This document shows positions 1 to 64,000 of a stretch of DNA of 64,000 nt, piece after piece. Source of the stretch: Candidatus Uhrbacteria bacterium (GTDB taxonomy: Bacteria; Patescibacteriota; Patescibacteriia; UBA9934; GWF2-40-263). How positions within the stretch are numbered: position 1 is the first letter of the stretch; every line of letters starts with the position of its first letter. The stretch covers positions 138 to 64,137 of the forward strand of contig JACPHT010000001.1 in the NCBI GenBank assembly GCA_016188475.1, in the 5' to 3' direction. The translations under genes and the position numbers were made by a program. The notes under the pieces were generated by a model. It was not told where the DNA came from and did not search any database. It saw nothing but the letters and a program-made list of their open reading frames with translations.

Positions 1-14
1 CACCCACCGTGTAC

Positions 15-788
15 CTAAATCGCACAAGCTGTTCTTAAAGAAACTGATGGAATTATTGGAAAATGAGAGATTATAAATGATTCTAAAACTTCATGAAAAC
101 TATCAAGGTGTTCACCTTTCAAATGTGGCCGAGTTTGTGATTCAAACGACTCGCGAAGCGCGAATCGAATAAGCTTGAGGGTTTCATCTGAAATTGATCT
201 GGCTGAAAACCAGGCTTGTTGATTTGCGAGTGAACACGAATGACAAACAACTCCGCCTCGCAATGCGTGCCAATGATAATTCTGCGGTTCTATCAATTTA
301 TGACACGACAAACATAATTGAAGTTCCGGCCTATAACCGCAAACATCCATAAGTTTTAACATGAAAGAACCAAGCAAAAATCCAGCGCGTTCGTTGCTGA
401 TGGATTCTGTTGCGCAAAGAAATTCTAGCCAATCCTGCAAGAGCTCATACAAAACAGGATCGCGCTCCATTGGTTTTGTCGCAACATCAACAAGATGAAG
501 CGCGTTGCGCGCAAGTGTTAAATGATTCAAGCGATGATGTAAATTAAAAAACGAACGGTGGCGTTCCACTCCGGCGATAATTTGATATTGCCGACCATAC
601 ACAAGCAAGAGTTCAACTTCAGCGATCATCTCAAGATGCGGAGTAAGTTTCGCAAGCGACTTGTGTCCTCCTCGAGCGACAAATTCAATCTTGCCAAATT
701 CCGGAGTCAATGCCGTATACCATCTGTCAGTTTCTCTGAAGTCCCGACGTGAAAGAATAATTGCGGTTGTAGAATAAAGTGTGCTCAT
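15..788 (-). CDS. recO: DNA repair protein RecO; start ambiguous (alternatives at 863 or 1085)
   Basis: N-terminus MSTLYSTTAIILSRRDFRETD...FVARGGHKS and C-terminal Cys motifs (CLSCH...CHSC) fit RecO OB-fold plus zinc-finger architecture; the upstream in-frame extension to 1085 is probably not translated. Confidence 0.65.
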   Translation of the reverse strand: MSTLYSTTAIILSRRDFRETDRWYTALTPEFGKIEFVARGGHKSLAKLTPHLEMIAEVELLLVYGRQYQIIAGVERHRSFFNLHHRLNHLTLARNALHLVDVATKPMERDPVLYELLQDWLEFLCATESISNERAGFLLGSFMLKLMDVCGYRPELQLCLSCHKLIEPQNYHWHALRGGVVCHSCSLANQQAWFSARSISDETLKLIRFALRESFESQTRPHLKGEHLDSFHEVLESFIISHFPIIPSVSLRTACAI

Positions 789-1170
789 AAAATCTCCACT
801 GATATAACCTGTCGTTTGTTCCAGTAGAGACAAACGGACCGACTTTTTCTTGGCCTTATACATAGTGTGGAGGCAGAAAAAGCGTTCCGTAACTGTCTCT
901 TGTGGATCTTTGTGGTTTATCGGCTGGTTGAAGGCTGAAGAGTAAGGTTTATAAGATCGTTCGGATCCTTTGTTCGCAGACATTTTCAGACTGTTAGCAC
1001 AAACGTTTGGCTCTTTGTGATAGCGGTTGTGCTGTGTCGGAGGGAACAACGGCGAAGAGTCCGTTGGCCCGGAGACATGGTACAACCGCTACTAATGCCT
1101 AATTTAGGCATTTGACTTTTCCCAGAGGCGGTCAAGAACAGAGGAACCGAATGATCTGACGAAAAGTCTT

Positions 1171-1563
1171 TCAGATTTTCTCAAAATAACTCTGTACAAT
1201 CAACATTGCTGAAAGTGCGTCTTCTTGCGCTTTTGAACCTTCTTCTTTTTGTAAACGAATACTTTCCGATGTCGTGTATGATTCATCCTCCTCAACAACA
1301 GGAATCGAAACTGCATCTTCGAGCGCGCGGATAAACTTGCGGGTTTTTTTAAGTTGCTCTGCACTATGATGACCGCCTGTTGAAAGTGGGACTCCAACAA
1401 CTATCACATCAATATCTTCACTGTTTACTCTTTCGGCAAAAACTCGAATCGTTTCAGTTCCAGCGTTTTGGACAACATCAAGAGGAACAGCAACTTCCGC
1501 ATCACTGTCTCCAAACGCAAGTCCGATTTTTTTATCACCATAATCAATACCAAGAATTCTCAT
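1171..1563 (-). CDS. ruvX: Holliday junction resolvase-like protein RuvX/YqgF
   Basis: MRILGIDYGDKKIGLAFGD...VVGVPL, the typical YqgF/RuvX N-terminus; 130 aa. Confidence 0.8.
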   Translation of the reverse strand: MRILGIDYGDKKIGLAFGDSDAEVAVPLDVVQNAGTETIRVFAERVNSEDIDVIVVGVPLSTGGHHSAEQLKKTRKFIRALEDAVSIPVVEEDESYTTSESIRLQKEEGSKAQEDALSAMLIVQSYFEKI

Positions 1564-2339
1564 ACAGGCAGTGGCGTTAAAATTTCTACTCCATTTTTTG
1601 TAACAGCTATTGTTACTTCAAAATGGCTTCCAAGCGACTTGTCTTTCATAACAATACTCCAACCATCTTTTGCTGTTTCAACTTCTGAATTTCCGCCAAG
1701 TCCGAACATTGGTTCAAGAGCGAGACACATTCCTTCAACAATTTTGACATCAGGATATTGCGCTGAAACAAAATTTGGGATATGCGGCTCTTCGTGAACA
1801 GCGTGTCCTACACCATGGCCAACAAGAGCGCGAACAATTCCGTATCTGTGAGGTTTCACAAAATTTTCAATCGCAGAGCTGATATCTTTGATTGATCCCC
1901 CAACTTGCGCGGCCCGAACTCCTTCATAAAGCGCGCCTTTTGTTACTTCCATGAGTCTTGTGGCTTCTGGTGAAACATTCCCGACAGGGACTGTCACTGC
2001 CATGTCAGTACATAAACCTTTATACCAACAACCAACATCAATTCCAACAATATCGCCTTCTTTCAAAATACGATCACGATTCCCACATCCATGCACAATT
2101 TCTTCATTCACGGAAATACAGAGTGTGCTTGGAAACGGAGTGTCGCCTTTGTTTGATTTGTATCCTTTGAATGACGGTTCTCCACCACCTTCGCGAATCA
2201 CGCGTTCAGCTATCGCATCCAAATCTTTCATATTCACGCCAGGGACAACAGAATCAACAACATCTTTCAGAGCTTTTGAAAGTAGTTGACCTCCTTGTCG
2301 CATGATTGAAATTTCGTCAGATGTTTTTATAAATGCCAT
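1560..2339 (-). CDS. map: methionine aminopeptidase type I
   Basis: 259 aa with MAP pita-bread fold motifs (GIDVG, HGVGH, metal ligands); follows adk as in the conserved secY-adk-map arrangement. Confidence 0.9.
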   Translation of the reverse strand: MAFIKTSDEISIMRQGGQLLSKALKDVVDSVVPGVNMKDLDAIAERVIREGGGEPSFKGYKSNKGDTPFPSTLCISVNEEIVHGCGNRDRILKEGDIVGIDVGCWYKGLCTDMAVTVPVGNVSPEATRLMEVTKGALYEGVRAAQVGGSIKDISSAIENFVKPHRYGIVRALVGHGVGHAVHEEPHIPNFVSAQYPDVKIVEGMCLALEPMFGLGGNSEVETAKDGWSIVMKDKSLGSHFEVTIAVTKNGVEILTPLPV

Positions 2340-2365
2340 AGTGGTTCAGGTTTTGGGTTTTGGGT

Positions 2366-2986
2366 TCAAATAACTCCAATTATCCTCCCAAACACTTCTT
2401 CTGGACTTCCAACTCCATCAACATGATGAACTATTCCTTTCTTCTCATATTCCGCTATCACTGGCGATGTATCTTTTTCATAAATTTCCAATCGGCGATT
2501 GATTGCTTCTGGTTTATCATCATCACGAATCGTCCACTTCCCTCCGCACGAACACGAATCTCCGACTTTAATTCCATCGTTCACATTCCCAACTCTTCCG
2601 CACACACTGCATGTAATACGTCCACCCAAACGTTTGAGAGATTCTTCGCGCGGAATATCAATCACGATAACGTGAGTTGGGATATCAAAATCAAACGTCG
2701 CTAACTGCGACAGGTTGCGAGGATAGCCGTCGAGAACATATCCGTTTTGGGTGTCCGATTTTTGCAAACGCAATTTCAATAAATGAGCGGCATCTTCATC
2801 AGAAACCAAAATACCTTGGTTAATGATCGATTTTAATTTTTTACCTGTTTCTGAACCTGTTGCGACTTCGTCACGAATTAACTGGCCCATTGCAAACGAC
2901 GGTATTCCAAACTTTACTGACAATTTTTCGGCTTGTGTTCCCTTACCACTTCCTTGCGGACCCATTAGAAGGATTTTGTATAACAT
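2366..2986 (-). CDS. adk: adenylate kinase with zinc-binding lid
   Basis: MLYKILLMGPQGSGKGTQAEKL P-loop; CSVCGR...CSCGG lid cysteines; start taken at the internal Met of the longer ORF 2366..3031. Confidence 0.9.
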   Translation of the reverse strand: MLYKILLMGPQGSGKGTQAEKLSVKFGIPSFAMGQLIRDEVATGSETGKKLKSIINQGILVSDEDAAHLLKLRLQKSDTQNGYVLDGYPRNLSQLATFDFDIPTHVIVIDIPREESLKRLGGRITCSVCGRVGNVNDGIKVGDSCSCGGKWTIRDDDKPEAINRRLEIYEKDTSPVIAEYEKKGIVHHVDGVGSPEEVFGRIIGVI

Positions 2987-3044
2987 ACCTGACGAGTATA
3001 GCAAAAAAGTAGCAAAGTGGCATAGTAGCAAAGTGGCAGAGGGG

Positions 3045-3078
3045 GAAAAAATAAAAACGCGATTTCGCGCGTTTTTTC
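3045..3078 (-). terminator. intrinsic terminator downstream of secY
   Basis: AACGCGATTTCGCGCGTT hairpin flanked by A-run and T-run; reads as hairpin plus U-tract on the minus strand. Confidence 0.4.
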
Positions 3079-3111
3079 AATTCCACTCACCACTACACTT
3101 TCACCACTTTT

Positions 3112-4374
3112 TTACACATCATACTCTCTCATCGACAACTGTGCTTCTATTTGCTTAATCGCGTCAATAACAACCGAAACAATGATTAAAATTGAAGTTC
3201 CACCAATCACCAAGTTTGGATTGCCAGTGGCTTGTTTAACGATTAAAGGCAAAACAGCAATCACAGAAAGAAATGTTGCACCAAGAAGTAGGATTCGATT
3301 TGAAACCAACCCAAGATAGTCTGATGTATTTTTCCCAGGACGAATACCTGGAATGAACCCGCCCTGTTTTTGAAGATTTTCAGCGACTTGTTCGGGATGA
3401 AAAATAACTGCTGTATAAAAATACGCAAACAAAAACACTAATACGAAATAACTGATGCCGTAAAATAATTGATTTTGGAATAGTTGAACTGTTTGCTCTG
3501 CAATGTTTCGCAATAATTCTGTTTTCGCGCCCAAGAAAAATTGCGCGATAACAGTTGGAAACAAAATTATCGAAATCGCAAAAATAATTGGAATAACACC
3601 GCTCATATTCAGTCGAAGTGGAATGTGTGAAGTCACAGCTCCTGACAAACGCGCGCCCTGAATGTGACGGGCATATTGAACAGGAATGTTTCTCTGTGCT
3701 TCATTCATGATGACGATTCCTATGATTGTTATAATCGCAACAACGACAAACAAAATGAGCGTGATAAGTTGAGAGCGATCATAAACCGATAATGTCTGGC
3801 TCAAAAGAGTTGGAAGTCCGGCAATAATTCCAGCCAAAATCAAAATAGAAATTCCGTTTCCAACATTCTTTTCTGAAATCAACTCTCCAATCCACATCAA
3901 AAAAATTGTTCCAGCAGTCATTGAAAGAATCGCAAACAACATTGTGATAATATCTTTGTCTTGAAAAAACGATCCCTTTTGCGACATCAAAATAATAAGA
4001 CCGTAACCTTGAATAAATCCAAGAGGAACTGTCGCAAGTCGTGTCCATTGATTCATTTTTTGACGACCCTGTTCTTCCTTCTGCATTTCCTCAAGTGAAG
4101 GAATAATCATCGCCAGCAACTGAAAAATAATCGACGCTGTGATATATGGCGCAACTCCCATTGCGACAATCGAAAAATTTTTTAGTGTGCCTCCTGAAAA
4201 GATATTAAGAAGACCAAAAAGTTGATTTCCAGAAAAAAGATCTTTAAGAGCAGACGCGTCAATGCCAGGAACAGGAATATGCGCGGCAATTCGAAACACA
4301 ATCAGCATGAGAATCACGAACAAAATGCTTTTGCGCACTTCGCGTGTTTTCCAAATGCGAATGATTGTGTTCAT
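3112..4374 (-). CDS. secY: preprotein translocase subunit SecY
   Basis: 420 aa polytopic membrane protein with SecY signature regions, in the conserved position after rplO. Confidence 0.95.
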   Translation of the reverse strand: MNTIIRIWKTREVRKSILFVILMLIVFRIAAHIPVPGIDASALKDLFSGNQLFGLLNIFSGGTLKNFSIVAMGVAPYITASIIFQLLAMIIPSLEEMQKEEQGRQKMNQWTRLATVPLGFIQGYGLIILMSQKGSFFQDKDIITMLFAILSMTAGTIFLMWIGELISEKNVGNGISILILAGIIAGLPTLLSQTLSVYDRSQLITLILFVVVAIITIIGIVIMNEAQRNIPVQYARHIQGARLSGAVTSHIPLRLNMSGVIPIIFAISIILFPTVIAQFFLGAKTELLRNIAEQTVQLFQNQLFYGISYFVLVFLFAYFYTAVIFHPEQVAENLQKQGGFIPGIRPGKNTSDYLGLVSNRILLLGATFLSVIAVLPLIVKQATGNPNLVIGGTSILIIVSVVIDAIKQIEAQLSMREYDV

Positions 4375-4376
4375 AA

Positions 4377-4820
4377 TTATTTGATCGCGATTACAACCCC
4401 GCCGGCTTTTTCAATTTTTTGTTTTGCAACTTGAGAAACTTCGCACCCTTCAATAGTTAACGAGATTCCTATCTCTCCTGACCCTAAAATCTTAACACCA
4501 GAATCAATTTCAGTCACTAAACCTTTTTGTTGTAATAGTTTCTTTGTAACTTTCGCGCCATTTACAAAATATTTTGCAAGCTCTAACACATTAACGACAC
4601 TTGGTTTTGCGGCTATACTCTGAAACCCGCGATGTTTTGGAGTCGAAAGCATTATGCCTCGCAAACCTCTCAATTTTAGACCTGAACGACCGCCAGAACG
4701 CGCGCGTTGACCTTTCACGCCACGACCAGAGTACGAACCTGTTGATCCCAAACCACGTCCAACTCTCTTTTTGGCCGTTCTAGATCCTTTTTTTGGTTTT
4801 AGTGTTTCAAGTGACAACAT
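4377..4820 (-). CDS. rplO: 50S ribosomal protein L15
   Basis: Gly/Arg-rich N-terminus GRGLGSTGSYSGRG...; position between rpsE and secY. Confidence 0.9.
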   Translation of the reverse strand: MLSLETLKPKKGSRTAKKRVGRGLGSTGSYSGRGVKGQRARSGGRSGLKLRGLRGIMLSTPKHRGFQSIAAKPSVVNVLELAKYFVNGAKVTKKLLQQKGLVTEIDSGVKILGSGEIGISLTIEGCEVSQVAKQKIEKAGGVVIAIK

Positions 4821-4823
4821 AAG

Positions 4824-5489
4824 TTATTCGTTTGTGATTGATTTGATTTCTTCAATTTCAATTTTCTTATTCATTCTCTTTCCTTTGCTTCCAAATTGCT
4901 GAAGAGCTGAAAGCGCGGCTCGCGCAATGTTGATTTTATTTGAAGAATTGAGAACACGCGATACAACGTTTGGAACCCCAGCATATTCAAGTACGGTTCG
5001 CACAGCTCCACCGGATTTCAAACCTGTTCCTTTTGGCGCTGGTTTGAGCAAAACAATCGCTGAACCGTCTTTTACTAAAACATCATGCGGAATAGTTTCG
5101 TTTTCAATCGGAACTGTGATGATATTTTTCTTTGCTTGTCGATAAGCTTTTTCAACAGCGATTTGAACGTCCGCGCCCTTTGCAATTCCAAGACCGACCT
5201 TTCCCTTTTTATCGCCGATCACAAGCGCGGCGCGGAAAGACATTCGTTTCCCTCCGGCAGTAACACGAGTAACACGCGCTAAATCCAAAATCTTTTGTTC
5301 ATATTCTCGAACTTGTTGGGTTTTCCCTCGCGCCCTGCCACGACTTCCACTACTTTCCCCACCACGACGATTTCCACTTCGATTTCTTTGATCTCCACCA
5401 CCTCTTGAATTTCGATTACCTGAACGTGGCGCAACTTGTTTTGTTGGTTCAGTGGTTTGTGCTTGAATTGTTGGTTGCTGTTCTGTCAT
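4824..5489 (-). CDS. rpsE: 30S ribosomal protein S5 with Arg/Gly-rich N-terminal extension
   Basis: Conserved S5 core VTRVTAGGKRMSFRALVIGD...; start set at MTEQQ, which abuts the rplR stop; the longer ORF runs to 5570. Confidence 0.85.
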   Translation of the reverse strand: MTEQQPTIQAQTTEPTKQVAPRSGNRNSRGGGDQRNRSGNRRGGESSGSRGRARGKTQQVREYEQKILDLARVTRVTAGGKRMSFRAALVIGDKKGKVGLGIAKGADVQIAVEKAYRQAKKNIITVPIENETIPHDVLVKDGSAIVLLKPAPKGTGLKSGGAVRTVLEYAGVPNVVSRVLNSSNKINIARAALSALQQFGSKGKRMNKKIEIEEIKSITNE

Positions 5490-5490
5490 A

Positions 5491-5856
5491 TTATATCTTG
5501 AGTCCGCCTTCTCGCGCACCTTCTGCAATAGCGGCAACGCGTCCATGATAGCGATAAGAGCCTCTGTCAAATACTGCTTGCTTCAAACCTTTTGCAACAG
5601 CTTTCTCTGCTAATTTTTTTCCAACCTCTTTTGCAATATCAACAGGTTTTGCTTTGGCTTCAACATCTTTATCTGAAGATGAAACAAGTGTTTTCCCTGA
5701 CGTGTCATCAATTAGCTGTGCGTAGATGTGCTTCAAACTTCGCTTAACGCTCAAACGAGGACAATCAAAAGTACCAGAAATTCGCGCGCGTGTTCTGTGT
5801 GCGCGTCGCAAAGCGTGGACCTGTTTGAGTTTGATATTTTTTGACATACCTTTCAA
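5491..5856 (-). CDS. rplR: 50S ribosomal protein L18
   Basis: 121 aa; L18 motifs (RLSVKRS...HIYAQLIDD...GRVAA). Confidence 0.9.
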
Positions 5857-5861
5857 TCTAT

Positions 5862-6419
5862 TTACGCGGCAGCTTTCTGTGCCTTTCCAGATTTACGTCG
5901 AACTACTTCTCCAACATATTTAATTCCTTTTCCTTTATATGGTTCTGGTTTCCTAATTCGACGAATGTTAGCCGCGATTTCACCAACCAAATGTTTATCA
6001 GCGCCTTTAATCGTTATAATGTTGCCTTCAACTGAAGCTTCTATTCCTTTTGGGATAATGAAAGGAATTTCGTGCGAAAATCCGATGTTCAAAACAATAT
6101 CTTTTCCTTTCATGTTCACACGATAACCAACTCCATTTACTTCTAGCTGTATTGAAAAAACTTCAACAACTCCTTTAACCATGTTCTGCAAAATAGCTCG
6201 AGCTGTTCCCCATTGCGCTCGAACAAATTTGTCTGTTTCGTTAGCAACAGTCACAACAATATCTTTCTGTCCTTCTTTCTCATTCAAAACAACCTTAACA
6301 GCTGGATTGAACTCTTGTACGAGCTCCCCTTTTGGCCCTTTAACAGTTACTGTCTGTCCTTGAACAGACACCGTAACTCCGTTTGGAATTATTACTGGTT
6401 GTTTTCCAATGCGTGACAT
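5862..6419 (-). CDS. rplF: 50S ribosomal protein L6
   Basis: [17 protein letters not shown]... duplicated L6 domains; 185 aa. Confidence 0.9.
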
Positions 6420-6456
6420 ATGTTAGAAGAAAGAAGCAAGAAGCTAAAAGATAGAA

Positions 6457-6849
6457 TTATGAGATTTCACAGATTACTTCACCACCAAGTCTGCGTGCTC
6501 TCGCTTCTTTGTTAGTCATGAGTCCATTTGGTGTTGAAATAATTGCAATTCCAATATCAGACAACACGCGCGGTAGTTCAGTCGATTTCGCGTACACTCG
6601 ATTTCCAGGTTTGCTAACTCGCTTAATCATTCGAATGTATGGTTGTTTGTTGTCGTACTTCAAGACAAGGCGAAGTTCTGGAAACTTCTCACCTTTTATT
6701 TCTTCAACCTTTCCAATATACCCTTCGGCTTCTAATATTTTTGCAATATGAAATTTGATCTTCGATGATGGAAGAGTGATGACTTCTTTTTTAACTTGCT
6801 GCGCATTTCGAATGCGAGTAAGCATGTCTGAAATTGGATCTGTAATCAT
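6457..6849 (-). CDS. rpsH: 30S ribosomal protein S8
   Basis: MITDPISDMLTRIRNA is the canonical S8 start; the ORF track extension to 6933 reads through the intergenic hairpin element and is probably not translated. Confidence 0.85.
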   Translation of the reverse strand: MITDPISDMLTRIRNAQQVKKEVITLPSSKIKFHIAKILEAEGYIGKVEEIKGEKFPELRLVLKYDNKQPYIRMIKRVSKPGNRVYAKSTELPRVLSDIGIAIISTPNGLMTNKEARARRLGGEVICEIS

Positions 6850-6855
6850 ATAGTG

Positions 6856-6977
6856 ATCTTTGCAAAACTCGAGATATTTCGACTTACGGGGCCCCACAAA
6901 TATCTCACCGTAATTTTCATTACGCCTCGACATTTGTCTCCCCCGTGCGTCGAAATCTCATCAAGTTTTGCAAAGAT
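6856..6977. repeat. about 122-bp long-hairpin element, copy A, rpsN-rpsH spacer
   Basis: About 90% identical to 11569-11693 in the same orientation; nested dyad symmetry (CTTTGCAAAAC...GTTTTGCAAAG outer arms, GAGATATTTCGAC...GTCGAAATCTC inner, GGGGCCCC core). Confidence 0.7.
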
Positions 6978-6987
6978 CTAATAATAT

Positions 6988-7173
6988 TTACCAGCTTGAT
7001 TTTCTTATTCCAGGAATTTCACCTCGATTCGCAAGTTCGCGGAAACAAATACGGCACAATCCGAACACGCGAATATATCCACGGTGTCTGCCACATCGCC
7101 AACAGCGATTCACCGCGCGTGTGGAAAATTTAGGCTTTTGTCTGGATTTAGCAATTTGATTTTCCGTTGCCAT
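6988..7173 (-). CDS. rpsN: 30S ribosomal protein S14 (zinc-binding type Z)
   Basis: 61 aa with CWRCGR...CRIC zinc ribbon. Confidence 0.85.
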
Positions 7174-7175
7174 AA

Positions 7176-7712
7176 TTATTTCGTAAGAGGGAGACCGAGA
7201 TGTTTAAGTAGAGCTTCCGCTTCTTTGTTAGACTTTGCTGTTGTTCCAATCGTTACTTGCAAACCATGGATCATTTCAATTTCATCACTTCTGATTTCTG
7301 GAAAGGCTGTATGTTCTTTAAAACCGATTGAGTAATTTCCATTTCCGTCAAAAGCTTTTGGTGAAAGCCCGCGAAAATCTCTAACACGCGGGAGCGACAC
7401 ATTCAAAAGCTTGTCCAAAAACGTCCACATTCTTTTTCCTCGCATTGTAACTTTCATTCCAACTACCATTCCTTCGCGAATTTTGAAAGCTGAAATTGAT
7501 TTGCGAGCAAGTGTCTTAACTGGTTTTTGACCAGTAATGCGTATTAACGTTTGTTCTGCTGTTTCCATGTACTTTGCATCTTTCAATCCTGGACCAATTC
7601 CAATATTAAGCGTAACTGCTTTCATATTTGGAACAGCGTTCACGTTTTTATACCCAAACTCTTTCATAAGTTTGGGAACGATTTCTTTTTTGTATGTCTC
7701 TTTCAAAGCCAT
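7176..7712 (-). CDS. rplE: 50S ribosomal protein L5
   Basis: 178 aa; L5 signature, position after rplX. Confidence 0.9.
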
Positions 7713-7715
7713 ATT

Positions 7716-8039
7716 TTATTCTACGTCCTCTTTTATACCTTTTGATTTGATCACACGAATTTTTCGTGTTTTTCCATCAGCTTCAATTTTTTTATATCCC
7801 ACCCTTCCACTTTTTCCACTTTTTGGTGAAATAAGTTTAACGTTTGAGACGTGAATAGGCGAAGCAAATTGAATTTTTTGTCCTGGCTGATTCGCTCGCT
7901 TTCGCAAGTGACGCGTCATCATGTTTATCCCCTCAACAACCACTCGTTCAACTTTTGGAAAAACCTGAATAATGACGCCTTCTTTCCCGCGATCTTTTCC
8001 TGTTAGGATTTTAACTTTGTCTCCTGTTTTGATTTTCAT
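7716..8039 (-). CDS. rplX: 50S ribosomal protein L24
   Basis: MKIKTGDKVKILTGKDRGKEG KOW motif; start at the internal Met of ORF 7716..8156. Confidence 0.85.
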   Translation of the reverse strand: MKIKTGDKVKILTGKDRGKEGVIIQVFPKVERVVVEGINMMTRHLRKRANQPGQKIQFASPIHVSNVKLISPKSGKSGRVGYKKIEADGKTRKIRVIKSKGIKEDVE

Positions 8040-8043
8040 ACTA

Positions 8044-8415
8044 TTACAAAACTTCAGGCGCCAGTGAGATAATTTTCGTATACCCGCCGGCACGCAACTC
8101 GCGAGCGATAGGTCCAAAGATGCGAGTACCTTTTGGTTCTTTTGTTTTTTTGTCAATTATAACAGCGGCGTTTTCACTGAAACGAATATACGTTCCGTCT
8201 TTTCTTCGAATTTCTTTGCATGTTCGCACGATTACTGCCGTAACAACATCGCTCTTTTTTACACTCGCATGTGGAACAGCTTCTTTAACAGACGCTACAA
8301 CAAGATCGCCGATAGTTGCATATCGTTTTTGATGTCCACCAAGTACGCGAATAACTCCCAGCTTTTTCGCGCCAGTGTTATCTGCAACTTTTAGCATTGA
8401 TCGAAGTTGTACCAT
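8044..8415 (-). CDS. rplN: 50S ribosomal protein L14
   Basis: [18 protein letters not shown]..., 123 aa. Confidence 0.9.
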
Positions 8416-8421
8416 ATAAGT

Positions 8422-8670
8422 TTATGCTGAACGAACAACAATCCATCTTTTTGTTTTAGAATATGGACGGCATTCTTGAAACACGACTGAATCTCCAATT
8501 TTATGTGCCTTTTTTTCATCATGTACGTGATACTTTTTGCTTCTTACGTAACGCTTTCCATATTTTGGATGAACAACTGTTCGATCAACACGAACCACGA
8601 TCGTCTTTTCCATTTTGTCAGAAACGACGATTCCTGTAAGAGATCGACAGTTGTGATTTTGTGTTGACAT
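8422..8670 (-). CDS. rpsQ: 30S ribosomal protein S17
   Basis: 82 aa; LTGIVVSDKMEKTIVVRV... S17 OB fold. Confidence 0.9.
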   Translation of the reverse strand: MSTQNHNCRSLTGIVVSDKMEKTIVVRVDRTVVHPKYGKRYVRSKKYHVHDEKKAHKIGDSVVFQECRPYSKTKRWIVVRSA

Positions 8671-8672
8671 AT

Positions 8673-8858
8673 CTATTTAGCTAAAGGAAGAATTGATAGA
8701 ATGCGAGCGATTGTTTGTTTTGTCTTTCGAATATCGCGCACATTTTTTAATTGATTCGCAGAACGTTTGAACTCAAGTTCTTTAAGATGCGTTCTTGCAA
8801 GTTCAAGCTCGTGAACAAGTTCTTCTTTTGATTTTTCGCGTAAGGTTTTCATTTCCAT
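8673..8858 (-). CDS. rpmC: 50S ribosomal protein L29
   Basis: 61 aa helical protein between rplP and rpsQ. Confidence 0.8.
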   Translation of the reverse strand: MEMKTLREKSKEELVHELELARTHLKELEFKRSANQLKNVRDIRKTKQTIARILSILPLAK

Positions 8859-8862
8859 ATCT

Positions 8863-9282
8863 TTATTCTAACTCGCGTGAGATTATCCTTGTTCTGACTG
8901 GAAGCTTGTGCCCGGCAAGCGTAAGAGCTTTGCGAGCAAGTTCTTCATCAATTCCACCCATTTCAAACATTATTGTTCCTGGTCTCACAATTGCAACATA
9001 ATGATCAACCGCACCTTTTCCTTTTCCCATAGGCATTTCTGAACCTTTTGCGGTTACAGGCTTGTCTGGAAAAATGCGGATCCAAATTTTTCCGCCGCGC
9101 TTGATAGCGCGCGTCATTGCGCGTCTGGCAGCCTCAATTTGACGCGATGTTACCCATGCGCCTGTTGTGGCTTTAATGCCGAACGTTCCAAACGCAATTG
9201 CAATTTTTGTTGTTGCAACACGTTTGTTACGGGCTCGGCCCTTGTGCCATTTGCGATGTTTTACTTTTTTCGGAATAAGCAT
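8863..9282 (-). CDS. rplP: 50S ribosomal protein L16
   Basis: [19 protein letters not shown]... canonical L16 start. Confidence 0.9.
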
Positions 9283-9303
9283 ACTAATCTTTTCGTCTCA
9301 CTT

Positions 9304-9966
9304 TTAACTTTTCTCTTCTTCTCCCCTTTCAAACACCTCACCTCTGTTTATCCATACCTTTACTCCAATTGCTCCCCAGATAGTTTGAGCTTTGACTGAA
9401 GCAAAATCTATGTCTGAACGAAGATTATGAAGTGGGGTTTTTCCTTGAGATATCATTTCTGTGCGAGCAATTTCAGCGCCATTTAATCTTCCACTGATAA
9501 TCACCTTTGCGCCTTGCGCGCCCGCTTTAATTACACGCTCTACCGCTGACTTCATAACACGTCGAAACGGCATGCGCTTTTCAATTTCGAAAGCCATCTG
9601 TTGAGCAACCACGTTCGCGCAAAGAGATGATTGTTTCAACTCTTTTACGTTGATGCCAATCCCAACTCGCTTTCCGCGATAAAACTCATTCTTAAGTTTA
9701 CGTGTCAAATCTTCAATTCCGGCTCCAGCTCTTCCAATTATAAGACCTGGCTTTGATGCAAAAATTGAAATTTTCAAATCTTGTCGTGAACGTTCCATTT
9801 CAATGCGATCAATCAACGCTTCTTTGAGTTCCTTTTTTAAAAACGCGCGAATTTTAACGTCTTCAGAAAGATTTTGTTTGAATTGTTTTCGATTAGCAAA
9901 CCAGACCGCGTCCCAGCCGCGGGTGACACCTAGTCTGAATACTCGTGGATGTACTTTGTGTCCCAT
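9304..9966 (-). CDS. rpsC: 30S ribosomal protein S3
   Basis: MGHKVHPRVFRLG... KH domain; start at the internal Met of ORF 9304..9978. Confidence 0.9.
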   Translation of the reverse strand: MGHKVHPRVFRLGVTRGWDAVWFANRKQFKQNLSEDVKIRAFLKKELKEALIDRIEMERSRQDLKISIFASKPGLIIGRAGAGIEDLTRKLKNEFYRGKRVGIGINVKELKQSSLCANVVAQQMAFEIEKRMPFRRVMKSAVERVIKAGAQGAKVIISGRLNGAEIARTEMISQGKTPLHNLRSDIDFASVKAQTIWGAIGVKVWINRGEVFERGEEEKS

Positions 9967-9967
9967 A

Positions 9968-10366
9968 TTATTTTTCAAGACCTTCTAACTTCTTCAGCTT
10001 CTTTAACTTCTTCAGTTTCTTTTTTTGAATATCTTTTACTTCGTCCAGCACAATCATTATATGTGTTGATCTCTTTCGAATCGGCGAAGAACGTCCCATC
10101 GCTTTTGAAGTCCAGCGATGCAATGTTTGACCATCATTTCCAACAATTTCTTTCACATACAAAGTCGCTTCATCCAGTTTAAAATTATTCTTTGCGTTTG
10201 CAATCGCTGAATTCAAAAGTTTTAGAACTGGCATAGCAGCCTCTTTTTTGATGAATTTCAATTGTGCTTGCGCTTCAGTTACTTTCTTGCCACGAATGAC
10301 GTCAATAACTAATCGAACTTTCCGTGGTGAAATGCGCACTGAACGCGCGCTTGCCTTTACTTCCAT
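9968..10366 (-). CDS. rplV: 50S ribosomal protein L22 with KKLKKLKKLKK C-terminal tail
   Basis: MEVKASARSVRISPRKVRLV... L22 N-terminus. Confidence 0.9.
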   Translation of the reverse strand: MEVKASARSVRISPRKVRLVIDVIRGKKVTEAQAQLKFIKKEAAMPVLKLLNSAIANAKNNFKLDEATLYVKEIVGNDGQTLHRWTSKAMGRSSPIRKRSTHIMIVLDEVKDIQKKKLKKLKKLKKLEGLEK

Positions 10367-10375
10367 ATATATAGA

Positions 10376-10705
10376 CTACTTATTTTTTGGCGCCGTTGTA
10401 GAAGCCGGCGCTGTTGGTGCCGCTGTTCCTGTTGTTTCTTCTTTCTGAACTTTACCTCCATGGCGAACAAACTTTCGTGTTGGTGAAAATTCTCCAAGTT
10501 TATAACCTACCATGTTTTCAACAATGCGAACCTTTACGAAATCTTTTCCATTATGCACGGCAAAAGTAAATCCAACCATTTCTGGAGTAATAGTCGAAGA
10601 TCGCGCCCATGTTTTGATCGGCGTTGGATCTCCCTGCCTAATTTTGCCAAGCTTTTTTATAATGCTTGGATGGACAAAAGGTCCTTTTTTAAGACTTCGT
10701 GACAT
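10376..10705 (-). CDS. rpsS: 30S ribosomal protein S19 with Ala/Pro/Thr-rich C-terminal extension
   Basis: [18 protein letters not shown]... S19 start at the internal Met of ORF 10376..10729. Confidence 0.9.
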
Positions 10706-10709
10706 AATT

Positions 10710-11562
10710 TTATGCTTTTCCGCCAACAAATCTTCCTAGCTTACGACGTTTAATTATCCATTGGTCTGATGCTTTCTTTCGGCGTGTTTTAACACCAAGC
10801 GCTGGTTTTCCAGATGGTGTTTTTGGACGTTTCAAACCAATTGGATGTTTTCCTTCTCCTCCACCGTGTGGGTGATCAACAGGATTCATTACTTTTCCGC
10901 GAACTGATGGCCTGATTCCACGATGACGTACTCGCCCGGCTTTTCCCCAGCGTATAAGTCGTCGGTCAGGATTTGAAACCTGTCCAACAGTTGCCATACA
11001 TTCTTTTGGAACCATGCGCATTTCTCCAGAGGGAAGTTTAACTGTCGCGTATGCGCCTTCAACAGCCATAAGTTGTGCTAATGTGCCTGCACCTCGAACC
11101 ATCTGTGCTCCCTTTCCAGGTCTTAGCTCAACATCAAACACCTCAATTCCAATTGGAATATGCTGAAGTTGAAAACGATTACCAATATGAATTTCCCCTT
11201 TTTGTTTTGATGAAATAATTTGATTTCCAACTTCCAGTCCAATAGGTGCAATCATATATCTTTTTTCTCCGTCAGAATAATGCAAGAGTGCAATTCTGGC
11301 TCCACGGTTTGGATCGTATTCAATAGTTGCCACCTTGGCAGGAACTTCAAACTTGTCGCGCTTAAAATCAATAAGCCTGATTCGTCGATCTTCACCACCA
11401 CCGCGATGACGAACAGTAATTTTTCCATTTGTTCTTCCAGAAAACTTTTTTCTTTTGATCGTCAATGAACGCTCGGGTTTCGAGCGTGTGATGTCTTCGA
11501 ACGTATCAACACTTGAGATACGACGTCCGGCTGTTGTTGGGCGATATCTTCGAACTGGCATA
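10710..11562 (-). CDS. rplB: 50S ribosomal protein L2
   Basis: [14 protein letters not shown]... start; GGGEG..HP motif. Confidence 0.9.
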
Positions 11563-11568
11563 TTGGTA

Positions 11569-11693
11569 ATCTTTACAAAACTCGCGATATTTCGACTTAC
11601 AGGGCCCCACAAATATCTCACCGTAATTATCATTACGCCTAGACATTTGTTTCCCAGTGCGTCGAAATCTCATCGATTTTTGTAAAGATTATT
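11569..11693. repeat. about 125-bp long-hairpin element, copy B, rplW-rplB spacer
   Basis: Second copy of the element at 6856-6977; outer stem shows two compensatory pair changes relative to copy A. Confidence 0.7.
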
Positions 11694-12054
11694 AGACTCC
11701 TTCGTAAACTTCTATTTTTTTACCTTCTGGCAAAGTGACAATGGCTTTCTTCCAATTCTTTCGTTTTCCGACGTTGCGTCCAAATCTGACAATTTTTCCT
11801 TCAACTCTCTGAACATTAACCGAAACTGGAGTCATTCCATACATTGTTCTAACAGCATTGCGAACTTGAATTTTTGTCGCGTCTTTTGAAACAACAAAAA
11901 CATATTGTCCTTTCGCTGCCAAGTGCGCGGATTTTTCCGTAACCATTGGTCGCAAAATGACATCCGATACAACCTTGCCGGTTTTCAAAACTGGAGCCGT
12001 TATTTTCGGTTCTTCTTTCTCGTCTTCTTTTTTATCTTTCTTAAACCATGCCAT
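11692..12054 (-). CDS. rplW: 50S ribosomal protein L23
   Basis: 120 aa; L23 core motifs ILRPMVTEKS and DATKIQVRNAV. Confidence 0.85.
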   Translation of the reverse strand: MAWFKKDKKEDEKEEPKITAPVLKTGKVVSDVILRPMVTEKSAHLAAKGQYVFVVSKDATKIQVRNAVRTMYGMTPVSVNVQRVEGKIVRFGRNVGKRKNWKKAIVTLPEGKKIEVYEGV

Positions 12055-12058
12055 ATTT

Positions 12059-12694
12059 TTATGCTCTCTTGTAAAGACGTGTTAACATCTCGATTCCTTG
12101 TTTTGAAATCAACACGTTTGGTTTCTTCAACAGATCAACCACATTCAATGCGTTAATTGGCAAAGTTTCGACATTTGGAATATTGCTTGCCGCTTTTGAT
12201 ATATCTCGATTTTCAGGTTCAACTAAAATAAGAGTTTTCTTTCCAGAGATTGGTAATTTAGAAAGAACTTGCGCCAAAACTTTTGATTTACCTTCAGGGA
12301 CTTTAAGTTGCTCAATGGCGACAAATCTTCCTTCGTTAACTTTATCAGTCAAAACCATAGCAAGAGCTTTTCGTTTTGTTTTCTTGTTTATTTTCACTGA
12401 AAAATTTCGTGTATTGCGAGGCCCAAAAGTTATTCCACCTCCAACCCAAATAGGCGAACGTCGTGAACCATGACGAGCACGTCCTGTTCCCTTTTGCTTC
12501 CATGGTTTTTTTCCTGTTCCTGCAACTTCGCCACGATCTTTTGTGTGAGCAATAGCAACACGACTGTTTGCCATTTGCGCAAACACTGCTTCATGAACAA
12601 CTTCCTGTTGAACTGGAACGGCAAATAATGATGAATCAAGTTCAACAATTCCTGTTTCTTTTCCGTCTTGATTGTATAACTTTATACTTGCCAT
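12059..12694 (-). CDS. rplD: 50S ribosomal protein L4
   Basis: 211 aa; PWKQKGTGRARHGS... L4 signature. Confidence 0.9.
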   Translation of the reverse strand: MASIKLYNQDGKETGIVELDSSLFAVPVQQEVVHEAVFAQMANSRVAIAHTKDRGEVAGTGKKPWKQKGTGRARHGSRRSPIWVGGGITFGPRNTRNFSVKINKKTKRKALAMVLTDKVNEGRFVAIEQLKVPEGKSKVLAQVLSKLPISGKKTLILVEPENRDISKAASNIPNVETLPINALNVVDLLKKPNVLISKQGIEMLTRLYKRA

Positions 12695-13308
12695 ATCGTT
12701 TTAGAACTTGTTGTTTTGATCAGAACCAATCCACCACGAGCGCCAGGAACAGCACCCTTTAGTGCAATCAAATTCTTTTGTGGATCAATTGAAACAACCT
12801 CAAGATTTTTAACTGTCACACGAGCGTCTCCCATATGCCCGCCCATTCGCTGACCTTTGATGACCTTGCCTTGTCGTTGTGAAGCGTTTGATCCTGGCAT
12901 TCGTTGCTGATCTTTGTTTCCGTGCGTCATCTTTCCACATTTAAAATGATGGCGCTTCATAACTCCTGCAAATCCGCGACCCTTTGAAAATCCAATCACA
13001 TCAACTTTTACTCCAGGTTGGAACTCATCAACACGAACTTCCGATCCGCGCGAGAGAGTTGTCTCGTTTACACGAAACTCACAAAGAGTATTCATCAGTG
13101 GTAAATCTTTCAAATGGCCGATTGCTGGTTTTGTTAATGTTTTCACAATATCTGTTCCAAGTTGAACTGCAGTATAACCATCTTTATCTTGTGTTCGAAT
13201 TTGTGTGACAACATTTGGTTCAGCTTTAACCAAAGTAACAGGAATAACTGTTCCGTCCTGTTTGAACTCTTGGGTCATTTCGAGTTTTCGACCAATGATA
13301 AATGGCAT
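12682..13308 (-). CDS. rplC: 50S ribosomal protein L3
   Basis: 208 aa; L3 motifs. Confidence 0.9.
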   Translation of the reverse strand: MPFIIGRKLEMTQEFKQDGTVIPVTLVKAEPNVVTQIRTQDKDGYTAVQLGTDIVKTLTKPAIGHLKDLPLMNTLCEFRVNETTLSRGSEVRVDEFQPGVKVDVIGFSKGRGFAGVMKRHHFKCGKMTHGNKDQQRMPGSNASQRQGKVIKGQRMGGHMGDARVTVKNLEVVSIDPQKNLIALKGAVPGARGGLVLIKTTSSKTIWQV

Positions 13309-13601
13309 AAGAAAAGCCGTTAACCTCTAGCTTTTAGCTATTAGCTCGATTACCCGCCTTTTTTTAAAGGCTAATGGCTAAAGGCTAATTGCAATAATTA
13401 CTTATATAAAAGCTAGAAGCCAAACGTAGAAAAATTCTCCACGGCTAGCTTCTAGCTCAAAACTGTTAAAAAGTTTTGAGAATATTAAATTAAATGAATC
13501 GTAAACTCCTTAAATATGATCTTTCAAAGCCCGGGAAGGTTTTCACATAGACCGATGTCTATAAGGATCTTTCTTCCCTGTTTGTCGGATCATTTGCGAT
13601 T

Positions 13602-13934
13602 TTATGTCTTTATTTCAACGTCCACACCGGCTGGCAAATTCAGACTCATCAACGAATCAATCGTTTTATCTGTTGGGTCTGTAATGTCAATCAGACGTTT
13701 GTGAACGCGCAGTTCGTATTGCTCACGAGAATCCTTGTGAACGAAAGTTGATTTATTGACCGTGTACTTGCGCTTCTCTGTTGGAAGCGGCACAGGCCCG
13801 ATCACCTTTGCTCCGGATCGCTCAACAGTTTTCATGATTGTCTGTGTCGCCTGATCAATAATCTTGCTATCGTACGCCTTAATCTTAATACGAATGCGTG
13901 ATTTTTCTTCTTCTGTTTTTTTGATGTCAGTCAC
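13602..13934 (-). CDS. rpsJ: 30S ribosomal protein S10
   Basis: [16 protein letters not shown]..., 110 aa. Confidence 0.9.
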
Positions 13935-14007
13935 AATCTTGAAGTAAAGAACGATTGGTTACGCCTCGCCCAAAATTTTTTAAACTTCGAGCGAGGCGAA
14001 TTTAGTT

Positions 14008-15201
14008 TTACTTAATAATCTTTCCAACAACTCCTGCTCCCACCGTGTGCCCACCTTCTCGAATAGCAAATGACATTTTTTCTTCAAGAGCAACCGGCTG
14101 GATGAGTTTAACAATAAGATTGGTTGTATCGCCAGGCATTACCATTTCAGTTCCTTCTGGAAGTGTGACCTCTCCTGTTACATCTGTTGTTCTGATGTAA
14201 AACTGTGGTTTGTATCCTTTGAAGAAAGGTTTGTGACGTCCGCCTTCCTCTTTTGTAAGCGCGTAAACTTTTGCTTCAAATTCTGTGTGAGGAGTGATGG
14301 AACCTGGTTTTGCAAGAACCATACCGCGTTCTACATCTTCTTTTTTCACACCACGCAAAAGCACACCAGCGTTGTCGCCAGCGCGTCCTTCTGCAAGTTG
14401 CTTATTAAACATTTCTATTCCAGTGACAACTGTTTTCATTGGTTCTTCACGAAGTCCAACAATTTCAACTTCATCGTTAATTTTTACAAGTCCACGTTCG
14501 ATACGTCCAGTTACAACTGTTCCGCGGCCTTCAATCGAAAACACATCCTCAACTGGCATGAGGTATGGTTTTTCTGTGTCGCGAACAGGTTCTGGAATAT
14601 ATGTATCAAGAGCATTTACCAAATCCATGATCGGTTTTGTTGCGGCTTCGTCAGTTGGATTTTCAAGTGCTTTGAGTGCTGATCCTCGGATCACAGGCAC
14701 TTGGTCGCCAGGAAATTCATACTTTTTGAGGAGATCACGAACTTCTTCTTCAACCAAATCAATAAGTTCCGGATCATCAACCTGATCAACCTTATTCAAA
14801 AATACAACAATCGCAGGCACTCCAACTTGACGCGCAAGAAGAATGTGCTCGCGAGTTTGTGGCATTGGACCGTCAGCGGCTGAGACAACCAAAATAGCAC
14901 CATCCATCTGCGCGGCGCCGGTGATCATGTTTTTAATGTAGTCGGCGTGCCCAGGACAGTCGACGTGTGCATAGTGACGCTTGTCTGATTCGTACTCACA
15001 GTGAGCTGTCGCAATCGTGATTCCACGTGCTTTAGACTCTGGAGCCTTATCAAGATCGTCCACGCCTTTTTTTTGCGCGGTCATTCCTTTGGCGCTCAAG
15101 ACGGCCAAAATTGCCGCTGTTGTTGTTGTCTTTCCATGGTCAACGTGACCAATTGTACCGACGTTTACGTGCGGCTTTGTTCTTTGAAACACTTCTGCCA
15201 T
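14008..15201 (-). CDS. tuf: elongation factor Tu
   Basis: [21 protein letters not shown] GTPase motifs; 397 aa. Confidence 0.97.
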
Positions 15202-15347
15202 ATAAAAATAGTTAGTTGGTAGCCGCAGGCTTTAGCCTGCGAAGTTAGTAGTAAGTAGTTAAAGAATAATATCGGGTAATGACTAACATCTAACCTGTTT
15301 ACGGACGTGCGAAAGTGTAGCAGAAGCCTCAAAAATACGCAAGCCTC

Positions 15348-15716
15348 CTATTCCACAGGTTCAAGATAAAACTCTTCTTCGCCAAAATTATTGTCTTCTT
15401 TAGGTTTTTCTTGAATTTTTGTGGTGTTTTCCTCAATCGCCTTTTCGACGTTTTTGTTGGTGAATTCTTGATACTGTTTTTCAATCTCTTCGATCTCTTT
15501 TTCGTCCATTTCGCTCATATTCCAAGTTTCAGTGTCAGAATTGGCAGATTTCATGACATCAAAAAGGTCCTTTTCTTTAGAATCTTTATTCAAAAAGGAC
15601 TCATATTTTGGCAAATCCATCACAACAAAAACATCATTTCCGTCTGGATCTGTAACAATCATCGTGTCGCCCGTTTTACGGACGAGATTCAAAATGTGGC
15701 GAAATTGAGAAGTCAT
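15348..15716 (-). CDS. small protein with Phd/YefM-like N-terminal fold and acidic C-terminal tail
   Basis: N-terminal pattern FRHILNLVRKTGDTMIVTDPDGNDVFVVMDLPKYESFL resembles the Phd/YefM antitoxin fold; no toxin partner is visible. Confidence 0.3.
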   Translation of the reverse strand: MTSQFRHILNLVRKTGDTMIVTDPDGNDVFVVMDLPKYESFLNKDSKEKDLFDVMKSANSDTETWNMSEMDEKEIEEIEKQYQEFTNKNVEKAIEENTTKIQEKPKEDNNFGEEEFYLEPVE

Positions 15717-15758
15717 AAGCTATAATTGGATTTTTGTTGCTTTTCAAAGTTAGCAAAC

Positions 15759-15787
15759 TTGACAAAAATACGCAAATATGGTATTCT
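15759..15787 (+). promoter_or_regulatory. sigma70-like promoter TTGACA-17-TATTCT
   Basis: Consensus -35 element, 17-bp spacer and 4/6 match -10 element, pointing into the 15.8-15.96 kb intergenic region. Confidence 0.3.
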
Positions 15788-15925
15788 GTTCTCTTGTGCA
15801 ATATCGTGATAAGCGTCTTTTCGAAGAAGTTTGAACGAAAGCATCTGAAATTACTGCATGAGAACGAGGTTGATGAACAGGAAGAAACAACATGTTACGC
15901 CTGAAACAGAACTTCAAAAATGATG

Positions 15926-15972
15926 CAAAAAACACTTTCGGTAAATCCGAAAGTGTTTTATTTTATTATGTT
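15926..15972. terminator. bidirectional intrinsic terminator
   Basis: AACACTTTCGG-taaat-CCGAAAGTGTT perfect hairpin with A-tract upstream and T-tract downstream; overlaps the stop of the minus-strand kinase gene. Confidence 0.6.
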
Positions 15973-16974
15973 ATTAATTTCTTCGATTTTTCGTTTGAAA
16001 TCTTGAAACTCGGCTAACTGACCGCAACAACGAGCAAGATTGTGAGCGCGACGAGACGGATATTTTTTATCATCCCACCCAAAATAACAATCCTCAAAAT
16101 AATCTGACAAAAATCTACAAGCAAGTTCAAGTGTGATAAGGCCGATTGATTTTGAAACCAAGTTAATCTCGCGTTTGGTCATCAAACCATTAGAACCATT
16201 TTTATATCCATCCCAACTCGCTCGAAAAAGCGACAACGAAAATGTGTTATGCGGATCATCTTCACATTTACCGCACCATGAGCGAAACGCATCGCCAAGT
16301 TCAACAAGCAAATTCTGACGCTGACACGTGTCAAGATCGATCACGGCCAAAGCTTTTGATCCAGAAAAAAGTATGTTTGAAATTTTTGGATCTCCGTGAA
16401 TCACGTGTTTTGGAAGATCACTTGGCAAAAAATAATTCGGAAATTCTTTTTTAATGATCTCGATTTCTCTTCGCACATCGTTCATTAAAGGAGAGGGTTT
16501 AATTTTTTTCAAAACGTCACAAAAATGCCGATATACTTTTTTTGATTCATGTAAAACCAAAGTTGAATGAAATTTAAATTCGGCTTTATCAATCGCGAGA
16601 TGAAATTGTCCGTAAATTCTTCCAGCTTCTTTTGCCATTGGAACGTTCGTTAGGCGATCAAAAGTTTTGCCTGGAAGTTTTGTTTGTAAACGCCATTTTT
16701 CTTTTTTATTTTCAGCAAGAATTTTTCCTTGTTTTGTTTTGATACAAATCGGAGATGAAAAATTAAGTAAATTCAAAAATCGTGTGACATTGAAGAAATC
16801 TTGTGCAGTTCCTTGCGAAGACAAAATTGGGTGAAGACGTTGTATGATATACTGGTCTTTGTCAGTTTTGATTGAAAACGTTTTGTGAATCAACCCGATA
16901 CTGATTGGTTTGATTTCCAAAATTGTTCCAATATTATACTGACGCAGTATTGAACGAGGAACTTTTTGATTCAT
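15958..16974 (-). CDS. phosphotransferase-family kinase (APH / choline kinase-like)
   Basis: HGDPKISNILF and AVIDLD motifs typical of the aminoglycoside phosphotransferase / homoserine kinase II fold. Confidence 0.7.
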   Translation of the reverse strand: MNQKVPRSILRQYNIGTILEIKPISIGLIHKTFSIKTDKDQYIIQRLHPILSSQGTAQDFFNVTRFLNLLNFSSPICIKTKQGKILAENKKEKWRLQTKLPGKTFDRLTNVPMAKEAGRIYGQFHLAIDKAEFKFHSTLVLHESKKVYRHFCDVLKKIKPSPLMNDVRREIEIIKKEFPNYFLPSDLPKHVIHGDPKISNILFSGSKALAVIDLDTCQRQNLLVELGDAFRSWCGKCEDDPHNTFSLSLFRASWDGYKNGSNGLMTKREINLVSKSIGLITLELACRFLSDYFEDCYFGWDDKKYPSRRAHNLARCCGQLAEFQDFKRKIEEINNIIK

Positions 16975-16983
16975 ACTTTAATT

Positions 16984-17534
16984 TTGTGGGATCAATAATT
17001 TTCATAATACTCTTTGGTTCTATCGTTGTCATTTTATTGTGCTTGACATCAGTTTTTTGGTTCGGTGGATTGCTTTTGCCTATTTTTTTCAAAGGCGGCC
17101 CATTTGTTCCAAGTTCAAACAAACGAATGCAAACAATGATTCGACTTGCAAATATAAAGCCATCAGACAATGTTGTTGATCTGGGATCTGGGGAAGGAAG
17201 ATTTTTAATCGGAGCGATCAAAGCTGGCGCAAATTTTGCTGAAGGATATGAAATTCATCCTGGTCTTGTTGTATATTCAAGACTTAGAGCCAAGTTAAAT
17301 AAAATGCAAAATAAAATAAAAATCCACCGACAATCGTTTTGGAAAGCTGATGTTTCAAACGCGACGATTGTATTCTTATATCAACTTCCGGATTATATGC
17401 AAAAACTACAAGACAAACTTCAAAAAGAATTGCCTATTGGCGCTCGGATAATTTCAAACACATTTGAATTTCCAACTTGGCCGATTTCAAAACAAGAAGA
17501 AAAAATTTACGTGTACGAAAAAACAGGGCAATGA
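16984..17534 (+). CDS. membrane-anchored class I SAM-dependent methyltransferase; start uncertain (TTG at 16923 or GTG at 16984)
   Basis: N-terminal TM helix followed by VVDLGSGEGRFL motif I. Confidence 0.6.
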
Positions 17535-17550
17535 CCCTGTTTTTTATTTT

Positions 17551-19644
17551 CTATTGTACTCGTCCTGTGCCGCCGCGCTTTTCAATAATTTCTTTTGCAA
17601 CGTTTGATGGGACTGCTTCGTAATGATCAAATTCCATTGAATAACTCGCGCGGCCTTGCGTAAGCGAACGAAGTGAAGTTGCATATCCAAACATTTCAGC
17701 AAGCGGGACAAATGCATCGATGACTTTTACTCCTGGACGATCGTTCATTTGTTGAATCTGTCCGCGTTTTGAGTTGAGATCTCCAACAACAGTTCCCATG
17801 AAATCTTCTGGGGTTACGACTTCAACTTTCATCATCGGCTCAAGAAGTTCCAAACCTGCTTTTCTTGCCGCGGCCTGAAACGCCATTGAACCTGCAATCT
17901 TAAACGCGGCTTCTGAAGAGTCAACTTCGTGATAGCTTCCATCGTACAAAACAATCTTCACATCAAGGAGCGGATATCCTGCCAACACACCGCGATCGGT
18001 TGCTTCGCGCGCGCCTTTTTCAATCGCGTTAAAGTATTCTTTTGGAATTGTTCCGCCTTTAACTTCTTCTTCAAACTCAACTCCTGTTCCTGGCGGCAAC
18101 TTTTCAACACGAATCAAACAGTGTCCATACTGACCTCTGCCTCCAGTTTGTCTGATGTATTTCCCTTCTCCTTCAGCATCGCCTTTGATTGTTTCGCGAT
18201 ATGAAACTTGAGGCTGTCCAACATTGCATTCAACATTAAACTCGCGTTTCATGCGGTCAACAATAATATCAAGATGAAGCTCACCCATTCCAGAGATAAT
18301 AACTTGGTTTGTTTCTTCATCTGTTCTCACTCGGAAAGTCGGATCTTCTTCAGCAAGTTTTTGAAGAGCGATTCCCATTTTTTCCTGATCAACTTTTGTC
18401 TTTGGTTCAATCGCAATTGAGATAACCGGCTCTGGAAATACAATTGACTCAAGCAAAATCGGATGATCGATGTCACAAAGCGTGTGACCGGTAAATGTTT
18501 CTTTAAGACCAACCATTGCGGCGATATCTCCTGCATAAACTTCCGAAACATCTTCACGTGTATTTGCGTGCAAACGAACAATACGGCTAACACGTTCTTT
18601 ATTTCCTGTTGAAGAATTCAAAATGTATGTTCCTGATTTTACAATTCCAGAATACACACGGAAAAAAGCAAGCTTTCCAACATACGGGTCAGCTGCAATT
18701 TTAAACGCAAGAGCAGAAAATGGTTCCTCATCGCTTGCATGACGGAAAATTTCTTTATCATTGTCATCAGGATCTGTTCCTCTAACTGGAGGGACATCAA
18801 GCGGGCTTGGAAGATATGCGACAACAGCATCAAGTAAAGGCTGAACACCCTTGTTCTTCAGAGCTGAACCGCACATGACCGGCACAAACTCATTCGCGAT
18901 TGTTGCTTTTCGAATTACTGCTTGAATTTCAGATTCTGAAATTTCCTCACCTGCAAGATATTTGTTCATCAAGACTTCATCGTTTTCAGAAACTGCTTCC
19001 ATGAGTTTCCCGCGCCACTCTTTTGCTTTTTCAGCATATTCAACTGGAATTTCTGATTCTTCGATTTCTTTTCCAAGATCGTCTTTGTAAATAAACGCGC
19101 GCATTTTTAGAAGATCGATGATCCCGACAAAATTCGATTCAGTTCCGATTGGAAGCTGAATAGGATACGCGTGTTTGGTCAAACGATCATGAACAGACTT
19201 TAAGTCTTTGTAAAAATCAGCGCCTGTTCTGTCTAGTTTGTTGATAAAACAAATACGTGGAACTTTATATTCATCCGCATAGCGCCAGTTTGTTTCAGAT
19301 TGAGGTTCGACTCCGGCCACGCCGTCGAACACAGCAACTCCGCCATCAAGCACGCGCATTGATCGTTTAACTTCTACTGTAAAATCTATGTGCCCAGGCG
19401 TGTCGATCAAATTCAAACGATGATCTTTCCAAAAACAAGTTGTTGCGGCCGCGGTAATTGTAATTCCGCGCTCGCGTTCCTGTTCCATCCAATCCATTGT
19501 TGTATCACCTTCGTGAACTTCTCCAATCTTATGCTTACGACCTGTGTAAAAAAGAACACGTTCGGAAACAGTGGTTTTTCCAGCATCAATGTGCGCAAAA
19601 ATTCCGAAGTTGCGTGTTTTATCAAGTGGATATTCTCTGGGCAT
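17551..19644 (-). CDS. fusA: elongation factor G
   Basis: 697 aa; [17 protein letters not shown] GTPase motifs plus EF-G domains II-V. Confidence 0.97.
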
Positions 19645-19647
19645 ATT

Positions 19648-20115
19648 TTATTTTGCAAAATGAGCAAACGCGCGATTAGCTTCTGCCATTCTCTGAACGT
19701 CTTGACGTTTTTTGACAGCGTCACCTTCGTTATTTGAAGCCGCGACAATTTCATCAGCTAATTTTTCCGCCATTCGTCGTCCTTTTTTTGCGCGAGCCGC
19801 AATCAAAATCCAACGGAAAGCCAAAACATAACGACGGTCGCCACGAACTGGCATTGGAATCTGATAGTTTGCTCCACCAACTCGGCGGCTCTTCACCTCA
19901 AGTGATGGCATTACGTTTTTAAGCGCTGTTTCAAAAATATCAATCGGACTTTGTTTTGTTTTTGCGCTTACAATATCTAAACAATCGTAAACCACTTGTT
20001 GCGCAACGGTTTTTTTACCGCCGTGCATGACATAGTTAACGAGTTTTGTAACTTGAACATTTCCAAATTTTGGGTCCGGATCGAGCTTGCGTTTCGGCGC
20101 TTGTTTTCCGCGCAT
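19648..20115 (-). CDS. rpsG: 30S ribosomal protein S7
   Basis: 155 aa S7. Confidence 0.95.
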   Translation of the reverse strand: MRGKQAPKRKLDPDPKFGNVQVTKLVNYVMHGGKKTVAQQVVYDCLDIVSAKTKQSPIDIFETALKNVMPSLEVKSRRVGGANYQIPMPVRGDRRYVLAFRWILIAARAKKGRRMAEKLADEIVAASNNEGDAVKKRQDVQRMAEANRAFAHFAK

Positions 20116-20188
20116 ATATTTGATGTTATCTGACGGTTATATTTATAACTTCCTCCGTGAGCTCGGAGTACTCCGTCTATTATTTATA

Positions 20189-20611
20189 TTATTTTTTCTT
20201 ACCTCGTTTCGCGCCGTACTTTGAACGTCCTTGTTTGCGACCATCAACTCCTTGCGTGTCGTACACTCCGCGAACAATGTGATATCGGACACCAGGCAAG
20301 TCCTTCACACGCCCACCTCTGATCATCACGATTGAGTGTTCCTGCAAGTTGTGTCCCTCGCCAGGAATGTAAGCGTTAACTTCCATTCCGTTTGAAAGAC
20401 GAACGCGTGCGATTTTTCGAATCGCGGAGTTTGGTTTTTTTGGCGTCATGGTTGTCACTTTAACGCACACACCGCGCTTGAACGCGCTTCCGCTTTGATA
20501 ATCCGTGCGTTTGCGGTGAAGTGAATCGTAAGTGAATTGCAAAGCTGGCGACTTTGATTTTGTTGCTTTTGATTGACGTCCCTTTCTAATAAGTTGATTT
20601 ACTGTTGGCAT
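20189..20611 (-). CDS. rpsL: 30S ribosomal protein S12
   Basis: [12 protein letters not shown]... and PKKPNSA...RVRL motifs. Confidence 0.95.
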
Positions 20612-20676
20612 AAATAGCAGAGATCAGATTTTAGAGATCAGAGGTTGGAAATACAGAGTAAAAATAGAACGCCAGA

Positions 20677-20705
20677 AGAATAACATTCGTCCCAAAAAAC
20701 GTCAA
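20677..20705 (-). promoter_or_regulatory. candidate str-operon promoter TTGACG-17-TATTCT
   Basis: Read on the minus strand about 65-95 nt upstream of the rpsL start. Confidence 0.4.
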
Positions 20706-20714
20706 CCCAGCAAT

Positions 20715-20747
20715 AAGCCAAAACAAAAAAGCGCCATTATTAGGCGC
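20715..20747 (-). terminator. intrinsic terminator of the 360-aa GC-rich gene
   Basis: GCGCCTAATAATGGCGC hairpin followed by TTTTTTGTTTT on the minus strand; overlaps the stop codon. Confidence 0.5.
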
Positions 20748-21822
20748 GAGTTGCCTTGAGGCTGGCTCTAAGGCGAGTTACAAGCCGGCGTTCTGCCCAC
20801 TGTCTCATATTATCTTTTTCACGACCATTCACTGTGATCCAGTGAATGTAGTGTTCAAGCTCGTCGACAGTCAGTGGCTTGTTGATCATACTGCCGTACT
20901 GTTCCGCTTTGCGAATCATACGAAACGCAATAGCACACTCACGCGCGTAGCTTAATTCACATTCGAGGTAACGCTGATATTCAATATTATTGGGTTCGAA
21001 CAAAATGAGCAGTTTGATTAGATCGATCCTCTCATCATATGCATGAGCTTCACGACCTTCCAAAAGTAGTTCAACGTGATTGACTTCAAGTTCGATATCG
21101 AGATGGCGCGCAACGTTCTTAGCGTTTTTCAACCCATCTATTGTCTTTTGACAAAAACGTTCAAGTACTTTTTTGCGCCGTGTTAGATCAGAATGCTTCG
21201 CCAACCAATCTAACTCTTCACAGCTTTCATGATATTCGAAAGTGTGAATAAGAACCCTTTCAAGATGTTCCTGCTCTTTGTCAGTTAAAGAACGTTTGAG
21301 AAGCTTCAGACATAACTTTACGACACGAACATCGCCTATGCGAATCGCTTTGTGAAGTATGATATTAAAGCCACGTGTTGGGTTACACCCTTTTCGATAT
21401 GCCTTGATCGCTGGGAGGACATCTCTGTAGCCGTAGATACAGCTAACATAATATCGACGAACGATGAAAGATGCCGCTCTGTCGAAATCTGCTGGCCGTG
21501 CCTTTTTACAAAAACGTCCGTTCAGCGCTTCGACGTCTCCAATCTGCACCGCATATTTAACCCCATAGCTAGTTTTGAATTTGGCATCGTACCATTCAAA
21601 ACACTCGTATGCGACACGATGGCATCTTTTCATACCAGTGCGAACACCCCACGAAAGGATCAATTCTGCCGCGCGTTTAGAAGAAATACCGGCCGAACAT
21701 AGAGTCTTGACGATTGTCGCAACACTTTGCCCAGCGCCAGAGCCTAGCGGATCAAGACTAATTACGAGCTTGAGTTGTGCGCATGAAAGATCTTTAAGTA
21801 ATCTTGGATCGTGCATGTTCAT
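20740..21822 (-). CDS. hypothetical Cys-rich protein, compositionally atypical (GC-rich)
   Basis: 360-aa ORF with GC clearly above the local background, its own sigma70-like promoter, Shine-Dalgarno site and terminator; no recognisable domain. Confidence 0.6.
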   Translation of the reverse strand: MNMHDPRLLKDLSCAQLKLVISLDPLGSGAGQSVATIVKTLCSAGISSKRAAELILSWGVRTGMKRCHRVAYECFEWYDAKFKTSYGVKYAVQIGDVEALNGRFCKKARPADFDRAASFIVRRYYVSCIYGYRDVLPAIKAYRKGCNPTRGFNIILHKAIRIGDVRVVKLCLKLLKRSLTDKEQEHLERVLIHTFEYHESCEELDWLAKHSDLTRRKKVLERFCQKTIDGLKNAKNVARHLDIELEVNHVELLLEGREAHAYDERIDLIKLLILFEPNNIEYQRYLECELSYARECAIAFRMIRKAEQYGSMINKPLTVDELEHYIHWITVNGREKDNMRQWAERRLVTRLRASLKATRA

Positions 21823-21848
21823 CTCCTTATCGCATACGCGACAAAAAA

Positions 21849-21877
21849 CTATAATCGTATCTTTTCAAAATGTCAAA
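21849..21877 (-). promoter_or_regulatory. sigma70-like promoter TTGACA-17-TATAGT plus AAGGAG Shine-Dalgarno site for the 360-aa gene
   Basis: Perfect -35, 17-bp spacer, 5/6 -10; AAGGAG 3-9 nt upstream of ATG. Confidence 0.5.
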
Positions 21878-21885
21878 CGTGGATT

Positions 21886-22554
21886 CTAAAATATGCTCGC
21901 GAAATACCACAAGCAATTTTGACCGATCAACGAATTACAAACGGAATAAGACGGTCCGGAAATAAAAAAGAAAATATTCAGATTAGTAAGTATAGCGAGG
22001 AAAACAGCGATCATTAAAATCTGCGGACCGCGTATTGCGACAAACGCGCGTAAACGCTCGTACTTTGGATTATCAAACAATGCAAAAAATAATTTTGATC
22101 CATCAAGCGGATGAATCGGAATCACATTGAAAAAAAGAAGAAACAAATTCAAAATAACAAGCCAAAACAAAAACACAGACAAAAGATTAACAGGCCCAAG
22201 TTGAGTTGATGTAATTCGAAACGCGATCGCAGCAACAAGCGCAAGTAAAAAATTAGCTACTGGTCCGGCAAGCGCGATTTTTACAGAATCCCATTTTGGA
22301 TTTTTCAAATTGTACGAATTAAACGGAACTGGTTTTGCCCATCCAAAACCAAAAAGAAGAAGGGGAATTAAACCGAAAAGATCCAGATGCGCGATTGGAT
22401 TCAAACTCAAGCGCCCTTCTCTTTCCGCTGTTTTGTCACCAAGCCACGAACTTACAAGCGCGTGAGAAAATTCATGAATTGTCAGTGATGCCAAAATCGC
22501 AACAGCCCATGCAAGCGCAACTGCTGGAGATGTAAAAAGAATATCAAGAAACAT
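21886..22554 (-). CDS. site-2 protease family zinc metalloprotease (peptidase M50)
   Basis: HEFSH (HExxH) in a TM helix plus NVIPIHPLDG (LDG) motif; polytopic. Confidence 0.7.
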   Translation of the reverse strand: MFLDILFTSPAVALAWAVAILASLTIHEFSHALVSSWLGDKTAEREGRLSLNPIAHLDLFGLIPLLLFGFGWAKPVPFNSYNLKNPKWDSVKIALAGPVANFLLALVAAIAFRITSTQLGPVNLLSVFLFWLVILNLFLLFFNVIPIHPLDGSKLFFALFDNPKYERLRAFVAIRGPQILMIAVFLAILTNLNIFFFISGPSYSVCNSLIGQNCLWYFASIF

Positions 22555-22676
22555 AGAAAGATATTATATCAAATTCTGAGTACGAATAAAGAAGCAGTAG
22601 CACTATGTCTCCAGGCCATCGGACTGTCGCCGCTGTTCCTTTCGACATAGTGCTACCGCTTCTTTATTATTCGTAT

Positions 22677-23984
22677 TTATTTAATCAAGCGTTCAATTTG
22701 TGCTCCAACACTTCGCAATTTTTCTTCCAACTTTTCATAACCTCTTTCAAGATGTTCTATTCCACGAAGTGTTGAAGCGCCATCGGCAACAAGTGCCGCA
22801 ACAACAAACGCGAGACCTGCTCGAATATCAGGGACTTCAACCTCGGCCGCATGCAAAGAAGTCGGACCAGTGATCACTGCAGAGTGGCGATAGTTTTGAC
22901 CTTTGAAACGACACGAAATCTCACCAAGACAATTGCTAAACAGTGAAATATTAGCGCCCATACCGTTTAACGTCTGTGTATAACCAAATCGTTCTTCATA
23001 AACAGTTTCGTGAATAACTGAAATTCCTTTTGCTTGCGTAAGCACCACAACAAACGGTTGTTGCCAGTCTGTCATAAACCCTGGATGGGTATCTGTTTCA
23101 AGTTCAATTCCGCGATATGACGATACGCCACGAAAAACAATCCCGTCTGGTTTCACTTCATACTCCCCGCCAATGCGACGGACAGCATTTAGAAAAGTGA
23201 TCATGTGCTGATGTTGTGCGCCACGCACAAAAATTTCTCCACGAGTTCCAAGCGCCATGCAAGCATATGACGCGGCTTCCATTCGATCAGGCAAAACCAA
23301 CACATGCGTCCCACGCAATTTTTCAACACCAATTATTTCCATTGAACGACAAGCATTGATCTGGATCACAGCTCCCATGTTCTGGAGCATCATGATAAGT
23401 TCATGAATTTCAGGTTCAGTGGCCGCATTGCGAATTGTTGTACGACCCTCTGCTAAAACACCGGCAAGAATCGCAGTTTCTGTCGCGCCAACTGATGGAT
23501 ATGGAAGTTCAACTAGCGCTCCTTTCAAGCGTTTTTTTACTGCTGCGTGATATCCATGTTTATCTTCTTCAATTAACGCTCCCATTTTTCTGATAATTTC
23601 TATATGAAAATTTACAGGACGAGGACCAATCGCATCTCCACCAACAAGCGGAACAAATGCTTCCCCGGCTCGATGTAAAAGCGGAGCAAGCGCGAGAATG
23701 CTGATTCGATTTTTTCGAGAAAGTGAATGTACAGAAGTTGAAGTGATAGTTTTTGTTGCTGTTCGAAGTGTGTGTTCATCAGACCATTCAATCTGCGCCC
23801 CAACTGTTGTAATTATTTCTTGAGTGATCGCTGTCTCTTGTTGACGCGGAACATTTTCAATTTCAACAAGCTCGTCAGTTAACAAACTAGCGATCATCAT
23901 TTTAGATGCTGCATTTTTTGCGCCTGAAAGTGTTACTTCACCGTTAAGAGGCTTGCCACCTGTGATTTGAAATGTGTCGGGCAT
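22677..23984 (-). CDS. murA: UDP-N-acetylglucosamine 1-carboxyvinyltransferase
   Basis: 435 aa; MurA/EPSP-fold motifs. Confidence 0.95.
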   Translation of the reverse strand: MPDTFQITGGKPLNGEVTLSGAKNAASKMMIASLLTDELVEIENVPRQQETAITQEIITTVGAQIEWSDEHTLRTATKTITSTSVHSLSRKNRISILALAPLLHRAGEAFVPLVGGDAIGPRPVNFHIEIIRKMGALIEEDKHGYHAAVKKRLKGALVELPYPSVGATETAILAGVLAEGRTTIRNAATEPEIHELIMMLQNMGAVIQINACRSMEIIGVEKLRGTHVLVLPDRMEAASYACMALGTRGEIFVRGAQHQHMITFLNAVRRIGGEYEVKPDGIVFRGVSSYRGIELETDTHPGFMTDWQQPFVVVLTQAKGISVIHETVYEERFGYTQTLNGMGANISLFSNCLGEISCRFKGQNYRHSAVITGPTSLHAAEVEVPDIRAGLAFVVAALVADGASTLRGIEHLERGYEKLEEKLRSVGAQIERLIK

Positions 23985-24056
23985 AGTAATAAGTAGTAAA
24001 GTGGCAGAGTAGCAAAGGTAAACATTTATTTCAAAGAATTTATTTTTTTCTCTTTT

Positions 24057-24413
24057 CTACTTTACTACTATTCCAACAAAATAAATTGTGCTCATTGAAA
24101 GAAACATCGGAAAAATCCAATCCACATAATTCAAAAACCAGCGATCACCACTATAAAGATATCCAAATACAATAAGTTCTAAAAGAGAGACAAATACCAT
24201 TGCGATGGATGTTGTTGCAAAAACAGAAAACGCTGAAAAATATTCGAAGTAAACAAAAAAACTGATTGCGAATGCCGCGATCACACAAATATAATGAAAA
24301 AAAATATAAGACTTACGACCAAGTCTGTGCGCGTTGTTCACGAAAATTTCAAGCAACACCCAAGCGACAAGCGCGTGAATAGCCAAGATCAGAATGTTTA
24401 ATATTAGTGTCAT
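24057..24413 (-). CDS. small polytopic membrane protein (paralog 1)
   Basis: Shares H.FVAWV and VDWI.P.FL..STIY.VG motifs with the adjacent gene. Confidence 0.45.
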   Translation of the reverse strand: MTLILNILILAIHALVAWVLLEIFVNNAHRLGRKSYIFFHYICVIAAFAISFFVYFEYFSAFSVFATTSIAMVFVSLLELIVFGYLYSGDRWFLNYVDWIFPMFLSMSTIYFVGIVVK

Positions 24414-24775
24414 ATTCTTTTTTGTTTTCCAACAGCGTAAATCGTTGATGCTATTAAAAAGAAAGGAAGAATCCAATCAACAAAATCTAAAAGATGGTTT
24501 GAAGTTGGTTGAAAAAAATTTATGTAAACAATTTCGAAAATGACAAACGCAACAATAGCTTGAATAACGGTAAAAAAAGGTGAAGAACGTTCGTTCGCTT
24601 GATAGTATGAATGAAACACAATTGCAAAAATTATTATTGCAAACACAATATGTAAAAATGCAAAAACATTGTGCGGCAAAGACGAAAAAAAATTTAATGC
24701 AAACATAAGAACCACCCACGCGACAAACGTATGAACGAAAACATTAAAAAATTTGAATAACCTGTTTCTTAACAT
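24410..24775 (-). CDS. small polytopic membrane protein (paralog 2)
   Basis: Tandem paralog of 24057-24413. Confidence 0.45.
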   Translation of the reverse strand: MLRNRLFKFFNVFVHTFVAWVVLMFALNFFSSLPHNVFAFLHIVFAIIIFAIVFHSYYQANERSSPFFTVIQAIVAFVIFEIVYINFFQPTSNHLLDFVDWILPFFLIASTIYAVGKQKRI

Positions 24776-24781
24776 AATGAC

Positions 24782-25075
24782 TCATATTGAAACCTCTGGA
24801 TTTTTTGTGTGTTCAATTGTTTCACCGAAACCTTTACGTTTTTCACGCATCTTCTCTCTCAAAACGCGTAATTTTTCTTCAAGTTCATCTATTTGACCCT
24901 GTGTCTTGGCAACTACTTCCTCATCTTCCCAACTTTCTGCCATAACTTCACGGAGCGCATCAATATGCGAAGTAATCTCGGCTTGTTCTGTTTCCATATT
25001 CAAAATCTCTCGATTTCCAAATGTTTGATGTATCTCCTCACCTGTCATTCTTAGCGGTCGTTTTGATTCGGACAT
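24782..25075 (-). CDS. hypothetical acidic coiled-coil protein
   Basis: 97-aa ORF rich in E/K heptads. Confidence 0.35.
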   Translation of the reverse strand: MSESKRPLRMTGEEIHQTFGNREILNMETEQAEITSHIDALREVMAESWEDEEVVAKTQGQIDELEEKLRVLREKMREKRKGFGETIEHTKNPEVSI

Positions 25076-25364
25076 ATTGATTTTAGAATAGCCCTTAAAT
25101 GAAATTTAGCCAAGTAAGCGAAAGTAAAGATAGAGTGAAGAAGTGATGGAGTGATAAAATTCCTCCTCTTCCCGATGTGGAGTTAAAGAGCGATAGCAGG
25201 CAGGCAGGCAGCCACCCGCCAGGCCTTTAGGCCTGACCCGGCTCCGACGGATTAGTTCCCACTGGAAAGTGGAGGGATTAAACAAAAAGACCCACCACCT
25301 TTGTGAAAAGGTGTGAGGGTCAGAGATTAAGAGGCAGCCAACGGCTTTAACCTTCGCGCTTGGG

Positions 25365-25901
25365 CTACTTGCGAACAAACAGAAAGCGGTTGCGAGCATC
25401 CCACCCGCCGTCGAACCAGCTGCGGCCGAAGATGCGCCTGCCGGAACCACTGTCCAGAACCGCGACACACTCGCCGTCGTCGTGCATCGCGAACGAGCCA
25501 AGAGCCACAATCCAGAACTGACGATGAAGGTCAGGACGTGCTTTCTGGAACGAATATGTTTCGATATGAGTCGCTGGACGATAGCCGAGCTTGTCCATCT
25601 CGGCTATTGCATCTTCGGACATTATCTCCCTGTTGAAATGCTTCACAAGGAAAACTTTGTCACCAACAGGAATGAGGTATTCGTTGGGGGAGATAGGCTT
25701 GACAGGCACGGAACCGACTGGAACGATGAGATCAAACACTCTGTCCACGAGATCAGGCTCTTTGATGAGCCTCCGCAAGTGATCGATCGTTCCATTGTGT
25801 TTGCGAAGAGCATTCACTATCACTCTTGTTAGCTCGAATACGAACCCGACAACAGAAAGCAACGTATCCAGATTCCAGTCTTTCCTTGCACTACGACTCA
25901 T
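25365..25901 (-). CDS. hypothetical protein in GC-rich island
   Basis: 178-aa ORF at about 50% GC embedded in a locally atypical segment; no motif recognised. Confidence 0.35.
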   Translation of the reverse strand: MSRSARKDWNLDTLLSVVGFVFELTRVIVNALRKHNGTIDHLRRLIKEPDLVDRVFDLIVPVGSVPVKPISPNEYLIPVGDKVFLVKHFNREIMSEDAIAEMDKLGYRPATHIETYSFQKARPDLHRQFWIVALGSFAMHDDGECVAVLDSGSGRRIFGRSWFDGGWDARNRFLFVRK

Positions 25902-26008
25902 GACAATTCTCCAATTTTTGGCCTGCCTTTCATCCCAACACCATGCCGAGACTTAAGGCTCGCCAAGAAGATATCATTTCAAAAAATAACGATCTTGTCA
26001 ATCCACCA

Positions 26009-26142
26009 CCTCGACCGTTGAAATACCATGTTCGTAAGCTAAATTTTATTCCCTGAGCCTATCGAAGGGAATAATGTACAAAAAATAATATTTACTGCCT
26101 TCGATGTTGCTCAGGCAATAATTAGAGTTTTTCAACGGTCCC
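26009..26142. repeat. composite palindromic element with two CCTGAGC-TCGAAGG cores in opposite orientation, flanked by CCTCGACCGTTGAAA / TTTCAACGGTC inverted repeats
   Basis: Cores at 26051-26070 and 26095-26114 match the family found in leuS, trxB, truB and intergenic sites. Confidence 0.6.
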
Positions 26143-26395
26143 TCACCAACTAAAATAAAAAGGGGGTGCGGTGAAGCACCCAAAGCAGAGAGAATGATTG
26201 TCCGATGGGACTAGATGATTTCGAGCTCGCACCCATTCTTCTGGAAGACAGAAGCGCTTTGATCAGACCTCGAGGACTGACGCGGCACTGCGGACGTATA
26301 TATTTTATCATAAAATATGACATACTTCAGTAAAAATAGAAGAACTGGGGATAATTCAAAACCGCCCTACGTTGTTCGAAGAGCGGTTTTTATTT
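26143..26395 (+). ncRNA. candidate structured small RNA ending in an intrinsic terminator
   Basis: No credible ORF; hairpins GGGUGC-GGUGAA-GCACCC and CUUCUG-GAAGA-CAGAAG; motifs CUAGAUGA and ACAGAAG that loosely recall RNase P RNA CR-IV/CR-V; ends with ACCGC...GCGGT hairpin plus TTTTTATTTTTT. Confidence 0.2.
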
Positions 26396-26675
26396 TTTGT
26401 GCCTCACGTTGGAATGGGTGTCATAGAATATGATCAACGTAATCGGATTCTTCTTTCCGTATGTCAGGCGATGATGGCAGTTTTTATCCACCAAGTCGAT
26501 TTGACATCGGTCAATTCCGTCAGGTCCTGTTGTCTGGCAAACCAGTTACACATGGACCGAAAAGTTGTTTGAAATCATGGACAAACCCACCCTGACGCGA
26601 GGCAATATAAATATACCATTCTGTTAAAATTATGCAAGTTTGCAATAGGCGACAAATCCACTAACAATCCACAGG

Positions 26676-27446
26676 CTAATCAATAACAATTTCTCTGATA
26701 ATCGAGTCCGATCCAAATAAATCAAAAACTGTTTGATTAAAAACGCATGAAGATTTTGAGACAAAAAATGTGTTCAACCCTTCCCCTTCAACATTAAATG
26801 TTTTTACTGCCTCGTCAGCAACAACATCGCTTGGATCAAACAACTCAATCTCATATCCACGTTCCTCAAACATGTGTGAAAAAACCGAGCGTGCAAACGG
26901 AAATTGTGTACAACCGAAAACCAATAACTTTGCGTGAATGTCTATCGCCTTTTGAACTGCTGGCGAAATAATCTCTTCAAGTTCCGATCCGCTTGCCTGT
27001 CTCTCAATTGCCTCTGCAAGTTTTGGCAAAGCAATTGACTCAGCAGACAATCCATGTTGTGTAAACGCTAGCTCGTAGATTCCTGATCGAACTGTTGCAA
27101 GCGTTGCCGCAATCAAAATTTTTCCGCGTGTCCGTTTACAAACAGCTCTTACCGTTGGAGCCACCATTTCAATCACACGCGTTTTTGGAATTTCAAACAA
27201 ATCAGCGAGCGGAGCAATCACAGCAACAGACAAACAATTGCAGGCGGCCACGAATTGAGTTGCGCCTTGCGACTTCAAAAATTTCATAGCGTGCAAAGTG
27301 AGTTCAAGCAATTCCTCTGTTTTTCTCGGACCATAAGGCATGTTCGCAAAATCGCCAAAGTAAACAAGATCGGCTCTTGGAGCTTTTTTTCGAATTTGGC
27401 TGGCAACGCCAAGTCCACCTATTCCTGAATCAAAAATTCCAATCAT
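26676..27446 (-). CDS. murI: glutamate racemase
   Basis: MIGIFDSGIGGLGVAS... and conserved Cys motifs; start at the internal Met giving a 4-bp overlap with the upstream gene. Confidence 0.85.
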   Translation of the reverse strand: MIGIFDSGIGGLGVASQIRKKAPRADLVYFGDFANMPYGPRKTEELLELTLHAMKFLKSQGATQFVAACNCLSVAVIAPLADLFEIPKTRVIEMVAPTVRAVCKRTRGKILIAATLATVRSGIYELAFTQHGLSAESIALPKLAEAIERQASGSELEEIISPAVQKAIDIHAKLLVFGCTQFPFARSVFSHMFEERGYEIELFDPSDVVADEAVKTFNVEGEGLNTFFVSKSSCVFNQTVFDLFGSDSIIREIVID

Positions 27447-28396
27447 AAATATGTCTTTAAAACCCTTGCGGCATTCATGAAACACAATTTTTCAAGCATT
27501 TTCTCTGTCCACCCTTCGTCGACCAAAGCCGTAAAAAGAGTTGATAATGAATTAAGAGAACCGAGCCCGTCTGGATATCCGTGAATGATTCCGCCGAAGT
27601 CAGTGCCAAGAGCAATATTATCGTCGCCAATAATTTTTCTTGCGTGCTCAATGTGCGCGACAATGTCTTTTATCGTTGCTGGTTTTTCTCTGCTTGTGAC
27701 ATATGTTTTGGCGAAAAAAAATCCAATCAGACCATCAGTTTTTGCAATAGCCCGAAGTTGATCGTCTGAATAATTTCGCGGAGAATCGCACAACGATCGA
27801 CAATTTCCATGGCTGACATAAAGCGGACGCTCAATAATCTTTGTCGCGTCCCAAAATGTTTGTTCGTTCATGTGCGCCAAGTCAACAATCATTCTTTTGC
27901 TCTGACACCATTGGATGACATCAGTGCCAAGTTGTTTAAGCCCTTGAGTTAGGTCGTTCGCACCTCCACCAAGCGGATTGGATAAATTCCACACAATACC
28001 AAGCGAGCGCCATCCTTTTGAGTACCATCGCTCCAACATGTCCCAACTTTGATCGTCAATTACGTTTAATCCTTCGATGTGAAGAAGTAAACTTATTGAA
28101 CTATCTGACTTAAGCGCGCGATCAACATCTTTGGCTGTTTGAATCAGTGACCATTTTTCTTTCTTAATAAGATCGTTGTATGAATCAAATTCGTATTCAA
28201 TCATTTCATTCACGACTGGATCGAAAAAATTTTCATTAGAAGGAACTGGAAAAGCTGTCGCGACAACAAGCTTAAGTTTATTGTCACGAATCATGTCAGG
28301 ATTTGTCTGCCATTCCCCTTTTGGAAATAAATCACGACGACTTATGTGTAAAAATAAATCTTCGTGCAAATCAATAATTGGATATTTGTTTGTCAT
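27443..28396 (-). CDS. membrane dipeptidase (peptidase M19)
   Basis: IIDLHEDL, HIEG and VDLAH motifs of the renal-dipeptidase family. Confidence 0.8.
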   Translation of the reverse strand: MTNKYPIIDLHEDLFLHISRRDLFPKGEWQTNPDMIRDNKLKLVVATAFPVPSNENFFDPVVNEMIEYEFDSYNDLIKKEKWSLIQTAKDVDRALKSDSSISLLLHIEGLNVIDDQSWDMLERWYSKGWRSLGIVWNLSNPLGGGANDLTQGLKQLGTDVIQWCQSKRMIVDLAHMNEQTFWDATKIIERPLYVSHGNCRSLCDSPRNYSDDQLRAIAKTDGLIGFFFAKTYVTSREKPATIKDIVAHIEHARKIIGDDNIALGTDFGGIIHGYPDGLGSLNSLSTLFTALVDEGWTEKMLEKLCFMNAARVLKTYL

Positions 28397-28444
28397 ACTA
28401 AGAAAAAGTGGGAGCTTGCCAGAGCGACAAGCTCCCGAGCGAAA

Positions 28445-29596
28445 CTAAGCCGGCAGAAACCCGCGCGCGATGCGCACGAGATCGGAGAGAACTCCAACCG
28501 AAGTCTCAAGCGCCCACGGATGAATGAAAAGACTTTCAGAACAGGACAGCAGATCGTACTGACTGAAAAATGTTCCGTCATAGATATCATAGAACGGATC
28601 AGGACATATGCAAATAACCTCGCGTAAACTGTCGTGCAGTACGTTTCGTTCTTTGACTATCTGACAAATGAACTTTTCTCTGTCAGGTGCGGAATTTATT
28701 CGACCGCCGATTCCGTTTTCAAACTCGGCGACCGTTTTTAGAACATCGACAAGTTCTTCAAGCGCTTGACGCCGATGCGCAGGGACAGCGAAACGCATAT
28801 CCGCAACAGGCACAAGATTCAATGTAACAGTCTGCGGGAGTTCTGGCCAAAGCTTTTGTCGAACAACTTCGTAGAGTTCGTTGAGTTTTGACATGAGCTG
28901 TCCGATGTACTTGTACATGTCGGGTCCTGAAAGTTCATACACGATGTCTGTATTGAACTTGAGCGGATCAATTGTCACATCCATTAGAATGTTGGTAATG
29001 TTTGGACTTACCCATCCGCTATTCGATCCGTTTGTTCCGCAGACCCCGCTCGCGTTGACGACGGCCCATTGACGAGCATGCCGCGCTTCTGTCATTCCAT
29101 CATCGCGTACGTACCGCTCCCAAATCGAGTGATCGTGCTGTGTGAGAACTTCTAGTAACTCCAGAACGCGACAGCAATTTTCTTTCAAGTACTCGCTGAC
29201 TGTTTGCATCTCAAGCTCTGGAAATAATTCTCGCAGAGCTTGCATGTGTACTTCTGGAATAGACGCGCCGATTTGAAAACGATCCGCCGTGTGTTCATGA
29301 ACACGTGTGACTTTCGCGTGACTGATTAGAACGTTTTCTTCCGCGATTTGAGTTCTTGTGCCATTGACAATCACACAATGCGGATGAAAGTTGCGATCAA
29401 GGCACCCTTTTGTTGAATCCACAATCTTCATCGGGATTCCGAGCGTGGCGCAAGCGAGGTTGTTTGGATACCAATTCCCGATGTGCGGCGTTTTGAATAC
29501 TAGAAACCCTGCTCGCTTGAGTGAAACGAGATCGTTGAGAGACAGATCCTTGCGGATCTTAAGTCGGATCGGCATGTTCACCTCCGTTTCTGCCAA
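28445..29596 (-). CDS. hypothetical protein, GC-rich
   Basis: 383-aa ORF at about 50% GC; no motif recognised. Confidence 0.45.
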   Translation of the reverse strand: MAETEVNMPIRLKIRKDLSLNDLVSLKRAGFLVFKTPHIGNWYPNNLACATLGIPMKIVDSTKGCLDRNFHPHCVIVNGTRTQIAEENVLISHAKVTRVHEHTADRFQIGASIPEVHMQALRELFPELEMQTVSEYLKENCCRVLELLEVLTQHDHSIWERYVRDDGMTEARHARQWAVVNASGVCGTNGSNSGWVSPNITNILMDVTIDPLKFNTDIVYELSGPDMYKYIGQLMSKLNELYEVVRQKLWPELPQTVTLNLVPVADMRFAVPAHRRQALEELVDVLKTVAEFENGIGGRINSAPDREKFICQIVKERNVLHDSLREVICICPDPFYDIYDGTFFSQYDLLSCSESLFIHPWALETSVGVLSDLVRIARGFLPA

Positions 29597-29648
29597 TCTT
29601 TGTGCCCCGTTCGCGACAGGAGCACAATACTGTCAGAACATAAAACCC

Positions 29649-29680
29649 CGAGCTTACTGCCCGGGGTTAAAATTTCTGGA
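29649..29680 (-). terminator. intrinsic terminator downstream of ndk
   Basis: AACCCCGGGCAGTAAGCTCGGGGTT hairpin followed by TTTTAT on the minus strand. Confidence 0.5.
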
Positions 29681-29876
29681 ATGAAAACACTTTTTAATCC
29701 AAAAATTCACGGGCAGTCAGCTCGTTCCAGTGTTTATAGTTCTTGCGAAATTGTTGCCCAATGAATAATGTCATAACAATTAAATAATACAGGTGGTCGT
29801 TTAACATGTCAAATAAATGTAAGTGCTAATTTTTGTTGATATTTTTTCACCTCTGTGAAAAGTTGTCAACAAATTT

Positions 29877-30344
29877 TTATATACCTTCTCCAATATGATA
29901 CATATCTGTAATTTTTTTGTACGAAAATAATTCATGATCCTTGAAAAAACGCCTAAGCTCTTTAGCAGCGCTTTCTAGCGAATCAGAAGCATGAATCAGA
30001 TTGGATGGAACGTTCATCGATAAATCCGCGCGGATTGTTCCCGCGTCGGCTTCGCGAGGATTTGTTGAACCAACAAGTTTTCGCACTTCGGAAACAGCGT
30101 TGTATCCTTCAAGCACCATTCCAACAACAGGCGTCTGCATCATAAATTGCTTAAGAGAACCAAAGAATGGTTTGTCTGAAAGATGCGCATAGTGTTCATC
30201 CAACAGCTCTTCTGTGAGTCGTATCAATTTAAGTCCTATAATTTTCATCCCTTTCTTTTCAAAACGAGAAATGATTTCGCCAAGCAAATCGCGCTGTAGA
30301 GCATCTGGCTTGAGAAGAACAAGCGTTCGTTGAATTTCAGTCAT
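29877..30344 (-). CDS. ndk: nucleoside diphosphate kinase
   Basis: TLVLLKPDALQR... and NxxHASD motifs. Confidence 0.9.
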   Translation of the reverse strand: MTEIQRTLVLLKPDALQRDLLGEIISRFEKKGMKIIGLKLIRLTEELLDEHYAHLSDKPFFGSLKQFMMQTPVVGMVLEGYNAVSEVRKLVGSTNPREADAGTIRADLSMNVPSNLIHASDSLESAAKELRRFFKDHELFSYKKITDMYHIGEGI

Positions 30345-30376
30345 ATAATGTTTGCGAGAATGTTACAATATTTTTC

Positions 30377-31267
30377 CTAAAACGGCAAGAACACGGGAGC
30401 GACTTGTAGAGAAACCCCGTCGCTTTTTGCAAGAACGTCTCCGTCCTTATCAGTTCGAAAAATCATAGCGCCAATATCCTTCAATCGCTCAAGAACAATT
30501 GGATGTGGGTGTCCGTATTTATTATCAACACCATCCGAGATGATTGCAAATTCAGGCTTAATGGTTTTCAATAATAAAACGCTCGTTGAGGTTTTGCTTC
30601 CGTGATGTCCAACTTTTAGAACATCAATATCGCCGACTAATTTTGCATAATCATCTTCAACTTCTGTTTGAGCGTCTCCTGTTAACAAAAACGATGAATC
30701 TCCGTAACTCATACGAATAACTATCGAAGTGTTGTTGCGTTCTTTTTCTTTTGCAATCGCATCAAGCGTCGGCCACAGGATGTCCATACGCGCGCCATCA
30801 AATTCAAATGACTTTCCTTGTGTTGTAATTATACGCGACGCGCGTTCCTCATCCATTGCTTTTTCAAGGCCAATTATCATCGGAGTCGATCCGCGAACAC
30901 CTGTCTCGTAAATCGCTTTCACATTATAACGATCAAGAACAGATATAAGACCGGTTATGTGATCAGCGTCTGGATGTGTTACAAAAATTGCGTCGATTGT
31001 TTTGTCCCACGGCCACATAACTGACGAAAGTTTTTGTAAAATCGAGTTGTCTGGTCCTCCGTCAACCAAAATTTGCTGGCCATTTGGAGTTTCAATAAAG
31101 GTCGCATCGCCTTGTCCAATATCAAAAAACCAAACTTTTAAATCCGGTGTTCGTATTCGAGCAAACTGAGACGTGTATGCAAGCAAAAATAAAATAACAA
31201 CTGAAACAAAAATACGAATCAGAAAAAAAATCTTATGTGATAGTTTATGAGGTGTTGCGCGTCGCAT
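30377..31267 (-). CDS. MBL-fold metallo-hydrolase (ComEC C-terminal-domain-like), encoded separately
   Basis: HPDADHITG metallo-beta-lactamase motif with N-terminal TM helix; overlaps the end of the comEC channel gene in another frame. Confidence 0.7.
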   Translation of the reverse strand: MRRATPHKLSHKIFFLIRIFVSVVILFLLAYTSQFARIRTPDLKVWFFDIGQGDATFIETPNGQQILVDGGPDNSILQKLSSVMWPWDKTIDAIFVTHPDADHITGLISVLDRYNVKAIYETGVRGSTPMIIGLEKAMDEERASRIITTQGKSFEFDGARMDILWPTLDAIAKEKERNNTSIVIRMSYGDSSFLLTGDAQTEVEDDYAKLVGDIDVLKVGHHGSKTSTSVLLLKTIKPEFAIISDGVDNKYGHPHPIVLERLKDIGAMIFRTDKDGDVLAKSDGVSLQVAPVFLPF

Positions 31268-32768
31268 GTGAAAATGAGTGACGTTTCGAAAATAAAATTA
31301 TCAAAAGAACAACAGCGATTATTATCGCAATCGTGTGAGAATAAATAATCGGCACAGAAGCAAATTGCGGTGAACCAAAAATTGTCACGAGTCTAAGCAT
31401 GATATACGACAAAGCAACTCCTAAAAGAGAGATAATCTGACCGAGAGGCAAAAAAATAATGCTTGCAACAAGCGCAATCAGTGCAACAGCCATCAGAGAC
31501 GGAACAAATGGAAGAACAATCGCGTTAGCAAGAGGAGCTATGACCGAGACTTGTCCAAAATTCCAAATTAAAATCGGCAATGTAAAAATAATCGCAACAC
31601 AGGATGAAGAAATTGATGTTCTGATTTCAAAAGTGTTTGGAATAAACTCGAACCATTTTTCAACAAGCGGGAATACAAACAACAGCGCAACAGTCGCGAC
31701 AAATGAAAGCTGAAATCCAATATCATCTAGCAATAATCGAGGATTCACAAGAAGCATTACTGTCAAAGTCAAAAGAAGAACATTAACCATGCGTGCTTGT
31801 CGTCCAATCGCAAGTTGAAGAATCAAAAGTCCTGCCATAATTCCAGCGCGAACAACAGCCGGTGTCGCGCCTGCCGCGATGATATAAAAAAGCAAAAACA
31901 CGCTCGCAATGATGAGACCTTTTCGTTTCCCAAGCGGACTCAATAAAAGCCAATGCAAAAGAACAACTGAAAACAATGATACATTCACACCAGACGCGGC
32001 AAGAATATGCGAAAGTCCAGTACGAGAAAAATCATCGCGTAAATTGTCTGAAAGAGAAGCTCCTCCTCCGAAAAGCAATCCTGACACAAACGAGCTGTGC
32101 GGTTCATTAAAAATATATCCCAATCTGTCAATGATTTTTTCTTTGAAAGATAGAATGATTTTTAGCAATCCATTTGACTCTCCGTTTGATACAAAAACAA
32201 ACTGCGGGAATGAACACACGGCAAGAATTCCTCGCGACTGCAAAAGTTTGTCGTATGCAAAACCATTGAACGGTTCTGGTTTTTCCAATCTGCAAGAGAA
32301 CGTGAGTGTATCGCCATACGACACCAGCGGAAAAAGTGGCGCGCGTACAAGAAGTTTTCCGAATACTGATTCGTCAGCAACATTTAATTTTGAAAGAATG
32401 ATTTGCTGACCATTCACCCGACGTTCAACTTCATTGAGAACCCTTCCCCGCACTCGCACTGATATATCAGTTCGATCAGCAACTGTTGCAAGATAGGATG
32501 GGACTTCACTTTGTTGATATCGAAAAATTCCAAAAAAGAAGCTAAAAAGAAGAAGAAAAATGAGACGATTTTTTTTGGAGCGGAGGAAAAAAAAGACAAG
32601 AAGAAAAGGAAGTAACGGAAGAAAGGTCGGAAAGGACCAAAAGGTCGGAAAAGACCAAAAAATCGGAAAGGTATAATAAATCGAAGTTATAAAGATTCCG
32701 ACAACAAAGGCGATCAAAACAACCGCAAGAGTTTTTGAAGGTGATTTTACGATTTGTGAGAATCGCAT
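31245..32768 (-). CDS. comEC: ComEC/Rec2 family competence channel protein
   Basis: 507-aa polytopic protein with DUF4131-like N-terminus and competence domain. Confidence 0.7.
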   Translation of the reverse strand: MRFSQIVKSPSKTLAVVLIAFVVGIFITSIYYTFPIFWSFPTFWSFPTFLPLLPFLLVFFFLRSKKNRLIFLLLFSFFFGIFRYQQSEVPSYLATVADRTDISVRVRGRVLNEVERRVNGQQIILSKLNVADESVFGKLLVRAPLFPLVSYGDTLTFSCRLEKPEPFNGFAYDKLLQSRGILAVCSFPQFVFVSNGESNGLLKIILSFKEKIIDRLGYIFNEPHSSFVSGLLFGGGASLSDNLRDDFSRTGLSHILAASGVNVSLFSVVLLHWLLLSPLGKRKGLIIASVFLLFYIIAAGATPAVVRAGIMAGLLILQLAIGRQARMVNVLLLTLTVMLLVNPRLLLDDIGFQLSFVATVALLFVFPLVEKWFEFIPNTFEIRTSISSSCVAIIFTLPILIWNFGQVSVIAPLANAIVLPFVPSLMAVALIALVASIIFLPLGQIISLLGVALSYIMLRLVTIFGSPQFASVPIIYSHTIAIIIAVVLLIILFSKRHSFSHATRNTS

Positions 32769-34075
32769 AGCCCGACTCCAAAATACGAAAATCCAATACG
32801 TTCAAGATCAAGATCAGCAAGCGCGTTTCGACCATCAAAAATGATCGGTTCTATCATGGAAGACTTGAGTGTTTCAAATGAAACGCCTCGAAACTCTGGC
32901 CATTCAGTTAGAACGATCAACGCCTCTGCGCCAGAAGCGGCATCAATCGGCGTTGTTGTATATACAACAGAGTTTGGTAAAACACGCGCCGCGTTCTGCA
33001 TTGCTTTTGGATCAAACACGGAAACATCAGCACCTGCTCCGACGAGTCGTTGAACAATATCAATCGCGGCTGACTCACGAATATCATCTGTGTCTGGTTT
33101 GAAAGACAATCCCCATACTCCAATCTTCCTTCCTTTGAGCGTGCCGAGAATTGAAACTATTTTTTTAAAAAACAATTCTCGCTGACGATTATTAACTTCA
33201 ATTACAGCGTTGAGCAATCTAAAATCGTAGCCGTTAATACCGGCGTAAGATTTAAGCGCGGCAACATCTTTTGGAAAACATGATCCACCAAAACCGATTC
33301 CTGAACGCAAAAAAAGAGGACCAATTCGTTTGTCCAAACCAACACCGCGAGCGATCTCTCGAACGTCCGCGCCAGTTCTTTCAACAATATTTGCAATTTC
33401 ATTTATGAAAGAAATTTTTGTTGCAAGAAAAGCGTTTGAAGCAACTTTTATAAGTTCGGCCGATTCAATGCTGGTTCGCAAAAATATGCTTTTAATTCCT
33501 TCATGCATTTGCTCAACTGTTCGAAAAGTAATTTCATCATCTGCGCCAATCACAACACGATCTGGCGCAAGAAAATCTTGCAAAGCTGAACCTTCGCGTA
33601 AAAATTCCGGAACAGATGCAACGCGAATCAAGCTTACAAGATCGTCTTTGCCTCGTTTTGTGAGTTCATCGCGGATGATTTTCAAAATATGACGATTGGT
33701 TCCAACAGGAACAGTGCTTTTAACGACAATGAGAGATTCATGATTAAGAAGCCGGCCAATCTGTTCTGCGGCTGAATCAAGATATGTTAGATCTGCTTGA
33801 CCGTTTGTTTTAGGCGGGGTCTGAACTGCGATCATGAGAACTTGCGCCCCATCAATCACACTTTCTAACTCAGTTGTAAAAACAATCTGTCCGCTTTCTT
33901 GCATGGCTTTTAGTTGTTCTTCAAGACCGGGTTCAAAAAAAGGCGTTTGGCCTAAATCAAGCTTTGCAATTTTTGTTGAATCAGTATCAACACACGCAAC
34001 GCGATTCCCAAGACCTGCAAATCCTAAACCAGATGTTAGACCAACATAACCTGTTCCGATCATGACGATGTTCAT
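32747..34075 (-). CDS. ugd: UDP-glucose 6-dehydrogenase / nucleotide-sugar dehydrogenase
   Basis: MNIVMIGTGYVGL Rossmann fold, GGSCFPKD catalytic Cys. Confidence 0.85.
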   Translation of the reverse strand: MNIVMIGTGYVGLTSGLGFAGLGNRVACVDTDSTKIAKLDLGQTPFFEPGLEEQLKAMQESGQIVFTTELESVIDGAQVLMIAVQTPPKTNGQADLTYLDSAAEQIGRLLNHESLIVVKSTVPVGTNRHILKIIRDELTKRGKDDLVSLIRVASVPEFLREGSALQDFLAPDRVVIGADDEITFRTVEQMHEGIKSIFLRTSIESAELIKVASNAFLATKISFINEIANIVERTGADVREIARGVGLDKRIGPLFLRSGIGFGGSCFPKDVAALKSYAGINGYDFRLLNAVIEVNNRQRELFFKKIVSILGTLKGRKIGVWGLSFKPDTDDIRESAAIDIVQRLVGAGADVSVFDPKAMQNAARVLPNSVVYTTTPIDAASGAEALIVLTEWPEFRGVSFETLKSSMIEPIIFDGRNALADLDLERIGFSYFGVGLCDSHKS

Positions 34076-34112
34076 AAAAATTAGAAGCTAGAAGCAAGAA
34101 GAAAGAAGTTGG

Positions 34113-34673
34113 TTATTTACTGCTCCAAATTTTACTTTCTAATTCCATCCTTGAAGGCTGATGATATTTTGCTCGGATGCACTGTACACGAAAGTCTTGT
34201 TCAATCCAACCGAGCTGACCAGAATCAACCAAATCCAATAATTCATCGAGTGTTACCCAACGAATTTGAATTTTTTCTCCGGCGTCAAGATTCTGCTCTT
34301 GCATGGAACTGCAGTCACGCGCCACATAAACAAAAATACTCCAATCCATTTTGTGAGACGGTTCAACTGAATGAAACAAACTCCAATCTTCAGAAACAAA
34401 ACCAGATTCCTCAAGCAGTTCTCTTTTTGCGCCATCAAGCGTCTCTTCGTTTTCTTCAATTCTTCCACCCGGTAAACATAAAAATGGAGGTTTCCCTGGT
34501 TGTTCTTGTTCTTGCAACATTATTTTTCCGTCTTTTGTCGCAATTATCTCGGCAGTGTCAGCCCGTTTTAGCATTTCAAAAGTTTCGATTGTTCCGTCGA
34601 ACATTTCTTGCGGCCATTGATATACATCAAACAAGACCCCCTCAAAAACCCGCTTAGCTTTTTCTGGAATCAT
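34113..34673 (-). CDS. NUDIX hydrolase
   Basis: Nudix box LPGGRIEENEETLDGAKRELLEESGF. Confidence 0.8.
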   Translation of the reverse strand: MIPEKAKRVFEGVLFDVYQWPQEMFDGTIETFEMLKRADTAEIIATKDGKIMLQEQEQPGKPPFLCLPGGRIEENEETLDGAKRELLEESGFVSEDWSLFHSVEPSHKMDWSIFVYVARDCSSMQEQNLDAGEKIQIRWVTLDELLDLVDSGQLGWIEQDFRVQCIRAKYHQPSRMELESKIWSSK

Positions 34674-34675
34674 AA

Positions 34676-37078
34676 TTATTTCACAACAATACTTACGATT
34701 CGTCCCTTCACATAAACAACTTTTTCAACTGTCTTACCTTCCAGATATTTTTTAACTTTTTCGTTTTCGAGAGCCAACTGTTTTGCAATTTTTTCTTCAA
34801 CATCAGGAGAGATTTCTAAAATTCCTCGAACTTTTCCATTCACCTGAACAGCGACCGAAATGATTTCCTCTTTTGCCAGTTCTTGATTGTGTATTGGCCA
34901 ACTTTGTTGTTCAAGAAGTTCTTTTCCACCAAGTTGTTCATGAAGTTCGTTTGACAGATGCGGCGCAAATGGACAGAGTAAGCGCAAAAATATCATAAAA
35001 CTTTCTTTTGAGATCGATCCGTTCTCTTTTGCCGCGTTCACAAAAATCATCATCTGCGAAACAGCTGTGTTGAAATGCATGTGTTCAATATCATCCGTGA
35101 CTTTTTTGATTGTTTGATGAAGTAAACGAGTGATCTTTTCTACTTCCGACTTTTCAGACCTTTCAGACTTTTCAGACCTTGTTGCCACATCTCCAACTTT
35201 CTCCAAAAACCTTCTCATACCAACAAGTCCGTTCATGCTCCACGGAACAGGTTCACCAAATGGACCCATAAACAATTCATACAAACGGACTGAATCAGCT
35301 CCGTACTCACTTACCATTTCATCTGGATTCACAACATTGCCTTTTGACTTCGACATCTTTGTTCCATCTTCTGCCAAAACAAGACCATGGCTTGTTCGCT
35401 TAGCATAAGGTTCGCTCACAGCAACATGTCCGCGATCAAACAAAAACTTATTCCAAAAACGTGAGTACAAAAGATGAAGTGTTGTGTGTTCCATTCCGCC
35501 GTTGTACCAATCAACAGGCATCCAATGTTTTAATTTTTTCTTGTCCGCAAACACTTTTTTATTTTTTGAATCAATGTACCGTAAAAAGTACCAACTTGAT
35601 CCTGCCCAATTTGGCATTGTGTCTGTTTCGCGTTTGGCAGGACCTCCACACTTTGGACATTTTGTATTTACCCAATCATGAATCGCGGCAAGAGGCGACT
35701 CGCCATTTTCTGTTGGTTCGTATTTTTCAACATCAGGCAATTGCACAGGAAGTTGTTTTTCTGGGACCGGAATCCACCCACACGCTTCACAATACACAAG
35801 TGGAATCGGCTCTCCCCAATACCTTTGGCGTGAAAAAACCCAATCACGAAGTTTGTATTGAACAGACTTTTTCCCGCCAGATTTCTCAATCGCTTCATCA
35901 AATGAAATGAGCGATCTGTCAACAATCGGTAGCCCAAACTTTTCAGCAAACTCACAATCTCGCTTGTCATGTTGAGGAACAGCCATCACAGCTCCTGTTC
36001 CATATTCACCCAAAACGTAATCAGCGACCCACACAGAAATTTTTTCTTTGTTTGCCGGATTGATGACAAACACGCCTGTTGGAACTCCTGTTTTTTCTTT
36101 ATTCTCTGCCTCGCGTTCTTTTTTATCTCGCTTGAGCGCTTGTTCAATATATCTTTTAACTTCTTCGCTCGACCTCCAACCATCTGCGATCCATTGTTGA
36201 GCTAACTCCGGAGAAATCACCAAAAACGTCGCGCCTAGAATTGTGTCAGGGCGAGTTGTGAAGACCTCGATCGACTCAACATCAGGAGATTGCTTCGCAG
36301 AGTTTACCATGAGCGAAGACAAATTTAAGCCTTCGACAGGCTCAGGCAATAAATTTGTCGAAGTCGAATGACTCACAATGACAAAACTGATTTTCGCTCC
36401 TTCGCTTTTTCCAATCCAATTTTTTTGTTGCGTTTTTATTTTTTCCAAATAATCAACTGTGTCCAAATCTTCCAACAACCGATCCGCGTATTTTGTGATC
36501 GCGATCATCCATTGCGCTTTTTCACGCTTCTCGGTCGGCCCGCCGCAACGTTCGCATTTTCCATCAACAACTTCTTCATTTGCCAAACCGATCTTGCACG
36601 ACACACACCAATTGATCGGCATCTTTGCTTTGTACGCAAGTCCTTCTTTGAAAAATTCCAAAAACATCCACTGCGTCCATTTGTAATATCCAGGATCGGT
36701 CGTATTCACTTCACGAGACCAATCAAAACTCAAACCAAACGATTGAAGTTGACGCTTGAACGTCGCGATATTTTCCGCTGTAACGTCTTGTGGTTTGCGT
36801 CCTGTTTTGATCGCGTAGTTTTCTGTTGGAAGTCCAAACGCATCCCAACCGATTGGATACAAGACATTGAAACCTTCCATTCTCCGCTTGCGAGCAACAA
36901 CGTCCATTGCCGTATAACTTCTCGGATGGCCCATGTGGAGTCCAGCGCCTGACGGATATGGAAATTCAATCAAACAATAGTACTTTGGTTTTTTTGATTT
37001 ATCTTGCGCTTGAAAAACACCGGCTTGTTCCCAGCGCTTCTGCCACTTTTTTTCAATTTGCTTGTGATTATAAGGCAT
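34676..37078 (-). CDS. leuS: leucyl-tRNA synthetase, carrying an in-frame palindromic-element insertion
   Basis: MPYNHKQIEKKWQKRW start; HMGH and KMSKS class I motifs; ORF track extends to 37105. Confidence 0.95.
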   Translation of the reverse strand: MPYNHKQIEKKWQKRWEQAGVFQAQDKSKKPKYYCLIEFPYPSGAGLHMGHPRSYTAMDVVARKRRMEGFNVLYPIGWDAFGLPTENYAIKTGRKPQDVTAENIATFKRQLQSFGLSFDWSREVNTTDPGYYKWTQWMFLEFFKEGLAYKAKMPINWCVSCKIGLANEEVVDGKCERCGGPTEKREKAQWMIAITKYADRLLEDLDTVDYLEKIKTQQKNWIGKSEGAKISFVIVSHSTSTNLLPEPVEGLNLSSLMVNSAKQSPDVESIEVFTTRPDTILGATFLVISPELAQQWIADGWRSSEEVKRYIEQALKRDKKEREAENKEKTGVPTGVFVINPANKEKISVWVADYVLGEYGTGAVMAVPQHDKRDCEFAEKFGLPIVDRSLISFDEAIEKSGGKKSVQYKLRDWVFSRQRYWGEPIPLVYCEACGWIPVPEKQLPVQLPDVEKYEPTENGESPLAAIHDWVNTKCPKCGGPAKRETDTMPNWAGSSWYFLRYIDSKNKKVFADKKKLKHWMPVDWYNGGMEHTTLHLLYSRFWNKFLFDRGHVAVSEPYAKRTSHGLVLAEDGTKMSKSKGNVVNPDEMVSEYGADSVRLYELFMGPFGEPVPWSMNGLVGMRRFLEKVGDVATRSEKSERSEKSEVEKITRLLHQTIKKVTDDIEHMHFNTAVSQMMIFVNAAKENGSISKESFMIFLRLLCPFAPHLSNELHEQLGGKELLEQQSWPIHNQELAKEEIISVAVQVNGKVRGILEISPDVEEKIAKQLALENEKVKKYLEGKTVEKVVYVKGRIVSIVVK
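36290..36395. repeat. palindromic element inserted in-frame in leuS
   Basis: GATTGCTTCGCAGAGTTTACCATGAGCGAAGACAAATTTAAGCCTTCGACAGGCTCAGGCAATAAATTTGTCGAAGTCGAATGACTC; near-identical copy in trxB; encodes NLLPEPVEGLNLSSLMVNSAKQS in LeuRS. Confidence 0.8.
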
Positions 37079-37094
37079 ACTAAATTTTAGACCT

Positions 37095-37185
37095 TGGTCT
37101 GTCATCCTGAGCCCTTCGACTTCGGTAAAGTTATCGCCTGAGCCTGTCGAAGGCCATAACTTTACCTTCGCTCAGGGTATAAACT
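37095..37185. repeat. palindromic element copies (reverse orientation) upstream of leuS
   Basis: CCTGAGCCCTTCGAC and GGTAAAGTTAT-CGCCTGAGCCTGTCGAAGGCC-ATAACTTTACC. Confidence 0.7.
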
Positions 37186-37352
37186 CCGTGAAGAATCTTT
37201 TGTTTAGAAGATCATTCGCTACGCTCAGAATGACTGAAACGCAATTCATTATTGATCCTATCACGGCGATCATAACAAAAATACGAACCGTTGACAAAAC
37301 CGAATGATTTTGATATCTTAAAAAGCCGTCACACAAAAGAATAGGAGGCAGA

Positions 37353-38177
37353 ATGCTGGACGGATTTGTTCTTTCACATCGGTTGGCCTTGTTTCAACGT
37401 GACCGAGCACGGATTCGGGACAATGTAATTGACAGTCTCTTTCCTGCGATCTGGCAAATGGAAATCTCTCCTATTCCAGAGAATGTCTTCAGAAATTCCC
37501 GCGAAGCCCATTTGCAGGTAATGGGTGTTGAGCTCCACATTGCTGAACTTCTCAACGGATTCGTTGGAAGTCTCACGCCGATCGAGCGGCGATTGTTCGA
37601 GATAGTTCTTCTGCACAGACTCAACTGTCTTTACTCTTGTCTTGGATTACAAAACCCGATCAATCATCGTGCGGTCGTGATAACAGGCACGATGTTTCAA
37701 GACAGACTCGCTCTTCAGCTTCTGGATATGGACGAAAGACAACACGGCTGGATGTTTGTCCAAGGACAGCGAAACAGCAAAATGAGCCACGAATGGACGA
37801 TCCAATTTTCAGGCGCGTGCGCGCTTGCACGAATAATCCAGGCTCTGGGTTGTATTGAAACAGCGAGAGTCTACCTCGCTAATATTCTTGATGATGCTGA
37901 TTTCGGTATTGACCTTTTTGTCTCTCGCGGATCGCGAGATTTCGCAATCAGCGTCAAGTCACAATACACCCCAACCCCCATGACTGTTGCTCATGTTCCA
38001 ATCCGACCACTTCAGGATAATAATGAACGGAATATTTTTGACGGTTCAAGGCTCGCTGGAAGACATTACGACATTCCGTTCATTCCTTTGCTGGCGATCG
38101 TTGGAAGAAACGGAAACCAACCGTTCGATCTAACATTGCACAGAGAAGACGTCGAAGCTCTTCGACGATGGCTCTAA
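37353..38177 (+). CDS. hypothetical protein, GC-rich, with canonical AGGAGG Shine-Dalgarno site
   Basis: 274-aa ORF at about 50% GC; AGGAGG 5 nt upstream of ATG; followed by a perfect intrinsic terminator. Confidence 0.5.
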   Translation: MLDGFVLSHRLALFQRDRARIRDNVIDSLFPAIWQMEISPIPENVFRNSREAHLQVMGVELHIAELLNGFVGSLTPIERRLFEIVLLHRLNCLYSCLGLQNPINHRAVVITGTMFQDRLALQLLDMDERQHGWMFVQGQRNSKMSHEWTIQFSGACALARIIQALGCIETARVYLANILDDADFGIDLFVSRGSRDFAISVKSQYTPTPMTVAHVPIRPLQDNNERNIFDGSRLAGRHYDIPFIPLLAIVGRNGNQPFDLTLHREDVEALRRWL

Positions 38178-38180
38178 ATT

Positions 38181-38212
38181 CCATGACTCACATGGAATTT
38201 TTTTATTTTTAG
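38181..38212 (+). terminator. intrinsic terminator
   Basis: ATTCCATG-actca-CATGGAAT followed by TTTTTTTATTTTT. Confidence 0.7.
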
Positions 38213-38219
38213 GTGGATT

Positions 38220-39440
38220 TTATTTTTGAGCTTTTGCGATTCTCTCAAGCGCCAAAATAAATGCTGAGCGCCGTAAATCAGTTTTCAAATTTTTTGCCTG
38301 ATCAAAAATTTGCAGAGCTTGTTCTTGAATGTTTGTTTTAAGTTTCATAAAAACATCAGCCTCGCTCCAATGTTCGCCTTTGATATTTTGTTCCCATTCG
38401 TAAGTTGAGACTGTTACGCCTCCGGAATTGGCAAGAATATCTGGAATGACTGGAACACCTTTCGCAAACAACACGTCGTCCGCTTCAGGAGTTGTTGGGC
38501 CGTTTGCAAGTTCCAAAACAACTTTCGCTTGAATACGCGCGACATTATCTTCACGGATCTGATTTTCAAGAGCGGCTGGAATTAGAAGATCGCACGGTTC
38601 AAACAACAATTCGCTTCCTTCAAATGTTTCACCTCCAGCAAAGTCTCGCACAGAACCTGACGTTTTTTTGTGTTCAAGAAGCGCTGCAATATCAAGTCCG
38701 TTTTGATTTCGAACTGCTGATTTTGAATCAGATACTGCTACAATTTTGTGTCCGGCTTTCAACCATAATTCTGCCGCGTGTTCTCCTGCATTCCCAAAAC
38801 CTTGAATCACGACTTTGCAGGAATCTGACAAACCAAAATTTAGTCGCAATGCTTCAAACACATAAAACCCGCCTTGCGCTGTTGCTGTGCCGCGTCCTTC
38901 AGACCCTCCAACCTCGAGCGGCTTGCCAGTAATCACAGCTCCGCTTCTGTCACCTGTTATTTTTCCGTATTCGTCAGACATCCAAGCCATAATTTGTGGA
39001 GTTGTGTTTACGTCAGGCGCTGGAACATCTTTTTGAGGACCAACAACATCAGCAAGCGCACGCATCCAAGCGCGTGAAAGTTGTTCAAGTTCTGTAATCG
39101 ACAATTCTTTTGGATTGATTGTCGCGCCGCCTTTTCCTCCGCCCATTGGGATATTGGCAACAGCGCATTTGAGCGTCATCCAAAAAGCGAGCGCTTTGAC
39201 TTCTTCGATATCGGTGTCTTGATGAAATCGAATGCCGCCTTTATATGGCCCACGCCAATTATTATGTTGGACGCGATAAAATTCGACCATCTGCAAAGAA
39301 CCGTCGTCTTTTCGAAGTGGAATATGACCGCGAATTTCGCGATGCGGATATGAAATCTGCTCAATGAACGTTGAATCAAATTGTTTGACAGCTGTCGCGC
39401 GCGTAAGCTGGCGCATTGCATTTTCAAATGGGTTTTGCAT
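38220..39440 (-). CDS. gdhA: NAD(P)-dependent glutamate dehydrogenase
   Basis: GGGKGG catalytic-lysine region and GFGNAG Rossmann motif; 406 aa. Confidence 0.9.
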   Translation of the reverse strand: MQNPFENAMRQLTRATAVKQFDSTFIEQISYPHREIRGHIPLRKDDGSLQMVEFYRVQHNNWRGPYKGGIRFHQDTDIEEVKALAFWMTLKCAVANIPMGGGKGGATINPKELSITELEQLSRAWMRALADVVGPQKDVPAPDVNTTPQIMAWMSDEYGKITGDRSGAVITGKPLEVGGSEGRGTATAQGGFYVFEALRLNFGLSDSCKVVIQGFGNAGEHAAELWLKAGHKIVAVSDSKSAVRNQNGLDIAALLEHKKTSGSVRDFAGGETFEGSELLFEPCDLLIPAALENQIREDNVARIQAKVVLELANGPTTPEADDVLFAKGVPVIPDILANSGGVTVSTYEWEQNIKGEHWSEADVFMKLKTNIQEQALQIFDQAKNLKTDLRRSAFILALERIAKAQK

Positions 39441-39559
39441 AGTGCAGATAGTTTAAGTTTTCTTCAAATAAATTTCAATCTTAGATATGTTGACAAGTTT
39501 GATAAATCATTATAGTTTAAGGCAACCGTTGGTGACAGAACTAAAAAGGAGAAACGAAC

Positions 39560-39772
39560 ATGAAGTTCAGCAATCTCAAGGTCGGCGACTGGTTCGAGTT
39601 CGAAGGTAAAAGATACATCAAGATCGAATCTGCGGTTCGACACAATATCGAATGTCTCGCAGTCAATCTCTCGACAGGCCATATGGCGTTTCCTGCCGCT
39701 GGAACTTCATTCAATATTCACGACGTCGAAGTTGAACCGATTCTCAAGCCCTCATGGGCTGAACGTAAATAG
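39560..39772 (+). CDS. small hypothetical protein
   Basis: 70-aa ORF with AAGGAG 8 nt upstream of ATG and a downstream terminator. Confidence 0.45.
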   Translation: MKFSNLKVGDWFEFEGKRYIKIESAVRHNIECLAVNLSTGHMAFPAAGTSFNIHDVEVEPILKPSWAERK

Positions 39773-39812
39773 GCGAGTTCAACTCTCGCTTGCTCTCAAG
39801 TCACTCTCTCTA

Positions 39813-39840
39813 CACTTGGTTCTCCCAAGTGGTTTTTTTA
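39813..39840 (+). terminator. intrinsic terminator
   Basis: CACTTGG-ttctc-CCAAGTG followed by TTTTTTT. Confidence 0.7.
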
Positions 39841-40236
39841 TTCTGTTGTTTGTCCGTCAAATTCCGCTTCATTTGCAACAGCTTCTTCTTTTGTCGCGCG
39901 AACAATTCCATCTTTGTGATGAGCTGGAGAATAAATTGTGTAAAACTTTAGATCTTCCGTGCTCGATGTATTTATAATGTTGTGTTGAGAACCAGTCGGA
40001 ACGATCACAACAACCCCATCTTTAAGTTCATATTCATTTCCATCAATCACACATTTGCCTTGTCCTTTTTCAAAACGAAAAAATTGATCGTTCTCTGGAT
40101 GAACTTCCATGCCGATTTCTTCATTTGGTTTTAGACTCATCAAAACGAGTTGGCTGTGTTTAGATGTGTACAAAACTTTTCTAAAACTATTATTTTCCAA
40201 AGTTGCGTTTTCGATGTTTGTTGTAAAGCCTTTCAT
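39838..40236 (-). CDS. cupin domain protein
   Basis: Two-His cupin motifs (G.EVHPE...H). Confidence 0.65.
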   Translation of the reverse strand: MKGFTTNIENATLENNSFRKVLYTSKHSQLVLMSLKPNEEIGMEVHPENDQFFRFEKGQGKCVIDGNEYELKDGVVVIVPTGSQHNIINTSSTEDLKFYTIYSPAHHKDGIVRATKEEAVANEAEFDGQTTE

Positions 40237-40246
40237 ATTTTTTTGA

Positions 40247-40435
40247 TTATGATTTTTTCTGAAAAAACTTTATGTAAACGATAGGCAAGATGCCAACAGT
40301 GTTAAGAACCAGAATCGCGATAAACCATTTCAACTGATTATTTCTTCCGGATTTCCACAATGCGATTCCTTTCCAAACCGCTTCCCAAATAGCCAACGGA
40401 ATTAACCAAGCAAGAGTTGAAGTGTCGAATTGCAT
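40247..40435 (-). CDS. small membrane protein
   Basis: 62 aa; two TM helices. Confidence 0.35.
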   Translation of the reverse strand: MQFDTSTLAWLIPLAIWEAVWKGIALWKSGRNNQLKWFIAILVLNTVGILPIVYIKFFQKKS

Positions 40436-40441
40436 ACAAAT

Positions 40442-40828
40442 TTAAATCGCACCAATATATTTTTGAATTAACTCAATATCTTTTTTGTCTTTTTCTCTTC
40501 CGAATTGTTTTTTCCATTCAATGACGTATTTCAGTTGCACAAAAGGAAAACTCGCTATTGTTTCTGCATTCTCAATCATTTCATTTATCCTGTCAGACAA
40601 TTCCAACCAATTCCTAAAAATTTCTACGTTGCCGATTTTAAGGCATGTCGAATTATCATGTAATGACATCGGGTATTTTTGAACCAGAATATCCCACAAG
40701 TCTTGTTTGACGATTATATCCAAATCTTCGGACTCTCTGATTCCTCTAACCGCCATTGAACCGCTTCCAAAAATCGCAAATTTTCCCGTCGGTAATTTTA
40801 ACAACTCAAGTTCACTAAGATATTTCAT
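40442..40828 (-). CDS. nucleotidyltransferase-fold protein
   Basis: GSGSMAVRGIRESEDLDIIV resembles the GS...D.D minimal nucleotidyltransferase motif. Confidence 0.4.
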   Translation of the reverse strand: MKYLSELELLKLPTGKFAIFGSGSMAVRGIRESEDLDIIVKQDLWDILVQKYPMSLHDNSTCLKIGNVEIFRNWLELSDRINEMIENAETIASFPFVQLKYVIEWKKQFGREKDKKDIELIQKYIGAI

Positions 40829-40844
40829 ATTTATTGCACTAGGC

Positions 40845-40935
40845 CGGAAATAAATTTCAGATAATGTATCGTGGAAGCCGAAGTTTGTCGTAGCGTAGCG
40901 TAGACAAATTTGCGTGAGCGAGCGTTAAAAATTAT
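40845..40935. other. attC-like imperfect palindrome (outermost recognisable cassette junction)
   Basis: AGCGTAG-rich dyad ending in a GTTAAAA-type box between two minus-strand genes. Confidence 0.35.
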
Positions 40936-40939
40936 TTTC

Positions 40940-41170
40940 TTATACCAAAAAACCATATTCTATTATTAACCCTATGACAAGAAGACTGAGTCCTACAAAG
41001 AATGAGGCCCACCATGGGTGATTTTTTATCTCTTGGCTAAAATGTTTGAGTCGAATGAGTTTGGTATTTTTTCCTGAAGTCTTAACGGTGGGCCGATTAC
41101 CAATAAAGTCACAGTCTTCGACTGTACAGTTATCTCCAGTAATATCTATAAATGGTTTTTTGTCTTCCAT
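40940..41170 (-). CDS. cassette-encoded small membrane protein
   Basis: 76 aa; C-terminal TM helix. Confidence 0.4.
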   Translation of the reverse strand: MEDKKPFIDITGDNCTVEDCDFIGNRPTVKTSGKNTKLIRLKHFSQEIKNHPWWASFFVGLSLLVIGLIIEYGFLV

Positions 41171-41209
41171 AAGAAAATAATTTTTAGCGAGCTAGCCGGC
41201 TAGCCAGTG

Positions 41210-41663
41210 TTAAGTGATGTTGCACACTATTTTCTCGGATTCTTTTAGGATTGTTTTGGCCAATGATCGTTCTTTGCTTGTTGTGGGATGAAAATGTATT
41301 TCTGTTTGATATTTTGGCCACTGATCATGCTGAACACGGAAAAAATGGACGATCTCTGCCTCAATAGCTTCAACATGAACACTATCCTCGAAAATCCATA
41401 CAATCAATGAGTGATCGCCATCTTCTTTTAGCCATTTATAACCATGATAGCCTGTTTTGTGATTTGGCTTTACGCCATACCGAATACGAGAACTCATTGA
41501 TTGTTTTGTGATGCCTACATAGTTAATGAGTCCATTTTTTCCGACCAAATATATCTTTTTTCCCTTTTTCGTGACCGGAGCTACAAAATGTCTGATTCCG
41601 TCATTGGCCAAAACAGAAACAATCTCATTATCCTTTACTTTGATTTTGTAAACAAAGTTCATA
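41210..41663 (-). CDS. cassette-encoded GIY-YIG nuclease-like protein
   Basis: KIYLVGKNGLINYVGITKQSMSSRIRYG fits the GIY-x10-YVG-T...R pattern; start at ATG 41663, with GTG alternative at 41680. Confidence 0.5.
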
Positions 41664-41680
41664 ATAGTGCGCAATTTCAC

Positions 41681-41819
41681 TTAACGGCCGGCGGCTGATC
41701 CGAAGTAAAAAGACACCTGACGTTTTTATGTTACAGGTGTCTTTTTATTTTGGATAGCCGCCTGTTGTGCGACGTCGCTTTGCGACGGAGCGCAACAGAG
41801 GCGAAGCCGCCGGCATAAC
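41681..41819. repeat. cassette-junction element, copy 1 (short variant)
   Basis: TTAACGGCCGGCGGC...AAAAAGACACCTG-acgtttttatgtta-CAGGTGTCTTTTT...GCCGCCGGCATAAC. Confidence 0.85.
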
Positions 41820-41882
41820 GTTTGCGTGTATGCGGTGTGGCGTCAGCCATATCGTATACACGCTGTTGTACGGAGTTTGGGC

Positions 41883-42065
41883 TTATCCTTCTCTTGCTTC
41901 TCTTTCTGCTTCGATTTTTTCCAATATCTCTCGTACTTTTTCAGGAGACGCACCAAGCTCTTCGAAGAATCTTACTTGGTCCGATGGAGGAATGGCCATT
42001 AATTTATCCAGGGCATCTTTGGCCTCAGACTCTTGAACTTCATGCTCTCGTGGTTGTTCTCTCAT
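41883..42065 (-). CDS. cassette-encoded small acidic protein
   Basis: 60-aa ORF flanked by attC-like palindromes. Confidence 0.3.
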   Translation of the reverse strand: MREQPREHEVQESEAKDALDKLMAIPPSDQVRFFEELGASPEKVREILEKIEAEREAREG

Positions 42066-42211
42066 ATGTTTAACTTGTTACTGATAAATAGCTAATGTTT
42101 AAATAATAGGATAAGACCAAATTTCGTGCAACGTTCGCGTATGATCCGACGTGATCGACCAGAGGGAGATCATGTTGGATATACGCTGTTAAGCGCCGTA
42201 CTCATTAACAA

Positions 42212-42448
42212 TTACATCGAAGAAAACGGGTCTCCGCATTGAGGACACCTGTCTGAGTTAACTAATCCGTAACTGGTTTTGCAATTTGCGCAATATACAT
42301 TTGCTGCACTTGTACGTCCGTTGGGATCTGGAACCATGGGCACTTTGCATTGAGAGCAAAGCAACTCATTACTGCCAGCGACGGCGGCAATATCAACTGT
42401 ACTATTGCATTGTGGACATTTGTACCCAAAAAATGAACCTGTTTGCAT
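42212..42448 (-). CDS. cassette-encoded zinc-ribbon protein (four CxxC pairs)
   Basis: CPQCN...CSQCK...CANCK...CPQCG. Confidence 0.5.
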   Translation of the reverse strand: MQTGSFFGYKCPQCNSTVDIAAVAGSNELLCSQCKVPMVPDPNGRTSAANVYCANCKTSYGLVNSDRCPQCGDPFSSM

Positions 42449-42466
42449 ATTTTTTCTTATTAAGAA

Positions 42467-42982
42467 TTAGGAACCTATATAAGTTGCAGTGATGTTTCCT
42501 TCTCCCTCGGCTGTGGATTTTGTGCCAGGTTTGAAAAATGTAGGCTTGGTTGTTTTGATGCCAGTTACATTACCTTTGCCTCTAGCAGTGTGTTCGCCGT
42601 CGATGGTAGTAATGAGAGAATTTAAACTTTTGTTCAAATTCTGGGTGGCCCACTCTTCATGCTCTTTTTTCCATTGTTTTAGTTGATCTACAGAGAAATC
42701 AATGCCATTATTTTTGTCGATCATATCAGCACAATTTGAACAAAGAAAAATACCATTATTTGTAGATTTTCTCTGTTCTGATGTTAAGTTTGAGTCATAT
42801 CTTGGGCCACCCTCTGCCGCAGCGGTTATATGGGCTGCTTTGCCTATGTATATAAATTTGTCCTCATTTTCTGCTGATGGGCAAAGTGTCAAATTTTTGC
42901 AATCAGGATTTGAGCAGATATAGGAGGCCCGTTTTCCTATTGCTTCAACTGTATTTTTATCAAATTCGTCTCGAGTTGACAT
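42467..42982 (-). CDS. cassette-encoded HNH endonuclease-like protein
   Basis: CSNPDCKN...AAHI...NGIFLCSNCADMID resembles the HNH beta-beta-alpha-metal motif. Confidence 0.45.
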   Translation of the reverse strand: MSTRDEFDKNTVEAIGKRASYICSNPDCKNLTLCPSAENEDKFIYIGKAAHITAAAEGGPRYDSNLTSEQRKSTNNGIFLCSNCADMIDKNNGIDFSVDQLKQWKKEHEEWATQNLNKSLNSLITTIDGEHTARGKGNVTGIKTTKPTFFKPGTKSTAEGEGNITATYIGS

Positions 42983-43007
42983 AATTTTGTATGTTAATGG
43001 GTATGGC

Positions 43008-43179
43008 GCTTAACGGCCGGCGGCTGATCCGAAGTAAAAAGACACCTGACGTTTTTATGTTACAGGTGTCTTTTTATTTTGGATAGCCGTCTGTTGTGCG
43101 ACGTCGCTTTGCGACGGAGCGCAACAGAGGCGAAGCCGCCGGCCGTTATGCCGATAGAGCAAAGCGATGTCGGCATAAC
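43008..43179. repeat. cassette-junction element, copy 2
   Basis: Near-identical to the other six copies. Confidence 0.85.
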
Positions 43180-43307
43180 GTCCCGCACTTTGCGATGTTT
43201 TGGCCTGTTATAATTTAGCACGAAGTGCTTGAACAGGCCAAAATATGGGCGTAGCGACTGAAAGGAGCGGAGCCGCAAAGTGCGTGTTAAGTGATGTTTT
43301 TATTTTT

Positions 43308-43931
43308 TCAAAGTATGCCAATTGGGCCGATTATTCTAAAGCCCTTCCGAATTGTTTCTTCGGTGTTGATTTCCCAGCACAGTGTCCCATTATAATCCAA
43401 GAATGAAACACCTAAAATTGCGTTATTTCGGGAGGGCGTTTTACTTGCTTTTTCTTGTATAGAATCAAAAATCTTCTTGGTCTTTCCCTTCATATTTTGA
43501 GGAAATTGTACCGGTTTTCTTTGTAGTTCATATGTGACTAAAAATTGCACAAATTTTTTCCAATTTGCTCGTTCACTTAGGAGTGCTCTACTAATGTTTA
43601 GTTCATCGCAGAGATTTTCAATGTTCGTTTTGAGCAAATGAAGGGAAAGACCTTCAATTACGGCGTCATTAATCCAAGTTCCTTCATTTGGATTTTTGTT
43701 ATGAGCGATCACCGCATCTGTTAAAAGTTCCAAAATTCTGAAAGCCGTAATTGAACCGGAGATTTTTGTGTGCAAGGCCCAATTGGCATACAAATTTAAG
43801 TATGGATATTTAGACTGGAAGCCTTTCTCTTCAATGATGTGCCGAAAGGCTGTCATTATTCGGAGGATATCATTTTTACTCCAATTACTATGCGAGAGTA
43901 ATTCTGTGATGTTTTTGATGTGATCTTCCAT
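43308..43931 (-). CDS. cassette-encoded hypothetical protein
   Basis: 207-aa ORF flanked by 27-bp inverted repeats that begin with GTTAAGTGA. Confidence 0.5.
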   Translation of the reverse strand: MEDHIKNITELLSHSNWSKNDILRIMTAFRHIIEEKGFQSKYPYLNLYANWALHTKISGSITAFRILELLTDAVIAHNKNPNEGTWINDAVIEGLSLHLLKTNIENLCDELNISRALLSERANWKKFVQFLVTYELQRKPVQFPQNMKGKTKKIFDSIQEKASKTPSRNNAILGVSFLDYNGTLCWEINTEETIRKGFRIIGPIGIL

Positions 43932-43949
43932 ACTTAAATTTGAAAAATA

Positions 43950-44035
43950 AAAATTTCACTTAACGTTTCGCGATATCCGACGTTTCGTAGAAATGTGGCT
44001 TTAGCCTTTACGGATATCGCGTGTTAGGCGAGGCT
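43950..44035. other. canonical attC-like site
   Basis: ACTTAAC-GTTTCGCGATATCCG...CGGATATCGCG-T-GTTAGGC: RYYYAAC and GTTRRRY boxes with complementary inner arms. Confidence 0.6.
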
Positions 44036-44064
44036 TCAGCTCTTGAGTTTGAATTTAAACTTTT

Positions 44065-44460
44065 TTAATATTTATCCTTAATGTATTTAAGAACTTCTAT
44101 ATCGTGGTCAATAATCTTTAGCTTGTTTATCTCGGAAAGATGAAACCAACCAAAATTTTGTCCTTCGCCTAAAGTAATTATTTTACTCGGATCAAATTCT
44201 TCCACAAAAACATGTTTTTCATTGGTTTCATCTTTCGACAAAAAATCTTGCTTCATTATCATCTTAGGGTTTTTGAGTGTGTAATTCAGCTCTTCAAGTG
44301 TTTCTCGCTTCACAGCCTGTTCTGGAGTTTCACCAGCTTCAATACCGCCACCGAAAAAAGCCCAATATCCAGGCAACCTTTCAGCATCTTCAGCACGATG
44401 TTGAAGTAAGATTTTTTTGTCTTGGTCGTATAAAATTATAATAGCTACGTTTCTCGCCAT
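44065..44460 (-). CDS. cassette-encoded NUDIX hydrolase
   Basis: Nudix box GGGIEAGETPEQAVKRETLEELNY; ORF flanked by 26-bp perfect inverted repeats TTTGAATTTAAACTTTTTTAATATTT. Confidence 0.8.
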   Translation of the reverse strand: MARNVAIIILYDQDKKILLQHRAEDAERLPGYWAFFGGGIEAGETPEQAVKRETLEELNYTLKNPKMIMKQDFLSKDETNEKHVFVEEFDPSKIITLGEGQNFGWFHLSEINKLKIIDHDIEVLKYIKDKY

Positions 44461-44518
44461 ATAGAAGTTCTTAAATGTTAAAATAAAGAAATATTAAAAA
44501 AGTTTAAATTCAAATTTC

Positions 44519-44690
44519 GCCTAACGGCCGGCGGCTGATCCGAAGTAAAAAGACACCTGACGTTTTTATGTTACAGGTGTCTTTTTATTTTGGATAGCCG
44601 CCTGTTGTGCGACGTCGCTTTGCAACGGAGCACAACAGAGGCGAAGCCGCCGGCCGTTATGCCGACAGAGCAAAGCGATGTCGGCATAAC
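44519..44690. repeat. cassette-junction element, copy 3
   Basis: Near-identical copy. Confidence 0.85.
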
Positions 44691-44921
44691 GTTCGTGTGT
44701 ATCTGAAGTTTTCATTCCGCTTCAATGGAATAAACTTTGATTATTAGATACACGCTTTTTAATAGAACCCCACCCAAATCCTCATCAAAACTAAGGGATG
44801 AAAATTTGGGCGGAGGAAAATTGGCACTCCTTAAGGATTTAATTAACGCCAATTTTCCATAGCCAGATACACGCTGTTATACGCTGTAATAAAAAGCCGA
44901 TTCGTTATTGATTTTGGCAAT

Positions 44922-45164
44922 TTATTTTTCTGTTTTGGAACCAAGAAATTTTCCCTCCACTACAACATCTTGTAATGCATTGAATAATTGAAGAACGCCG
45001 TTGCGGTGTTCCTCATTAACTTGAGGAAGTATTTCTTGAGTTAAACGAGCAAGACCTTCTGTAACTTTCCCTTTTGCATATTCTGGTAATGCTTTCATAT
45101 TGGGAGTCAATTCTACTGATAGCGAGGCTTTTGCGCCAACCTCTGGCCTGAATGTTTCTGTCAT
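44922..45164 (-). CDS. cassette-encoded hypothetical protein
   Basis: 80-aa ORF. Confidence 0.35.
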   Translation of the reverse strand: MTETFRPEVGAKASLSVELTPNMKALPEYAKGKVTEGLARLTQEILPQVNEEHRNGVLQLFNALQDVVVEGKFLGSKTEK

Positions 45165-45274
45165 ATTTTTTTAAGTTAATTATTACTTTGATTATACTAT
45201 GAGTTATACTCGACCGCTTCAAATAAATTGCCAAAATCAATATTCAAATTTCACAATCGGCTTTTTATTATGGC

Positions 45275-45446
45275 GTATAACGGCCGGCGGCTGATCCGAA
45301 GTAAAAAGACACCTGACGTTTTTATGTTACAGGTGTCTTTTTATTTTGGATAGCCGCCGGTTGTGCGACGTCGCTTTGCGACGGAGCGCAACAGAGGCGA
45401 AGCCGCCGGCCGTTATGCCGACAGAGCAAAGCGATGTCGGCATAAC
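45275..45446. repeat. cassette-junction element, copy 4
   Basis: Near-identical copy; terminator hairpin at 45303-45347. Confidence 0.85.
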
Positions 45447-45689
45447 GTTCCTGCGTATGCGATGTTTGCCAGTGGTATAATTGCACGAAGTGCTTACCAC
45501 TGGCAAATATGGGTGGAGGCTTGCGGAGGTACGAAGCAAGCCGTAACCGCATACGCAGTGTTATATGATGTACATGTTTTCCTTTAATTTCTGAAAGAAA
45601 TTGCTCTTATAAAAGAATCCGGTTTTGTTTTTCCGTTTGGGGCGAAGGGCAGAGGGGATTAAGGGGTGAATGCCCGAGCCCCAAACACT

Positions 45690-46298
45690 TTAATCTTCTT
45701 CACCCTCAATTCTTTTTCTGCGCTCATCTAGCGTTTCGCCTTCATACATCCAATAAGCTGTTCCTTGAATTCCGTAATCATAACCGAGAATTTTTTGTGC
45801 AGAAGAAGAAAGACTTGTAACTTTGCCATTAAAATTGATGGATTTATTATCAACCACATTTGCCTTAATGTTTTCATCGCGACTAAAAATTAATTCTGCA
45901 CCAACCGGAATGTTGACCATCTTAAAATTAAACTTAGCTCGCATTTCTGCACGTGCTTGATTTAGGGCATGCTGATCTTCTTTTGATTCCACGAAGTCTT
46001 TTTTAGGCGTAATATCTTCAATCTCTGCCAATTTAAGTGCAGAAACTACACGTTCTGGAGAGATTTGAAAAAATTCTCGTCTTGGATTTGTTCGGTTATT
46101 GTCAAATGCATCATGTAGCTGATGTTCAACAAAGGCTGCGTCTTTTACGGTACATGCGTAGAAACAAGTAAAAGGAAGTGGAACGCTCGTGGAAGCGCTA
46201 AGCTCTCTAATCCTTTGCTCAAGGCTTGTTGAAGTTTTGCCAATTTTTACATATCCAGGCATGGCTTCATTGATGAGAATGTAGATGATTTCAATCAT
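45690..46298 (-). CDS. T5orf172 (GIY-YIG-like) domain protein, second gene of the candidate defense pair
   Basis: IYILINEAMPGYVKIGKT...RIREL...PLPF...RREFF matches the T5orf172 pattern; start ATG overlaps the upstream stop (ATGA). Confidence 0.6.
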   Translation of the reverse strand: MIEIIYILINEAMPGYVKIGKTSTSLEQRIRELSASTSVPLPFTCFYACTVKDAAFVEHQLHDAFDNNRTNPRREFFQISPERVVSALKLAEIEDITPKKDFVESKEDQHALNQARAEMRAKFNFKMVNIPVGAELIFSRDENIKANVVDNKSINFNGKVTSLSSSAQKILGYDYGIQGTAYWMYEGETLDERRKRIEGEED

Positions 46299-48013
46299 AA
46301 TTTTATAGATTTATTTGGTGCTAAAAGTTCCTTAATTTTTGAAATTAAAGGTTTGAAATTCCCAAAAGTATCCGAGCTGGTTTCAGCTTGAACTTTATTT
46401 AAAAATTTGCCTTTATCGAAAGTGGTGATTGACGTAGTTGCACTATATGAGCCAGGTCTTACTTCCGTAGAGTAAACGTCATCTGTGAATAAGGTATCGG
46501 GGTATAGATTTTCAATGCCAACAGCTTTTCCATCTTTATCTTTAGCCTTTGTATTTGCAGAATTTTCCGCAAAGCAAAACTTTTTAAAGCTTTCTGTTTC
46601 TGTAATGCTGTTTATCATGGAGGCGCAGTCACAATCCCAAACAAAAAGGAACTTTCCGCTAAAATCACCGGACGACATTACGTCAAAAGCGTTTTTCAAC
46701 TGTTGCCCGCGCTTATCTGGCGAACCTTCTATAATTTTAATTTGACTAAGTAAAGTGTTGTCGAGGATTTCAAAAGCTTTTTTAATATGCTCTGTATTAT
46801 TTCCCTCCGTAACAATTTGTAAACTTTTCGTGCCATCAATCTCTTTTTGTATTTTTAAACCCTTTTCAAAGGTTATGATCCCCTCGCTTAAAAGGTTAAT
46901 AGCGTCTCCCTGTGATATTTTTCTGATTTTTTCATTTTTTTTGCCCTTCTGTATCTCAAATAGTGATTCTTCATATGCTAATGCGACCGTGGTCGGAGAA
47001 TGGGTAGCAAGAATAACCTTACAGCCGTTTTTTATGAACACATTTTGAATCACATCCAATAAATCTTGAATCATGGATGGATGAAGTGATGCATCTACTT
47101 CATCAAGAAGTAACAATGCAGGAAATTCTGATTTGTTATCTTGATAAACTGTAATAGCCAGTGCGCACAATATCTTTTCACCCGATGACAAGTCTTCAAA
47201 ATCAATTTCTTCATCATCTATGGAGAGTTTTACTTGAAATGATACAGCTTGACTATTTATCAGATCTCCAGCTGTAAATTCTGGATGTGAAATAGTATGA
47301 AGTAGCCCAAACTCTTTAAACATGCTGTTTACAAAATTCCATGGAGATTGTTCTTCTATTTTTTTGATTTGGCTATCGTTTAATCCTTCTCCGCCGTCGC
47401 TTTCTCTTAATTTTGCCACGGTTAGTTTTTTTTGATAATCAAGAAAAACTTCGCTTAAACTTTCTAGAAGCTCGTACTCATCTGGGCTGTAGTTTGAAAA
47501 TTTAAAAAATTCTGCCTGTGTGATTTCCGAAGCGTATTTAACAGACTCGAATACGCCCGTTTTTAAAAGCTTCTTAATTTTGGGATTATCTTTTGTATGC
47601 TTATTTATAAAGGTTAGAATATCCTTTTTTTGTTCAGCGTATTTTTGTTTTTGTGCTTTTGGCACTTCAAAATCATAGGGGTACTCCTTTTCGCCCACGA
47701 ATGTTTTAATTTGATTGTCGTAATTTTGGAATTGTTGCCTTTGAGAATTTAAGATATTCCACGCTTGCATTTTTTCATCATCAAGATTCCGTGGGGCAAT
47801 TTTAGCCTGGTTCTTTATGAGAAATGTTTGTAGGTTAAAGTACGAAATCCTTTCTTTTTGTATGTTGTCAGCTGAAACAAAGCCCTCTTGCATCGCCTTG
47901 AGCAAGTGAGTTTTTCCAGCGCCGTTTACACCTAGAAATATCGAAAAGTCCTTAATATCAATTTCACTAAAGTTGGCGATTGATTTATGTTTTTGATTGA
48001 ATTTAATATTCAT
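46295..48013 (-). CDS. OLD-like ABC-type ATPase fused to a C-terminal TOPRIM-like nuclease domain
   Basis: Walker A GVNGAGKTHLLKA, ABC signature LSSGEKI, Walker B LLLLDEVDASLHP, H-loop ATHSP; C-terminal IVTEGNNTE ... FVWDCDC resembles TOPRIM Glu and DxD. Confidence 0.6.
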   Translation of the reverse strand: MNIKFNQKHKSIANFSEIDIKDFSIFLGVNGAGKTHLLKAMQEGFVSADNIQKERISYFNLQTFLIKNQAKIAPRNLDDEKMQAWNILNSQRQQFQNYDNQIKTFVGEKEYPYDFEVPKAQKQKYAEQKKDILTFINKHTKDNPKIKKLLKTGVFESVKYASEITQAEFFKFSNYSPDEYELLESLSEVFLDYQKKLTVAKLRESDGGEGLNDSQIKKIEEQSPWNFVNSMFKEFGLLHTISHPEFTAGDLINSQAVSFQVKLSIDDEEIDFEDLSSGEKILCALAITVYQDNKSEFPALLLLDEVDASLHPSMIQDLLDVIQNVFIKNGCKVILATHSPTTVALAYEESLFEIQKGKKNEKIRKISQGDAINLLSEGIITFEKGLKIQKEIDGTKSLQIVTEGNNTEHIKKAFEILDNTLLSQIKIIEGSPDKRGQQLKNAFDVMSSGDFSGKFLFVWDCDCASMINSITETESFKKFCFAENSANTKAKDKDGKAVGIENLYPDTLFTDDVYSTEVRPGSYSATTSITTFDKGKFLNKVQAETSSDTFGNFKPLISKIKELLAPNKSIKL

Positions 48014-48192
48014 AGTTTACTTCAAGTGTGGAAATCACAAATTGGCGTTATTTTACTCCGTTTCCTCCTATAAATAAATCGTTTTCGGAGCGGAGCGTAG
48101 AAAACTCCTTATTTCCCCTCTATAAAAAAAGAAAAACAAAACCGGATTCTTTTTAAGAGCTTGGCGAAGCCAAAAAGGAAAACATGTATTTC

Positions 48193-48340
48193 ATATAACG
48201 GCTGGCGGCTGATCCGAAGTAAAAAGACACCTGACGTTTTTATGTTACAGGTGTCTTTTTATTTTGGATAGCCGCCTGTTGTGCGACGTCGCTTTGCGAC
48301 GGAGCGCAACAGAGGCGAAGCCGCCGGCCGTTATGCCGAC
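48193..48340. repeat. cassette-junction element, copy 5
   Basis: Near-identical copy (CGGCTGG variant at the left arm). Confidence 0.85.
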
Positions 48341-48481
48341 AGAGGCGGAACAAAAATTTGGGAGAAGGAATTTTTCTTACCTTGAATTATAAATGTGAAA
48401 AATTCCTGAACCGGATATGCCGTGTTGTGCGATGTCCGCATTTGCCCGCCCTTGTTAGTTGGAAATGGATGCCCCGAAATC

Positions 48482-49060
48482 TTATTGCAAAATCTTTTCC
48501 AATAGTTCAGGAAACTCCTCGGTTTTCATATCGCCCAAGCAGTAATGACCTCGCCCTTTTAGCTCGACAATCTCGCCACCAAGCACCTCATGAAAAATTT
48601 TTAAACTTTTTTTACCGTCTTCCTCCTCGTCGTCCGCAGTGAACATAACTATTTGATTTATCCTATCCTTGATAGACGAGTCAATCTGATATGTATAGAA
48701 ATTTACATCGGTACCACTTCTTTTTTCTTGCGGAATTTTCCAAGGCGCGACTAAAAAAAGTTTAAAAATTTTGGTCTTAGTCTCACTAAGCCAGCGAACC
48801 AAGAAGGCGCAACCGCAACTATGTCCAACTAAAATTGTGTTTTCATCAACAGTATATTTTTCAAATTCAGCCTTAAATTTTTCATAATCAGGTTGCCAAG
48901 GCGAGGGCATGAGAGGAGTTTCCGTTTCAATATTTTTTGCAATAAGATTTCTTTTTAACCACGGAATCCAGTGCTTGTCATAAGTCCTTGTTTCAGGATT
49001 CATCGCTTTTTCAGCATCAGAGGGGCATCCATGGATTATGATACATCTATTCTTTGTCAT
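48482..49060 (-). CDS. cassette-encoded alpha/beta hydrolase (RBBP9/YdeN-like serine hydrolase)
   Basis: IIIHGCPS ... LVGHSCG nucleophile elbow. Confidence 0.55.
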   Translation of the reverse strand: MTKNRCIIIHGCPSDAEKAMNPETRTYDKHWIPWLKRNLIAKNIETETPLMPSPWQPDYEKFKAEFEKYTVDENTILVGHSCGCAFLVRWLSETKTKIFKLFLVAPWKIPQEKRSGTDVNFYTYQIDSSIKDRINQIVMFTADDEEEDGKKSLKIFHEVLGGEIVELKGRGHYCLGDMKTEEFPELLEKILQ

Positions 49061-49325
49061 ATGGTTGAATGTTATTTTTAGCACTAGGGCAAATGCGGAT
49101 TTCGCACAACGTATCCAAATATCTGAAGTTTCGCACTTTGGTTTTAAGGCTAAAATCTTTGATATCCAGACTATTTTGTTAGTTTAATTATACTATACAT
49201 TATCACAAAACGGAAAAGTGCGAAATTTGGGTCGAGAAAATTTTTCACTCTTTATTATTTCTAATAAATGAAAAATTTTGGAGCCAGATATTTGGTGTTC
49301 AACGATGTTGCGAGGATTTTCGTTT

Positions 49326-49547
49326 TTATTTCTCAGAATGTTTTAATTTAATCAAATCATATATTGCAGAAACGGTAAAAATAATTTGCAAAATAATAAA
49401 TATTAAATCGCTTAGGTAAATACTGTATATTTCCAGGCATACTCCGCCAACAATATACATCAAGTCCTGCGTACGACGATTTTTATTTATAATGCCAGCG
49501 GATATTAATAATAATCCGACCGCGCCTATCATCTTAAAAATTGACAT
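49326..49547 (-). CDS. cassette-encoded small membrane protein
   Basis: About 73 aa; three hydrophobic helices. Confidence 0.4.
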   Translation of the reverse strand: MSIFKMIGAVGLLLISAGIINKNRRTQDLMYIVGGVCLEIYSIYLSDLIFIILQIIFTVSAIYDLIKLKHSEK

Positions 49548-49594
49548 ATTATTTTGCAAATTATTTTGTTTTCAGGAAAAAATCCTCGCAATTT

Positions 49595-49700
49595 CGTTGA
49601 ACGTTCACCGATAAGCGAAGTTTTATTGAGCAAAGCGAAATAAAATTTGCGAAAAACTCGGGCTGAGAGTTTTTCCGCTTATCGCGTTGTTATACGCCCC
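49595..49700. other. attC-like site
   Basis: TTGAAC-GTTCACCGATAAGCG...CGCTTATCGCG-T-GTTATAC. Confidence 0.55.
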
Positions 49701-49758
49701 GAGCGAAACGAAGTGTAGCGAGAGCGCAGCGTGGTGCGGAGCGTAGCGGAGCAAGTTG

Positions 49759-50262
49759 CTAATTTGCCCGTTTCATCTGCTGGACTTTTTTTAAAAACAC
49801 AATATCTCTTTGCTGAATAAAAGAACCCTCATAATTTGTTGGTTTATCGTTTTCAACTTTGGAAATTGCTTCATCTAATGGCAACCAAACGAGTTTAAAG
49901 TTTTGGCTTAATTCCTCTTCCGTGAAAGCAGGCGACCCTTTTGATGTTATTTTGCCTATATAACAATAGGATATTTGTTTCAAATTGAAATTTGAACGAT
50001 ATTCAATAATTTCCCCAACTTCACCAGTGACTTTAATTTCACTCCCGACTTCTTCCATAACTTCGCGGACCAGAGCTGCGGCCTTATTTTCGCCATCGTC
50101 GATTCCGCCGCCAGGTAATTTGTGATAGTTATAATTTGAAACAAATAGAAGAGGAATTAAGCCATTCTCGTCAAAAAGCACAGCTCTTGATGCTTCTCTA
50201 ATTTCCAAAGTTGATTCATCTTTAGGCCACTCTTTGTCTTTTATCTCGTGTAATAGTTCCAT
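49759..50262 (-). CDS. cassette-encoded NUDIX hydrolase
   Basis: Nudix box GGGIDDGENKAAALVREVMEEVGSE. Confidence 0.8.
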   Translation of the reverse strand: MELLHEIKDKEWPKDESTLEIREASRAVLFDENGLIPLLFVSNYNYHKLPGGGIDDGENKAAALVREVMEEVGSEIKVTGEVGEIIEYRSNFNLKQISYCYIGKITSKGSPAFTEEELSQNFKLVWLPLDEAISKVENDKPTNYEGSFIQQRDIVFLKKVQQMKRAN

Positions 50263-50323
50263 AGTAAATTATGAGGGTTCTTTATTTTTATAAATGTATC
50301 GGCAAGGGCAAATTAGCAATTGC

Positions 50324-50468
50324 GTATAACGGCCGGCGGCTGATCCGAAGTAAAAAGACACCTGACGTTTTTATGTTACAGGTGTCTTTTTATTTTGGAT
50401 AGCCGCCTGTTGTGCGACGTCGCTTTGCGACGGAGCGCAACAGAGGCGAAGCCGCCGGCCGTTATGCC
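50324..50468. repeat. cassette-junction element, copy 6
   Basis: Near-identical copy. Confidence 0.85.
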
Positions 50469-50549
50469 ATTACCGCCTAAGCGAGAGAAGGATGGCGTAT
50501 ACGCGCTGTTGTACGATTGCAGAACACCAACTTGAATTATGTAATCTTG

Positions 50550-51158
50550 CTAAATAGTAGTATGGACAAAGTCGTAAAATTGAGAAAAGTCTTTGACGAC
50601 AATAGACGGATTGCCGTTAATTAAATTTTGTTCATTTTGGTAACCACCAAGAATTCCAACAATTATTTTCACACCAACCTTCTTAGCTTCAGCAATATCT
50701 CCGGCTGTGTCGGTAATAAAAGTAACATTATTGGGTTCCAGAGCATATTTTTCAAATAGCATCTTAAATTTTTCTACCTTGCTTGTATGAACCTCATTGC
50801 CAAGAATCTTTTGAAAACAGGATAGTATGCCATGGCTCTGAAGATAGTCTTGAATGATATCACTTCGAGTACTTGAAATAATAAATAGTTGGAACTCTTG
50901 TGATAATTTTTGAATAAAGTCTTTCTTTTTTGAATCAATACCTAAATGTTTGAAACGGTCCCCGTACTCTCTAAAAAAGTCTATTTTTTTTACGACTTTG
51001 TCCTCGTATTTTACTTCATTAATATTACCATTGAAGGCATTTTGATATCGCTCCAAAGTTAAAGTTGGCCTTGAGAGCTTATTCACTTCAAAAGCTATGT
51101 CAAAACTATCAGCGATTACTCCATCAAAGTCGAAGATAATAGTAGGCTTATGATCCAT
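50550..51158 (-). CDS. cassette-encoded HAD-family hydrolase
   Basis: IIFDFDGVIADS motif I (DxDG). Confidence 0.7.
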   Translation of the reverse strand: MDHKPTIIFDFDGVIADSFDIAFEVNKLSRPTLTLERYQNAFNGNINEVKYEDKVVKKIDFFREYGDRFKHLGIDSKKKDFIQKLSQEFQLFIISSTRSDIIQDYLQSHGILSCFQKILGNEVHTSKVEKFKMLFEKYALEPNNVTFITDTAGDIAEAKKVGVKIIVGILGGYQNEQNLINGNPSIVVKDFSQFYDFVHTTI

Positions 51159-51189
51159 AGATCTTAAATAAAAGGGTGTTCTGCTTTTC

Positions 51190-51305
51190 GTACAACGTTC
51201 GCGCATAAGCGATGTTTGCCAGTTGTATAATATGCCGTTAGGCTTACAACTGGCAAATATGGGTGGAGCGACGAGGTACGAGGAGCGGAACCGTTTATGC
51301 GCTGT
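51190..51305. other. attC-like site
   Basis: GTACAAC-GTTCGCGCATAAGCG...CGTTTATGCGC-T-GTTAAGT with internal TTTGCCAGTTGTA/TACAACTGGCAAA dyad. Confidence 0.55.
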
Positions 51306-51326
51306 TAAGTGATGTGTTTGAGAATT

Positions 51327-52034
51327 CTACTTCAAATAGGTTTCCAGATTTTTGACCATTCGCCCCACATAAAGGTTTAGGCTTTTTTGGCCAATTTCCT
51401 TATTAACAATCCAATCGGGATGATTATCTGCAATTCCATTCGGACTTTTTTCAGCTATATTATCAGTTTCAAAGGCATCTTCGATGAAGGTCTTTTTTTC
51501 GTCTTTGCTTGGCGGAATGACAGTCGCTTCATCTATTACCATCATGTTTGAAATTTCGGTATTGCCTGCATGTCCATCTGATGGACCGCCAAGCATTTCA
51601 ACAAGCTTTTGTTCATCCTCATCGTTGCACATCTCAAGATGAACTATTTTAGCGGGCTGAAAAAAGTCCGATTTTTCTCGGATAAACTTTTGAATATATG
51701 GGTCATTATGATGAAACGATGTAATGAAAATATAATCTGCTTTTTGAAAAATAGAATTGCAGATATCAAACATTACTTGAGCAAGTGTTTCTTCGGTAAG
51801 ATAGACTGTGCCAAAAAAGCCACGGTGCTCTTGTGCACGAGAGAACTCTAACGTTGGAAGAATTACCAGCTCAGGAAACTGTTTCTCAACTTGATCAACA
51901 AGATAGTCAGTAATATACGTGTCAGTACCGAAGGGGGCGAATGGTCCATGTTGCTCAAGCGAACCTATTGGAACGACGAAATTGTATTTTGTATCACCAG
52001 ATAAATCTGGAAACCTCATTCTTTTTAATCTCAT
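51327..52034 (-). CDS. cassette-encoded creatininase-family amidohydrolase
   Basis: VVPIGSLEQHGP ... GTD ... GHAGNTE motifs. Confidence 0.65.
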   Translation of the reverse strand: MRLKRMRFPDLSGDTKYNFVVPIGSLEQHGPFAPFGTDTYITDYLVDQVEKQFPELVILPTLEFSRAQEHRGFFGTVYLTEETLAQVMFDICNSIFQKADYIFITSFHHNDPYIQKFIREKSDFFQPAKIVHLEMCNDEDEQKLVEMLGGPSDGHAGNTEISNMMVIDEATVIPPSKDEKKTFIEDAFETDNIAEKSPNGIADNHPDWIVNKEIGQKSLNLYVGRMVKNLETYLK

Positions 52035-52065
52035 ATTTTTAGTATAGATGAATTCTCAAACATTT

Positions 52066-52214
52066 CACTTAACGGCCGGCGGCTGATCCGAAGTAAAAAG
52101 ACACCTGACGTTTTTATGTTACAGGTGTCTTTTTATTTTGGATAGCCGCCTGTTGTGCGACGTCGCTTTGCGACGGAGCGCAACAGAGGCGAAGCCGCCG
52201 GCATGTCGGCATAA
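52066..52214. repeat. cassette-junction element, copy 7 (short variant), proximal to the recombinase
   Basis: Near-identical copy about 155 bp from the recombinase start. Confidence 0.85.
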
Positions 52215-52371
52215 CTAGTAAATATACGAACTTGTGTCGGATAAAATACTTTGAAAATGAATTATATGATGTGAGTAACCTGCGTTGACAAGTACATGAA
52301 ATCATGTAACAATAAGATTGTAAATAACCTCCTATTCTAATCTTGATGGGCGGTTTTTTTATATCTTCAAT

Positions 52372-53202
52372 ATGTTTTTAATTTCTAATACCGAACAAGC
52401 GTTGTTGTCTATTGACCAACTTCTACGCATAAAAAATTACAGTCCAAAAACAATAAAAAGTTACAAGGGCTGTTTGGCTAGATTCTTAAAACAGTTTCCT
52501 GATTGTTTGAACTATTCAAACATCGAGTGTATCAAAACATTCCTTTTATCCATGCGCGAATCTGGATTATCTCCTCAAACTATCAATGTACATCTTCAGG
52601 CAATACAATTTTATTTTCGTGAAATCTTACATCAACCATTCCGTTTCACTCTACCATACGCAAAACGACCGAAACGGTTGCCTGTCATACTTTCTAGATC
52701 AGAAATTGAACAAATTCTAAACCATATATCAAACACAAAACATAAAACCATGATCGCTCTGGCTTATGGGGCGGGACTCCGTGTCTCTGAAGTGGTTGAG
52801 TTGCGCTCTGGAAACGTAGATTTTCCTTCCGGAGTTTTATATATTTATCAAAGTAAAGGCAAAAAAGATCGTATAACAATTCTTCCAGAAATATTGCGCG
52901 ATGAATTACAAAAAGCGGTTTGTGGAAAATCACCGAACGATTATCTTTTTGCCAGCGAACGAGGCGGACGTTTGTCTGAACGTTCAATTCAAAAAGTATT
53001 TTCTCGTGCGCTTCATTCAACACAGATAAACAAACAAGCAACATTTCATTCACTGCGTCATAGCTTCGCAACACACGTTTTGGAACAAGGAACTGACATC
53101 AGATTCATTCAAAAACTTCTTGGCCATGCAAATATTAGAACAACACAAATTTACACTCACGTTTCAACAGCTTCTATCAGTGCAATCAAAAGCCCGCTAT
53201 AG
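52372..53202 (+). CDS. tyrosine site-specific recombinase, integron-integrase-like (XerC/D superfamily)
   Basis: R...HSLRHSFATHVLEQGTDIRFIQKLLGH...TTQIYTHV catalytic core; LPVILSRSEIEQIL and GAGLRVSEVVELRSGNVDF...YQSKGKKDRIT segments resemble IntI as recalled; transcribed divergently from the cassette array; appears to lack the long IntI-specific insertion. Confidence 0.7.
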   Translation: MFLISNTEQALLSIDQLLRIKNYSPKTIKSYKGCLARFLKQFPDCLNYSNIECIKTFLLSMRESGLSPQTINVHLQAIQFYFREILHQPFRFTLPYAKRPKRLPVILSRSEIEQILNHISNTKHKTMIALAYGAGLRVSEVVELRSGNVDFPSGVLYIYQSKGKKDRITILPEILRDELQKAVCGKSPNDYLFASERGGRLSERSIQKVFSRALHSTQINKQATFHSLRHSFATHVLEQGTDIRFIQKLLGHANIRTTQIYTHVSTASISAIKSPL

Positions 53203-53212
53203 ACAAAATAAT

Positions 53213-54319
53213 TTATTCCCGTGAGAGCCACCTCTCAGCATCAAGAGCGGCAACACAACCCGAACCGGCGGCTGTGACAGCTTGGCGATAATACGGATCA
53301 ATCACATCGCCTCCAGCAAATACTCCTTCAACACTTGTTTTTGAAGTGTTTGGTTTCACAACAATATATCCTTTGCGATCAAGTTCAAGTTGATTGACAA
53401 ACAAATCTGTGTTTGGTTGATGTCCAATCGCGACAAACAATCCATCAGCGGAAAAATCTGAAACAACGTTTGTGACATTATTCAAAACTCGAACTGCATT
53501 CATTCTTTTTCCATCGCCTAGAACCTCTTGAACTTCTGTGTTAAACATAAATCCAATCTTCGGATTCTTCATCGCTCGCTCCTGCATAATCTTTGACGCG
53601 CGCAACTCATTTCGTCTGTGTATCACTGTTACTTTGCTTGCAAAATGTGTAAGAAAATTCGCTTCCTCCATTGCCACGTCTCCGCCACCAACCACAATAA
53701 CGTGCTTGTCCTTGAAAAAAAATCCGTCACACGTTGCGCATGCGGAAACGCCGCGACCTTGATATTCTTTTTCACCTGGAACATTCAACCACAATGCTTT
53801 CGCGCCAGTACAGATAATAATCGCTTGGCTTGAATATACCGCTTCGTTTGTTTTTACAATAAATGGTAAAGATTGCTTCGCGGAGTTTACAATGAACGAA
53901 GATAAATTTATGCCTTCGACAAGCTCAGGCAATAAATTTGTCTGGGTCGAATGACTCGAAATGATATTTTTTTGTTCGACAAGCTCAGGCAATAAATTTA
54001 TAGGAGTCAAAGGGCTCGTAGTGACGGTCTTTTGTCGAGCGGAAAAATCAACTGAAACCACATCGTCGCTCACAATTCGAGTTCCAAATCGTTCAGCTTG
54101 TTTCTTGAAACGTTCCATGAGTTCTGGTCCAATTAACCCTTCTGGAAATCCGGGAAAATTTTCAACTTCGTTTGTTAACATCAACTGCCCTCCAGGCTGT
54201 CCGCCAATCTGTTTTCCTTCAAACAAAAGCGGTCGCAACTGCGCGCGCGCCGCGTAAATTGCCGCCGTATATCCAGCCGGACCAGAACCGATAATGATAA
54301 GATTTTCTGACGTACTCAC
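53213..54319 (-). CDS. trxB: thioredoxin reductase carrying an in-frame palindromic-element insertion
   Basis: GSGPAGYTAAIYAARA FAD motif, CATC redox site, GGGDVAMEEA NADPH motif. Confidence 0.9.
   Translation of the reverse strand: MSTSENLIIIGSGPAGYTAAIYAARAQLRPLLFEGKQIGGQPGGQLMLTNEVENFPGFPEGLIGPELMERFKKQAERFGTRIVSDDVVSVDFSARQKTVTTSPLTPINLLPELVEQKNIISSHSTQTNLLPELVEGINLSSFIVNSAKQSLPFIVKTNEAVYSSQAIIICTGAKALWLNVPGEKEYQGRGVSACATCDGFFFKDKHVIVVGGGDVAMEEANFLTHFASKVTVIHRRNELRASKIMQERAMKNPKIGFMFNTEVQEVLGDGKRMNAVRVLNNVTNVVSDFSADGLFVAIGHQPNTDLFVNQLELDRKGYIVVKPNTSKTSVEGVFAGGDVIDPYYRQAVTAAGSGCVAALDAERWLSRE
53872..54010. repeat. palindromic element (one full copy plus one partial copy) inserted in-frame in trxB
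   Basis: Cores GCCTTCGACAAGCTCAGGC at 53912-53930 and GTTCGACAAGCTCAGGC at 53974-53990; encodes NLLPELVEQKNIISSHSTQTNLLPELVEGINLSSFIVNSAKQS. Confidence 0.8.
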
Positions 54320-54338
54320 AAAATATAGAAATTATATT

Positions 54339-54357
54339 GCCTTCGACAGGCTCAGGC
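54339..54357. repeat. palindromic-element core in the trxB-trxA spacer
   Basis: GCCTTCGACAGGCTCAGGC flanked by ATTATATT / AATAATTT. Confidence 0.6.
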
Positions 54358-54365
54358 AATAATTT

Positions 54366-54677
54366 TTAGATATACTTCTCCAATTTTTCTTTCAACTGAT
54401 CTTTGCTCATTGTTCCTGAAAATTGTTCAACTGGTTGACCGCCTTTGAAAATGATAAAAGTAGGTATAGATAAAATGTTATATCTCTGCGCAAGTTCCGA
54501 ATGATCATCAACATTCACTTTTCCAACTTCAACTCCTTCAATCTCACCAGAAAGCTGTTCAACGATCGGACCCATGATTTTACATGGCCCGCACCACGGA
54601 GCCCAAAAATCCACAAAAACAGGTTTAGCAGATTGTAAAACGATTTGATCAAAATTTTCAGTCGTGAGTGATAACAT
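54366..54677 (-). CDS. trxA: thioredoxin
   Basis: WAPWCGPCK active site. Confidence 0.9.
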   Translation of the reverse strand: MLSLTTENFDQIVLQSAKPVFVDFWAPWCGPCKIMGPIVEQLSGEIEGVEVGKVNVDDHSELAQRYNILSIPTFIIFKGGQPVEQFSGTMSKDQLKEKLEKYI

Positions 54678-54680
54678 ATT

Positions 54681-56741
54681 TTATCTTTGACGAATTCCTT
54701 CAATTTTTAATTTTTGAGCAATGCTTTCTTCTGAATACGCTTCAAGCAAATCCCCTTCTTCAGGTTTAATTTTGCCGATGTAACTTATCCCAATCTCTTG
54801 ACCTTCTTTTGCTTCTTTCATTATTGACTTTCCAAGCTGCAAACTCTCGATAGAACCTTCGCCAATATATTCTCCATTTCTTGATAAGCGCAATTTCGCT
54901 CCGGGTTTCAAACTTCCTTTTTTCACTCGTCCGCCAATAATCCAGCCCTTGTCGTTTTTGTGAAAGTTCTTGAGCACTCCGAACGTTCCGAGTTCTGTAA
55001 CAACCTGTTCTGATGGAAGCATTTTTTGCATATCAACCATGATTGCTTCGAACAATTTGTAAATGATCTGATATTGTCGAATTTCAACTTTCTTGTCGCG
55101 CGAAAGTTGTTCAGCTGTTGTTGTTGGACGGACATTAAATCCTATGATGATCGCATGCGCGGCTTCAGCGCTTAACACATCAGAATCAGTAATGTTGCCA
55201 AGTCCTTTTTGAACAACCTTCACACCAACTTTATCATGATGAATCTTGTCGAGCATTCCCAAAATTGCTTCAAGCGACCCAAGAACATCACATCTGATAA
55301 TAAGATTCAAAACTTGTTTTCCGCTGTCTGATGATTCCACAGATTCGTCGTGAGATTGCAAATGGCGAATTGAAGCGACCTCTTCAGTAGCTTTGAACGA
55401 GGAGTCGGTTGATTTGATTCTTTTAAGCTCAGTTGATTTATCCGGAACTTCCATTATGTCTCCAACCGCTGGCGCAATTTTCCATCCAATAATTTTTGCA
55501 GGTGTTGAAGGAGGAGCTTCAGTGATCGCGTCGCCTTTCCAGTCTTGCATTGCTCGCACGCGACCATAAAGAGTGTCATGAACTGAAAGCGTGTCTCCAA
55601 CATGCAATGTTCCGCTTTGAACAAGCACTGTTGCGACAGGCCCAGAGCCTGAATCAACATGAGACTCGATTGTTGTCCCAAGCGCGCGATGATTTGGATT
55701 CGCGACAATGCGTTCTTTTTCCATGTCAGCAACAAGAATAAGTGTGTCAAGCAGTCCTTCAATGTTCGTTCCTTGTTTTGCTGAAATCAAAGACACTATT
55801 GTCTTCCCTCCCCAATCTTCAGGAACCAAATTTAGTTCTGACAATTCGCCTTTAACTTTATCAATGTTTGCTTCTGGTCTATCTATTTTGTTGATCGCGA
55901 CAATAAATGGAAGCCCTGCGGATTTGATAATATCAATCGCCTCTTTTGTTTGCGGCTGAACTCCATCATCAGCGGCAACAACCAAAATCGCGATGTCAGC
56001 TACTTTTGCGCCACGCGAACGCATAACAGTAAAAGCCTCGTGACCTGGAGTATCAATAAAAGTTATGTGCCTTCCATTTCGTTCAACTTGATACGCTCCG
56101 ATATGCTGTGTAATTCCACCAGCTTCAGATTCCATTACGTTCGTTTTTCGAATGGCATCGAGAAGTTTTGTTTTTCCATGATCAACGTGCCCCATCACAA
56201 CAACAACAGGAGCTCGCGGAAGTAAATTTTCGTCGACTTCTTTTTCAACACGATCGCGAATTTTTTCAAGGCCTCCAGTGTCTTCCTCTTTTGACTTTTC
56301 TTCTTGCACTGGAGCGAAACCAAGATCTTCAGCAATGATACTTGCTGTATCAAAATCAATTTGCTGGTTGATCGAAGCTAAAATTCCATTCTTCATTAGC
56401 TCTTGCATGACTCTAGGAACTGGCAATTCTAAACTTGATGCAAAATCTCGAACAGAAATCTTGGCTGGAATAGAAACTGGCTTGCGTTGAGCTGGTTCAA
56501 TGTCTTGTTTTCTGTCTGTATGAGACTTTTGAATTTCAACTTTTTGCGCTAGTCTTTGCTTGCGCATCATTTCAGCCCAAGCTTCAGTTATTTTTTGAGC
56601 CTGGCGGTTATCAATTTTGATTGCGCGCTGGCCAACACTAAAACCAAGCTCTGGCAATTTGTCGCGCAAGAGATTCGGGTGGACTTTCAGTCGTCGCGCA
56701 AGTTCGGTAATATTCATAAAATCAACACGAGTGTAATTCAA
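54681..56741 (-). CDS. infB: translation initiation factor IF-2
   Basis: [17 protein letters not shown] GTPase motifs; 686 aa. Confidence 0.95.
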   Translation of the reverse strand: MNYTRVDFMNITELARRLKVHPNLLRDKLPELGFSVGQRAIKIDNRQAQKITEAWAEMMRKQRLAQKVEIQKSHTDRKQDIEPAQRKPVSIPAKISVRDFASSLELPVPRVMQELMKNGILASINQQIDFDTASIIAEDLGFAPVQEEKSKEEDTGGLEKIRDRVEKEVDENLLPRAPVVVVMGHVDHGKTKLLDAIRKTNVMESEAGGITQHIGAYQVERNGRHITFIDTPGHEAFTVMRSRGAKVADIAILVVAADDGVQPQTKEAIDIIKSAGLPFIVAINKIDRPEANIDKVKGELSELNLVPEDWGGKTIVSLISAKQGTNIEGLLDTLILVADMEKERIVANPNHRALGTTIESHVDSGSGPVATVLVQSGTLHVGDTLSVHDTLYGRVRAMQDWKGDAITEAPPSTPAKIIGWKIAPAVGDIMEVPDKSTELKRIKSTDSSFKATEEVASIRHLQSHDESVESSDSGKQVLNLIIRCDVLGSLEAILGMLDKIHHDKVGVKVVQKGLGNITDSDVLSAEAAHAIIIGFNVRPTTTAEQLSRDKKVEIRQYQIIYKLFEAIMVDMQKMLPSEQVVTELGTFGVLKNFHKNDKGWIIGGRVKKGSLKPGAKLRLSRNGEYIGEGSIESLQLGKSIMKEAKEGQEIGISYIGKIKPEEGDLLEAYSEESIAQKLKIEGIRQR

Positions 56742-56759
56742 AATTCAAATAATGTCTAT

Positions 56760-57479
56760 ATGAATGGATTTTTGCTTATCAATAAACCGGAAGGACCGAC
56801 ATCTCATGATATTGTTGATTCTGTACGTAGAAATATCCAACCTCCGACTTCCAACCTCCGACTTCCGAAAGTTGGGCATGCCGGAACGCTTGATCCTTTT
56901 GCATCTGGACTTTTAATTGTTGGCGTTGGACGCGAAGCAACGCGTGAAATGCAAAAACTTGTTGGTTTAGATAAAACTTATGAGGCAGTGTTTGTTTTGG
57001 GAGCTTCATCTGATACTGATGATAAAACTGGGAAAATAACTTTGGTCCATCCACAAGAACCTTTGACGCAAGAACGTGTTCAAGAAGCTCTCAAACAATT
57101 TATTGGTGAAATAGAACAAACGCCACCGGTATATTCCGCGATAAAAATAGGCGGAAAAAAAATGTACGAAGCCGCTCGTGAAGGAAAACCAATAGAAGCT
57201 AAAGCAAGAGAAGTGACGATATATTCCATGAGCGAAGTCCAGTTTATCCCTTCGACTAGCTCAGGGAATAAACTGGACAAAGTCGAACGGGCGACTATCT
57301 CTTTAACCATTCACTGCTCATCCGGCACATATATCCGCGCGATCGCGCGAGATCTTGGGCAGGTGCTTGGCACTGGCGGATATGTTGAATCTCTTCGTCG
57401 AACAAAAATCGGACCGTTCGATATTTCTGAATGTAGCGAGTCAATTATTCCAATAAGTGCCTTTTTATCGAGGCTTTGA
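56760..57479 (+). CDS. truB: tRNA pseudouridine(55) synthase, carrying an in-frame palindromic-element insertion
   Basis: MNGFLLINKPEGPTSHDIV..GHAGTLDP..; ORF track extension to 56556 overlaps infB and is not translated. Confidence 0.85.
   Translation: MNGFLLINKPEGPTSHDIVDSVRRNIQPPTSNLRLPKVGHAGTLDPFASGLLIVGVGREATREMQKLVGLDKTYEAVFVLGASSDTDDKTGKITLVHPQEPLTQERVQEALKQFIGEIEQTPPVYSAIKIGGKKMYEAAREGKPIEAKAREVTIYSMSEVQFIPSTSSGNKLDKVERATISLTIHCSSGTYIRAIARDLGQVLGTGGYVESLRRTKIGPFDISECSESIIPISAFLSRL
57210..57300. repeat. palindromic element inserted in-frame in truB
   Basis: CCATGAGCGAAGTCCAGTTTATCCCTTCGACTAGCTCAGGGAATAAACTGGACAAAGTCGAACGG; stem arms changed compensatorily relative to the leuS copy. 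Confidence 0.75.
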
Positions 57480-57691
57480 CAAGTTACAGTTTTTTTGTTA
57501 ATCTTTTTTCGTCCTTTAATGATTTTACCGTTTCCGAAGAAGTCGCATTTGCGTGGCTTTTGCCCTCTATGCAATCAATTCGTCTCGCTAGCAACCAGAA
57601 TCTCAATTTATCCTTCTGCGTGAAGGCGATGTTGTTGTCATAGAACCAAAACCCGCAAAATGAGGCTTCTCGAAACATAACGAGAAGTTTT

Positions 57692-59266
57692 ATGTTAACA
57701 ATTCAAACTATTCAAACTTTCGCATTTCTAGTTATTGGGTTTGCGATCGGAGGTGTTATCGGATATTTCTACAGAAAGTCAGTTGGCAAAAAAGCTGCTG
57801 ATCAATCCGAAGCAAAAGCTGAACGCATTCTTGCGGACGCAAAAGCCAAACAACAGGAAATTCTCCAGAGCGCTAAAGCGTCACAACAGGAGATGATGCT
57901 TGAAGCAAAAGAAAAATCGTTCGCATTGATTGAGGAAGCAAAGCGAGAAGAACAAACTCGACATCGCGATTTGCAAGATCAGCAACACAGACTTGAAAAA
58001 CGCGAAACAATGTTTGATCAAAAATTGATAGAATTTGAAGACAAGAAAACTAAACTTGAAGAAAGAACAAAAGAAGTTGAAAACATTCGCGACCAAATAA
58101 ATAAAATAAAAGAAGAACAGGTCGTCAAACTTCAAGAAGTGGCTGGTCTGTCGCGCGAACAAGCTCTTGAACAACTGCTTAAAGAGGTCCAAGAATCCGA
58201 ACAAGAAGCGCTTACGAATCGTTTGCGCAAAATGGAACAAATCACAGAAGAAGAACTTGATGAAAAATCACGCAAGGTTATTTCGCTTGCCATGACACGT
58301 TTTGCGTCTTCAGTTTCAACAGAAACAAACACAACTTCAGTTGAATTGCCAAACGATGAAATGAAAGGACGTATCATTGGCAAAGAAGGACGCAACATCA
58401 AAGCAATCGAAATGCTTACAGGAACAGAAATTATCGTGGATGAAACTCCTGAAGTTATTACAATCAGTGGCTTCTCCCCTATCCGAAGACAAGTTGCCAA
58501 ACGCGCGCTTGATGCTTTGATTAAGGACGGCCGTATTCATCCGGCGCGAATTGAAGAAGCAATTCAAGAAGCAAAAAAATCGCTTGCGCAAGATTTGAGA
58601 AAAGCCGGAGAGGAAGCGCTTTATCAACTTGGTCTTCCTGTTTCATCTATTGATCCAAAACTCACTTCAATTTTGGGCCGTATGAAATATCGAACAAGTT
58701 ACGGACAAAACGCTCTGCAACACTCAATTGAAGTCGGAATTATTTCCGGAATGATTGCGGAGGAACTCGGAGCTGATGTGTTTATTTGTAAAAAAGGCGG
58801 ACTGTTCCATGACATTGGAAAAGCGGTTGATCACGACATGCAAGGCGCACATCCTGAAATCGGATACAACATCATGAAAAAATTTGGATTCCCAGAAGAG
58901 ATCAGTTACCAGTCAATTGCGCATCATGAAGATCGTCCGCGAACGATAGAAGGCGCAATCGTTAAAGCGGCTGATGCGATTTCAGGAGCTCGCCCTGGCG
59001 CGCGAAAACAATCGCTTGAACAATTTATTCAGCGCATGGAAGAGTTGGAAAAAACAGCGAGTTCGTTCGACGGAGTTGAGAAGGTTTACGCGATTCAAGC
59101 AGGACGTGAAATTCGAGTGTTTATCCAACCACAAAAGATTGATGATCTTACAGCGTATAAATTGGCAAAAGATATTGCCAACAAAATTGAAGCAGAACTT
59201 TCATATCCTGGAGAGATTAAAATCACTGTGATTCGAGAAACGCGCGTAATTGAATACGCACGCTAA
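57692..59266 (+). CDS. rny: ribonuclease Y
   Basis: N-terminal TM helix, coiled coil, KH domain and HD domain (HHEDRPRT). Confidence 0.9.
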   Translation: MLTIQTIQTFAFLVIGFAIGGVIGYFYRKSVGKKAADQSEAKAERILADAKAKQQEILQSAKASQQEMMLEAKEKSFALIEEAKREEQTRHRDLQDQQHRLEKRETMFDQKLIEFEDKKTKLEERTKEVENIRDQINKIKEEQVVKLQEVAGLSREQALEQLLKEVQESEQEALTNRLRKMEQITEEELDEKSRKVISLAMTRFASSVSTETNTTSVELPNDEMKGRIIGKEGRNIKAIEMLTGTEIIVDETPEVITISGFSPIRRQVAKRALDALIKDGRIHPARIEEAIQEAKKSLAQDLRKAGEEALYQLGLPVSSIDPKLTSILGRMKYRTSYGQNALQHSIEVGIISGMIAEELGADVFICKKGGLFHDIGKAVDHDMQGAHPEIGYNIMKKFGFPEEISYQSIAHHEDRPRTIEGAIVKAADAISGARPGARKQSLEQFIQRMEELEKTASSFDGVEKVYAIQAGREIRVFIQPQKIDDLTAYKLAKDIANKIEAELSYPGEIKITVIRETRVIEYAR

Positions 59267-59304
59267 TTGCTTGACTAACAGATTTCTGCTATATTGACTT
59301 TGTT

Positions 59305-59595
59305 ATGAACAAAGCGGACTTGGCAAACATTCTTGCCGAACAACTGAAAGTCTCAAAAAAAATGGCTGAAGATTTTGTTGCTGGATTTGAAGAGATCGTC
59401 ACCCGCGCTCTTTCGCGCGGAGAAGAAGTTACAATCGCCGGATTTGGAACGTTTAGTGCGCGAGCTCGCAAAGGCCGCATAGGTGTAAACCCGCAAAAAC
59501 CGTCCGAGCCTATCACAATTCCAACTGTAACTGTTCCAAAGTTCAAAGCTGGAAAAGCGCTTAAAGATACACTCAAAGGAAAACGGAGCATTTAA
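59305..59595 (+). CDS. hup: DNA-binding protein HU
   Basis: MNKADLANILAEQL...GFGTFSARARKGR..NPQ HU signature. Confidence 0.9.
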   Translation: MNKADLANILAEQLKVSKKMAEDFVAGFEEIVTRALSRGEEVTIAGFGTFSARARKGRIGVNPQKPSEPITIPTVTVPKFKAGKALKDTLKGKRSI

Positions 59596-60822
59596 GCTCC
59601 GTTTTTCGTTAATGCAATCACCTCTTCAACGAGATCTGTCAGTTTAACTAACTGCGCGGTTTCTTCGTGACGCTCTTTCCATTCAACTGAATCTTCAGCA
59701 AGGGATTTTTCCGAAACAACAAGCCGAAGTGGAATTCCGATCAAATCAGCATCCGCAAATTTCTCGCCAGCAGACGCGTCACGATCGTCCCACAAAACTT
59801 CAACTCCTTTAATTTCCAAATCCTGCATAAGCGATTCAGCTGTGTTTTCGATTTTTTCCTTTATAGACTGGTCTTTGTTTGAAAGCGAAACAATGTGAAC
59901 ATCAAACGGCGCAACACTCTTTGGCCAAATCATTCCGCGATCGTCATTGTGAATTTCAACGATTGATCCCATAACGCGCGACGGACCAATTCCATAACAA
60001 CCCATAAGTACATCGTGCATTTGTCTGTCAGGTCCTTGAACTTTGAAACCAAACGCATCAGTAAATCTAGTTTTGAGCGGAAAAATATTTCCGACTTCAA
60101 TTGATTTTGTTTCAACAACTTTTCCTGTTTTGCATGAAGGACACGCGTCGCCATCTTTCACTTCAGCGATTTCGCGATTCTGCGCGAATCCGCACTTGCA
60201 ATGAGTGGCTGAATTTTGAAAACACCCCACCGCTTGCTTCAACAATCAGAGCGTCAAGTCCACATCGTTTGAAAACATTTAAGTACGCTTGTTTGCTCTT
60301 CTCGTAAAAATCCAAAAAATCTTCTTCAGTCAAATGAAAGCTGTACAAATCTTTCATTGAAAATTCACGGCCACGCAAGAGGCCTGATTTCGCGCGCGGC
60401 TCGTTTCGAAACTTATCTTGAATTTGATAAACCGAAAGCGGTAAATCTTTGTACGAATGAACGTACTGTTGAACAAGCGGTGTTACAATTTCCTCGTGCG
60501 TTGAACCAAGAGCGTATTGTTTTTCACCGTGTCCTTCTAATTTGAACAACACATCAATTTTATCCCAGCGCTGTGTTTTGTCGTAAACATCTTTTGGATG
60601 AAGCGCTGGCATGTAAATTTCGCTTGCGCCAAGTTTGTTCATTTCATCGCGAACGATATTGTGAATTTTTTTGAGAACGCGAAGACCGAGCGGTAGATAA
60701 GTATAAACACCTGCCATGAGTTGATTGATAAATCCGGCTTGCGTGAGCAAACGCGCGTTTGTTGAATCCGCGTCGTGCGGAGCTGTTTTATTTGTTTTTC
60801 CGAAAAGTTGAGAGTAGCGCAT
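59592..60822 (-). CDS. proS: prolyl-tRNA synthetase, reading frame interrupted by an apparent single-nucleotide frameshift near 60200-60245
   Basis: N-terminal ORF 60163..60822 carries the class II catalytic core up to GGVFSKFSHS; the overlapping ORF 59592..60245 carries the zinc-binding CxxC region and anticodon-binding domain. Confidence 0.8.
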
Positions 60823-60835
60823 AAGTTGAATGACC

Positions 60836-60935
60836 TCATCATAATATGAAATTCATTCGTTGTCATCTCGAGCGAACGATAGTGAGTCGAGAGATCTCTC
60901 CACTCTCCGGCCTGAAGGCCGGATCGGTCGAGATG
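60836..60935 (-). promoter_or_regulatory. structured 5' leader upstream of proS
   Basis: Nested stems GTCATCTCGAC...GTCGAGATGAC, CCGGCC-ttca-GGCCGG and a 12-bp GAGAGATCTCTC palindrome. Confidence 0.3.
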
Positions 60936-61020
60936 ACAGAATGCATACGCAGAAAATAAAACACCCGTTCCAAGAGAAGCTTGAAACGGGCAAGAGGTGT
61001 ACCACGGCTGAAGCCGTGGG

Positions 61021-62001
61021 CTATCGCGGCACAGTTGATGCGAGCGGGCCTTCGTGCGAGCGAAGAAACCAGCCGTTTGTAAAGTTGGCGAGCTCTTTCA
61101 TTTGCGAGTCCGAGATCGGAGAGAGTGAATGAGCGATGACAGGCGGAAGATGAAGCGTTCTCCAATTTTCCCAGTCATCTCCTGGTTCATCGGTCACGAG
61201 CACGATCGCGTCCGGATGGAACTTGGTGTTCGCGTGCTCGAGCGCGTGACGTGTGTTTTCGAATCCACCATGCGTCTGAAATTCCATTTCGGATGCGTCA
61301 AGTTCACGCAAACTTCCCTCTGCGAACATGACAACGCGAACGATTTCCTTGTCAGCGTTTTTGATCGCCTGAAGATACCAAGCCGAAACCCGCGCGCGAT
61401 CGTCCACCCCGTCGTCGCCTCCCATGCTTCCGGTTTCGTCGATTACTACGACGACTCTCTTTCCTCGAATGTCATCGACAGCGTTCTGAATCTCTTCCGG
61501 CGCTGTACGCGAAGGAATCTTCAACACGTCATCTGGCATGAGAGTGTTCGCGTACACGAGCGGCTGACCCTTTTCATCGAACACCATGAAGTTGCAGAAA
61601 TGCCCTCGCCGATCTCGACTATGAGTATACATATTCGACTTGTCAGCGCAGTACTTCAGCGCGTTCGCTTTTAGCGTTTCCTCGTTCGCGAGAACGATGG
61701 ACTCCCATGGGACGTTGTACTGCAAAGCGATCGATATGATGTACTCACCGGCCTTGACCGCGTGCTCAATCATCGCGGACTCTTTCGGTGTTTCATTGAC
61801 GTTCGCAATGACCGTCTGTTGCGAAGCCTTTGTGTTCGCGATCTTCTGCGGCTCTTGCTGTTGTGGATGATCCGGCCACTTCAGCTCCCAAATTATGAAC
61901 GAGACAAGCAAAATCGCGACTAAACAGATAGCACCGGTAATTTCGATTCCCTTTTGAACGCTCGTATCCAGACCATTCCACCACTGACGAAACCGTTGCA
62001 T
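61021..62001 (-). CDS. von Willebrand factor A domain protein with N-terminal TM helix
   Basis: VVVVIDETGSMGG MIDAS motif; moderately GC-rich. Confidence 0.65.
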   Translation of the reverse strand: MQRFRQWWNGLDTSVQKGIEITGAICLVAILLVSFIIWELKWPDHPQQQEPQKIANTKASQQTVIANVNETPKESAMIEHAVKAGEYIISIALQYNVPWESIVLANEETLKANALKYCADKSNMYTHSRDRRGHFCNFMVFDEKGQPLVYANTLMPDDVLKIPSRTAPEEIQNAVDDIRGKRVVVVIDETGSMGGDDGVDDRARVSAWYLQAIKNADKEIVRVVMFAEGSLRELDASEMEFQTHGGFENTRHALEHANTKFHPDAIVLVTDEPGDDWENWRTLHLPPVIAHSLSPISDSQMKELANFTNGWFLRSHEGPLASTVPR

Positions 62002-62097
62002 GTCTCTCTCCCCTTATCTTTTGGCCCTTCCAAACGCCCGACATGAGCGCTTTTTTGGCCAAATGAAGACATCTAAATATAGCAAATTCCTCACAAA

Positions 62098-63783
62098 ATG
62101 TCAATAATGCTTGACCGTCTCGATTTTTTCTATAAGCTGATGTGTACTTCTATGATAAACATAATCAAAAAACGAAAAGTCTATATTCCAGCCATTATTC
62201 TGATAATCATCATTCTCGGTATTGTTATCCTCTCAAATCGAGGTGACAAACAGAAGTTCGATACAGCTGTTGCACAGCGCATTGATCTCACACAGGAAGT
62301 TAGCGTGACCGGCAGAGTAAAACCGGCGCAAAGTGTCGAACTCGCGTTTGAAAAAGGTGGAAAAATTTCAGCTGTGTATACTGACGTCGGTAAACAAGTT
62401 TTTGCTGGTCAGCTTCTTATTGTTCTTGGAAATTCAGAGCTGGCCGCTCAACTCTCGCAAGCGCAAGCTGGTGTTGAAAGCGCTCAAGCCCAACTCGCGC
62501 AATATCAAGCCGCTCTTGAAACTCAACAAGCAAAACTTGAGGAACTTAAACTTGGAACAAGACCGGAGGAAGTTCAAGTTCAAGAAACAAAAGTTACGAA
62601 CGCAAAAACCTCACTCGAGGATGCTAAAAAAAATCTCATTGTTCAAATTCAAGACGCGTATACAAAATCAGACGACGCAATCAGAAATAAAATTGATCAA
62701 TTTTTTCTAAATCCAAAAGGCGCAAATCCGCAACTGACTTTTTTTACTGACAGTCAACTTGAGTCAGATATTGAATCAAAACGACTTCTCATTGAATCAA
62801 CTTTGAAATCTTGGCAAACGTCGTTGGAGACCATTTCGACTTCAAGCGATCTTGAATCGCATCTTGATACTGCAAAAACAAATTTGATTCAAACAAAAAA
62901 CTTACTTGAAAAATCAGCCTTGGCAGTAAATGGACTTTTACCAAATTCTTCCATTTCACAAACAACGATCGACGCGTATAAAAGCGATGTATCAACAGGA
63001 AGAACAAACATAAATACCGCGACAGTCAATCTAACAACCGCAGAGGAGAAACTTAGAACAGCCGAGTCTATTCTTAAACTCGAACAAGATAATCTCGCGC
63101 TGACAAAAGCCGAAGCGACTGTTGAACAAATCACAGCACAAGAAGCTCAAGTTAAACAAGCCGAAGCAAACGTGTTGTCGCAACAAGCACAAATCAAGCA
63201 AGCAAAAGCAAATGTAAATAATTACTTTGCACAAATTTCAAAAACAGTTATTCGCGCTCCGATCAACGGAACCATAACAAAACAAGAAGCAAAAGTCGGT
63301 GAAATAGTTTCAGCAAATACTGTAATTGTTTCTCTCATGTCTGCTTCTCAATTTGAGATTGAAGCAAATGTTCCAGAGGCTGATATTGCGAAAGTAAATG
63401 TTGGCAATGACGCTAAAACCACTCTTGACGCGTACGGCAATGATGTTGTCTTTGGTGTAAAAGTTGTTGCGATTGACCCAGCAGAAACAATAATTGATGG
63501 AGTGGCGACGTATAAAGTTACGTTCCAATTTATAGAAACAGATGAACGGATTAAGTCCGGAATGACAGCGAACATTGATATCTCAACTGAAAAACGCGAG
63601 AACGTAATCGCGGTTCCACAAAGAGCAGTGGTTACAAAAAACGGAGAAAAATATGTTCGTGTGTTAACAGGTGAAGAAACGAAAGAAATTAAGGTCAAAA
63701 CTGGAATGCGTGATTCATATGGAAACATTGAAATACTTGAAGGTATAAATGACGGAGATACTGTCGTGATCACTTTCGAATAA
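62098..63783 (+). CDS. HlyD-family efflux membrane fusion protein (MacA-like)
   Basis: N-terminal TM helix, biotinyl/lipoyl-like beta domains flanking a long coiled coil. Confidence 0.8.
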
Positions 63784-63785
63784 AT

Positions 63786-64000
63786 ATGGCAATAATTGAG
63801 GTTACAAATCTGAAAAAAACTTATGTGAATGATGGTGTGGAAACCCCTGCCCTGCGCGGGGTTTCTTTTTCTGTGAGAGCAGGAGAGTTTATCGCGATCA
63901 TGGGTCCATCCGGTTCTGGAAAATCAACTCTTCTTCACATTTTGGGATTTCTTGATCCGCATACTGGTGGAGAATATAAATTCGATGGAAAATCAGTAAC
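63786..64000 (+). CDS. ABC transporter ATP-binding protein (MacB/LolD-like), truncated by the window end
   Basis: [11 protein letters not shown] Walker A. Confidence 0.8.

Follow-up and report, generated by a model that had tools for sequence, protein, structure and literature searches.

The chromosomal locus described here is, on the evidence of its sequence, a real integron-style cassette array in Candidatus Uhrbacteria, a small-genome member of the Patescibacteria (CPR), and it is probably a sedentary array that works like an integron, with a Xer-type tyrosine recombinase lacking the I2 domain as its platform. Within the 64 kb of DNA analysed (the window), the array runs from 52215 down to about 40865 and holds about 19 units in a single orientation downstream of an attI site, with all genes on the minus strand and imperfect palindromes between them. 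The recombinase gene (52372..53202, plus strand) is divergent from the array, with attI in between. An earlier note had described an integron-like platform of at least 14 minus-strand cassettes with a recombinase at these coordinates on the opposite strand, and both points are borne out, the former by the attC-like architecture of the junctions. These palindromes read RYYYAAC-stem-loop-stem-GTTRRRY, and it is precisely at G|TT that one cassette gives way to the next; in the clean-boundary ORF-bearing cassettes (n = 12) the G lies at 52073, 51196, 50330, 49602, 49110, 48199, 45281, 44525, 43964, 43014, 42132 and 41685, and two more cassettes near the end of the array (41187-40865) are degenerate.

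A strict scan of the window for junction sites (AAC-1 nt-10 bp stem...stem-4 nt-GTT) returned 10 matches, compared with a mean of 2.18 in dinucleotide-preserving shuffles (n = 50), and seven of the ten, each with NNAC|GTT at its end, fall in the 41.8-51.3 kb stretch of the minus strand. Each unit begins with G|TT and an XerD-like arm (TTRYRYGAAAT) and closes with that arm inverted (ACATCRYRYAAC) and then a hairpin particular to the cassette, the 3' half of which is an XerC-like arm (TCGCATAY); the start-arm motif GTTRNRYGMMAT occurs 14 times, on ten occasions at a cassette start. As the earlier note had proposed, every cassette opens with the inverse complement of the sequence at its own end, a circular permutation of ends across a G|TT crossover: the R box matched its own end at 9/9 positions in 11 of 12 cassettes, and the outer 14 nt matched the cassette's own end at a mean of 10.1 positions vs 4.1 for the ends of other cassettes. 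The exchange point can be fixed at G|TT because seven copies of a repeated cassette lose identity exactly there, and because attI conservation ends there in three related loci (L001, L003 and L004).

Canonical attC sites carry extrahelical bases and a 5-nt unpaired spacer (PMC5027507). In the junctions reported here the L stems are fully paired, with no extrahelical bases, and a 1x4 internal loop stands in place of the spacer. The R box is part of a longer, 11-nt XerD-like arm in which a 2x2 mismatch is conserved, and beyond it lies a cassette-specific outer stem of 12-15 bp, for which pairing is possible only in the excised circle. The reconstituted circle of cassette 2 folds at -38 kcal/mol (z = -8.6), and that of cassette 15 at -22.4 kcal/mol (z = -5.6) vs -16.6 kcal/mol (z = -1.0) for its array junction. 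Compensatory changes were found in 9 of 12 L stem pairs, with a covariation score reached by none of 500 shuffles, and 95.6% of cells were paired compared with 21-44% in controls slid by 1-3 columns, a percentage that is inflated because the scanner by which the sites were picked demands a stem. Some attCs are truncated or degenerate.

From this anatomy we infer recombination activity, a choice of strand and a single-strand mechanism. An excised cassette would be a circle joining its two ends, one strand of which would fold into a long hairpin made up, in order, of outer stem, right-arm duplex with its conserved 2x2 mismatch, 1x4 internal loop, left-arm duplex and variable loop. The folded attC is thus predicted to mimic a dif-like duplex, in which right-arm-bound recombinase would cut the bottom strand at AA|C (top strand G|TT); a single strand would be exchanged with attI or another attC, and replication would resolve the junction, as in integrons and CTX-phage integration. 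Alternatively, duplex dif-like sites might recombine without single-strand folding, with genes between inverted Xer sites swapped as duplex modules, as has been proposed for Acinetobacter pdif modules. In its favour, two duplex dif-like sites lie in inverted orientation within every junction, the one on the R'' side is spaced exactly 11-6-11 when the bottom strand is read, and I2, the domain credited with making single-strand recombination possible (PMC4792948, PMC7790495), is missing from the recombinase. We nevertheless regard this reading as unlikely, since the L''/L' and outer stems are cassette-specific yet complementary, for which a shared protein-binding consensus offers no explanation and which suggests that a hairpin or cruciform has been selected for; central regions of 6, 7 and 9 nt would also fit poorly with a complete exchange of both strands.

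Housecleaning enzymes, small proteins and defence genes make up the cassette content, all of it on the minus strand. An ORF-less cassette of about 140-165 nt (type B, repeat family D1) recurs in seven copies with terminator-like hairpins, and may insulate the units from one another. Cassette 1 (52073..52214; families D1 and D2) is the first copy, its 5' hairpin partly deleted, and folds at -44.7 kcal/mol (z = -9.1) into a three-way junction with a terminator-like hairpin. Pfam, PADLOC and the site scan place a creatininase-family gene (51327-52034) and a type-A attC (R'' 51310-51304, R' 51196-51190) in cassette 2 (51196..52072). Cassette 3 (50330..51195) encodes a HAD hydrolase and has a truncated attC (R'' 50514-50508) fused to type-B copy 2, and cassette 6 (48199..49109), with a serine hydrolase, is built likewise (R'' 48430-48424, fused to copy 3). 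Between them lie a NUDIX gene (49759-50262) in cassette 4 (49602..50329; attC R'' 49695-49689, R' 49602-49596) and a 77-aa membrane protein in cassette 5 (49110..49601; repeat family D12), whose 190-nt attC has a -10-like box, ATAGTATAAT, in its loop. Cassette 7 (45446..48198, type-A attC) is a two-gene defence unit whose 5' leader, some 150 nt long, is conserved and homologous with L003, L006 and L009; Pfam and PADLOC uphold the functions given in the earlier note except for its 'GIY-YIG nuclease', which is a T5orf172 protein (PDC-S57) paired here with an AAA_21 ATPase (AriA/PtuA-like).

Further down the array, type-B copies 4 (complete), 5 and 6 form cassettes 8 (45281..45445), 10 (44525..44689) and 13 (43014..43178), while copy 7, its 5' hairpin deleted, forms cassette 16 (41685..41818). 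Hypothetical proteins with type-A attCs occupy cassettes 9 (80 aa; 44690..45280) and 12 (207 aa; 43179..43963), and homologues of the latter occur in other gene contexts. A second NUDIX gene (44065-44460) with a short attC at 44029-43958 (covariance model R1, 31.5 bits) lies in cassette 11 (43964..44524). Cassette 14 (42132..43013) pairs an HNH protein (PDC-M68A-like) with a double zinc-ribbon protein, and its attC (42194-42126) scored 17.1 bits with the same model as a site outside the training set. In cassette 15 (41819..42131) a 60-aa protein is accompanied by an attC of 48 nt. Cassettes 17-18 (40865..41684; repeat pair I24), with 156-aa and 76-aa proteins, make up the old end of the array; their attCs are degenerate, with GCTAAAA and ATTATCT as mutated R' boxes. 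The cassettes had been called promoter-less in the earlier note, but are probably not: several cassettes and attC loops contain sigma-70-like boxes, and many cassettes seem to have promoters of their own.

The attI site (52215..52273, minus strand) was delimited by alignment with L001, L003 and L004, in which conservation holds up to ...AG|TT and is lost after it, with a different first cassette in each. Its crossover lies between G52215 and T52214, G52215 being 157 nt from the recombinase start codon, in keeping with the candidate attI suggested earlier between the recombinase and the first junction. The site comprises a conserved accessory box CACATCATATAAT, a box TATCCGA, an XerC-like arm AAGTTCGTATA and a 7-nt central region ending AG, beyond which comes the XerD-like arm TTRYRYGAAAT. 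Judged against the published A. baumannii dif/pdif, ACTTCGTATAA-TCGCCA-TTATGTTAAAT (PMC7399989), attI reads as a dif-like site. Next to it is a candidate promoter for the recombinase gene, TTGACA-17-TGTAACAAT (52285..52313, plus strand, from sequence), with a palindrome between its -35 and -10 boxes, ACATGAAATCATGT, that might serve as an operator. A promoter directed into the array, TTGTCA-19-TATAAT on the minus strand, was picked out by eye as a further candidate and would overlap the same -35 box. Conservation of TGTCAA and CACATCAnATAAT in this region spans four lineages.

Comparison with relatives shows cassette turnover. L001, with a recombinase 81% identical, has the trxB-trx-infB-truB-rny flank synteny and attI in common with the window and carries five different cassette genes; a further array, that of L088, contains the same repeat alongside yet another set of genes, and none of the window's cassette genes was present in any of the relatives' arrays. 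Layouts of the same kind occur beside recombinase homologues 48-63% identical in other Uhrbacteria, Peregrinibacteria and an unclassified MAG (L004, 62%; L003, 61%; L006, 55%; L009, from Peregrinibacteria, 54%; L039, 48%). Against the preferred reading, a homologous cassette in L089 retains the R'' arm without the remainder of the site. The neighbourhood of the recombinase varies between lineages.

The recombinase (276 aa; Xer-like/IntI-like in NCBIfam and PDB comparisons) retains the catalytic R-K-H-R-H-Y residues and a C-terminal IKSPL motif. The 42-aa IntI-specific I2 insertion is absent, as the earlier note had suspected, and the KGxKxR-to-LRHSFA spacing is 66 aa vs 108-109 aa in true IntIs. 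IntI and XerA_Arch profiles both matched, below both curated cut-offs: XerA_Arch narrowly (214.5 bits; cut-off 220), TIGR02249 IntI at 205.7 bits (cut-off 265) in two stretches, and PRK15417 at 127 (cut-off 435). Its best PDB match was VchIntIA (2A3V; 146 bits, in two stretches skipping IntI residues 181-240), with XerA at 143.6 bits, and in a rough NJ tree it fell within a clade specific to Patescibacteria, apart from the IntIs, which were monophyletic. Because of the failed cut-offs and this position, we take the protein, on its sequence, to be a member of a Xer-like family and not an IntI. The structure of the locus supports the distinct integron-like lineage that the earlier note had thought possible.

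This family is very common, almost ubiquitous, in Patescibacteria (7701 matches at E<1e-20), and a published classification treats the candidate-phyla Xer-like subgroup 'Cand' as a putative dimer resolvase (Smyshlyaev, Barabas & Bateman), from which it follows that the recombinase could be a housekeeping enzyme that is merely nearby. The attI would then be the chromosomal dif and the array a pile-up of IMEX-like elements integrated there, a view in keeping with a textbook dif-like attI, the narrow XerA_Arch miss and a search of the window that found no second recombinase gene. Single-recombinase Xer systems with dif beside the gene do exist (XerS). The position of the locus is, however, not terminus-like: genes on either side up to 56.7 kb are on the same strand, and the sole strand switch is divergent and coincides with a cumulative GC-skew minimum at about 57-61 kb that looks like an origin. 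In L004 the recombinase gene is 2-3 kb from parA/parB, the neighbourhood is not constant between lineages, and the cassettes hold single genes, none with a role in replication or phage biology. We consider this account quite unlikely, although it overlaps the preferred one because one enzyme could do both jobs.

It is very improbable that the locus is a canonical integron with a true IntI and ordinary attC sites, for which the R''/R' consensus, G|TT crossover, divergent integrase, attI, co-oriented cassettes, VchIntIA match and shared C-terminal SPL motif would speak; the reading is refuted on its defining domain, as I2 is missing, and the profile scores, the tree and the L box and 1x4 loop described above also stand against it. 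Scarcely credible, too, is the absence of any recombination system, with the palindromes being terminators or repeats of REP/MITE type in a defence island of variable content that happens to adjoin a Xer gene: the type-B repeat does carry a terminator-like hairpin and defence and toxin genes abound in the arrays, but G|TT boundaries are exact, ends are circularly permuted in every cassette, the attI break-point is conserved across lineages and a like arrangement accompanies homologous recombinases in five other lineages.

As a probable sedentary array on a Xer-type platform, the locus resembles chromosomal integrons such as the Vibrio superintegron in a tyrosine recombinase gene that points away from attI, cassettes by the dozen that share an orientation and mostly hold one gene, RYYYAAC...GTTRRRY imperfect palindromes with G|TT exchange, attC sites homogeneous within the array, ORF-less cassettes, a content of defence genes, toxins and small enzymes, and turnover between relatives. 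It differs in the recombinase, R box, outer stem, L stems and spacer loop set out above, in its dif-like attI and CPR host, and in cassettes that seem to come with promoters and terminators of their own. With CTX-phage-type IMEX, which use XerCD at dif and a folded single-strand attP of two inverted dif-like sites, it has in common a Xer-type enzyme without I2, a hairpin substrate mimicking the dif duplex and a dif-like target, and one strand exchange with resolution by replication is the natural inference for the Uhrbacteria array; here, in contrast, recombinase gene, site and long array are linked, the mobile units are single-gene cassettes and not phages, and the site is unlikely to be the terminus dif. 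Acinetobacter pdif (Re27) modules, for which a hairpin-plus-replication model has also been proposed, likewise bracket genes with inversely oriented XerC/XerD-type arms of nearly identical sequence (ACTTCGTATAA / TTATGTTAAAT); however, pdif neighbours share a single 28-bp site, whereas Uhrbacteria junctions hold two inverted sites and a covarying hairpin, and pdif modules are plasmid-borne and unlinked to xer genes, whereas this array is chromosomal and headed by its recombinase. The 'Cand' subgroup, going by its published description, is Xer-like, arm-less and confined to candidate phyla, which would fit the relatives of this recombinase, but that classification does not describe a cassette array or attC-like sites.

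No description of an I2-less Xer-type integron was found in the literature searched. A folded-dif Xer state of this kind has been proposed as the ancestor of integrons (Escudero et al. 2016), and a recombinase without the domain thought essential for integron integrases, coupled with sites that would fold into dif-like form, bears directly on the origin of integrons.

In gene sense, which is the minus strand, successive ORFs of the array are separated by junctions of the pattern RYYYAAC-A-stem...stem-NNAC-GTTRRRY, so that an imperfect palindrome of R''/L''...L'/R' boxes lies at the 3' end of ORF-bearing cassettes (type-A attC). The earlier note had described such RYYYAAC...GTTRRRY palindromes, and they withstood a strict scan (AAC, 1 nt, a 10-bp stem with ≤1 mismatch, 4 nt, GTT), which returned 10 sites in the window against a mean of 2.18 in 50 dinucleotide-preserving shuffles. 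Seven of the ten are minus-strand sites at 41.8–51.3 kb, all with NNAC preceding GTT; the other three look like chance matches. L-stem covariation pointed the same way. Among 15 sites from the window and from relatives' loci L001, L009 and L088, cut to one shared frame, 95.6% pairing was seen in the 12-pair L helix, with both-side changes in nine pairs, compared with 21–44% in slid controls; choosing the sites with a stem-requiring scanner inflates the percentage paired, and leaves the diversity of compensated pairs unaffected. The covariation score of the whole attC structure exceeded that of all 500 shuffles. A home-made covariance model (R1), which finds short-loop sites only and copes poorly with long loops, gave seven matches at E ≤ 1 in 64 kb, all at 41.8–51.2 kb and one of them outside the training set, and matched only L088, L001 and L039 in 1.09 Mb of other loci. 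Loose palindrome scanners were unusably noisy, and tightening the search to RYYYAAC/GTTRRRY with perfect 7-bp stems gave no sites in true-IntI loci. Compared with the canonical attC (PMC5027507), whose unpaired features are extrahelical bases near L'' and a central spacer of ~5 nt, the L stems here have 0–1 mismatch in 10, extrahelical bases are absent from the L box, and a 1x4 loop (1 nt facing 4 nt) replaces the spacer.

Of the 14 occurrences of the start-arm motif GTTRNRYGMMAT in the window, 10 fall at cassette starts. Setting the opening 30 nt of each of the 12 ORF cassettes against its final 30 nt, reverse-complemented, bore out the claim that a cassette begins with the inverse complement of its own end: the first 9 nt agreed at 9/9 positions in 11 of the 12. 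Positions 10–11 hold a conserved mismatch (AA at the start vs TG in the reverse-complemented end), and the following 14 nt matched their own end at a mean of 10.1 positions vs 4.1 for the ends of other cassettes. The outer stems are cassette-specific and can therefore pair only when the two ends of one cassette meet, as in an excised circle, which is the signature of circular permutation. Folding supports this pairing, since the reconstituted circle attC of the creatininase cassette forms a 13-bp outer stem, 2x2 loop, 9-bp R box, 1x4 loop, L stem and terminal structure at −38 kcal/mol (z = −8.6), and that of the cassette for a 60-aa protein reaches −22.4 kcal/mol (z = −5.6) as a circle compared with −16.6 kcal/mol (z = −1.0) as an array junction. 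The substrate would presumably be a folded single strand, with exchange of one strand only.

The exchange point can be placed between G and TT, where the earlier note had put the crossover, on two independent grounds. Seven differently flanked copies of an ORF-less cassette (type-B repeat, ~140–165 nt) lose their identity on the right exactly at ...GCCGCCGGCCG|TT, and the four complete copies start on the left at G|TTATGCC. Independently, the stretch that separates recombinase gene and array, previously put forward as a candidate attI, is conserved in L001, L003 and L004 (81, 61 and 62% recombinase identity) up to ...AG|TT, beyond which each has a different first cassette. The attI of L003, AGTTCGTATAA-AAACCAG-TTATGTGAAAT, reads as a duplex target with two 11-nt arms on either side of a 6–8-nt centre, with an equivalent in the window (AAGTTCGTATA-TTTACTAG-TTATGCCGACAT), and the dif/pdif site of A. 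baumannii is ACTTCGTATAA-TCGCCA-TTATGTTAAAT (PMC7399989). Similar attI sites were found in L001, L004, L006, L009, L010, L012, L015 and L039, and in the Woesearchaeota locus L025. From this comparison of attI with dif, the cassette starts (TTRYRYGAAAT) are XerD-type arms; the 3' halves of the hairpins (ACTTCGCATAT, CATCGCATAC, ACTTCAGATAT) are XerC-type arms. In the folded site the R''-bearing strand is spaced 11-6-11, and the other strand has three extra bases, the NAAC loop. G|TT on the top strand corresponds to a bottom-strand AA|C, the point at which a recombinase sitting on the XerD-type arm would cleave, and integrons exchange at the same position.

Several irregular sites were also seen. 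Two truncated type-A attCs are fused into the middle of a type-B copy (50467-50514 and 48340-48430), and the first and last type-B copies have lost part of their 5' hairpin; all of these look like slippage deletions across hairpins. In L001, an attC encloses a DpnI-like ORF (2303-1728), with L'' CGGCATATCTG to one side and L' CAGATATGCCG to the other, and a second-level inverted repeat (GTTCAAAAATTTTCACTC/GAGTGAAAATTTTTGAAC) also brackets the ORF. At positions 1-120 of the same locus, the GGCCGGCGGC...GCCGCCGGCC element has its loop in inverse orientation relative to all seven type-B copies of the window. The site is nearly symmetric, and either strand may serve for its recombination. Several CPR lineages (L008–L012 and L039) share another conserved motif, TTCGTATAATATACAA, made of two inverted CGTATA half-sites and placed between attI and the start of the recombinase; it may serve as an extra binding site or operator.

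Given its dif-like arms, could attI be the chromosomal dif itself? Probably not, as suggested by the 64 kb available. Nearly all genes from 1 to 56.7 kb are on the minus strand, GC skew keeps its sign from one side of the array to the other with no switch at it, and the closest strand switch, at ~57 kb, is divergent and coincides with the cumulative GC-skew minimum; this evidence of skew and gene strand, which over 64 kb speaks weakly against a replication-terminus position, led us to mark the idea down. In addition, parA/parB adjoin the recombinase locus in L004, and the gene neighbourhoods of the recombinase are unlike one another between lineages. The change of gene orientation from minus to plus at ~56.7–61 kb, with infB/truB divergent and the cumulative GC-skew minimum there, may mark a replication origin about 4–5 kb from the recombinase gene. 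The window holds no tRNA or tmRNA genes.

The recombinase gene (52372-53202, plus strand) heads the array, which occupies about 40.9–52.2 kb on the minus strand, and is followed by trxB, trx and infB. An NCBI entry of a Candidatus Uhrbacteria bacterium, on a 64.7-kb contig, has exactly this protein sequence. Catalytic residues (pentad + Tyr) are conserved, as is a C-terminal IKSPL motif common to this family and IntI. Profile alignment upheld one part of the earlier assessment, the distinctness from IntI: NCBIfam IntI TIGR02249 scored 205.7 bits in two stretches (cut-off 265) and NF011946 127.4 bits (cut-off 435). On the Xer side, XerA_Arch (NF040815) at 214.5 bits fell narrowly below its cut-off of 220, with XerC at 180 bits and XerD at 173 bits. 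In a rough neighbour-joining tree (midpoint root, no support values) IntIs were monophyletic and the window protein fell in a separate CPR clade. Among PDB structures, VchIntIA 2A3V aligned at 146 bits in two stretches that skip IntI residues 181–240, Pyrococcus XerA at 143.6 bits and XerD at 92 bits. The suspected lack of the long IntI-specific insertion was confirmed, as KGxKxR and LRHSFA stand 66 aa apart vs 108–109 aa in ten true IntIs, including Vibrio; homologues from CPR, DPANN, Bacteroidota and other phyla in which both motifs were found have 64–73 aa. With that additional domain (the I2 helix around patch III) absent, scores below the IntI cut-offs and a position outside the IntI clade, the protein was rejected as an IntI. 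The family is very large in Patescibacteria and fits the ‘Cand’ subgroup of Xer-like enzymes, which Smyshlyaev and colleagues saw in candidate phyla only and regarded as putative dimer resolvases.

A candidate recombinase promoter at 52285-52313 (plus strand) has a palindrome, ACATGAAATCATGT, between −35 and −10, and in L006 and L007 lexA lies immediately 3' of the recombinase gene, beside dinB; together these hint at SOS-type control of the recombinase, as in classical integrons. The adjacent trxB (53213-54319) encodes a thioredoxin reductase of 368 aa vs 313 aa in L001 and 328 aa in L002, and contains a 60-nt tandem duplication (53897-53999) that repeats the segment ...NLLPELVE....

Cassettes turn over among relatives, as had been anticipated. 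L001 keeps the trxB-trx-infB-truB-rny-HU flank and has five unrelated genes beside attI (138-aa, DpnI-like, dCMP deaminase, 237-aa and DUF1653), and a further array, L088, detected with the repeat core, has different content (Fic + antitoxin, SDR, MazG-like, NUDIX); no window cassette gene occurred in the fetched arrays of relatives. A metagenome scan with the repeat core yielded a single contig. Homologues of hyp207, the 207-aa hypothetical protein of cassette 12 (43179..43963, minus strand), lie in four different neighbourhoods, one of which keeps an identical outer stem and R'' arm; with sites partly decayed or incomplete, their placement is a weak pointer to mobility. Relatives' contigs very often break off upstream of the recombinase gene, a few hundred bases away at most, consistent with assembly effects of repeats and strain variation. 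The full layout (recombinase, attI ending AG|TT, cassettes that open with TTRYRYGAAAT and close with ACATC...AAC, and hairpins with the NNAC spacer) recurs across lineages: in Uhrbacteria-type relatives L004 (62% identity to the window recombinase) and L003 (61%), in Uhrbacteria L006 (55%), in Peregrinibacteria L009 (54%; two attCs with near-identical loops) and in the unclassified bacterial MAG L039 (48%), whose recombinase groups with the CPR clade. Further afield, short I2-less homologues (38–43% identical) in L018, L021, L027, L038, L055 and L085, from Spirochaetota, Firmicutes and Bacteroidota, have attC-like palindromes (RYYYAAC...GTTRRRY..CAT) downstream on the recombinase-gene strand, and may represent a wider class of I2-less array-linked recombinases outside CPR.

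Products of the window cassettes include a creatininase family protein, a HAD protein, two NUDIX proteins, a serine hydrolase and small membrane or unknown proteins. A T5orf172 protein matching candidate defence family PDC-S57 (6e-73) is paired with an AAA_21 ATPase (AriA/PtuA-like), and an HNH protein matching PDC-M68A is partnered by a zinc-ribbon protein; relatives carry type III restriction-modification as well as Shedu-like, DpnI-like and Fic genes. The earlier view of the cassettes as promoter-less is now doubtful. The attI does contain a Pc-like TTGTCA-19-TATAAT (read by eye). Type-A attC loops share TTTGCCAGTGGTAAGC...ATTATACCACTGGCAAA holding a TTGCCA-18-(TG)nAATTAT box of sigma-70-like appearance that points downstream, and ATAGTATAAT boxes occur in two cassettes. 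The type-B cassette folds into a three-way junction (−44.7 kcal/mol, z = −9.1) whose arm AAAAAGACACCTG...CAGGTGTCTTTTT looks, in the predicted fold, like a bidirectional terminator; because this element comes first after attI, read-through from a platform promoter is unlikely. A generic promoter and terminator scan showed no enrichment over shuffles, and Rfam gave nothing at gathering thresholds and, at E ≤ 1, only spurious miRNA-type hairpin matches on the repeat. Many cassettes would seem to have promoters of their own.

A conserved 5' leader of ~110–150 nt was also noted in the window (48020-48150, minus strand), in the first cassette of L003, in L006 (~1110-1190) and twice in L009 (~5680-5760 and ~7190-7230). 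Common to several CPR classes and without an Rfam match, it consists of GAGGGGAATAAGG, a GTTTTC-N13-GAAAAC hairpin, an AT-rich stretch and GGAGG, and stands upstream of unrelated genes, mostly of defence type; it could be a cis-regulatory RNA or promoter module travelling with cassettes.

The locus thus combines features of integrons, CTX-phage-type Xer integration and pdif modules. In pdif modules, neighbours on plasmids share one 28-bp XerC/D site in alternating orientation; each junction here has two inverted sites joined by a 48–190-nt hairpin on a chromosome. In IMEX and CTX-phage, the mobile unit likewise has a folded site of two inverted dif-like sites and uses Xer without I2; the unit itself, however, is a phage, plasmid or island that brings replication or transfer genes of its own and depends on an unlinked host Xer, whereas here the cassettes are of single genes and the recombinase heads the array. 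Integron-like are the attI adjoining the recombinase gene, insertion at G|TT, the imperfect R''/L''...L'/R' palindromes of the attCs, and conserved flanks with cassette content that differs between close relatives. In function the locus would be alike to a sedentary chromosomal integron, provided that the window recombinase performs the reaction, as we infer; we have not filed it as an integron in the strict sense because the IntI domain and profile tests failed. Escudero et al. (2016) proposed an ancestral state in which a Xer-like enzyme acts on IMEX-like elements, and by analogy the locus resembles that state. Our search for literature on integron-like arrays with Xer-like integrases in CPR, Patescibacteria or DPANN found no description.

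We therefore advance, as a tentative reading that falls a little short of probable, that this is a natural integron built on a Xer-type recombinase without I2, widespread in CPR and possibly present in DPANN archaea and Bacteroidota, whose hairpin sites are folded mimics of dif. It would be either a surviving relative of the Xer-plus-IMEX state proposed as the source of integrons or an independent second invention of the integron, and the same enzyme might be the cell's only Xer. The ability of integron integrases to recombine folded single strands has been attributed to acquisition of the I2 helix (PMC4792948, PMC7790495); if our reading is true, under either origin I2 would not be needed for recombination of hairpin cassettes. 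Integron surveys require the I2 domain, and such arrays would therefore be reported at best as orphan attC clusters. The locus would offer a concrete, testable system for the origin of integrons from Xer/IMEX-type recombination, and would extend integron-style gene capture to CPR, whose tiny genomes were not known to carry such platforms. It would also suggest cassette exchange as a route for defence and housecleaning genes of these episymbionts.

Follow-up and report, generated by a model that had tools for sequence, protein, structure and literature searches.

The repeat that recurs at the cassette junctions of this Candidatus Uhrbacteria contig is probably a gene cassette without an ORF that has multiplied within an integron-like chromosomal array. 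Elements of this type are known, and this one is an unusual variant; it is neither a transposon nor a CRISPR array. We prefer this reading to that of a MITE or of a part of the neighbouring attC because a G|TT crossover point marks each end of the repeat, its 5' end follows the same complementarity rule as the ORF cassettes, and it is present or absent at attI and within the arrays of relatives. Its nearly invariant orientation and its confinement to these arrays also point to a gene-less cassette in its own right.

A homogeneous repeat in a cassette array

The window (the whole stretch of 64,000 nucleotides that was analysed) comes from an ultra-small bacterium of the CPR. It contains an integron-like gene-capture array in which minus-strand ORFs alternate with imperfect AAC...GTT palindromes, adjoining a divergent gene for a 276-aa tyrosine recombinase (Table 1). 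The repeats were thus correctly placed at cassette junctions by the earlier note. The array sites measure 55-200 nt and show a bottom-strand folding bias. VchIntIA is the best solved relative of the recombinase. We use the name integron by analogy only, since the recombinase lacks about 43 residues of the IntI-specific insertion, which in VchIntIA contacts extrahelical bases, and scores below the NCBIfam cut-offs for both IntI and XerA.

Seven copies of the element span 41.7-52.2 kb, all oriented like the minus-strand genes. Any two of their 132-nt cores differ by 0-3 nt (identity of at least 97.7%), which bears out the earlier description of seven near-identical copies. No eighth copy was found by an nhmmer profile search of the 64-kb window. 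The element stands at 7 of about 17 cassette junctions, so it is indeed optional, with about half of the junctions lacking it. GC-rich inverted arms had been assigned to each copy; both arms (TAACGGCCGGCGGC / GCCGCCGGCCGTTA) are complete in five of the seven, while 31 nt are deleted inside the copy at 41681 and 23 nt inside that at 52066, and the copy at 48193 has one arm substitution, GCCGCCAGCC, a G.T wobble on the + strand. The second hairpin attributed to longer copies, GTTATGCCGACA..TGTCGGCATAAC, is present but complete in three only (43008, 44519 and 45275).

Table 1. Features of the array and its recombinase, in window coordinates
Feature	Position	Strand	Details
Tyrosine recombinase	52372..53202	+	276 aa, IntI/XerA-like; catalytic motifs present; divergent from array
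attI-like region	52215..52300	-	ends ...AAGTTCGTATATTTACTAG|TT; conserved in relatives through G, divergent beyond
Copy 1	52073..52214	-	first cassette past attI-like site; 23-nt internal deletion; G|TTATGCCGACAT-GCCGGCGGC...GCCGCCGGCCG|TT
Copy 2	50330..50470	-	core fused to upstream HAD-hydrolase cassette, whose attC is the R''-L'' half only
Copy 3	48199..48344	-	core fused to upstream Ser-hydrolase cassette (R''-L'' half only)
Copy 4	45281..45445	-	full 165-nt ORF-less cassette: 5' hairpin P0, outer stem, P2, terminator-like P3
Copy 5	44525..44689	-	full form
Copy 6	43014..43178	-	full form
Copy 7	41685..41818	-	short form, 31-nt internal deletion; G|TTAT-GCCGGCGGC...
Core starts	41682, 43011, 44522, 45278, 48196, 50327, 52070		+ strand positions of the 132-nt cores
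Hairpin P3 (example copy)	45303..45342	.	AAAAAGACACCTG, 14-nt loop, CAGGTGTCTTTTT
Hairpin P3, other copies	41707-41746, 43036-43075, 44547-44586, 48221-48260, 50352-50391, 52095-52134
Ordinary attC-type site (example)	43964..44034	-	R''ext, A, L''(11), loop, L', AAAC, G|TT
Further ordinary attC sites	49602-49700, 49110-49310, 45446-45571, 44690-44887, 43179-43297, 42132-42199, ~51196-51322, ~41819-41882

Boundaries and predicted fold of the element

The full repeat (~165 nt) is delimited by two G|TT crossover points. Past the first, all copies share a constant sequence, the 5' end of the element; past the last, the sequence is variable and belongs to the next cassette. The upstream attC-like palindrome ends in a box of its own, AAC-G|TTATGCC, and the element therefore sits between two crossover boxes, not between the L' arm of that palindrome and its actual crossover box, as had been proposed. 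Read in gene sense, it begins with TTATGCCGACA, directly after the G of the preceding site, and continues with an 11-nt loop where other cassettes hold an ORF. There follow an R'' box, TGTCGGCATAAC, complementary to the element's own 5' end, and a perfect GC-rich outer stem, GGCCGGCGGCT / AGCCGCCGGCC, which encloses the hairpins P2 and P3. The last base is the G of the next G|TT.

The ORF cassettes have heterogeneous attC sites of their own, from which the homogeneous repeat is separate. When the 5' end of a cassette is compared with the reverse complement of its own R'', 4.9 of 5 variable positions match, against 2.7 of 5 in non-self pairs, and the element shows the same complementarity through its 5' hairpin.

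The predicted single-stranded fold of the element is a Y-shaped three-way junction of attC type, with P3 at the tip of one arm and z-scores of -6 to -12 across four lineages. The bottom-strand fold is 7-10 kcal/mol more stable than that of the gene-sense strand, and the bias has the same direction in the five ordinary attC sites tested. Compensatory changes in P0 and the outer stem keep the fold in four Uhrbacteria lineages; in the outer stem they reach the crossover itself, where AAC..GTT becomes AAT..ATT. This stem has neither an unpaired spacer nor a bulged base, unlike ordinary sites with their 1-nt and 4-nt spacers, and the element may for this reason be recognised differently. An internal 88-nt site with exactly the ordinary attC design also lies inside the element, and could instead be the working site.

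These features suggest how the element may have spread. The IntI-like recombinase of the array would excise and insert it at G|TT in the same way as the ORF cassettes, and its small size and many donor copies would have carried it to its present share of the cassettes. Two copies would later have become fused to upstream ORF cassettes through deletion.

Distribution among relatives

Matches to the element numbered three in genomes, all Uhrbacteria, and seven in metagenomes; all lie in such arrays, and none was found in viral contigs, plasmids or phages. Identity between lineages falls to 58-93%. Further copies and empty sites, for which the earlier note had proposed a search, both exist among relatives. 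The attI is followed by the element in the window, L001, L004, L006, L016 and L024-26, and directly by an ORF cassette (after ...AG|TT) in L002, L022 and L027-29; by population, the element is the first unit past attI in six of nine. At the position of copy 1, L001, which is of the same population and has a 100% identical recombinase, carries an undeleted 5' hairpin, and L002 lacks the element. L024 and L026 differ by one ORF cassette and one element copy. Such presence and absence, at attI and within arrays, supports the earlier suggestion of a separable, non-autonomous mobile unit. Of 25 oriented copies, at least 24 point the same way as the cassettes, the exception being one inverted copy at a contig end (L002). 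No circular or tandem junction of the element was found among the relatives' loci examined. The L027 locus, which lacks the element, has an rve-family integrase-core gene ~0.7 kb upstream of its recombinase gene.

The terminator-like hairpin P3

All seven copies contain the hairpin AAAAAGACACCTG-14 nt-CAGGTGTCTTTTT, as the earlier note had reported; its label of a perfect intrinsic terminator is an interpretation, given a stem of 8 bp (13 bp with an A/T extension) and a 14-nt loop. The calculated RNA dG of the 8-bp stem is -11.3 kcal/mol in sense and -13.4 kcal/mol in antisense, and with the extension -16.5 and -18.6 kcal/mol. P3 would be the stronger terminator on the antisense strand, where transcription runs towards the recombinase gene and the U-tract, UUUUUAUUUU, is the better of the two. 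A simple terminator scan did not call P3 because its loop limit was 8 nt. Ordinary attC sites do not terminate transcription, according to a review (PMC8876359).

Among window-type copies, changes occur in the loop and none in the 8-bp stem. The L024 lineage (60% identity) has a wholly different stem with the A5/T5 flanks kept, and its hairpin folds with the flanks at an RNA dG of -29 to -35 kcal/mol. In L009-type and L016-type relatives, the hairpins at the same position lack T-tracts and are hence of a non-terminator kind. An insulator function of the element is plausible but unproven, because L024 retains the A5-stem-T5 design with a new stem while these two other lineages do not have a terminator; judged by sequence, their hairpins argue against termination as the defining function of the family. 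That the A5-stem-T5 hairpin acts as a bidirectional terminator, insulating cassettes and also, where the element comes first, the recombinase gene, has in our view somewhat less than an even chance.

A broader proposal, which overlaps with the gene-less cassette, treats the element as serving primarily at the level of RNA or transcription, either as a structured ncRNA or as a mobile terminator and insulator that works in both directions; selection would keep it for its control of cassette and recombinase expression, with cassette mobility as its vehicle. Such selection would fit the spared stem of window-type copies, the replaced stem between conserved flanks in L024, the frequent first place after attI and the stronger antisense hairpin facing the recombinase gene. 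It would not account for the relatives without a T-tract hairpin at P3, nor for a strand bias that favours the bottom strand over the sense transcript. The 3' strand of the outer stem lies past the putative termination point and yet covaries, which a terminated RNA leaves unexplained. An Rfam search of the element gave no family match, and no promoter was found inside it. We consider this proposal possible but rather unlikely.

Alternative origins of the repeat

The element could also belong to the upstream ORF cassette, as the distal portion of a long composite attC that is homogenised by gene conversion, and would then have no mobility of its own. Sedentary chromosomal integrons typically have homogeneous long attC repeats, five copies directly adjoin an upstream attC, and two copies are the sole complete 3' site of an ORF cassette. 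However, the element stands alone right after attI, with no upstream ORF cassette, in the window, L004 and L024, and these attI-proximal copies largely refute the composite. Moreover, the upstream attC sites are complete down to a G|TT of their own and form boundaries at other places without the element, and attI is empty of it in some relatives and filled in others. We regard a composite attC as improbable.

The earlier note had also offered an element of transposon type that targets the R' box, comparable to IS1111-attC and group IIC-attC elements. As a MITE-like transposon, or a derivative of either of these, it would be moved by a transposase or RT encoded elsewhere. The perfect 14-15-bp terminal inverted repeats, the single inverted copy and an apparent GTTA duplication recall such elements, but the duplication is the shared crossover core. 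The mobile unit extends past the inverted repeats to take in a 5' hairpin, and its start coincides exactly with G|TT, as the comparison of L001 and the window with L002 at attI indicates. When the crossover base changes (AAC/GTT to AAT/ATT), the inverted repeats change with it, as an R''/R' pair should. The 5'-end/R'' rule, the fixed orientation and the restriction to arrays speak against a transposon as well; no transposase gene was seen in most arrays examined (for the rve-family gene of L027, see above), and Rfam gave no group II intron match. This origin is very unlikely.

A CRISPR array, which the earlier note had rightly set aside, or an assembly artefact might be suspected from the regular interspersion of repeats with unique DNA, and is refuted by units of 132-165 nt that lie 756-2918 nt apart with ORFs between them, and by the same element in independent JGI, ENA, NCBI and Logan assemblies.

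Comparison with known systems

The species-specific attC repeats of sedentary chromosomal integrons (VCR of Vibrio cholerae, XCR, PAR) are imperfect palindromes of more than 100 nt, homogeneous and near-identical within a genome, diverged between species, and with branched tips in long sites. The gene-less cassette resembles them in its length (>100 nt) and branched palindromic fold, and its near-identity within the genome and divergence between lineages may be read by analogy as for these repeats. It differs in that the homogeneous repeat is a separate unit, not the attC of ORF cassettes, and in its perfectly paired outer stem.

The pdif modules of Acinetobacter plasmids are moved by XerC/XerD at dif-like, double-stranded sites of 28 bp. 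They share with this array a Xer-type recombinase without the IntI insertion and modular gene units, whereas the much longer AAC...GTT palindromes here, with their folding bias, are integron-like. IS1111-attC and group IIC-attC elements likewise lie within attC sites of cassette arrays in fixed orientation; they exceed 1 kb, encode a transposase or reverse transcriptase and insert at other attC positions, whereas the element has no ORF or ribozyme match and is delimited by recombinase crossover points. Like bidirectional Rho-independent terminators, P3 has a GC-containing stem with an A-tract on one side and a T-tract on the other, so that both strands yield a hairpin and U-tract. Unlike them, it has a 14-nt loop, varies among family members and forms part of a larger conserved DNA fold, which is closed by a stem downstream of the U-tract.

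ORF-less integron cassettes are known, with promoter-bearing examples in oral Treponema and sRNA cassettes in a Xanthomonas integron (PMC8876359). The element agrees with these as a non-coding unit within crossover points that has its own attC-type palindrome, can occupy the first place after attI or one further along the array, and may affect transcription. It departs from them in being almost wholly a folding site, with ~11 nt of cargo, in recurring at so many positions of one array as a family conserved across Uhrbacteria lineages, in carrying a terminator-like hairpin rather than a promoter, and in its host, a CPR bacterium with a recombinase that is without the IntI-specific insertion.

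Boundaries of the element and the cassette rule

By testable criteria, the element is an integron cassette without an ORF. Direct-repeat detection, alignment and exact-word searches located seven copies in the window, named here by their first reported positions (Table), and their 132-nt cores differ pairwise by 0-3 nt, which bears out the earlier note's description of seven copies more than 95% identical. A profile search with nhmmer found no eighth copy in the 64-kb window. All seven copies lie on the minus strand, in the sense of the surrounding genes, and each contains the hairpin P3, formed by AAAAAGACACCTG, a 14-nt loop and CAGGTGTCTTTTT. The GC-rich inverted arms said to bound every copy are complete in five of the seven but incomplete in the other two, and the second hairpin ascribed to longer copies, GTTATGCCGACA..TGTCGGCATAAC, is complete in three and incomplete elsewhere. 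Internal deletions remove 23 nt from copy 52066 and 31 nt from copy 41681; the undeleted form is seen at the place of copy 52066 in L001, a locus from the same population as the window.

Read in gene sense, a full copy follows L' of the upstream site with AAC, G|TTATGCCGACA, the loop tcgctttgctc, TGTCGGCATAAC and GGCCGGCGGCT, continues through the hairpins P2 and P3, and closes with AGCCGCCGGCC and G|TTNNNN. The upstream palindrome has its own crossover box (AAC-G|TT), and the element therefore lies between two G|TT points, rather than between the upstream L' arm and the crossover box of that same site as had been proposed. Both ends of the element are crossover points of core sites (GTTRRRY). 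In 19 copies, the first G|TT is followed by constant sequence and the last by variable sequence, which is that of the next cassette. The attI junction is kept up to the G in five genomes, and in L024, a related locus, the boundary base co-varies (A|TT with R'' AAT).

In integron cassettes, the 5' end can pair with the R'' (inverse core) box of the same cassette, a trace left by the circular form. Among 11 ORF cassettes and the element, 5' ends matched their own R'' at 4.9 of 5 variable positions, against 2.7 of 5 for non-self pairs, and the element obeys this rule through its 5' hairpin (P0). At all cassette boundaries between 41.7 and 52.1 kb, the 5' end can pair over about 20 nt with the stretch that precedes the R'' of the same cassette (for example, 48177-48199 against 45560-45582), apart from a 2-nt mismatch conserved at positions 10-11 (GAAAT against GATGT). 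The classical core is 7 nt, whereas the complementarity in this array is far longer, indicating that the R box is extended. The element is in effect a cassette in which an 11-nt loop is all that remains of the ORF. The ORF cassettes preceding copies 50324 and 48193 keep only the R''-L'' half of their own sites; these two copies are deletion fusions of the fused-cassette type, a known kind (PMC8876359).

Fold of the element and its conservation

As a single strand, the element folds into a Y, in which an outer stem closes the imperfect hairpin P2 and the long hairpin P3. The z-scores of this fold are -8 to -12 in the window and -6 to -12 across four lineages. Four types of relatives, with 93% (L004-type), 73% (L024-type), 68% (L009-type) and 59% (L016-type) identity to the window element, all fold into the same Y despite their different sequences. 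The outer stem is perfect over 14-15 bp in three different sequences, with compensatory changes, and P0 carries compensatory changes at three pairs among close relatives. In L024, A replaces the base preceding |TT and T replaces the final base in the R'' of the element; this paired change links the 3' arm of P0 with the last crossover box, the two forming an R''/R' pair.

In all four lineages, the fold on the gene-sense strand is less stable by 7-10 kcal/mol than that on the bottom strand (the window's plus strand), and the ordinary attC-type sites show a bias in the same direction (five of five tested). Such a bias is expected of a recombination site that acts as DNA and folds on its bottom strand, as integron sites do, and not of a structure under selection in the sense transcript. 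Like an attC site, the element is an imperfect palindrome that folds as a single strand, preferentially the bottom one.

Canonical attC sites carry an unpaired central spacer and extrahelical bases between the R and L boxes. The outer stem of the element lacks spacers and bulges altogether, whereas ordinary sites of the array have a 1-nt and a 4-nt spacer. An internal 88-nt site has exactly the ordinary attC design of the array (R'' ACGTCGCACAAC, A, GGCGGCTATCC ... GGATcAGCCGCC, GGCC, GTT), with its 1-nt/4-nt spacers and a bulged C, as in site 42190/42132, and could on that ground be the working site. Close relatives do not separate this site from the outer-stem fold, but the AAT/ATT covariation in L024 favors the outer stem, and the internal site is retained here as no more than a possible alternative conformer. 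L005 was considered as a natural ORF cassette using the internal site alone; this was rejected, a deletion there having fused a truncated Doc-like ORF with the element. The element thus resembles a minimal cassette in which the 5' half is duplicated and each copy of it can pair with the single 3' half, with which both co-vary in L024; the recombinase may use either fold.

A conserved hairpin module, CCCATATTTGCCAGTGG...CCACTGGCAAACATCGC, recurs in several ordinary attC sites. Within it, read in cassette sense, TTGCCA-N18-TATTAT/AATTAT resembles a promoter (a consensus scan gave 10/12 and 9/12 matches), and the module may be a cassette-borne promoter inside the attC tip. In L002, a DpnI-like ORF sits inside an attC site, between L'' and L', with 16-nt inverted repeats GTTCAAAAATTTTCAC / GTGAAAATTTTTGAAC on its flanks. 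The tips of two attC sites in the window consist of the same AAAATTTTTCA/TGAAAAATTTT hairpin with no ORF in it.

The terminator-like hairpin P3

P3 forms the end of one Y arm and is the counterpart of the attC 'variable terminal structure'. It had been described as a perfect bidirectional intrinsic terminator, which is an interpretation. Its 8-bp stem (5 G-C pairs) has a U5 tract on both strands, the loop is 14 nt long, and a simple consensus terminator scan did not flag the hairpin, a miss due to that loop. The predicted RNA stability of the 8-bp stem is -11.3 kcal/mol in sense and -13.4 kcal/mol in antisense, reaching -16.5 and -18.6 kcal/mol with the A/U extension, and the tracts that follow are UUUUUACUU in sense and UUUUUAUUUU in antisense.

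L024 has a wholly different P3 stem (CCACCGAC/GTCGGTGG) between the same flanks, TATCCAAAATAAAAA and TTTTTACTTCGGATCAG, a compensatory replacement that keeps the design, and in window-type copies substitutions fall in the P3 loop and spare the stem; both observations support a function of P3. Against termination as the purpose of the family, L009-type and L016-type elements have GC-rich or irregular hairpins without T-tracts at this position, and for classical integrons the idea of attC as a terminator has been largely dismissed for lack of T-tracts (PMC8876359). Weighing these, we consider a genuine terminator or insulator a tentative reading, somewhat more doubtful than credible. If real, the terminator would be stronger for antisense transcription running through the array towards the recombinase gene. 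A consensus scan found no promoter-like site inside the element, and an sRNA transcribed from the promoter-like hairpin in the upstream attC as far as P3 was rejected, as only two of the seven copies have that module upstream.

The recombinase and the attI-like site

The best PDB match of the tyrosine recombinase beside the array is the Vibrio integron integrase VchIntIA (2a3v), and the two share the C-terminal SPL motif. Their alignment breaks where residues 181-240 of VchIntIA are replaced by query residues 183-199, indicating that the IntI-specific insertion (~43 residues) is missing. The alignment with archaeal XerA is unbroken from one end to the other and scores similarly, and in NCBIfam the protein falls under the cut-offs for XerA and IntI (TIGR02249, 205.7 bits against a cut-off of 265). 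The window array thus does not adjoin an integrase with the IntI-specific additional domain used as an integron criterion, and because this defining domain is absent we call the system integron-like by analogy and not a canonical integron.

Recombinase homologues of 270-289 aa are abundant in Patescibacteria. In relatives, synteny of the recombinase gene with the thioredoxin-reductase/IF-2 side is kept, with a small-ORF array opposite. Their attI-like sequence is kept as far as ...AG and departs precisely at G|TT in L002, L004 (81-83% identity), L024-26 (60%), L027-29 (63%) and L022 (62%), and apparently also in L018 (53%). The junction ...CGTATAT..AG|TT is kept across Patescibacteria homologues facing cassette arrays (L002, L004, L018, L022, L024-L029), and the whole has the appearance of a CPR-wide integron-type system run by an IntI-like recombinase.

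Related loci add side observations. In L016/L017, an Uhrbacteria relative with 55% identity, lexA lies directly downstream of the recombinase gene (2515-3138 and 2170-2793), reminiscent of the SOS control of integron integrases. In L006 (JACQXU010000007.1, 3300-3540), from the same MAG as L003, the attI-like sequence and the element lie on a contig other than that of the recombinase gene and adjoin a 267-aa ORF, with crossover GCT in place of GTT; this locus may be rearranged or inactivated. L027, from which the element is absent, has an rve-family integrase-core gene near the recombinase.

Presence, absence and probable mobility of the element

The attI-like site is empty of the element, with an ORF cassette directly after the G, in L002, L022 and L027-29, and carries it in the window, L001, L004, L006, L016/17 and L024-26, always starting with T after the G. 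Within arrays, L024 and L026 differ by one MFS cassette and one element copy. The attI-like site and the array interior are thus both polymorphic in relatives, and the element comes and goes whole, as the optional, separable unit that the earlier note had envisaged; its presence and absence at attI or attC sites point to mobility. That note had named two patterns that would speak against it, copies in this array only, with neither empty-site or filled-site polymorphism nor termination activity, and copies throughout the genome unrelated to recombination sites; polymorphism was seen both at attI and inside arrays, and copies were found in arrays only. Searches returned three genome matches, all Uhrbacteria MAGs, and seven metagenome contigs, with no match in viral contigs or, by BLAST, in plasmids and phages.

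The element comes first after attI in six of nine populations, which are phylogenetically non-independent. Cassette sense holds for at least 24 of 25 oriented copies, the exception being a contig-end copy in L002. This inverted copy occupies positions 1-106 of L002/L007, where contig Ga0394675_000352 ends, and comes immediately after a DUF1653 cassette. It reflects either a true inversion or insertion by way of the near-palindromic site, or else faulty assembly at the contig end.

In the mechanism we propose, the adjacent recombinase would cut at G|TT on the folded bottom strand, and the unit would travel in the form of a small circle. Its shortness and the large number of donor copies would favor multiplication and perhaps the frequent first position, and the identical 132-nt direct repeats would also promote deletions such as those observed. 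A free circle or tandem copy would be marked by the junction GGATCAGCCGCCGGCCG|TTATGCCGACATCGC (also ...CAGCCGCCGGCCG|TTRTGNCGAMATCGC), and none was present in the 29 fetched loci.

The array and its cargo

The array (40.8-52.3 kb) consists of small minus-strand ORFs with AAC...GTT imperfect palindromes between them. Housekeeping genes flank it, with thioredoxin-reductase-like, IF-2, TruB and RNase Y genes on one side and GDH and LeuRS on the other. Part of the cassette cargo resembles anti-phage defense in its predicted proteins. At the distal end, the sole attC-like sequence is degenerate and is followed by four small ORFs without recognizable sites before GDH, which are probably decayed or fixed cassettes. 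The thioredoxin-reductase-like gene encodes 368 aa in the window against 313-328 aa in relatives and contains a tandem repeat of 2 x 60 nt (75% identical); the greater length and the repeat together suggest that it may carry an in-frame insertion or duplication. Exact-protein look-ups of two neighboring cassette proteins turned up nothing but short contigs; these came from runs whose accession numbers are adjacent, probably one study, and gave no new context.

Coordinates and sequences of features in the window and in related loci (L numbers)
Feature	Location	Strand	Details
Element copy 41681	core start 41682 (plus-strand coordinate)	-	
Element copy 43008	core start 43011	-	
Element copy 44519	core start 44522	-	
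Element copy 45275	core start 45278	-	
Element copy 48193	core start 48196	-	
Element copy 50324	core start 50327	-	
Element copy 52066	core start 52070	-	
Tyrosine recombinase	52372-53202	+	276 aa; divergent from and adjacent to the array
Cargo ORFs	array	-	creatininase-like amidohydrolase, HAD hydrolase, two NUDIX proteins, serine hydrolase
Cargo ORFs	array	-	AriA/PtuA-like ATPase and PDC-S57/T5orf172 protein (paired); HNH-like protein
Paired cargo cassette	45690-48013	-	one cassette; AriA/PtuA-like ABC ATPase with PDC-S57 (T5orf172) protein
Endonuclease cassette	42467-42982	-	PDC-M68A/HNH-like
Attachment-site hairpin module	45444-45518, 51194-51268, ~43190-43250		window
Attachment-site hairpin module	L024 ~6950-7050 and 6150-6260; L008; L011		related loci
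DpnI-like ORF inside attC	L002 ~1740-2300 (gene sense)		
ORF-free tip hairpins	48340-48420, 49230-49300		motifs in two window attC sites
Distal array end	39464-41210		four small ORFs; degenerate attC-like sequence ~40850-40925
Thioredoxin-reductase-like ORF	53213-54319	-	tandem repeat at 53897-54016
Outer stem, window type			AACGGCCGGCGGCT / AGCCGCCGGCCGTT
Outer stem, L024			AATGGGCGGCGCCT / AGGCGCCGCCCATT
Outer stem, L016			AACGCGCGCGGCTGA / TCAGCCGCGCGCGTT

Rejected identities

A MITE or other IS-derived transposon is an unlikely account of the element. The mobile unit at attI includes the 5' hairpin, which lies outside the inverted repeats, and the suggested target-site duplication, GTTA, is the crossover core common to all cassettes. 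MITEs disperse in both orientations; here copies are confined to arrays and nearly all point one way. No full-length autonomous relative with matching termini was seen in the fetched loci, and no transposase gene in most arrays examined, though L027 has the rve-family gene described above.

IS1111-attC elements encode a DEDD transposase, and group IIC-attC introns a reverse transcriptase with a group II ribozyme. An element of either kind targeting the R' box, as had been suggested, is not what we find: the unit is 165 nt long, ends at G|TT, has no ORF and gave no group II intron match in Rfam. The Rfam search (38-54 kb, E<=1) returned only miRNA-type hairpin matches far below gathering scores and no known family. 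CRISPR repeats are short (~25-50 nt) with short, uniform spacers, and units of 132-165 nt spaced 756-2918 nt apart with ORFs between them are, as already noted, no CRISPR array.

Discussion

The element is a real feature and known in kind; ORF-less cassettes and homogeneous attC repeats have both been described. This single non-coding cassette makes up about 40% of the array. Its Y fold is conserved by compensatory changes across lineages whose recombinases are only 55-60% identical, which argues that it is selected or, at the least, that it is a very successful selfish cassette. Its bidirectional-terminator-like arm reopens, in testable form, the question of whether attC-type structures terminate transcription.

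The setting is a conserved chromosomal cassette array in ultra-small CPR bacteria, with a recombinase that lacks the domain reading extrahelical bases. If the system is general, integron finders that require the IntI domain would under-report integrons across a large part of the bacterial tree, and the system would bear on the evolution of IntI from Xer-type recombinases. Domain-based finders would probably miss such a CPR-wide system. The searchable literature on integrons in CPR/Patescibacteria yielded resistome surveys only and no description of such an array, which is absence of evidence only.

A broader reading joins a distinct integron-type system of Uhrbacteria (probably of many Patescibacteria), the element as a dedicated component of its platform and no passive passenger, and a bidirectional terminator arm; taken as a whole, we judge it unlikely. 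In this combination, an IntI/XerA-like recombinase without the IntI-specific domain may run gene capture. The perfectly paired, easily extruded three-way junction of the element may be a preferred landing pad and recombination hub, which would explain why the element is usually first after attI and duplicated with new cassettes. The conserved A5-stem-T5 arm may insulate the recombinase gene and split the array into independently expressed modules.

As an ORF-less cassette, the element invites comparison with known systems. Its homogeneity within a genome is similar to that of VCR-type repeats. It differs from known ORF-less cassettes in consisting of almost nothing but a folding site, in its high copy number, in a spacer-less outer stem with a duplicated 5' half, and in one arm that is terminator-like. 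Its host system differs from known integrons in being a CPR array served by a recombinase without the IntI insertion.

Follow-up and report, generated by a model that had tools for sequence, protein, structure and literature searches.

Integrons are supposedly defined by two features, the additional domain of the integrase IntI and attC hairpins that carry extrahelical bases. The CTX phage, by contrast, integrates at dif through XerC and XerD, recombinases of Xer length without an I2 helix, acting on a hairpin of folded single-stranded DNA that imitates a duplex core site whose arms measure about 11 bp. Inverted repeats also arise in other settings. Quasi-palindromes undergo templated mutation and arm conversion, which produce block changes on both arms and let a hairpin grow outward, and rRNA genes are flanked by long-range processing stems that are substrates of RNase III. 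Here we describe an integron-like array in a 64,000-nt stretch of DNA (the window) from a Candidatus Uhrbacteria-like groundwater bacterium. The array has neither of the two classical features, and a conserved wobble, set in a helix between the two ends of each cassette, appears to stand in the place of both. The literature searched yielded no account of pairing between cassette ends that goes past the R box, nor of attC arrays next to integrases without the additional domain, which is not proof of novelty.

The array, its attC sites and its recombinase

The array spans 41.2-52.2 kb of the window and contains 12 gene cassettes whose ends can be placed, bounded on the + strand by a GTT start and an AAC end. 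The cassette ORFs are carried on the minus strand and the recombinase gene on the + strand, hence divergent from the array. An adjoining divergent tyrosine recombinase and a boundary at G|TT are traits shared with classical integrons, as are the complementarity of the first six cassette bases to the cassette's own R'' box and the occurrence of one cassette behind different neighbours. Comparison across loci establishes that the cassettes are discrete mobile units with bounds at G|TT: a NUDIX cassette (44023/44525 in + coordinates) lies behind five different upstream sequences (in the window and in loci L168, L175, L176 and L177), with similarity beginning exactly at GTTAG, and the cassette that encodes a 207-aa protein has the same discrete-unit boundary in locus L149. 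The ORF of this second cassette (43308..43931, - strand) has no match in Pfam, NCBIfam or PADLOC, and its product has nine homologues of 52-88% identity, mainly metagenomic.

The attC sites between the ORFs (among them 43173-43292, 43958-44029, 44684-44882, 45440-45566, 49104-49303 and 49596-49695) are imperfect palindromes of the form R''-L''-loop-L'-R' with RYYYAAC/GTTRRRY boxes and a variable loop, an anatomy shared with classical class 1 and Vibrio-type attC. The 207-aa cassette's own site (43173..43292) reads on the + strand GCATAAC - gtcc - CGCACTTTGCG - loop - CGCAAAGTGCG - t - GTTAAGT, where the loop holds an inner hairpin, the L stem is a perfect 11 bp and a one-sided bulge follows AACG. 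Upstream of the same cassette lies the 72-nt attC of the NUDIX cassette (43958..44029, + strand), whose ACTTAAC box forms the R' half of the 207-aa cassette. Extrahelical bases are absent from the folded L boxes, most L stems being contiguous perfect 11-mers, and the sole asymmetries of these sites are the one-sided 3-nt bulge after AACG and a wobble at position 11, described below. The sites depart from classical attC in an invariant G·T at position 11, perfect 11-bp L stems, a lack of extrahelical bases and a one-sided bulge. An 11-bp or nearly 11-bp arm, a bulged centre and a further 11-bp arm resemble the CTX substrate of XerC and XerD. The array differs from it in holding many different cassettes with a cassette-specific outer helix, and in that single-strand activity is here something we infer. 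No dif-like sequence was identified. A double-stranded core site at the junctions was considered and rejected, as inspection of dyad symmetry near the crossover revealed only an AACGTT hexamer.

The recombinase (52372..53202, + strand) is a 276-aa, IntI/XerA-like tyrosine recombinase with a Pfam Phage_integrase match (1.6e-44) and a SAM-like N-terminal domain. Unlike in classical integrons, it is without the IntI additional domain. Its best PDB match is VchIntIA (2a3v), to which it aligns in two blocks (query 9-182 to 4-180 and query 200-276 to 241-317) that skip about 43 residues of the IntI-specific region. The IntI-specific insertion, in the I2 helix region around patch III, is missing, with 17 residues where IntI has 60. 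The score against TIGR02249 is 205.7 bits (cutoff 265) and that against the XerA model NF040815 is 214.5 bits (cutoff 220). The enzyme aligns end to end with archaeal and Patescibacterial XerA (NF040815, PDB 4a8e; residues 18-270 to 20-270), whereas its best PDB match and its position beside an attC array with an attI-like boundary are unlike XerA. The 120 homologues listed are 259-311 aa long, almost all 260-290. Homologues at 50-60% identity are very common in Patescibacteria, and some of these may be housekeeping Xer enzymes. The recombinase of the window is probably dedicated to the array, judging by its adjacency, its orientation and the attI-like boundary; its relatives in several phyla likewise adjoin attC arrays. 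That boundary, GCATAA|C at 52209-52215, is the first cassette boundary on the recombinase side. Between it and the recombinase gene lies a putative attI and promoter region (52215..52371, + strand), in which about 155 nt past the boundary are conserved in loci L002 and L081, including TCGGATAA, TATATGATGTGA and TTGACA. A promoter and terminator scan gave counts at shuffle expectation (30 vs 28.9; 12 vs 10.4). Searches that demand the additional domain would overlook arrays of this kind or class them as clusters without an integrase.

Pairing between the two ends of each cassette

An earlier note on this DNA had drawn attention to inverted repeats around the ORFs of four cassettes. All four examples are present where it placed them, and the pattern extends to all 12 placeable cassettes, in which the ends are complementary over about 21-27 bp contiguous with the R box; in two of the 12 an insertion in the left arm interrupts the pairing. 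In the 207-aa cassette the left arm (43286..43312, + strand, GTTAAGTGATGTTTTTATTTTTTCAAA) and the right arm (43939..43964, + strand, TTTGAAAAATAAAAATTTCACTTAAC) are complementary except at positions 10-11 and at one T within a T-run. The left arm, which overlaps the TGA stop of the ORF, consists of GTTAAGT (the R'' box of the cassette's own attC in bottom-strand reading), GA, TG (positions 10-11) and a segment X, TTTTTATTTTTTCAAA. The right arm runs through the complementary segment X', TTTGAAAAATAAAAA, then TT, TC and ACTTAAC, the last being the first 6 nt of the cassette plus a C from the upstream attC, and, read on the sense strand, precedes the ATG by 7 nt.

The NUDIX cassette is more elaborate. 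Its left arm (44023..44105) opens with GTTAGGCGA, followed by a 16-nt insertion and then by X (44048-44073), which is 100% complementary over 26 nt to X' (44489-44514). A second segment, at about 44086-44103, falls within roughly the last 13 codons of the ORF, and in the right arm (44461..44525) the 18 nt that abut the ATG upstream pair with this 3' end of the ORF, followed by X' and TTTC GCCTAAC. Repeats in two or three segments that extend to about 50-60 bp, longer than the earlier note had described, are found here (44023-44105/44461-44525) and in two other cassettes. In the two-gene defence cassette (45560/48199; arms 45560..45638 and 48126..48199), 26 nt adjoining the R box (45560-45585 vs 48174-48199) are 92% complementary, and the left arm has a second segment of 28 nt at 45611-45638. 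In the 80-aa cassette (44876/45281) the left arm, again in two segments, spans 44876..44927 and its partner 45221-45281, with positions 10 and 11 both of G·T type on the + strand.

On the recombinase side, the creatininase cassette (51304/52073) has arms at 51304..51327 and 52050..52073, and the HAD cassette (50508/51196) pairs 50508..50528 with 51175-51196, arms that differ in length by one base at positions 10-12. The second NUDIX cassette (49689/50330) has a left arm at 49689..49769, made up of GTTATACGC, a conserved 57-nt module (49698-49755) and X at 49756-49769, that pairs with 50306-50330. The 306-nt cassette (49297/49602) pairs 49297..49320 with 49579-49602, and the serine-hydrolase cassette (48424/49110) pairs 48424..48447 with 49087-49110. 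At the far end of the array lie the Zn-ribbon and HNH cassette (42188/43014; 42188..42210 with 42992-43014), the 60-aa cassette (41865/42132; 41865..41889 with 42108-42132) and the 156-aa cassette (41209/41685), whose arms at 41209..41231 and 41663-41685 have three mismatches.

Arm sequences are unlike from one cassette to the next, and partners match only inside one cassette. An anchored ungapped scan of the window found 8 pairs, against 0.0 in shuffles. When the flanks beyond position 11 were aligned with gaps, the 12 cognate pairs scored 11-38.5, while the 132 non-cognate pairs had a mean of 7.5, a standard deviation of 1.4 and a maximum of 12.5. In a set of 22 cassettes from the window and ten other loci, the latter found through the repeats themselves and so subject to ascertainment bias, positions 13-19 hold Watson-Crick pairs in 19-22 of the 22, with all four pair types at every position, as compared with 23-30% paired in non-cognate combinations. 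These stem statistics were calculated directly on the arms, the attC loops being 30 to 150 nt long. Self-pairing of the cassette ends is therefore a real and systematic feature. In the 207-aa cassette the arms are rich in A/T and low in complexity, and their unanchored gapped score of 12.0 lies within the non-cognate range, which is the kind of result expected were the repeats chance similarity of A/T-rich flanks; their pairing is significant because the match begins at an identical offset from the R box on both arms. Arms that contain G/C, such as TCCGCATTTGCCC and TTGCGAGGATTTT, act alike, and arms are retained in orthologues. Chance or low complexity is ruled out by the shuffles and the non-cognate controls. 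Terminal inverted repeats of a transposon or MITE were likewise rejected, as the arms differ in each cassette, there are no target-site duplications and the array contains no transposase. Taken together, an origin in chance or in such elements is hardly credible.

Orthologous cassettes keep the repeats, though not in every case. In the NUDIX orthologue of locus L168, four positions of X are altered on both arms relative to the window (G>A; AAC>GGA), the one one-sided change yields a G·T on the bottom strand, and X and X' are maintained although the R boxes mismatch at 3 of 7 positions. In the 207-aa orthologue of locus L149 all 31 of 31 flank bases outside the R box are kept, third codon positions being 71% identical, and the R box covaries (GTTAGAT/ATCTAAC vs GTTAAGT/ACTTAAC in the window). 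Compensatory change is thus seen in one orthologue pair for X and in one further pair for the R box. Elsewhere the 3' arm is present beside an unrelated 5' end (L151), the 5' arm alone is retained (L156), or a T>A change stands without compensation (L176 and L177).

Several of these observations would also fit repeats that are a functionless by-product of hairpin-templated synthesis or repair, by which the attC palindrome spreads into neighbouring sequence and its arms are made and kept alike, through quasi-palindrome correction or arm-to-arm conversion, at times when the cassette exists as a circle or a single strand. The AAC>GGA block on both arms is easier to obtain as one templated event than as six substitutions, and together with the segmented long repeats it fits quasi-palindrome conversion. 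The repeats also run beyond any plausible binding need, in one case into coding sequence, and some orthologues have lost one arm while the gene remains. On the other hand, the flanks of the 207-aa cassette are conserved better than its synonymous sites, and quasi-palindrome conversion predicts neither a conserved wobble nor a stem length that is specific to a lineage: conversion should erase the invariant G·T at position 11, and class 1 and planctomycete cassettes stop at 8-13 bp even though they too go through hairpin and circular forms. We regard a by-product as unlikely. It too presupposes pairing of the two ends as DNA in vivo, and so competes over function but leaves the structure unchallenged.

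A wobble at position 11 that follows the array

At position 11, the strand that is antisense to the majority of cassette genes has a G, and the opposite arm has an A. This holds for 22 of 22 cassettes in the set from the window and the ten loci, with the ascertainment bias noted above, and for 12 Bacteroidota cassettes, 10 of them outside that set, whose ends were set from attC hairpins alone. The relaxed hairpin finder used for these returned numerous spurious sites, and we retained only those pairs whose 7-bp R box was fully complementary. The only sets free of the bias are the surveys of arrays beside relatives of the recombinase, including the planctomycete arrays and the hairpin-defined Bacteroidota. 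Position 11 thereby gives a G·T pair when the attC bottom strand is considered, whereas the mRNA (sense) strand has A·C. In 19 of 23 cassettes with the wobble, the strand on which it forms is antisense to the ORF and corresponds to the classical bottom strand; where an array contains ORFs of either orientation (L105, L009 and L123), the polarity of the wobble tracks the array and not the direction of the ORF. Seven further mismatches were seen, of which four are wobbles if the antisense strand is read and one if the sense strand is read. Position 10 is T·T in Uhrbacteria, and the Bacteroidota arrays have a shorter version of the end pairing, of 14 bp.

This polarity bears on the suggestion in the earlier note that the arms might pair in mRNA, between the 5' and 3' UTRs, and affect stability or translation. 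Such stems could protect ends, mask starts or form RNase III sites at which a polycistronic array transcript is cut into single-cassette messages. The arms do lie in untranslated flanks, in some cassettes they reach up to or over the start region and the stop codon, and otherwise Watson-Crick stems would form in RNA too; like rRNA processing stems, the repeats bracket an entire gene and bring its ends together by pairing. Yet the sense strand has an A·C mismatch at position 11, where the antisense strand has G·T, the seven other mismatches form wobbles four times on the antisense strand and once on the sense strand, and polarity stays with the attC and the array even where an ORF is reversed. 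Unlike rRNA stems, then, the repeats have an asymmetry that belongs to the antisense strand and tracks the recombination site rather than the transcript. Moreover, the arms are contiguous and in register with the recombination box, and no Rfam family matches: at E up to 0.1 across 39.0-53.3 kb, the search gave only spurious plant miRNA matches on a repeated hairpin element. Pairing in mRNA is accordingly disfavoured, and we consider it very improbable as the function of the arms. The position-11 pair and its array-following polarity lead us to read the repeats as a feature of attC DNA.

The end helix as a proposed outer part of attC

Pairing of this length is absent from class 1 and planctomycete cassettes. 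The earlier note had given canonical attC sites only about 7 bp of pairing, which needs a small correction: in six class 1 cassettes, our only control for canonical integrons, the stem of the circular form is 8-12 bp, compared with 22-27 bp or more here. Beyond the R box these controls pair over only 1-5 bp, and G/A does not occur at their position 11. In planctomycete arrays pairing ends at 11-13 bp and there is no wobble; as the planctomycete recombinases are equally short, absence of the I2 region alone does not demand a long stem.

Folding supports the other proposal of the earlier note, that the excised circular cassette would have much longer R stems. When the 3' end of a cassette is joined to its 5' end, the attC bottom strand is predicted to fold as a single long rod, X'-R-L-loop-L-R-X, in which the paired ends continue the R box without a break. 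The predicted fold of the bottom strand has the greater stability of the two strands in 6 of 7 cassettes. The bottom-strand G·T at position 11, with a polarity that follows the array and not the ORF, lends this proposal further support.

We therefore favour, with a little more confidence than doubt, the interpretation that each cassette's attC forms a recombination hairpin of which the inverted repeats make up the outer portion. Crossover would fall within the R box at G|TT, so that the first bases of the cassette, 3' of R', and its last bases ahead of the attC, 5' of R'', always travel together, and these two ends would become neighbours once the cassette closes into a circle or its bottom strand is exposed as a single strand. 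From the outside in, the bottom-strand rod would then comprise a clamp helix X'/X of 12-16 bp or more, the position-11 G·T (next to a T·T at position 10 in Uhrbacteria), GA/TC, the 7-bp R box, the one-sided 3-nt bulge, the perfect 11-bp L stem and the variable loop. The Xer-length, I2-less recombinase may read an 11-bp R arm whose outer end bears the wobble, while the clamp helix would hold that end of the arm helical. Wobble and bulge, being confined to the bottom-strand fold, could replace extrahelical bases as the signal for strand choice. Since an attC in the array is flanked by the ends of two different cassettes, the full stem can form only between the ends of one cassette, and an excised or looped-out single-stranded cassette should therefore be the favoured substrate. 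If the stem forms in vivo and is read in this way, it could be expected to affect recombination rates.

The arms might instead act within the array, zipping together on the single-stranded bottom strand, looping out the ORF and bringing the two flanking attC hairpins into a four-way junction, such that exactly one cassette is excised. In array-context folds of the same attC sites the local R stem is missing or sequestered, and minimum free energy folds of a whole cassette with both flanking attCs keep the long-range arm pairing in 6 of 6 cassettes (21-23 of 26 arm pairs in five, 43 of 60 in the sixth). These are thermodynamic predictions, however, in which the top strand gives the same result, and loops of 300-2600 nt are kinetically unfavourable in comparison with local hairpins. 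We think action within the array rather improbable, though it is compatible with an outer attC stem and does not exclude it.

Assigning the repeats to the attC hairpin raises a broader prospect, which we put forward tentatively. The array could belong to a separate branch of integron-like gene-capture systems, present in Patescibacteria, Bacteroidota, Leptospiraceae and some Firmicutes-type MAGs, although we would sooner doubt than assert this. In such a branch, a Xer-length recombinase without I2 might act on attC hairpins without extrahelical bases, a suggestion we hold no more firmly. It is conceivable to a similar degree that the one-sided bulge, together with an invariant G·T that lies four bases out from the R box, determines which strand is used there. 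A wobble is possible only if the cassette's own ends pair beyond it, so on the reading of a separate branch each cassette needs a private 'zipper', which would be the feature noticed in the earlier note. Were this so, the I2 domain and extrahelical bases would be one of at least two solutions to the recognition of single-strand sites, systems of this type could lie between Xer and classical IntI, and the evolution of strand choice and single-strand recombination from Xer-type enzymes would become testable. In practical terms, complementarity of a cassette's own ends together with G/A at position 11 offers a simple rule for delimiting cassettes and orienting arrays in genomes of candidate phyla. 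The multi-segment repeats of 50-60 bp, one of which enters coding sequence, are longer than the clamping of an 11-bp arm would require, and such long repeats bear on how genes acquire attC sites.

Complementary ends and an invariant wobble

Between 41.2 and 52.2 kb, the window holds short minus-strand genes separated by imperfect palindromes, which on the + strand start with xxxxAAC and end with GTTxxxx. Together with the tyrosine recombinase gene that diverges from it (52372-53202, + strand; Pfam Phage_integrase, 1.6e-44), this array has the layout of an integron, and by integron analogy we name the window's minus strand the cassette top strand and its + strand the attC bottom strand. Each inverted repeat quoted as an example in the earlier note was found in place, and complementary ends are present in all 12 gene cassettes whose ends can be placed. 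On the + strand, the left end reads GTTxxxx-GA-TG-X and the right end X'-TT-TC-xxxxAAC, where X and X' are complementary segments of 12-16 nt that differ for each cassette. In ten cassettes, the 7-bp recombination box (R box) and X/X' form a stem of approximately 21-27 bp. The two NUDIX cassettes (44023-44525 and 49689-50330) have a left-arm insertion (16 nt in one, ~57 nt in the other) that parts the R box from X, yet X and X' still pair. Several cassettes carry additional pairing segments, for a total of ~50-60 bp; one example is the first NUDIX cassette, whose 18 nt directly 5' of the start codon are complementary to codons toward the 3' end of its ORF. A chance origin is excluded by an anchored scan of the window, which found 8 pairs versus 0.0 in shuffles, and by flank alignments, with cognate scores of 11-38.5 and non-cognate scores (n=132) averaging 7.5 with a maximum of 12.5. 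Transposon ends were likewise excluded as the source of the repeats.

Numbering from the G of GTT (position 1), we find G at position 11 of the left arm, and A at its counterpart in the reverse-complemented right arm, in 22/22 cassettes, which were sampled from the window, Uhrbacteria L002, Turneriella L009, Psychroflexus L019 and L034, the Firmicutes-type MAGs L005 and L058, the Bacteroidetes MAG L062 and three metagenome loci, part of these loci having been found via the repeats themselves. The same G/A pair, followed by exactly three more pairs, occurs in all 12 cassettes of a Bacteroidota set (L019, L024, L028 and L061), of which two (in L019 and L061) had been examined earlier and ten are new beyond the 22. 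As the ends in this set were placed from attC hairpins alone, the repeats were not selected for. Position 11 presents a G·T wobble on the + strand and an A·C mismatch on the sense strand; position 10 in Uhrbacteria is T·T and A·A, respectively. Positions 13-19 are Watson-Crick paired in 19-22 of the 22 cassettes, with all four pair types at each position, while non-cognate ends are paired there at 23-30%.

The ~57-nt module (CCCGAGCG.AACG.AGTG.AGCGAGAG...) is conserved in two unrelated cassettes (window 49698-49755 and 414-470 of L081, a locus from outside the window), where it sits between GTTATACGC and the X arm; it is predicted to leave the outer stem with a large bulge on one side.

Folding, strand and conservation of the arms

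In the best-supported interpretation, each cassette's arms form the outer portion of its own attC. The earlier note had proposed either long R stems in the excised circle or pairing of mRNA ends, and the first of these is supported by folding: the circular-cassette attC (3' end joined to 5' end, DNA parameters) is predicted to form a single rod, X'-wobble-R-bulge-L-loop-L-R-X. These joined-end folds are more stable on the + strand than on the minus strand in 6/7 cassettes (for example, -43.3 versus -37.4 and -46.7 versus -39.2 kcal/mol). When the same attCs are folded with their array flanks, the R stem is absent. Pairing between the ends of the message is disfavored, being opposed by the strand and polarity of the wobble. 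Among the 23 cassettes with the position-11 wobble, 19 have it on the strand antisense to their longest ORF; two more window cassettes have no position-11 G/A, and their ORFs lie on the minus strand as well. The ORF is reversed in the remaining four (two in L009, one each in the further loci L105 and L123, L105 having ORFs in both orientations), but the wobble keeps to the array's strand, which indicates that the asymmetry belongs to the recombination site and not to the transcript.

As outer attC, the arms would hold the outer end of an ~11-bp R arm, with its wobble, in helical form. This helix would form only between a cassette's own ends, in an excised circle or a looped-out single strand, and the recombinase would read the resulting clamp and wobble. 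Long-range end pairing was predicted thermodynamically in 6/6 whole cassettes folded as single strands with both flanking attCs. Our main reading is compatible with an array-state zipper, in which the two flanking attCs would be pre-aligned.

Of nine homologues of the 207-aa protein encoded at 43308-43931 (minus strand; cassette 43286-43964, attC 43173-43292), that in L149 (88% amino acid identity) is a complete cassette with a different upstream attC. Its R box is altered on both sides (GTTAGAT/ATCTAAC versus GTTAAGT/ACTTAAC in the window), and across X, X' and the stretch up to the ATG 31/31 positions are identical, versus 71% at third codon positions. Two homologues are one-armed (L151, 3' arm only; L156, 5' arm only), and those in L152/153, L155 and L157 lie outside cassettes. 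The NUDIX cassette has about 200 homologues. In one, L168, the ORF DNA is 88% identical to the window, four X positions are altered on both arms (G>A and a block, AAC>GGA), and one extra one-arm change gives a G·T on the bottom strand; the compensatory evidence for X comes from this one orthologue pair. With the arms kept in L149 and L168, the chance A/T-rich similarity that the earlier note had allowed for does not account for them. If the palindrome had spread outward through hairpin-templated synthesis, without adaptive value, this would account for the very long segmented repeats and for the block change AAC>GGA, but would leave the invariant wobble and the lineage specificity unexplained. 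Mobility with a classical boundary is shown by L175, L176 and L177, in which a nearly identical NUDIX cassette follows differing upstream sequences, the similarity starting at exactly GTTAG.

In L168 (1-600), the X arms pair at 25/26 positions, although there are three mismatches between its R boxes, GTTAGGC and GTACAAC; the attC is apparently truncated at the array end, adjoining gyrA. In L175-L182, the R''-L'' attC half 3' of the NUDIX gene is deleted between two GCT.AAGCC repeats, which fuses the cassette to the next one with both arms kept. The 71%-identical homologue of the 207-aa gene in L152/L153 sits in an ordinary gene neighborhood with no attC, and its 3' flank (TGTGAAAAATAAAAGTCACAAAAC) still resembles X'-CATC-ACTTAAC; this gene may represent a decayed cassette or, alternatively, the state that preceded capture.

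The recombinase and other arrays

The loci nearest to the window recombinase are Uhrbacteria L001 (83%) and L002 (63%), and a Candidatus Uhrbacteria record contains both this recombinase and the 207-aa protein at 100% identity. In the PDB, the recombinase best matches the integron integrase VchIntIA, aligned in two blocks between which 17 residues remain where IntI has 60, so that the ~43-residue insertion of the IntI-specific region carrying the I2 helix is absent. It falls under the cutoffs of both the NCBIfam integron integrase and XerA models, and its homologues, among the matches listed (at least 120), are 259-311 aa long, nearly all 260-290. In keeping with this missing region, the attCs have perfect 11-mer L stems with no extrahelical bases; their one internal asymmetry is a bulge of 3 nt that follows AACG in the 5' arm of the + strand. 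In place of extrahelical bases, bulge and wobble would serve to mark the strand.

In six class 1 cassettes from plasmids (aac(6')-29, blaVIM-2, aac(6')-Ib, aadA2, aadB and arr-3, in the same orientation), complementarity extends only 1-5 bp past the 7-bp R box, in contrast to the window cassettes, and in planctomycete arrays adjoining recombinase relatives it ends at 11-13 bp. Against these two baselines, the window stems are two to five times longer. As the planctomycete recombinases are equally short, the link between missing domain and long stem is not one-to-one. For the papers searched, the additional domain and a 7-bp R box are the norm, and we found no description in them of cassette-end pairing beyond that box. 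Equally short recombinase relatives also adjoin attC arrays in Bacteroidota, Leptospiraceae and other MAGs, as well as Planctomycetota. Within Patescibacteria, homologues with 50-60% identity abound and carry the annotation XerD or 'tyrosine recombinase/integron integrase'.

An ORF-less element, attC loops and cargo

A 130-nt element, GGCCGGCGGC...GCCGCCGGCC, recurs seven times in nearly identical form, each time directly after an xxxxAAC box (41686-41815, 43015-43144, 44526-44655, 45282-45411, 48200-48329, 50331-50460 and 52074-52203), with no copy among the 148 loci examined. The element contains a 13-bp hairpin between A and T runs, resembling a two-way terminator. With the adjoining mini-hairpin, GTTATGC-CGACA-loop-TGTCG-GCATAAC, it can be read as a cassette of ~165 nt that lacks an ORF and whose R and L stems have no spacer; in circular form it would be a closed dumbbell. 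One copy stands first in the array, beside the recombinase gene. Where this cassette lies downstream (43145-43181, 44656-44692 and 45412-45448), the xxxxAAC of the neighboring attC is predicted to pair with the mini-hairpin GTTATGC in place of its own partner, so the R box would be sequestered in the array state.

The long attC type (43173-43292, 45440-45566 and 51190-51310) has a common conserved loop with an inner hairpin. The latter two loops contain promoter-like TTGCCA-18-TATTAT/AATTAT (45477-45506 and 51227-51256, minus strand), directed into the next cassette; such sites are not above chance across the region. At the putative distal end of the array (40830-41215), only a short palindrome, GCTAGCCGGCTAGC, lies left of 41209, without an xxxxAAC box, and the ORFs at 39838-41170 (a cupin and others) have no recognizable attCs. 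Defense-type genes are the cargo of some cassettes: an AriA/PtuA-like ATPase with a T5orf172 protein (45690-48013) matches the PADLOC candidate PDC-S57 (6e-73), and an HNH protein (42467-42982), preceded by a double zinc-ribbon ORF, matches PDC-M68A (1.7e-28).
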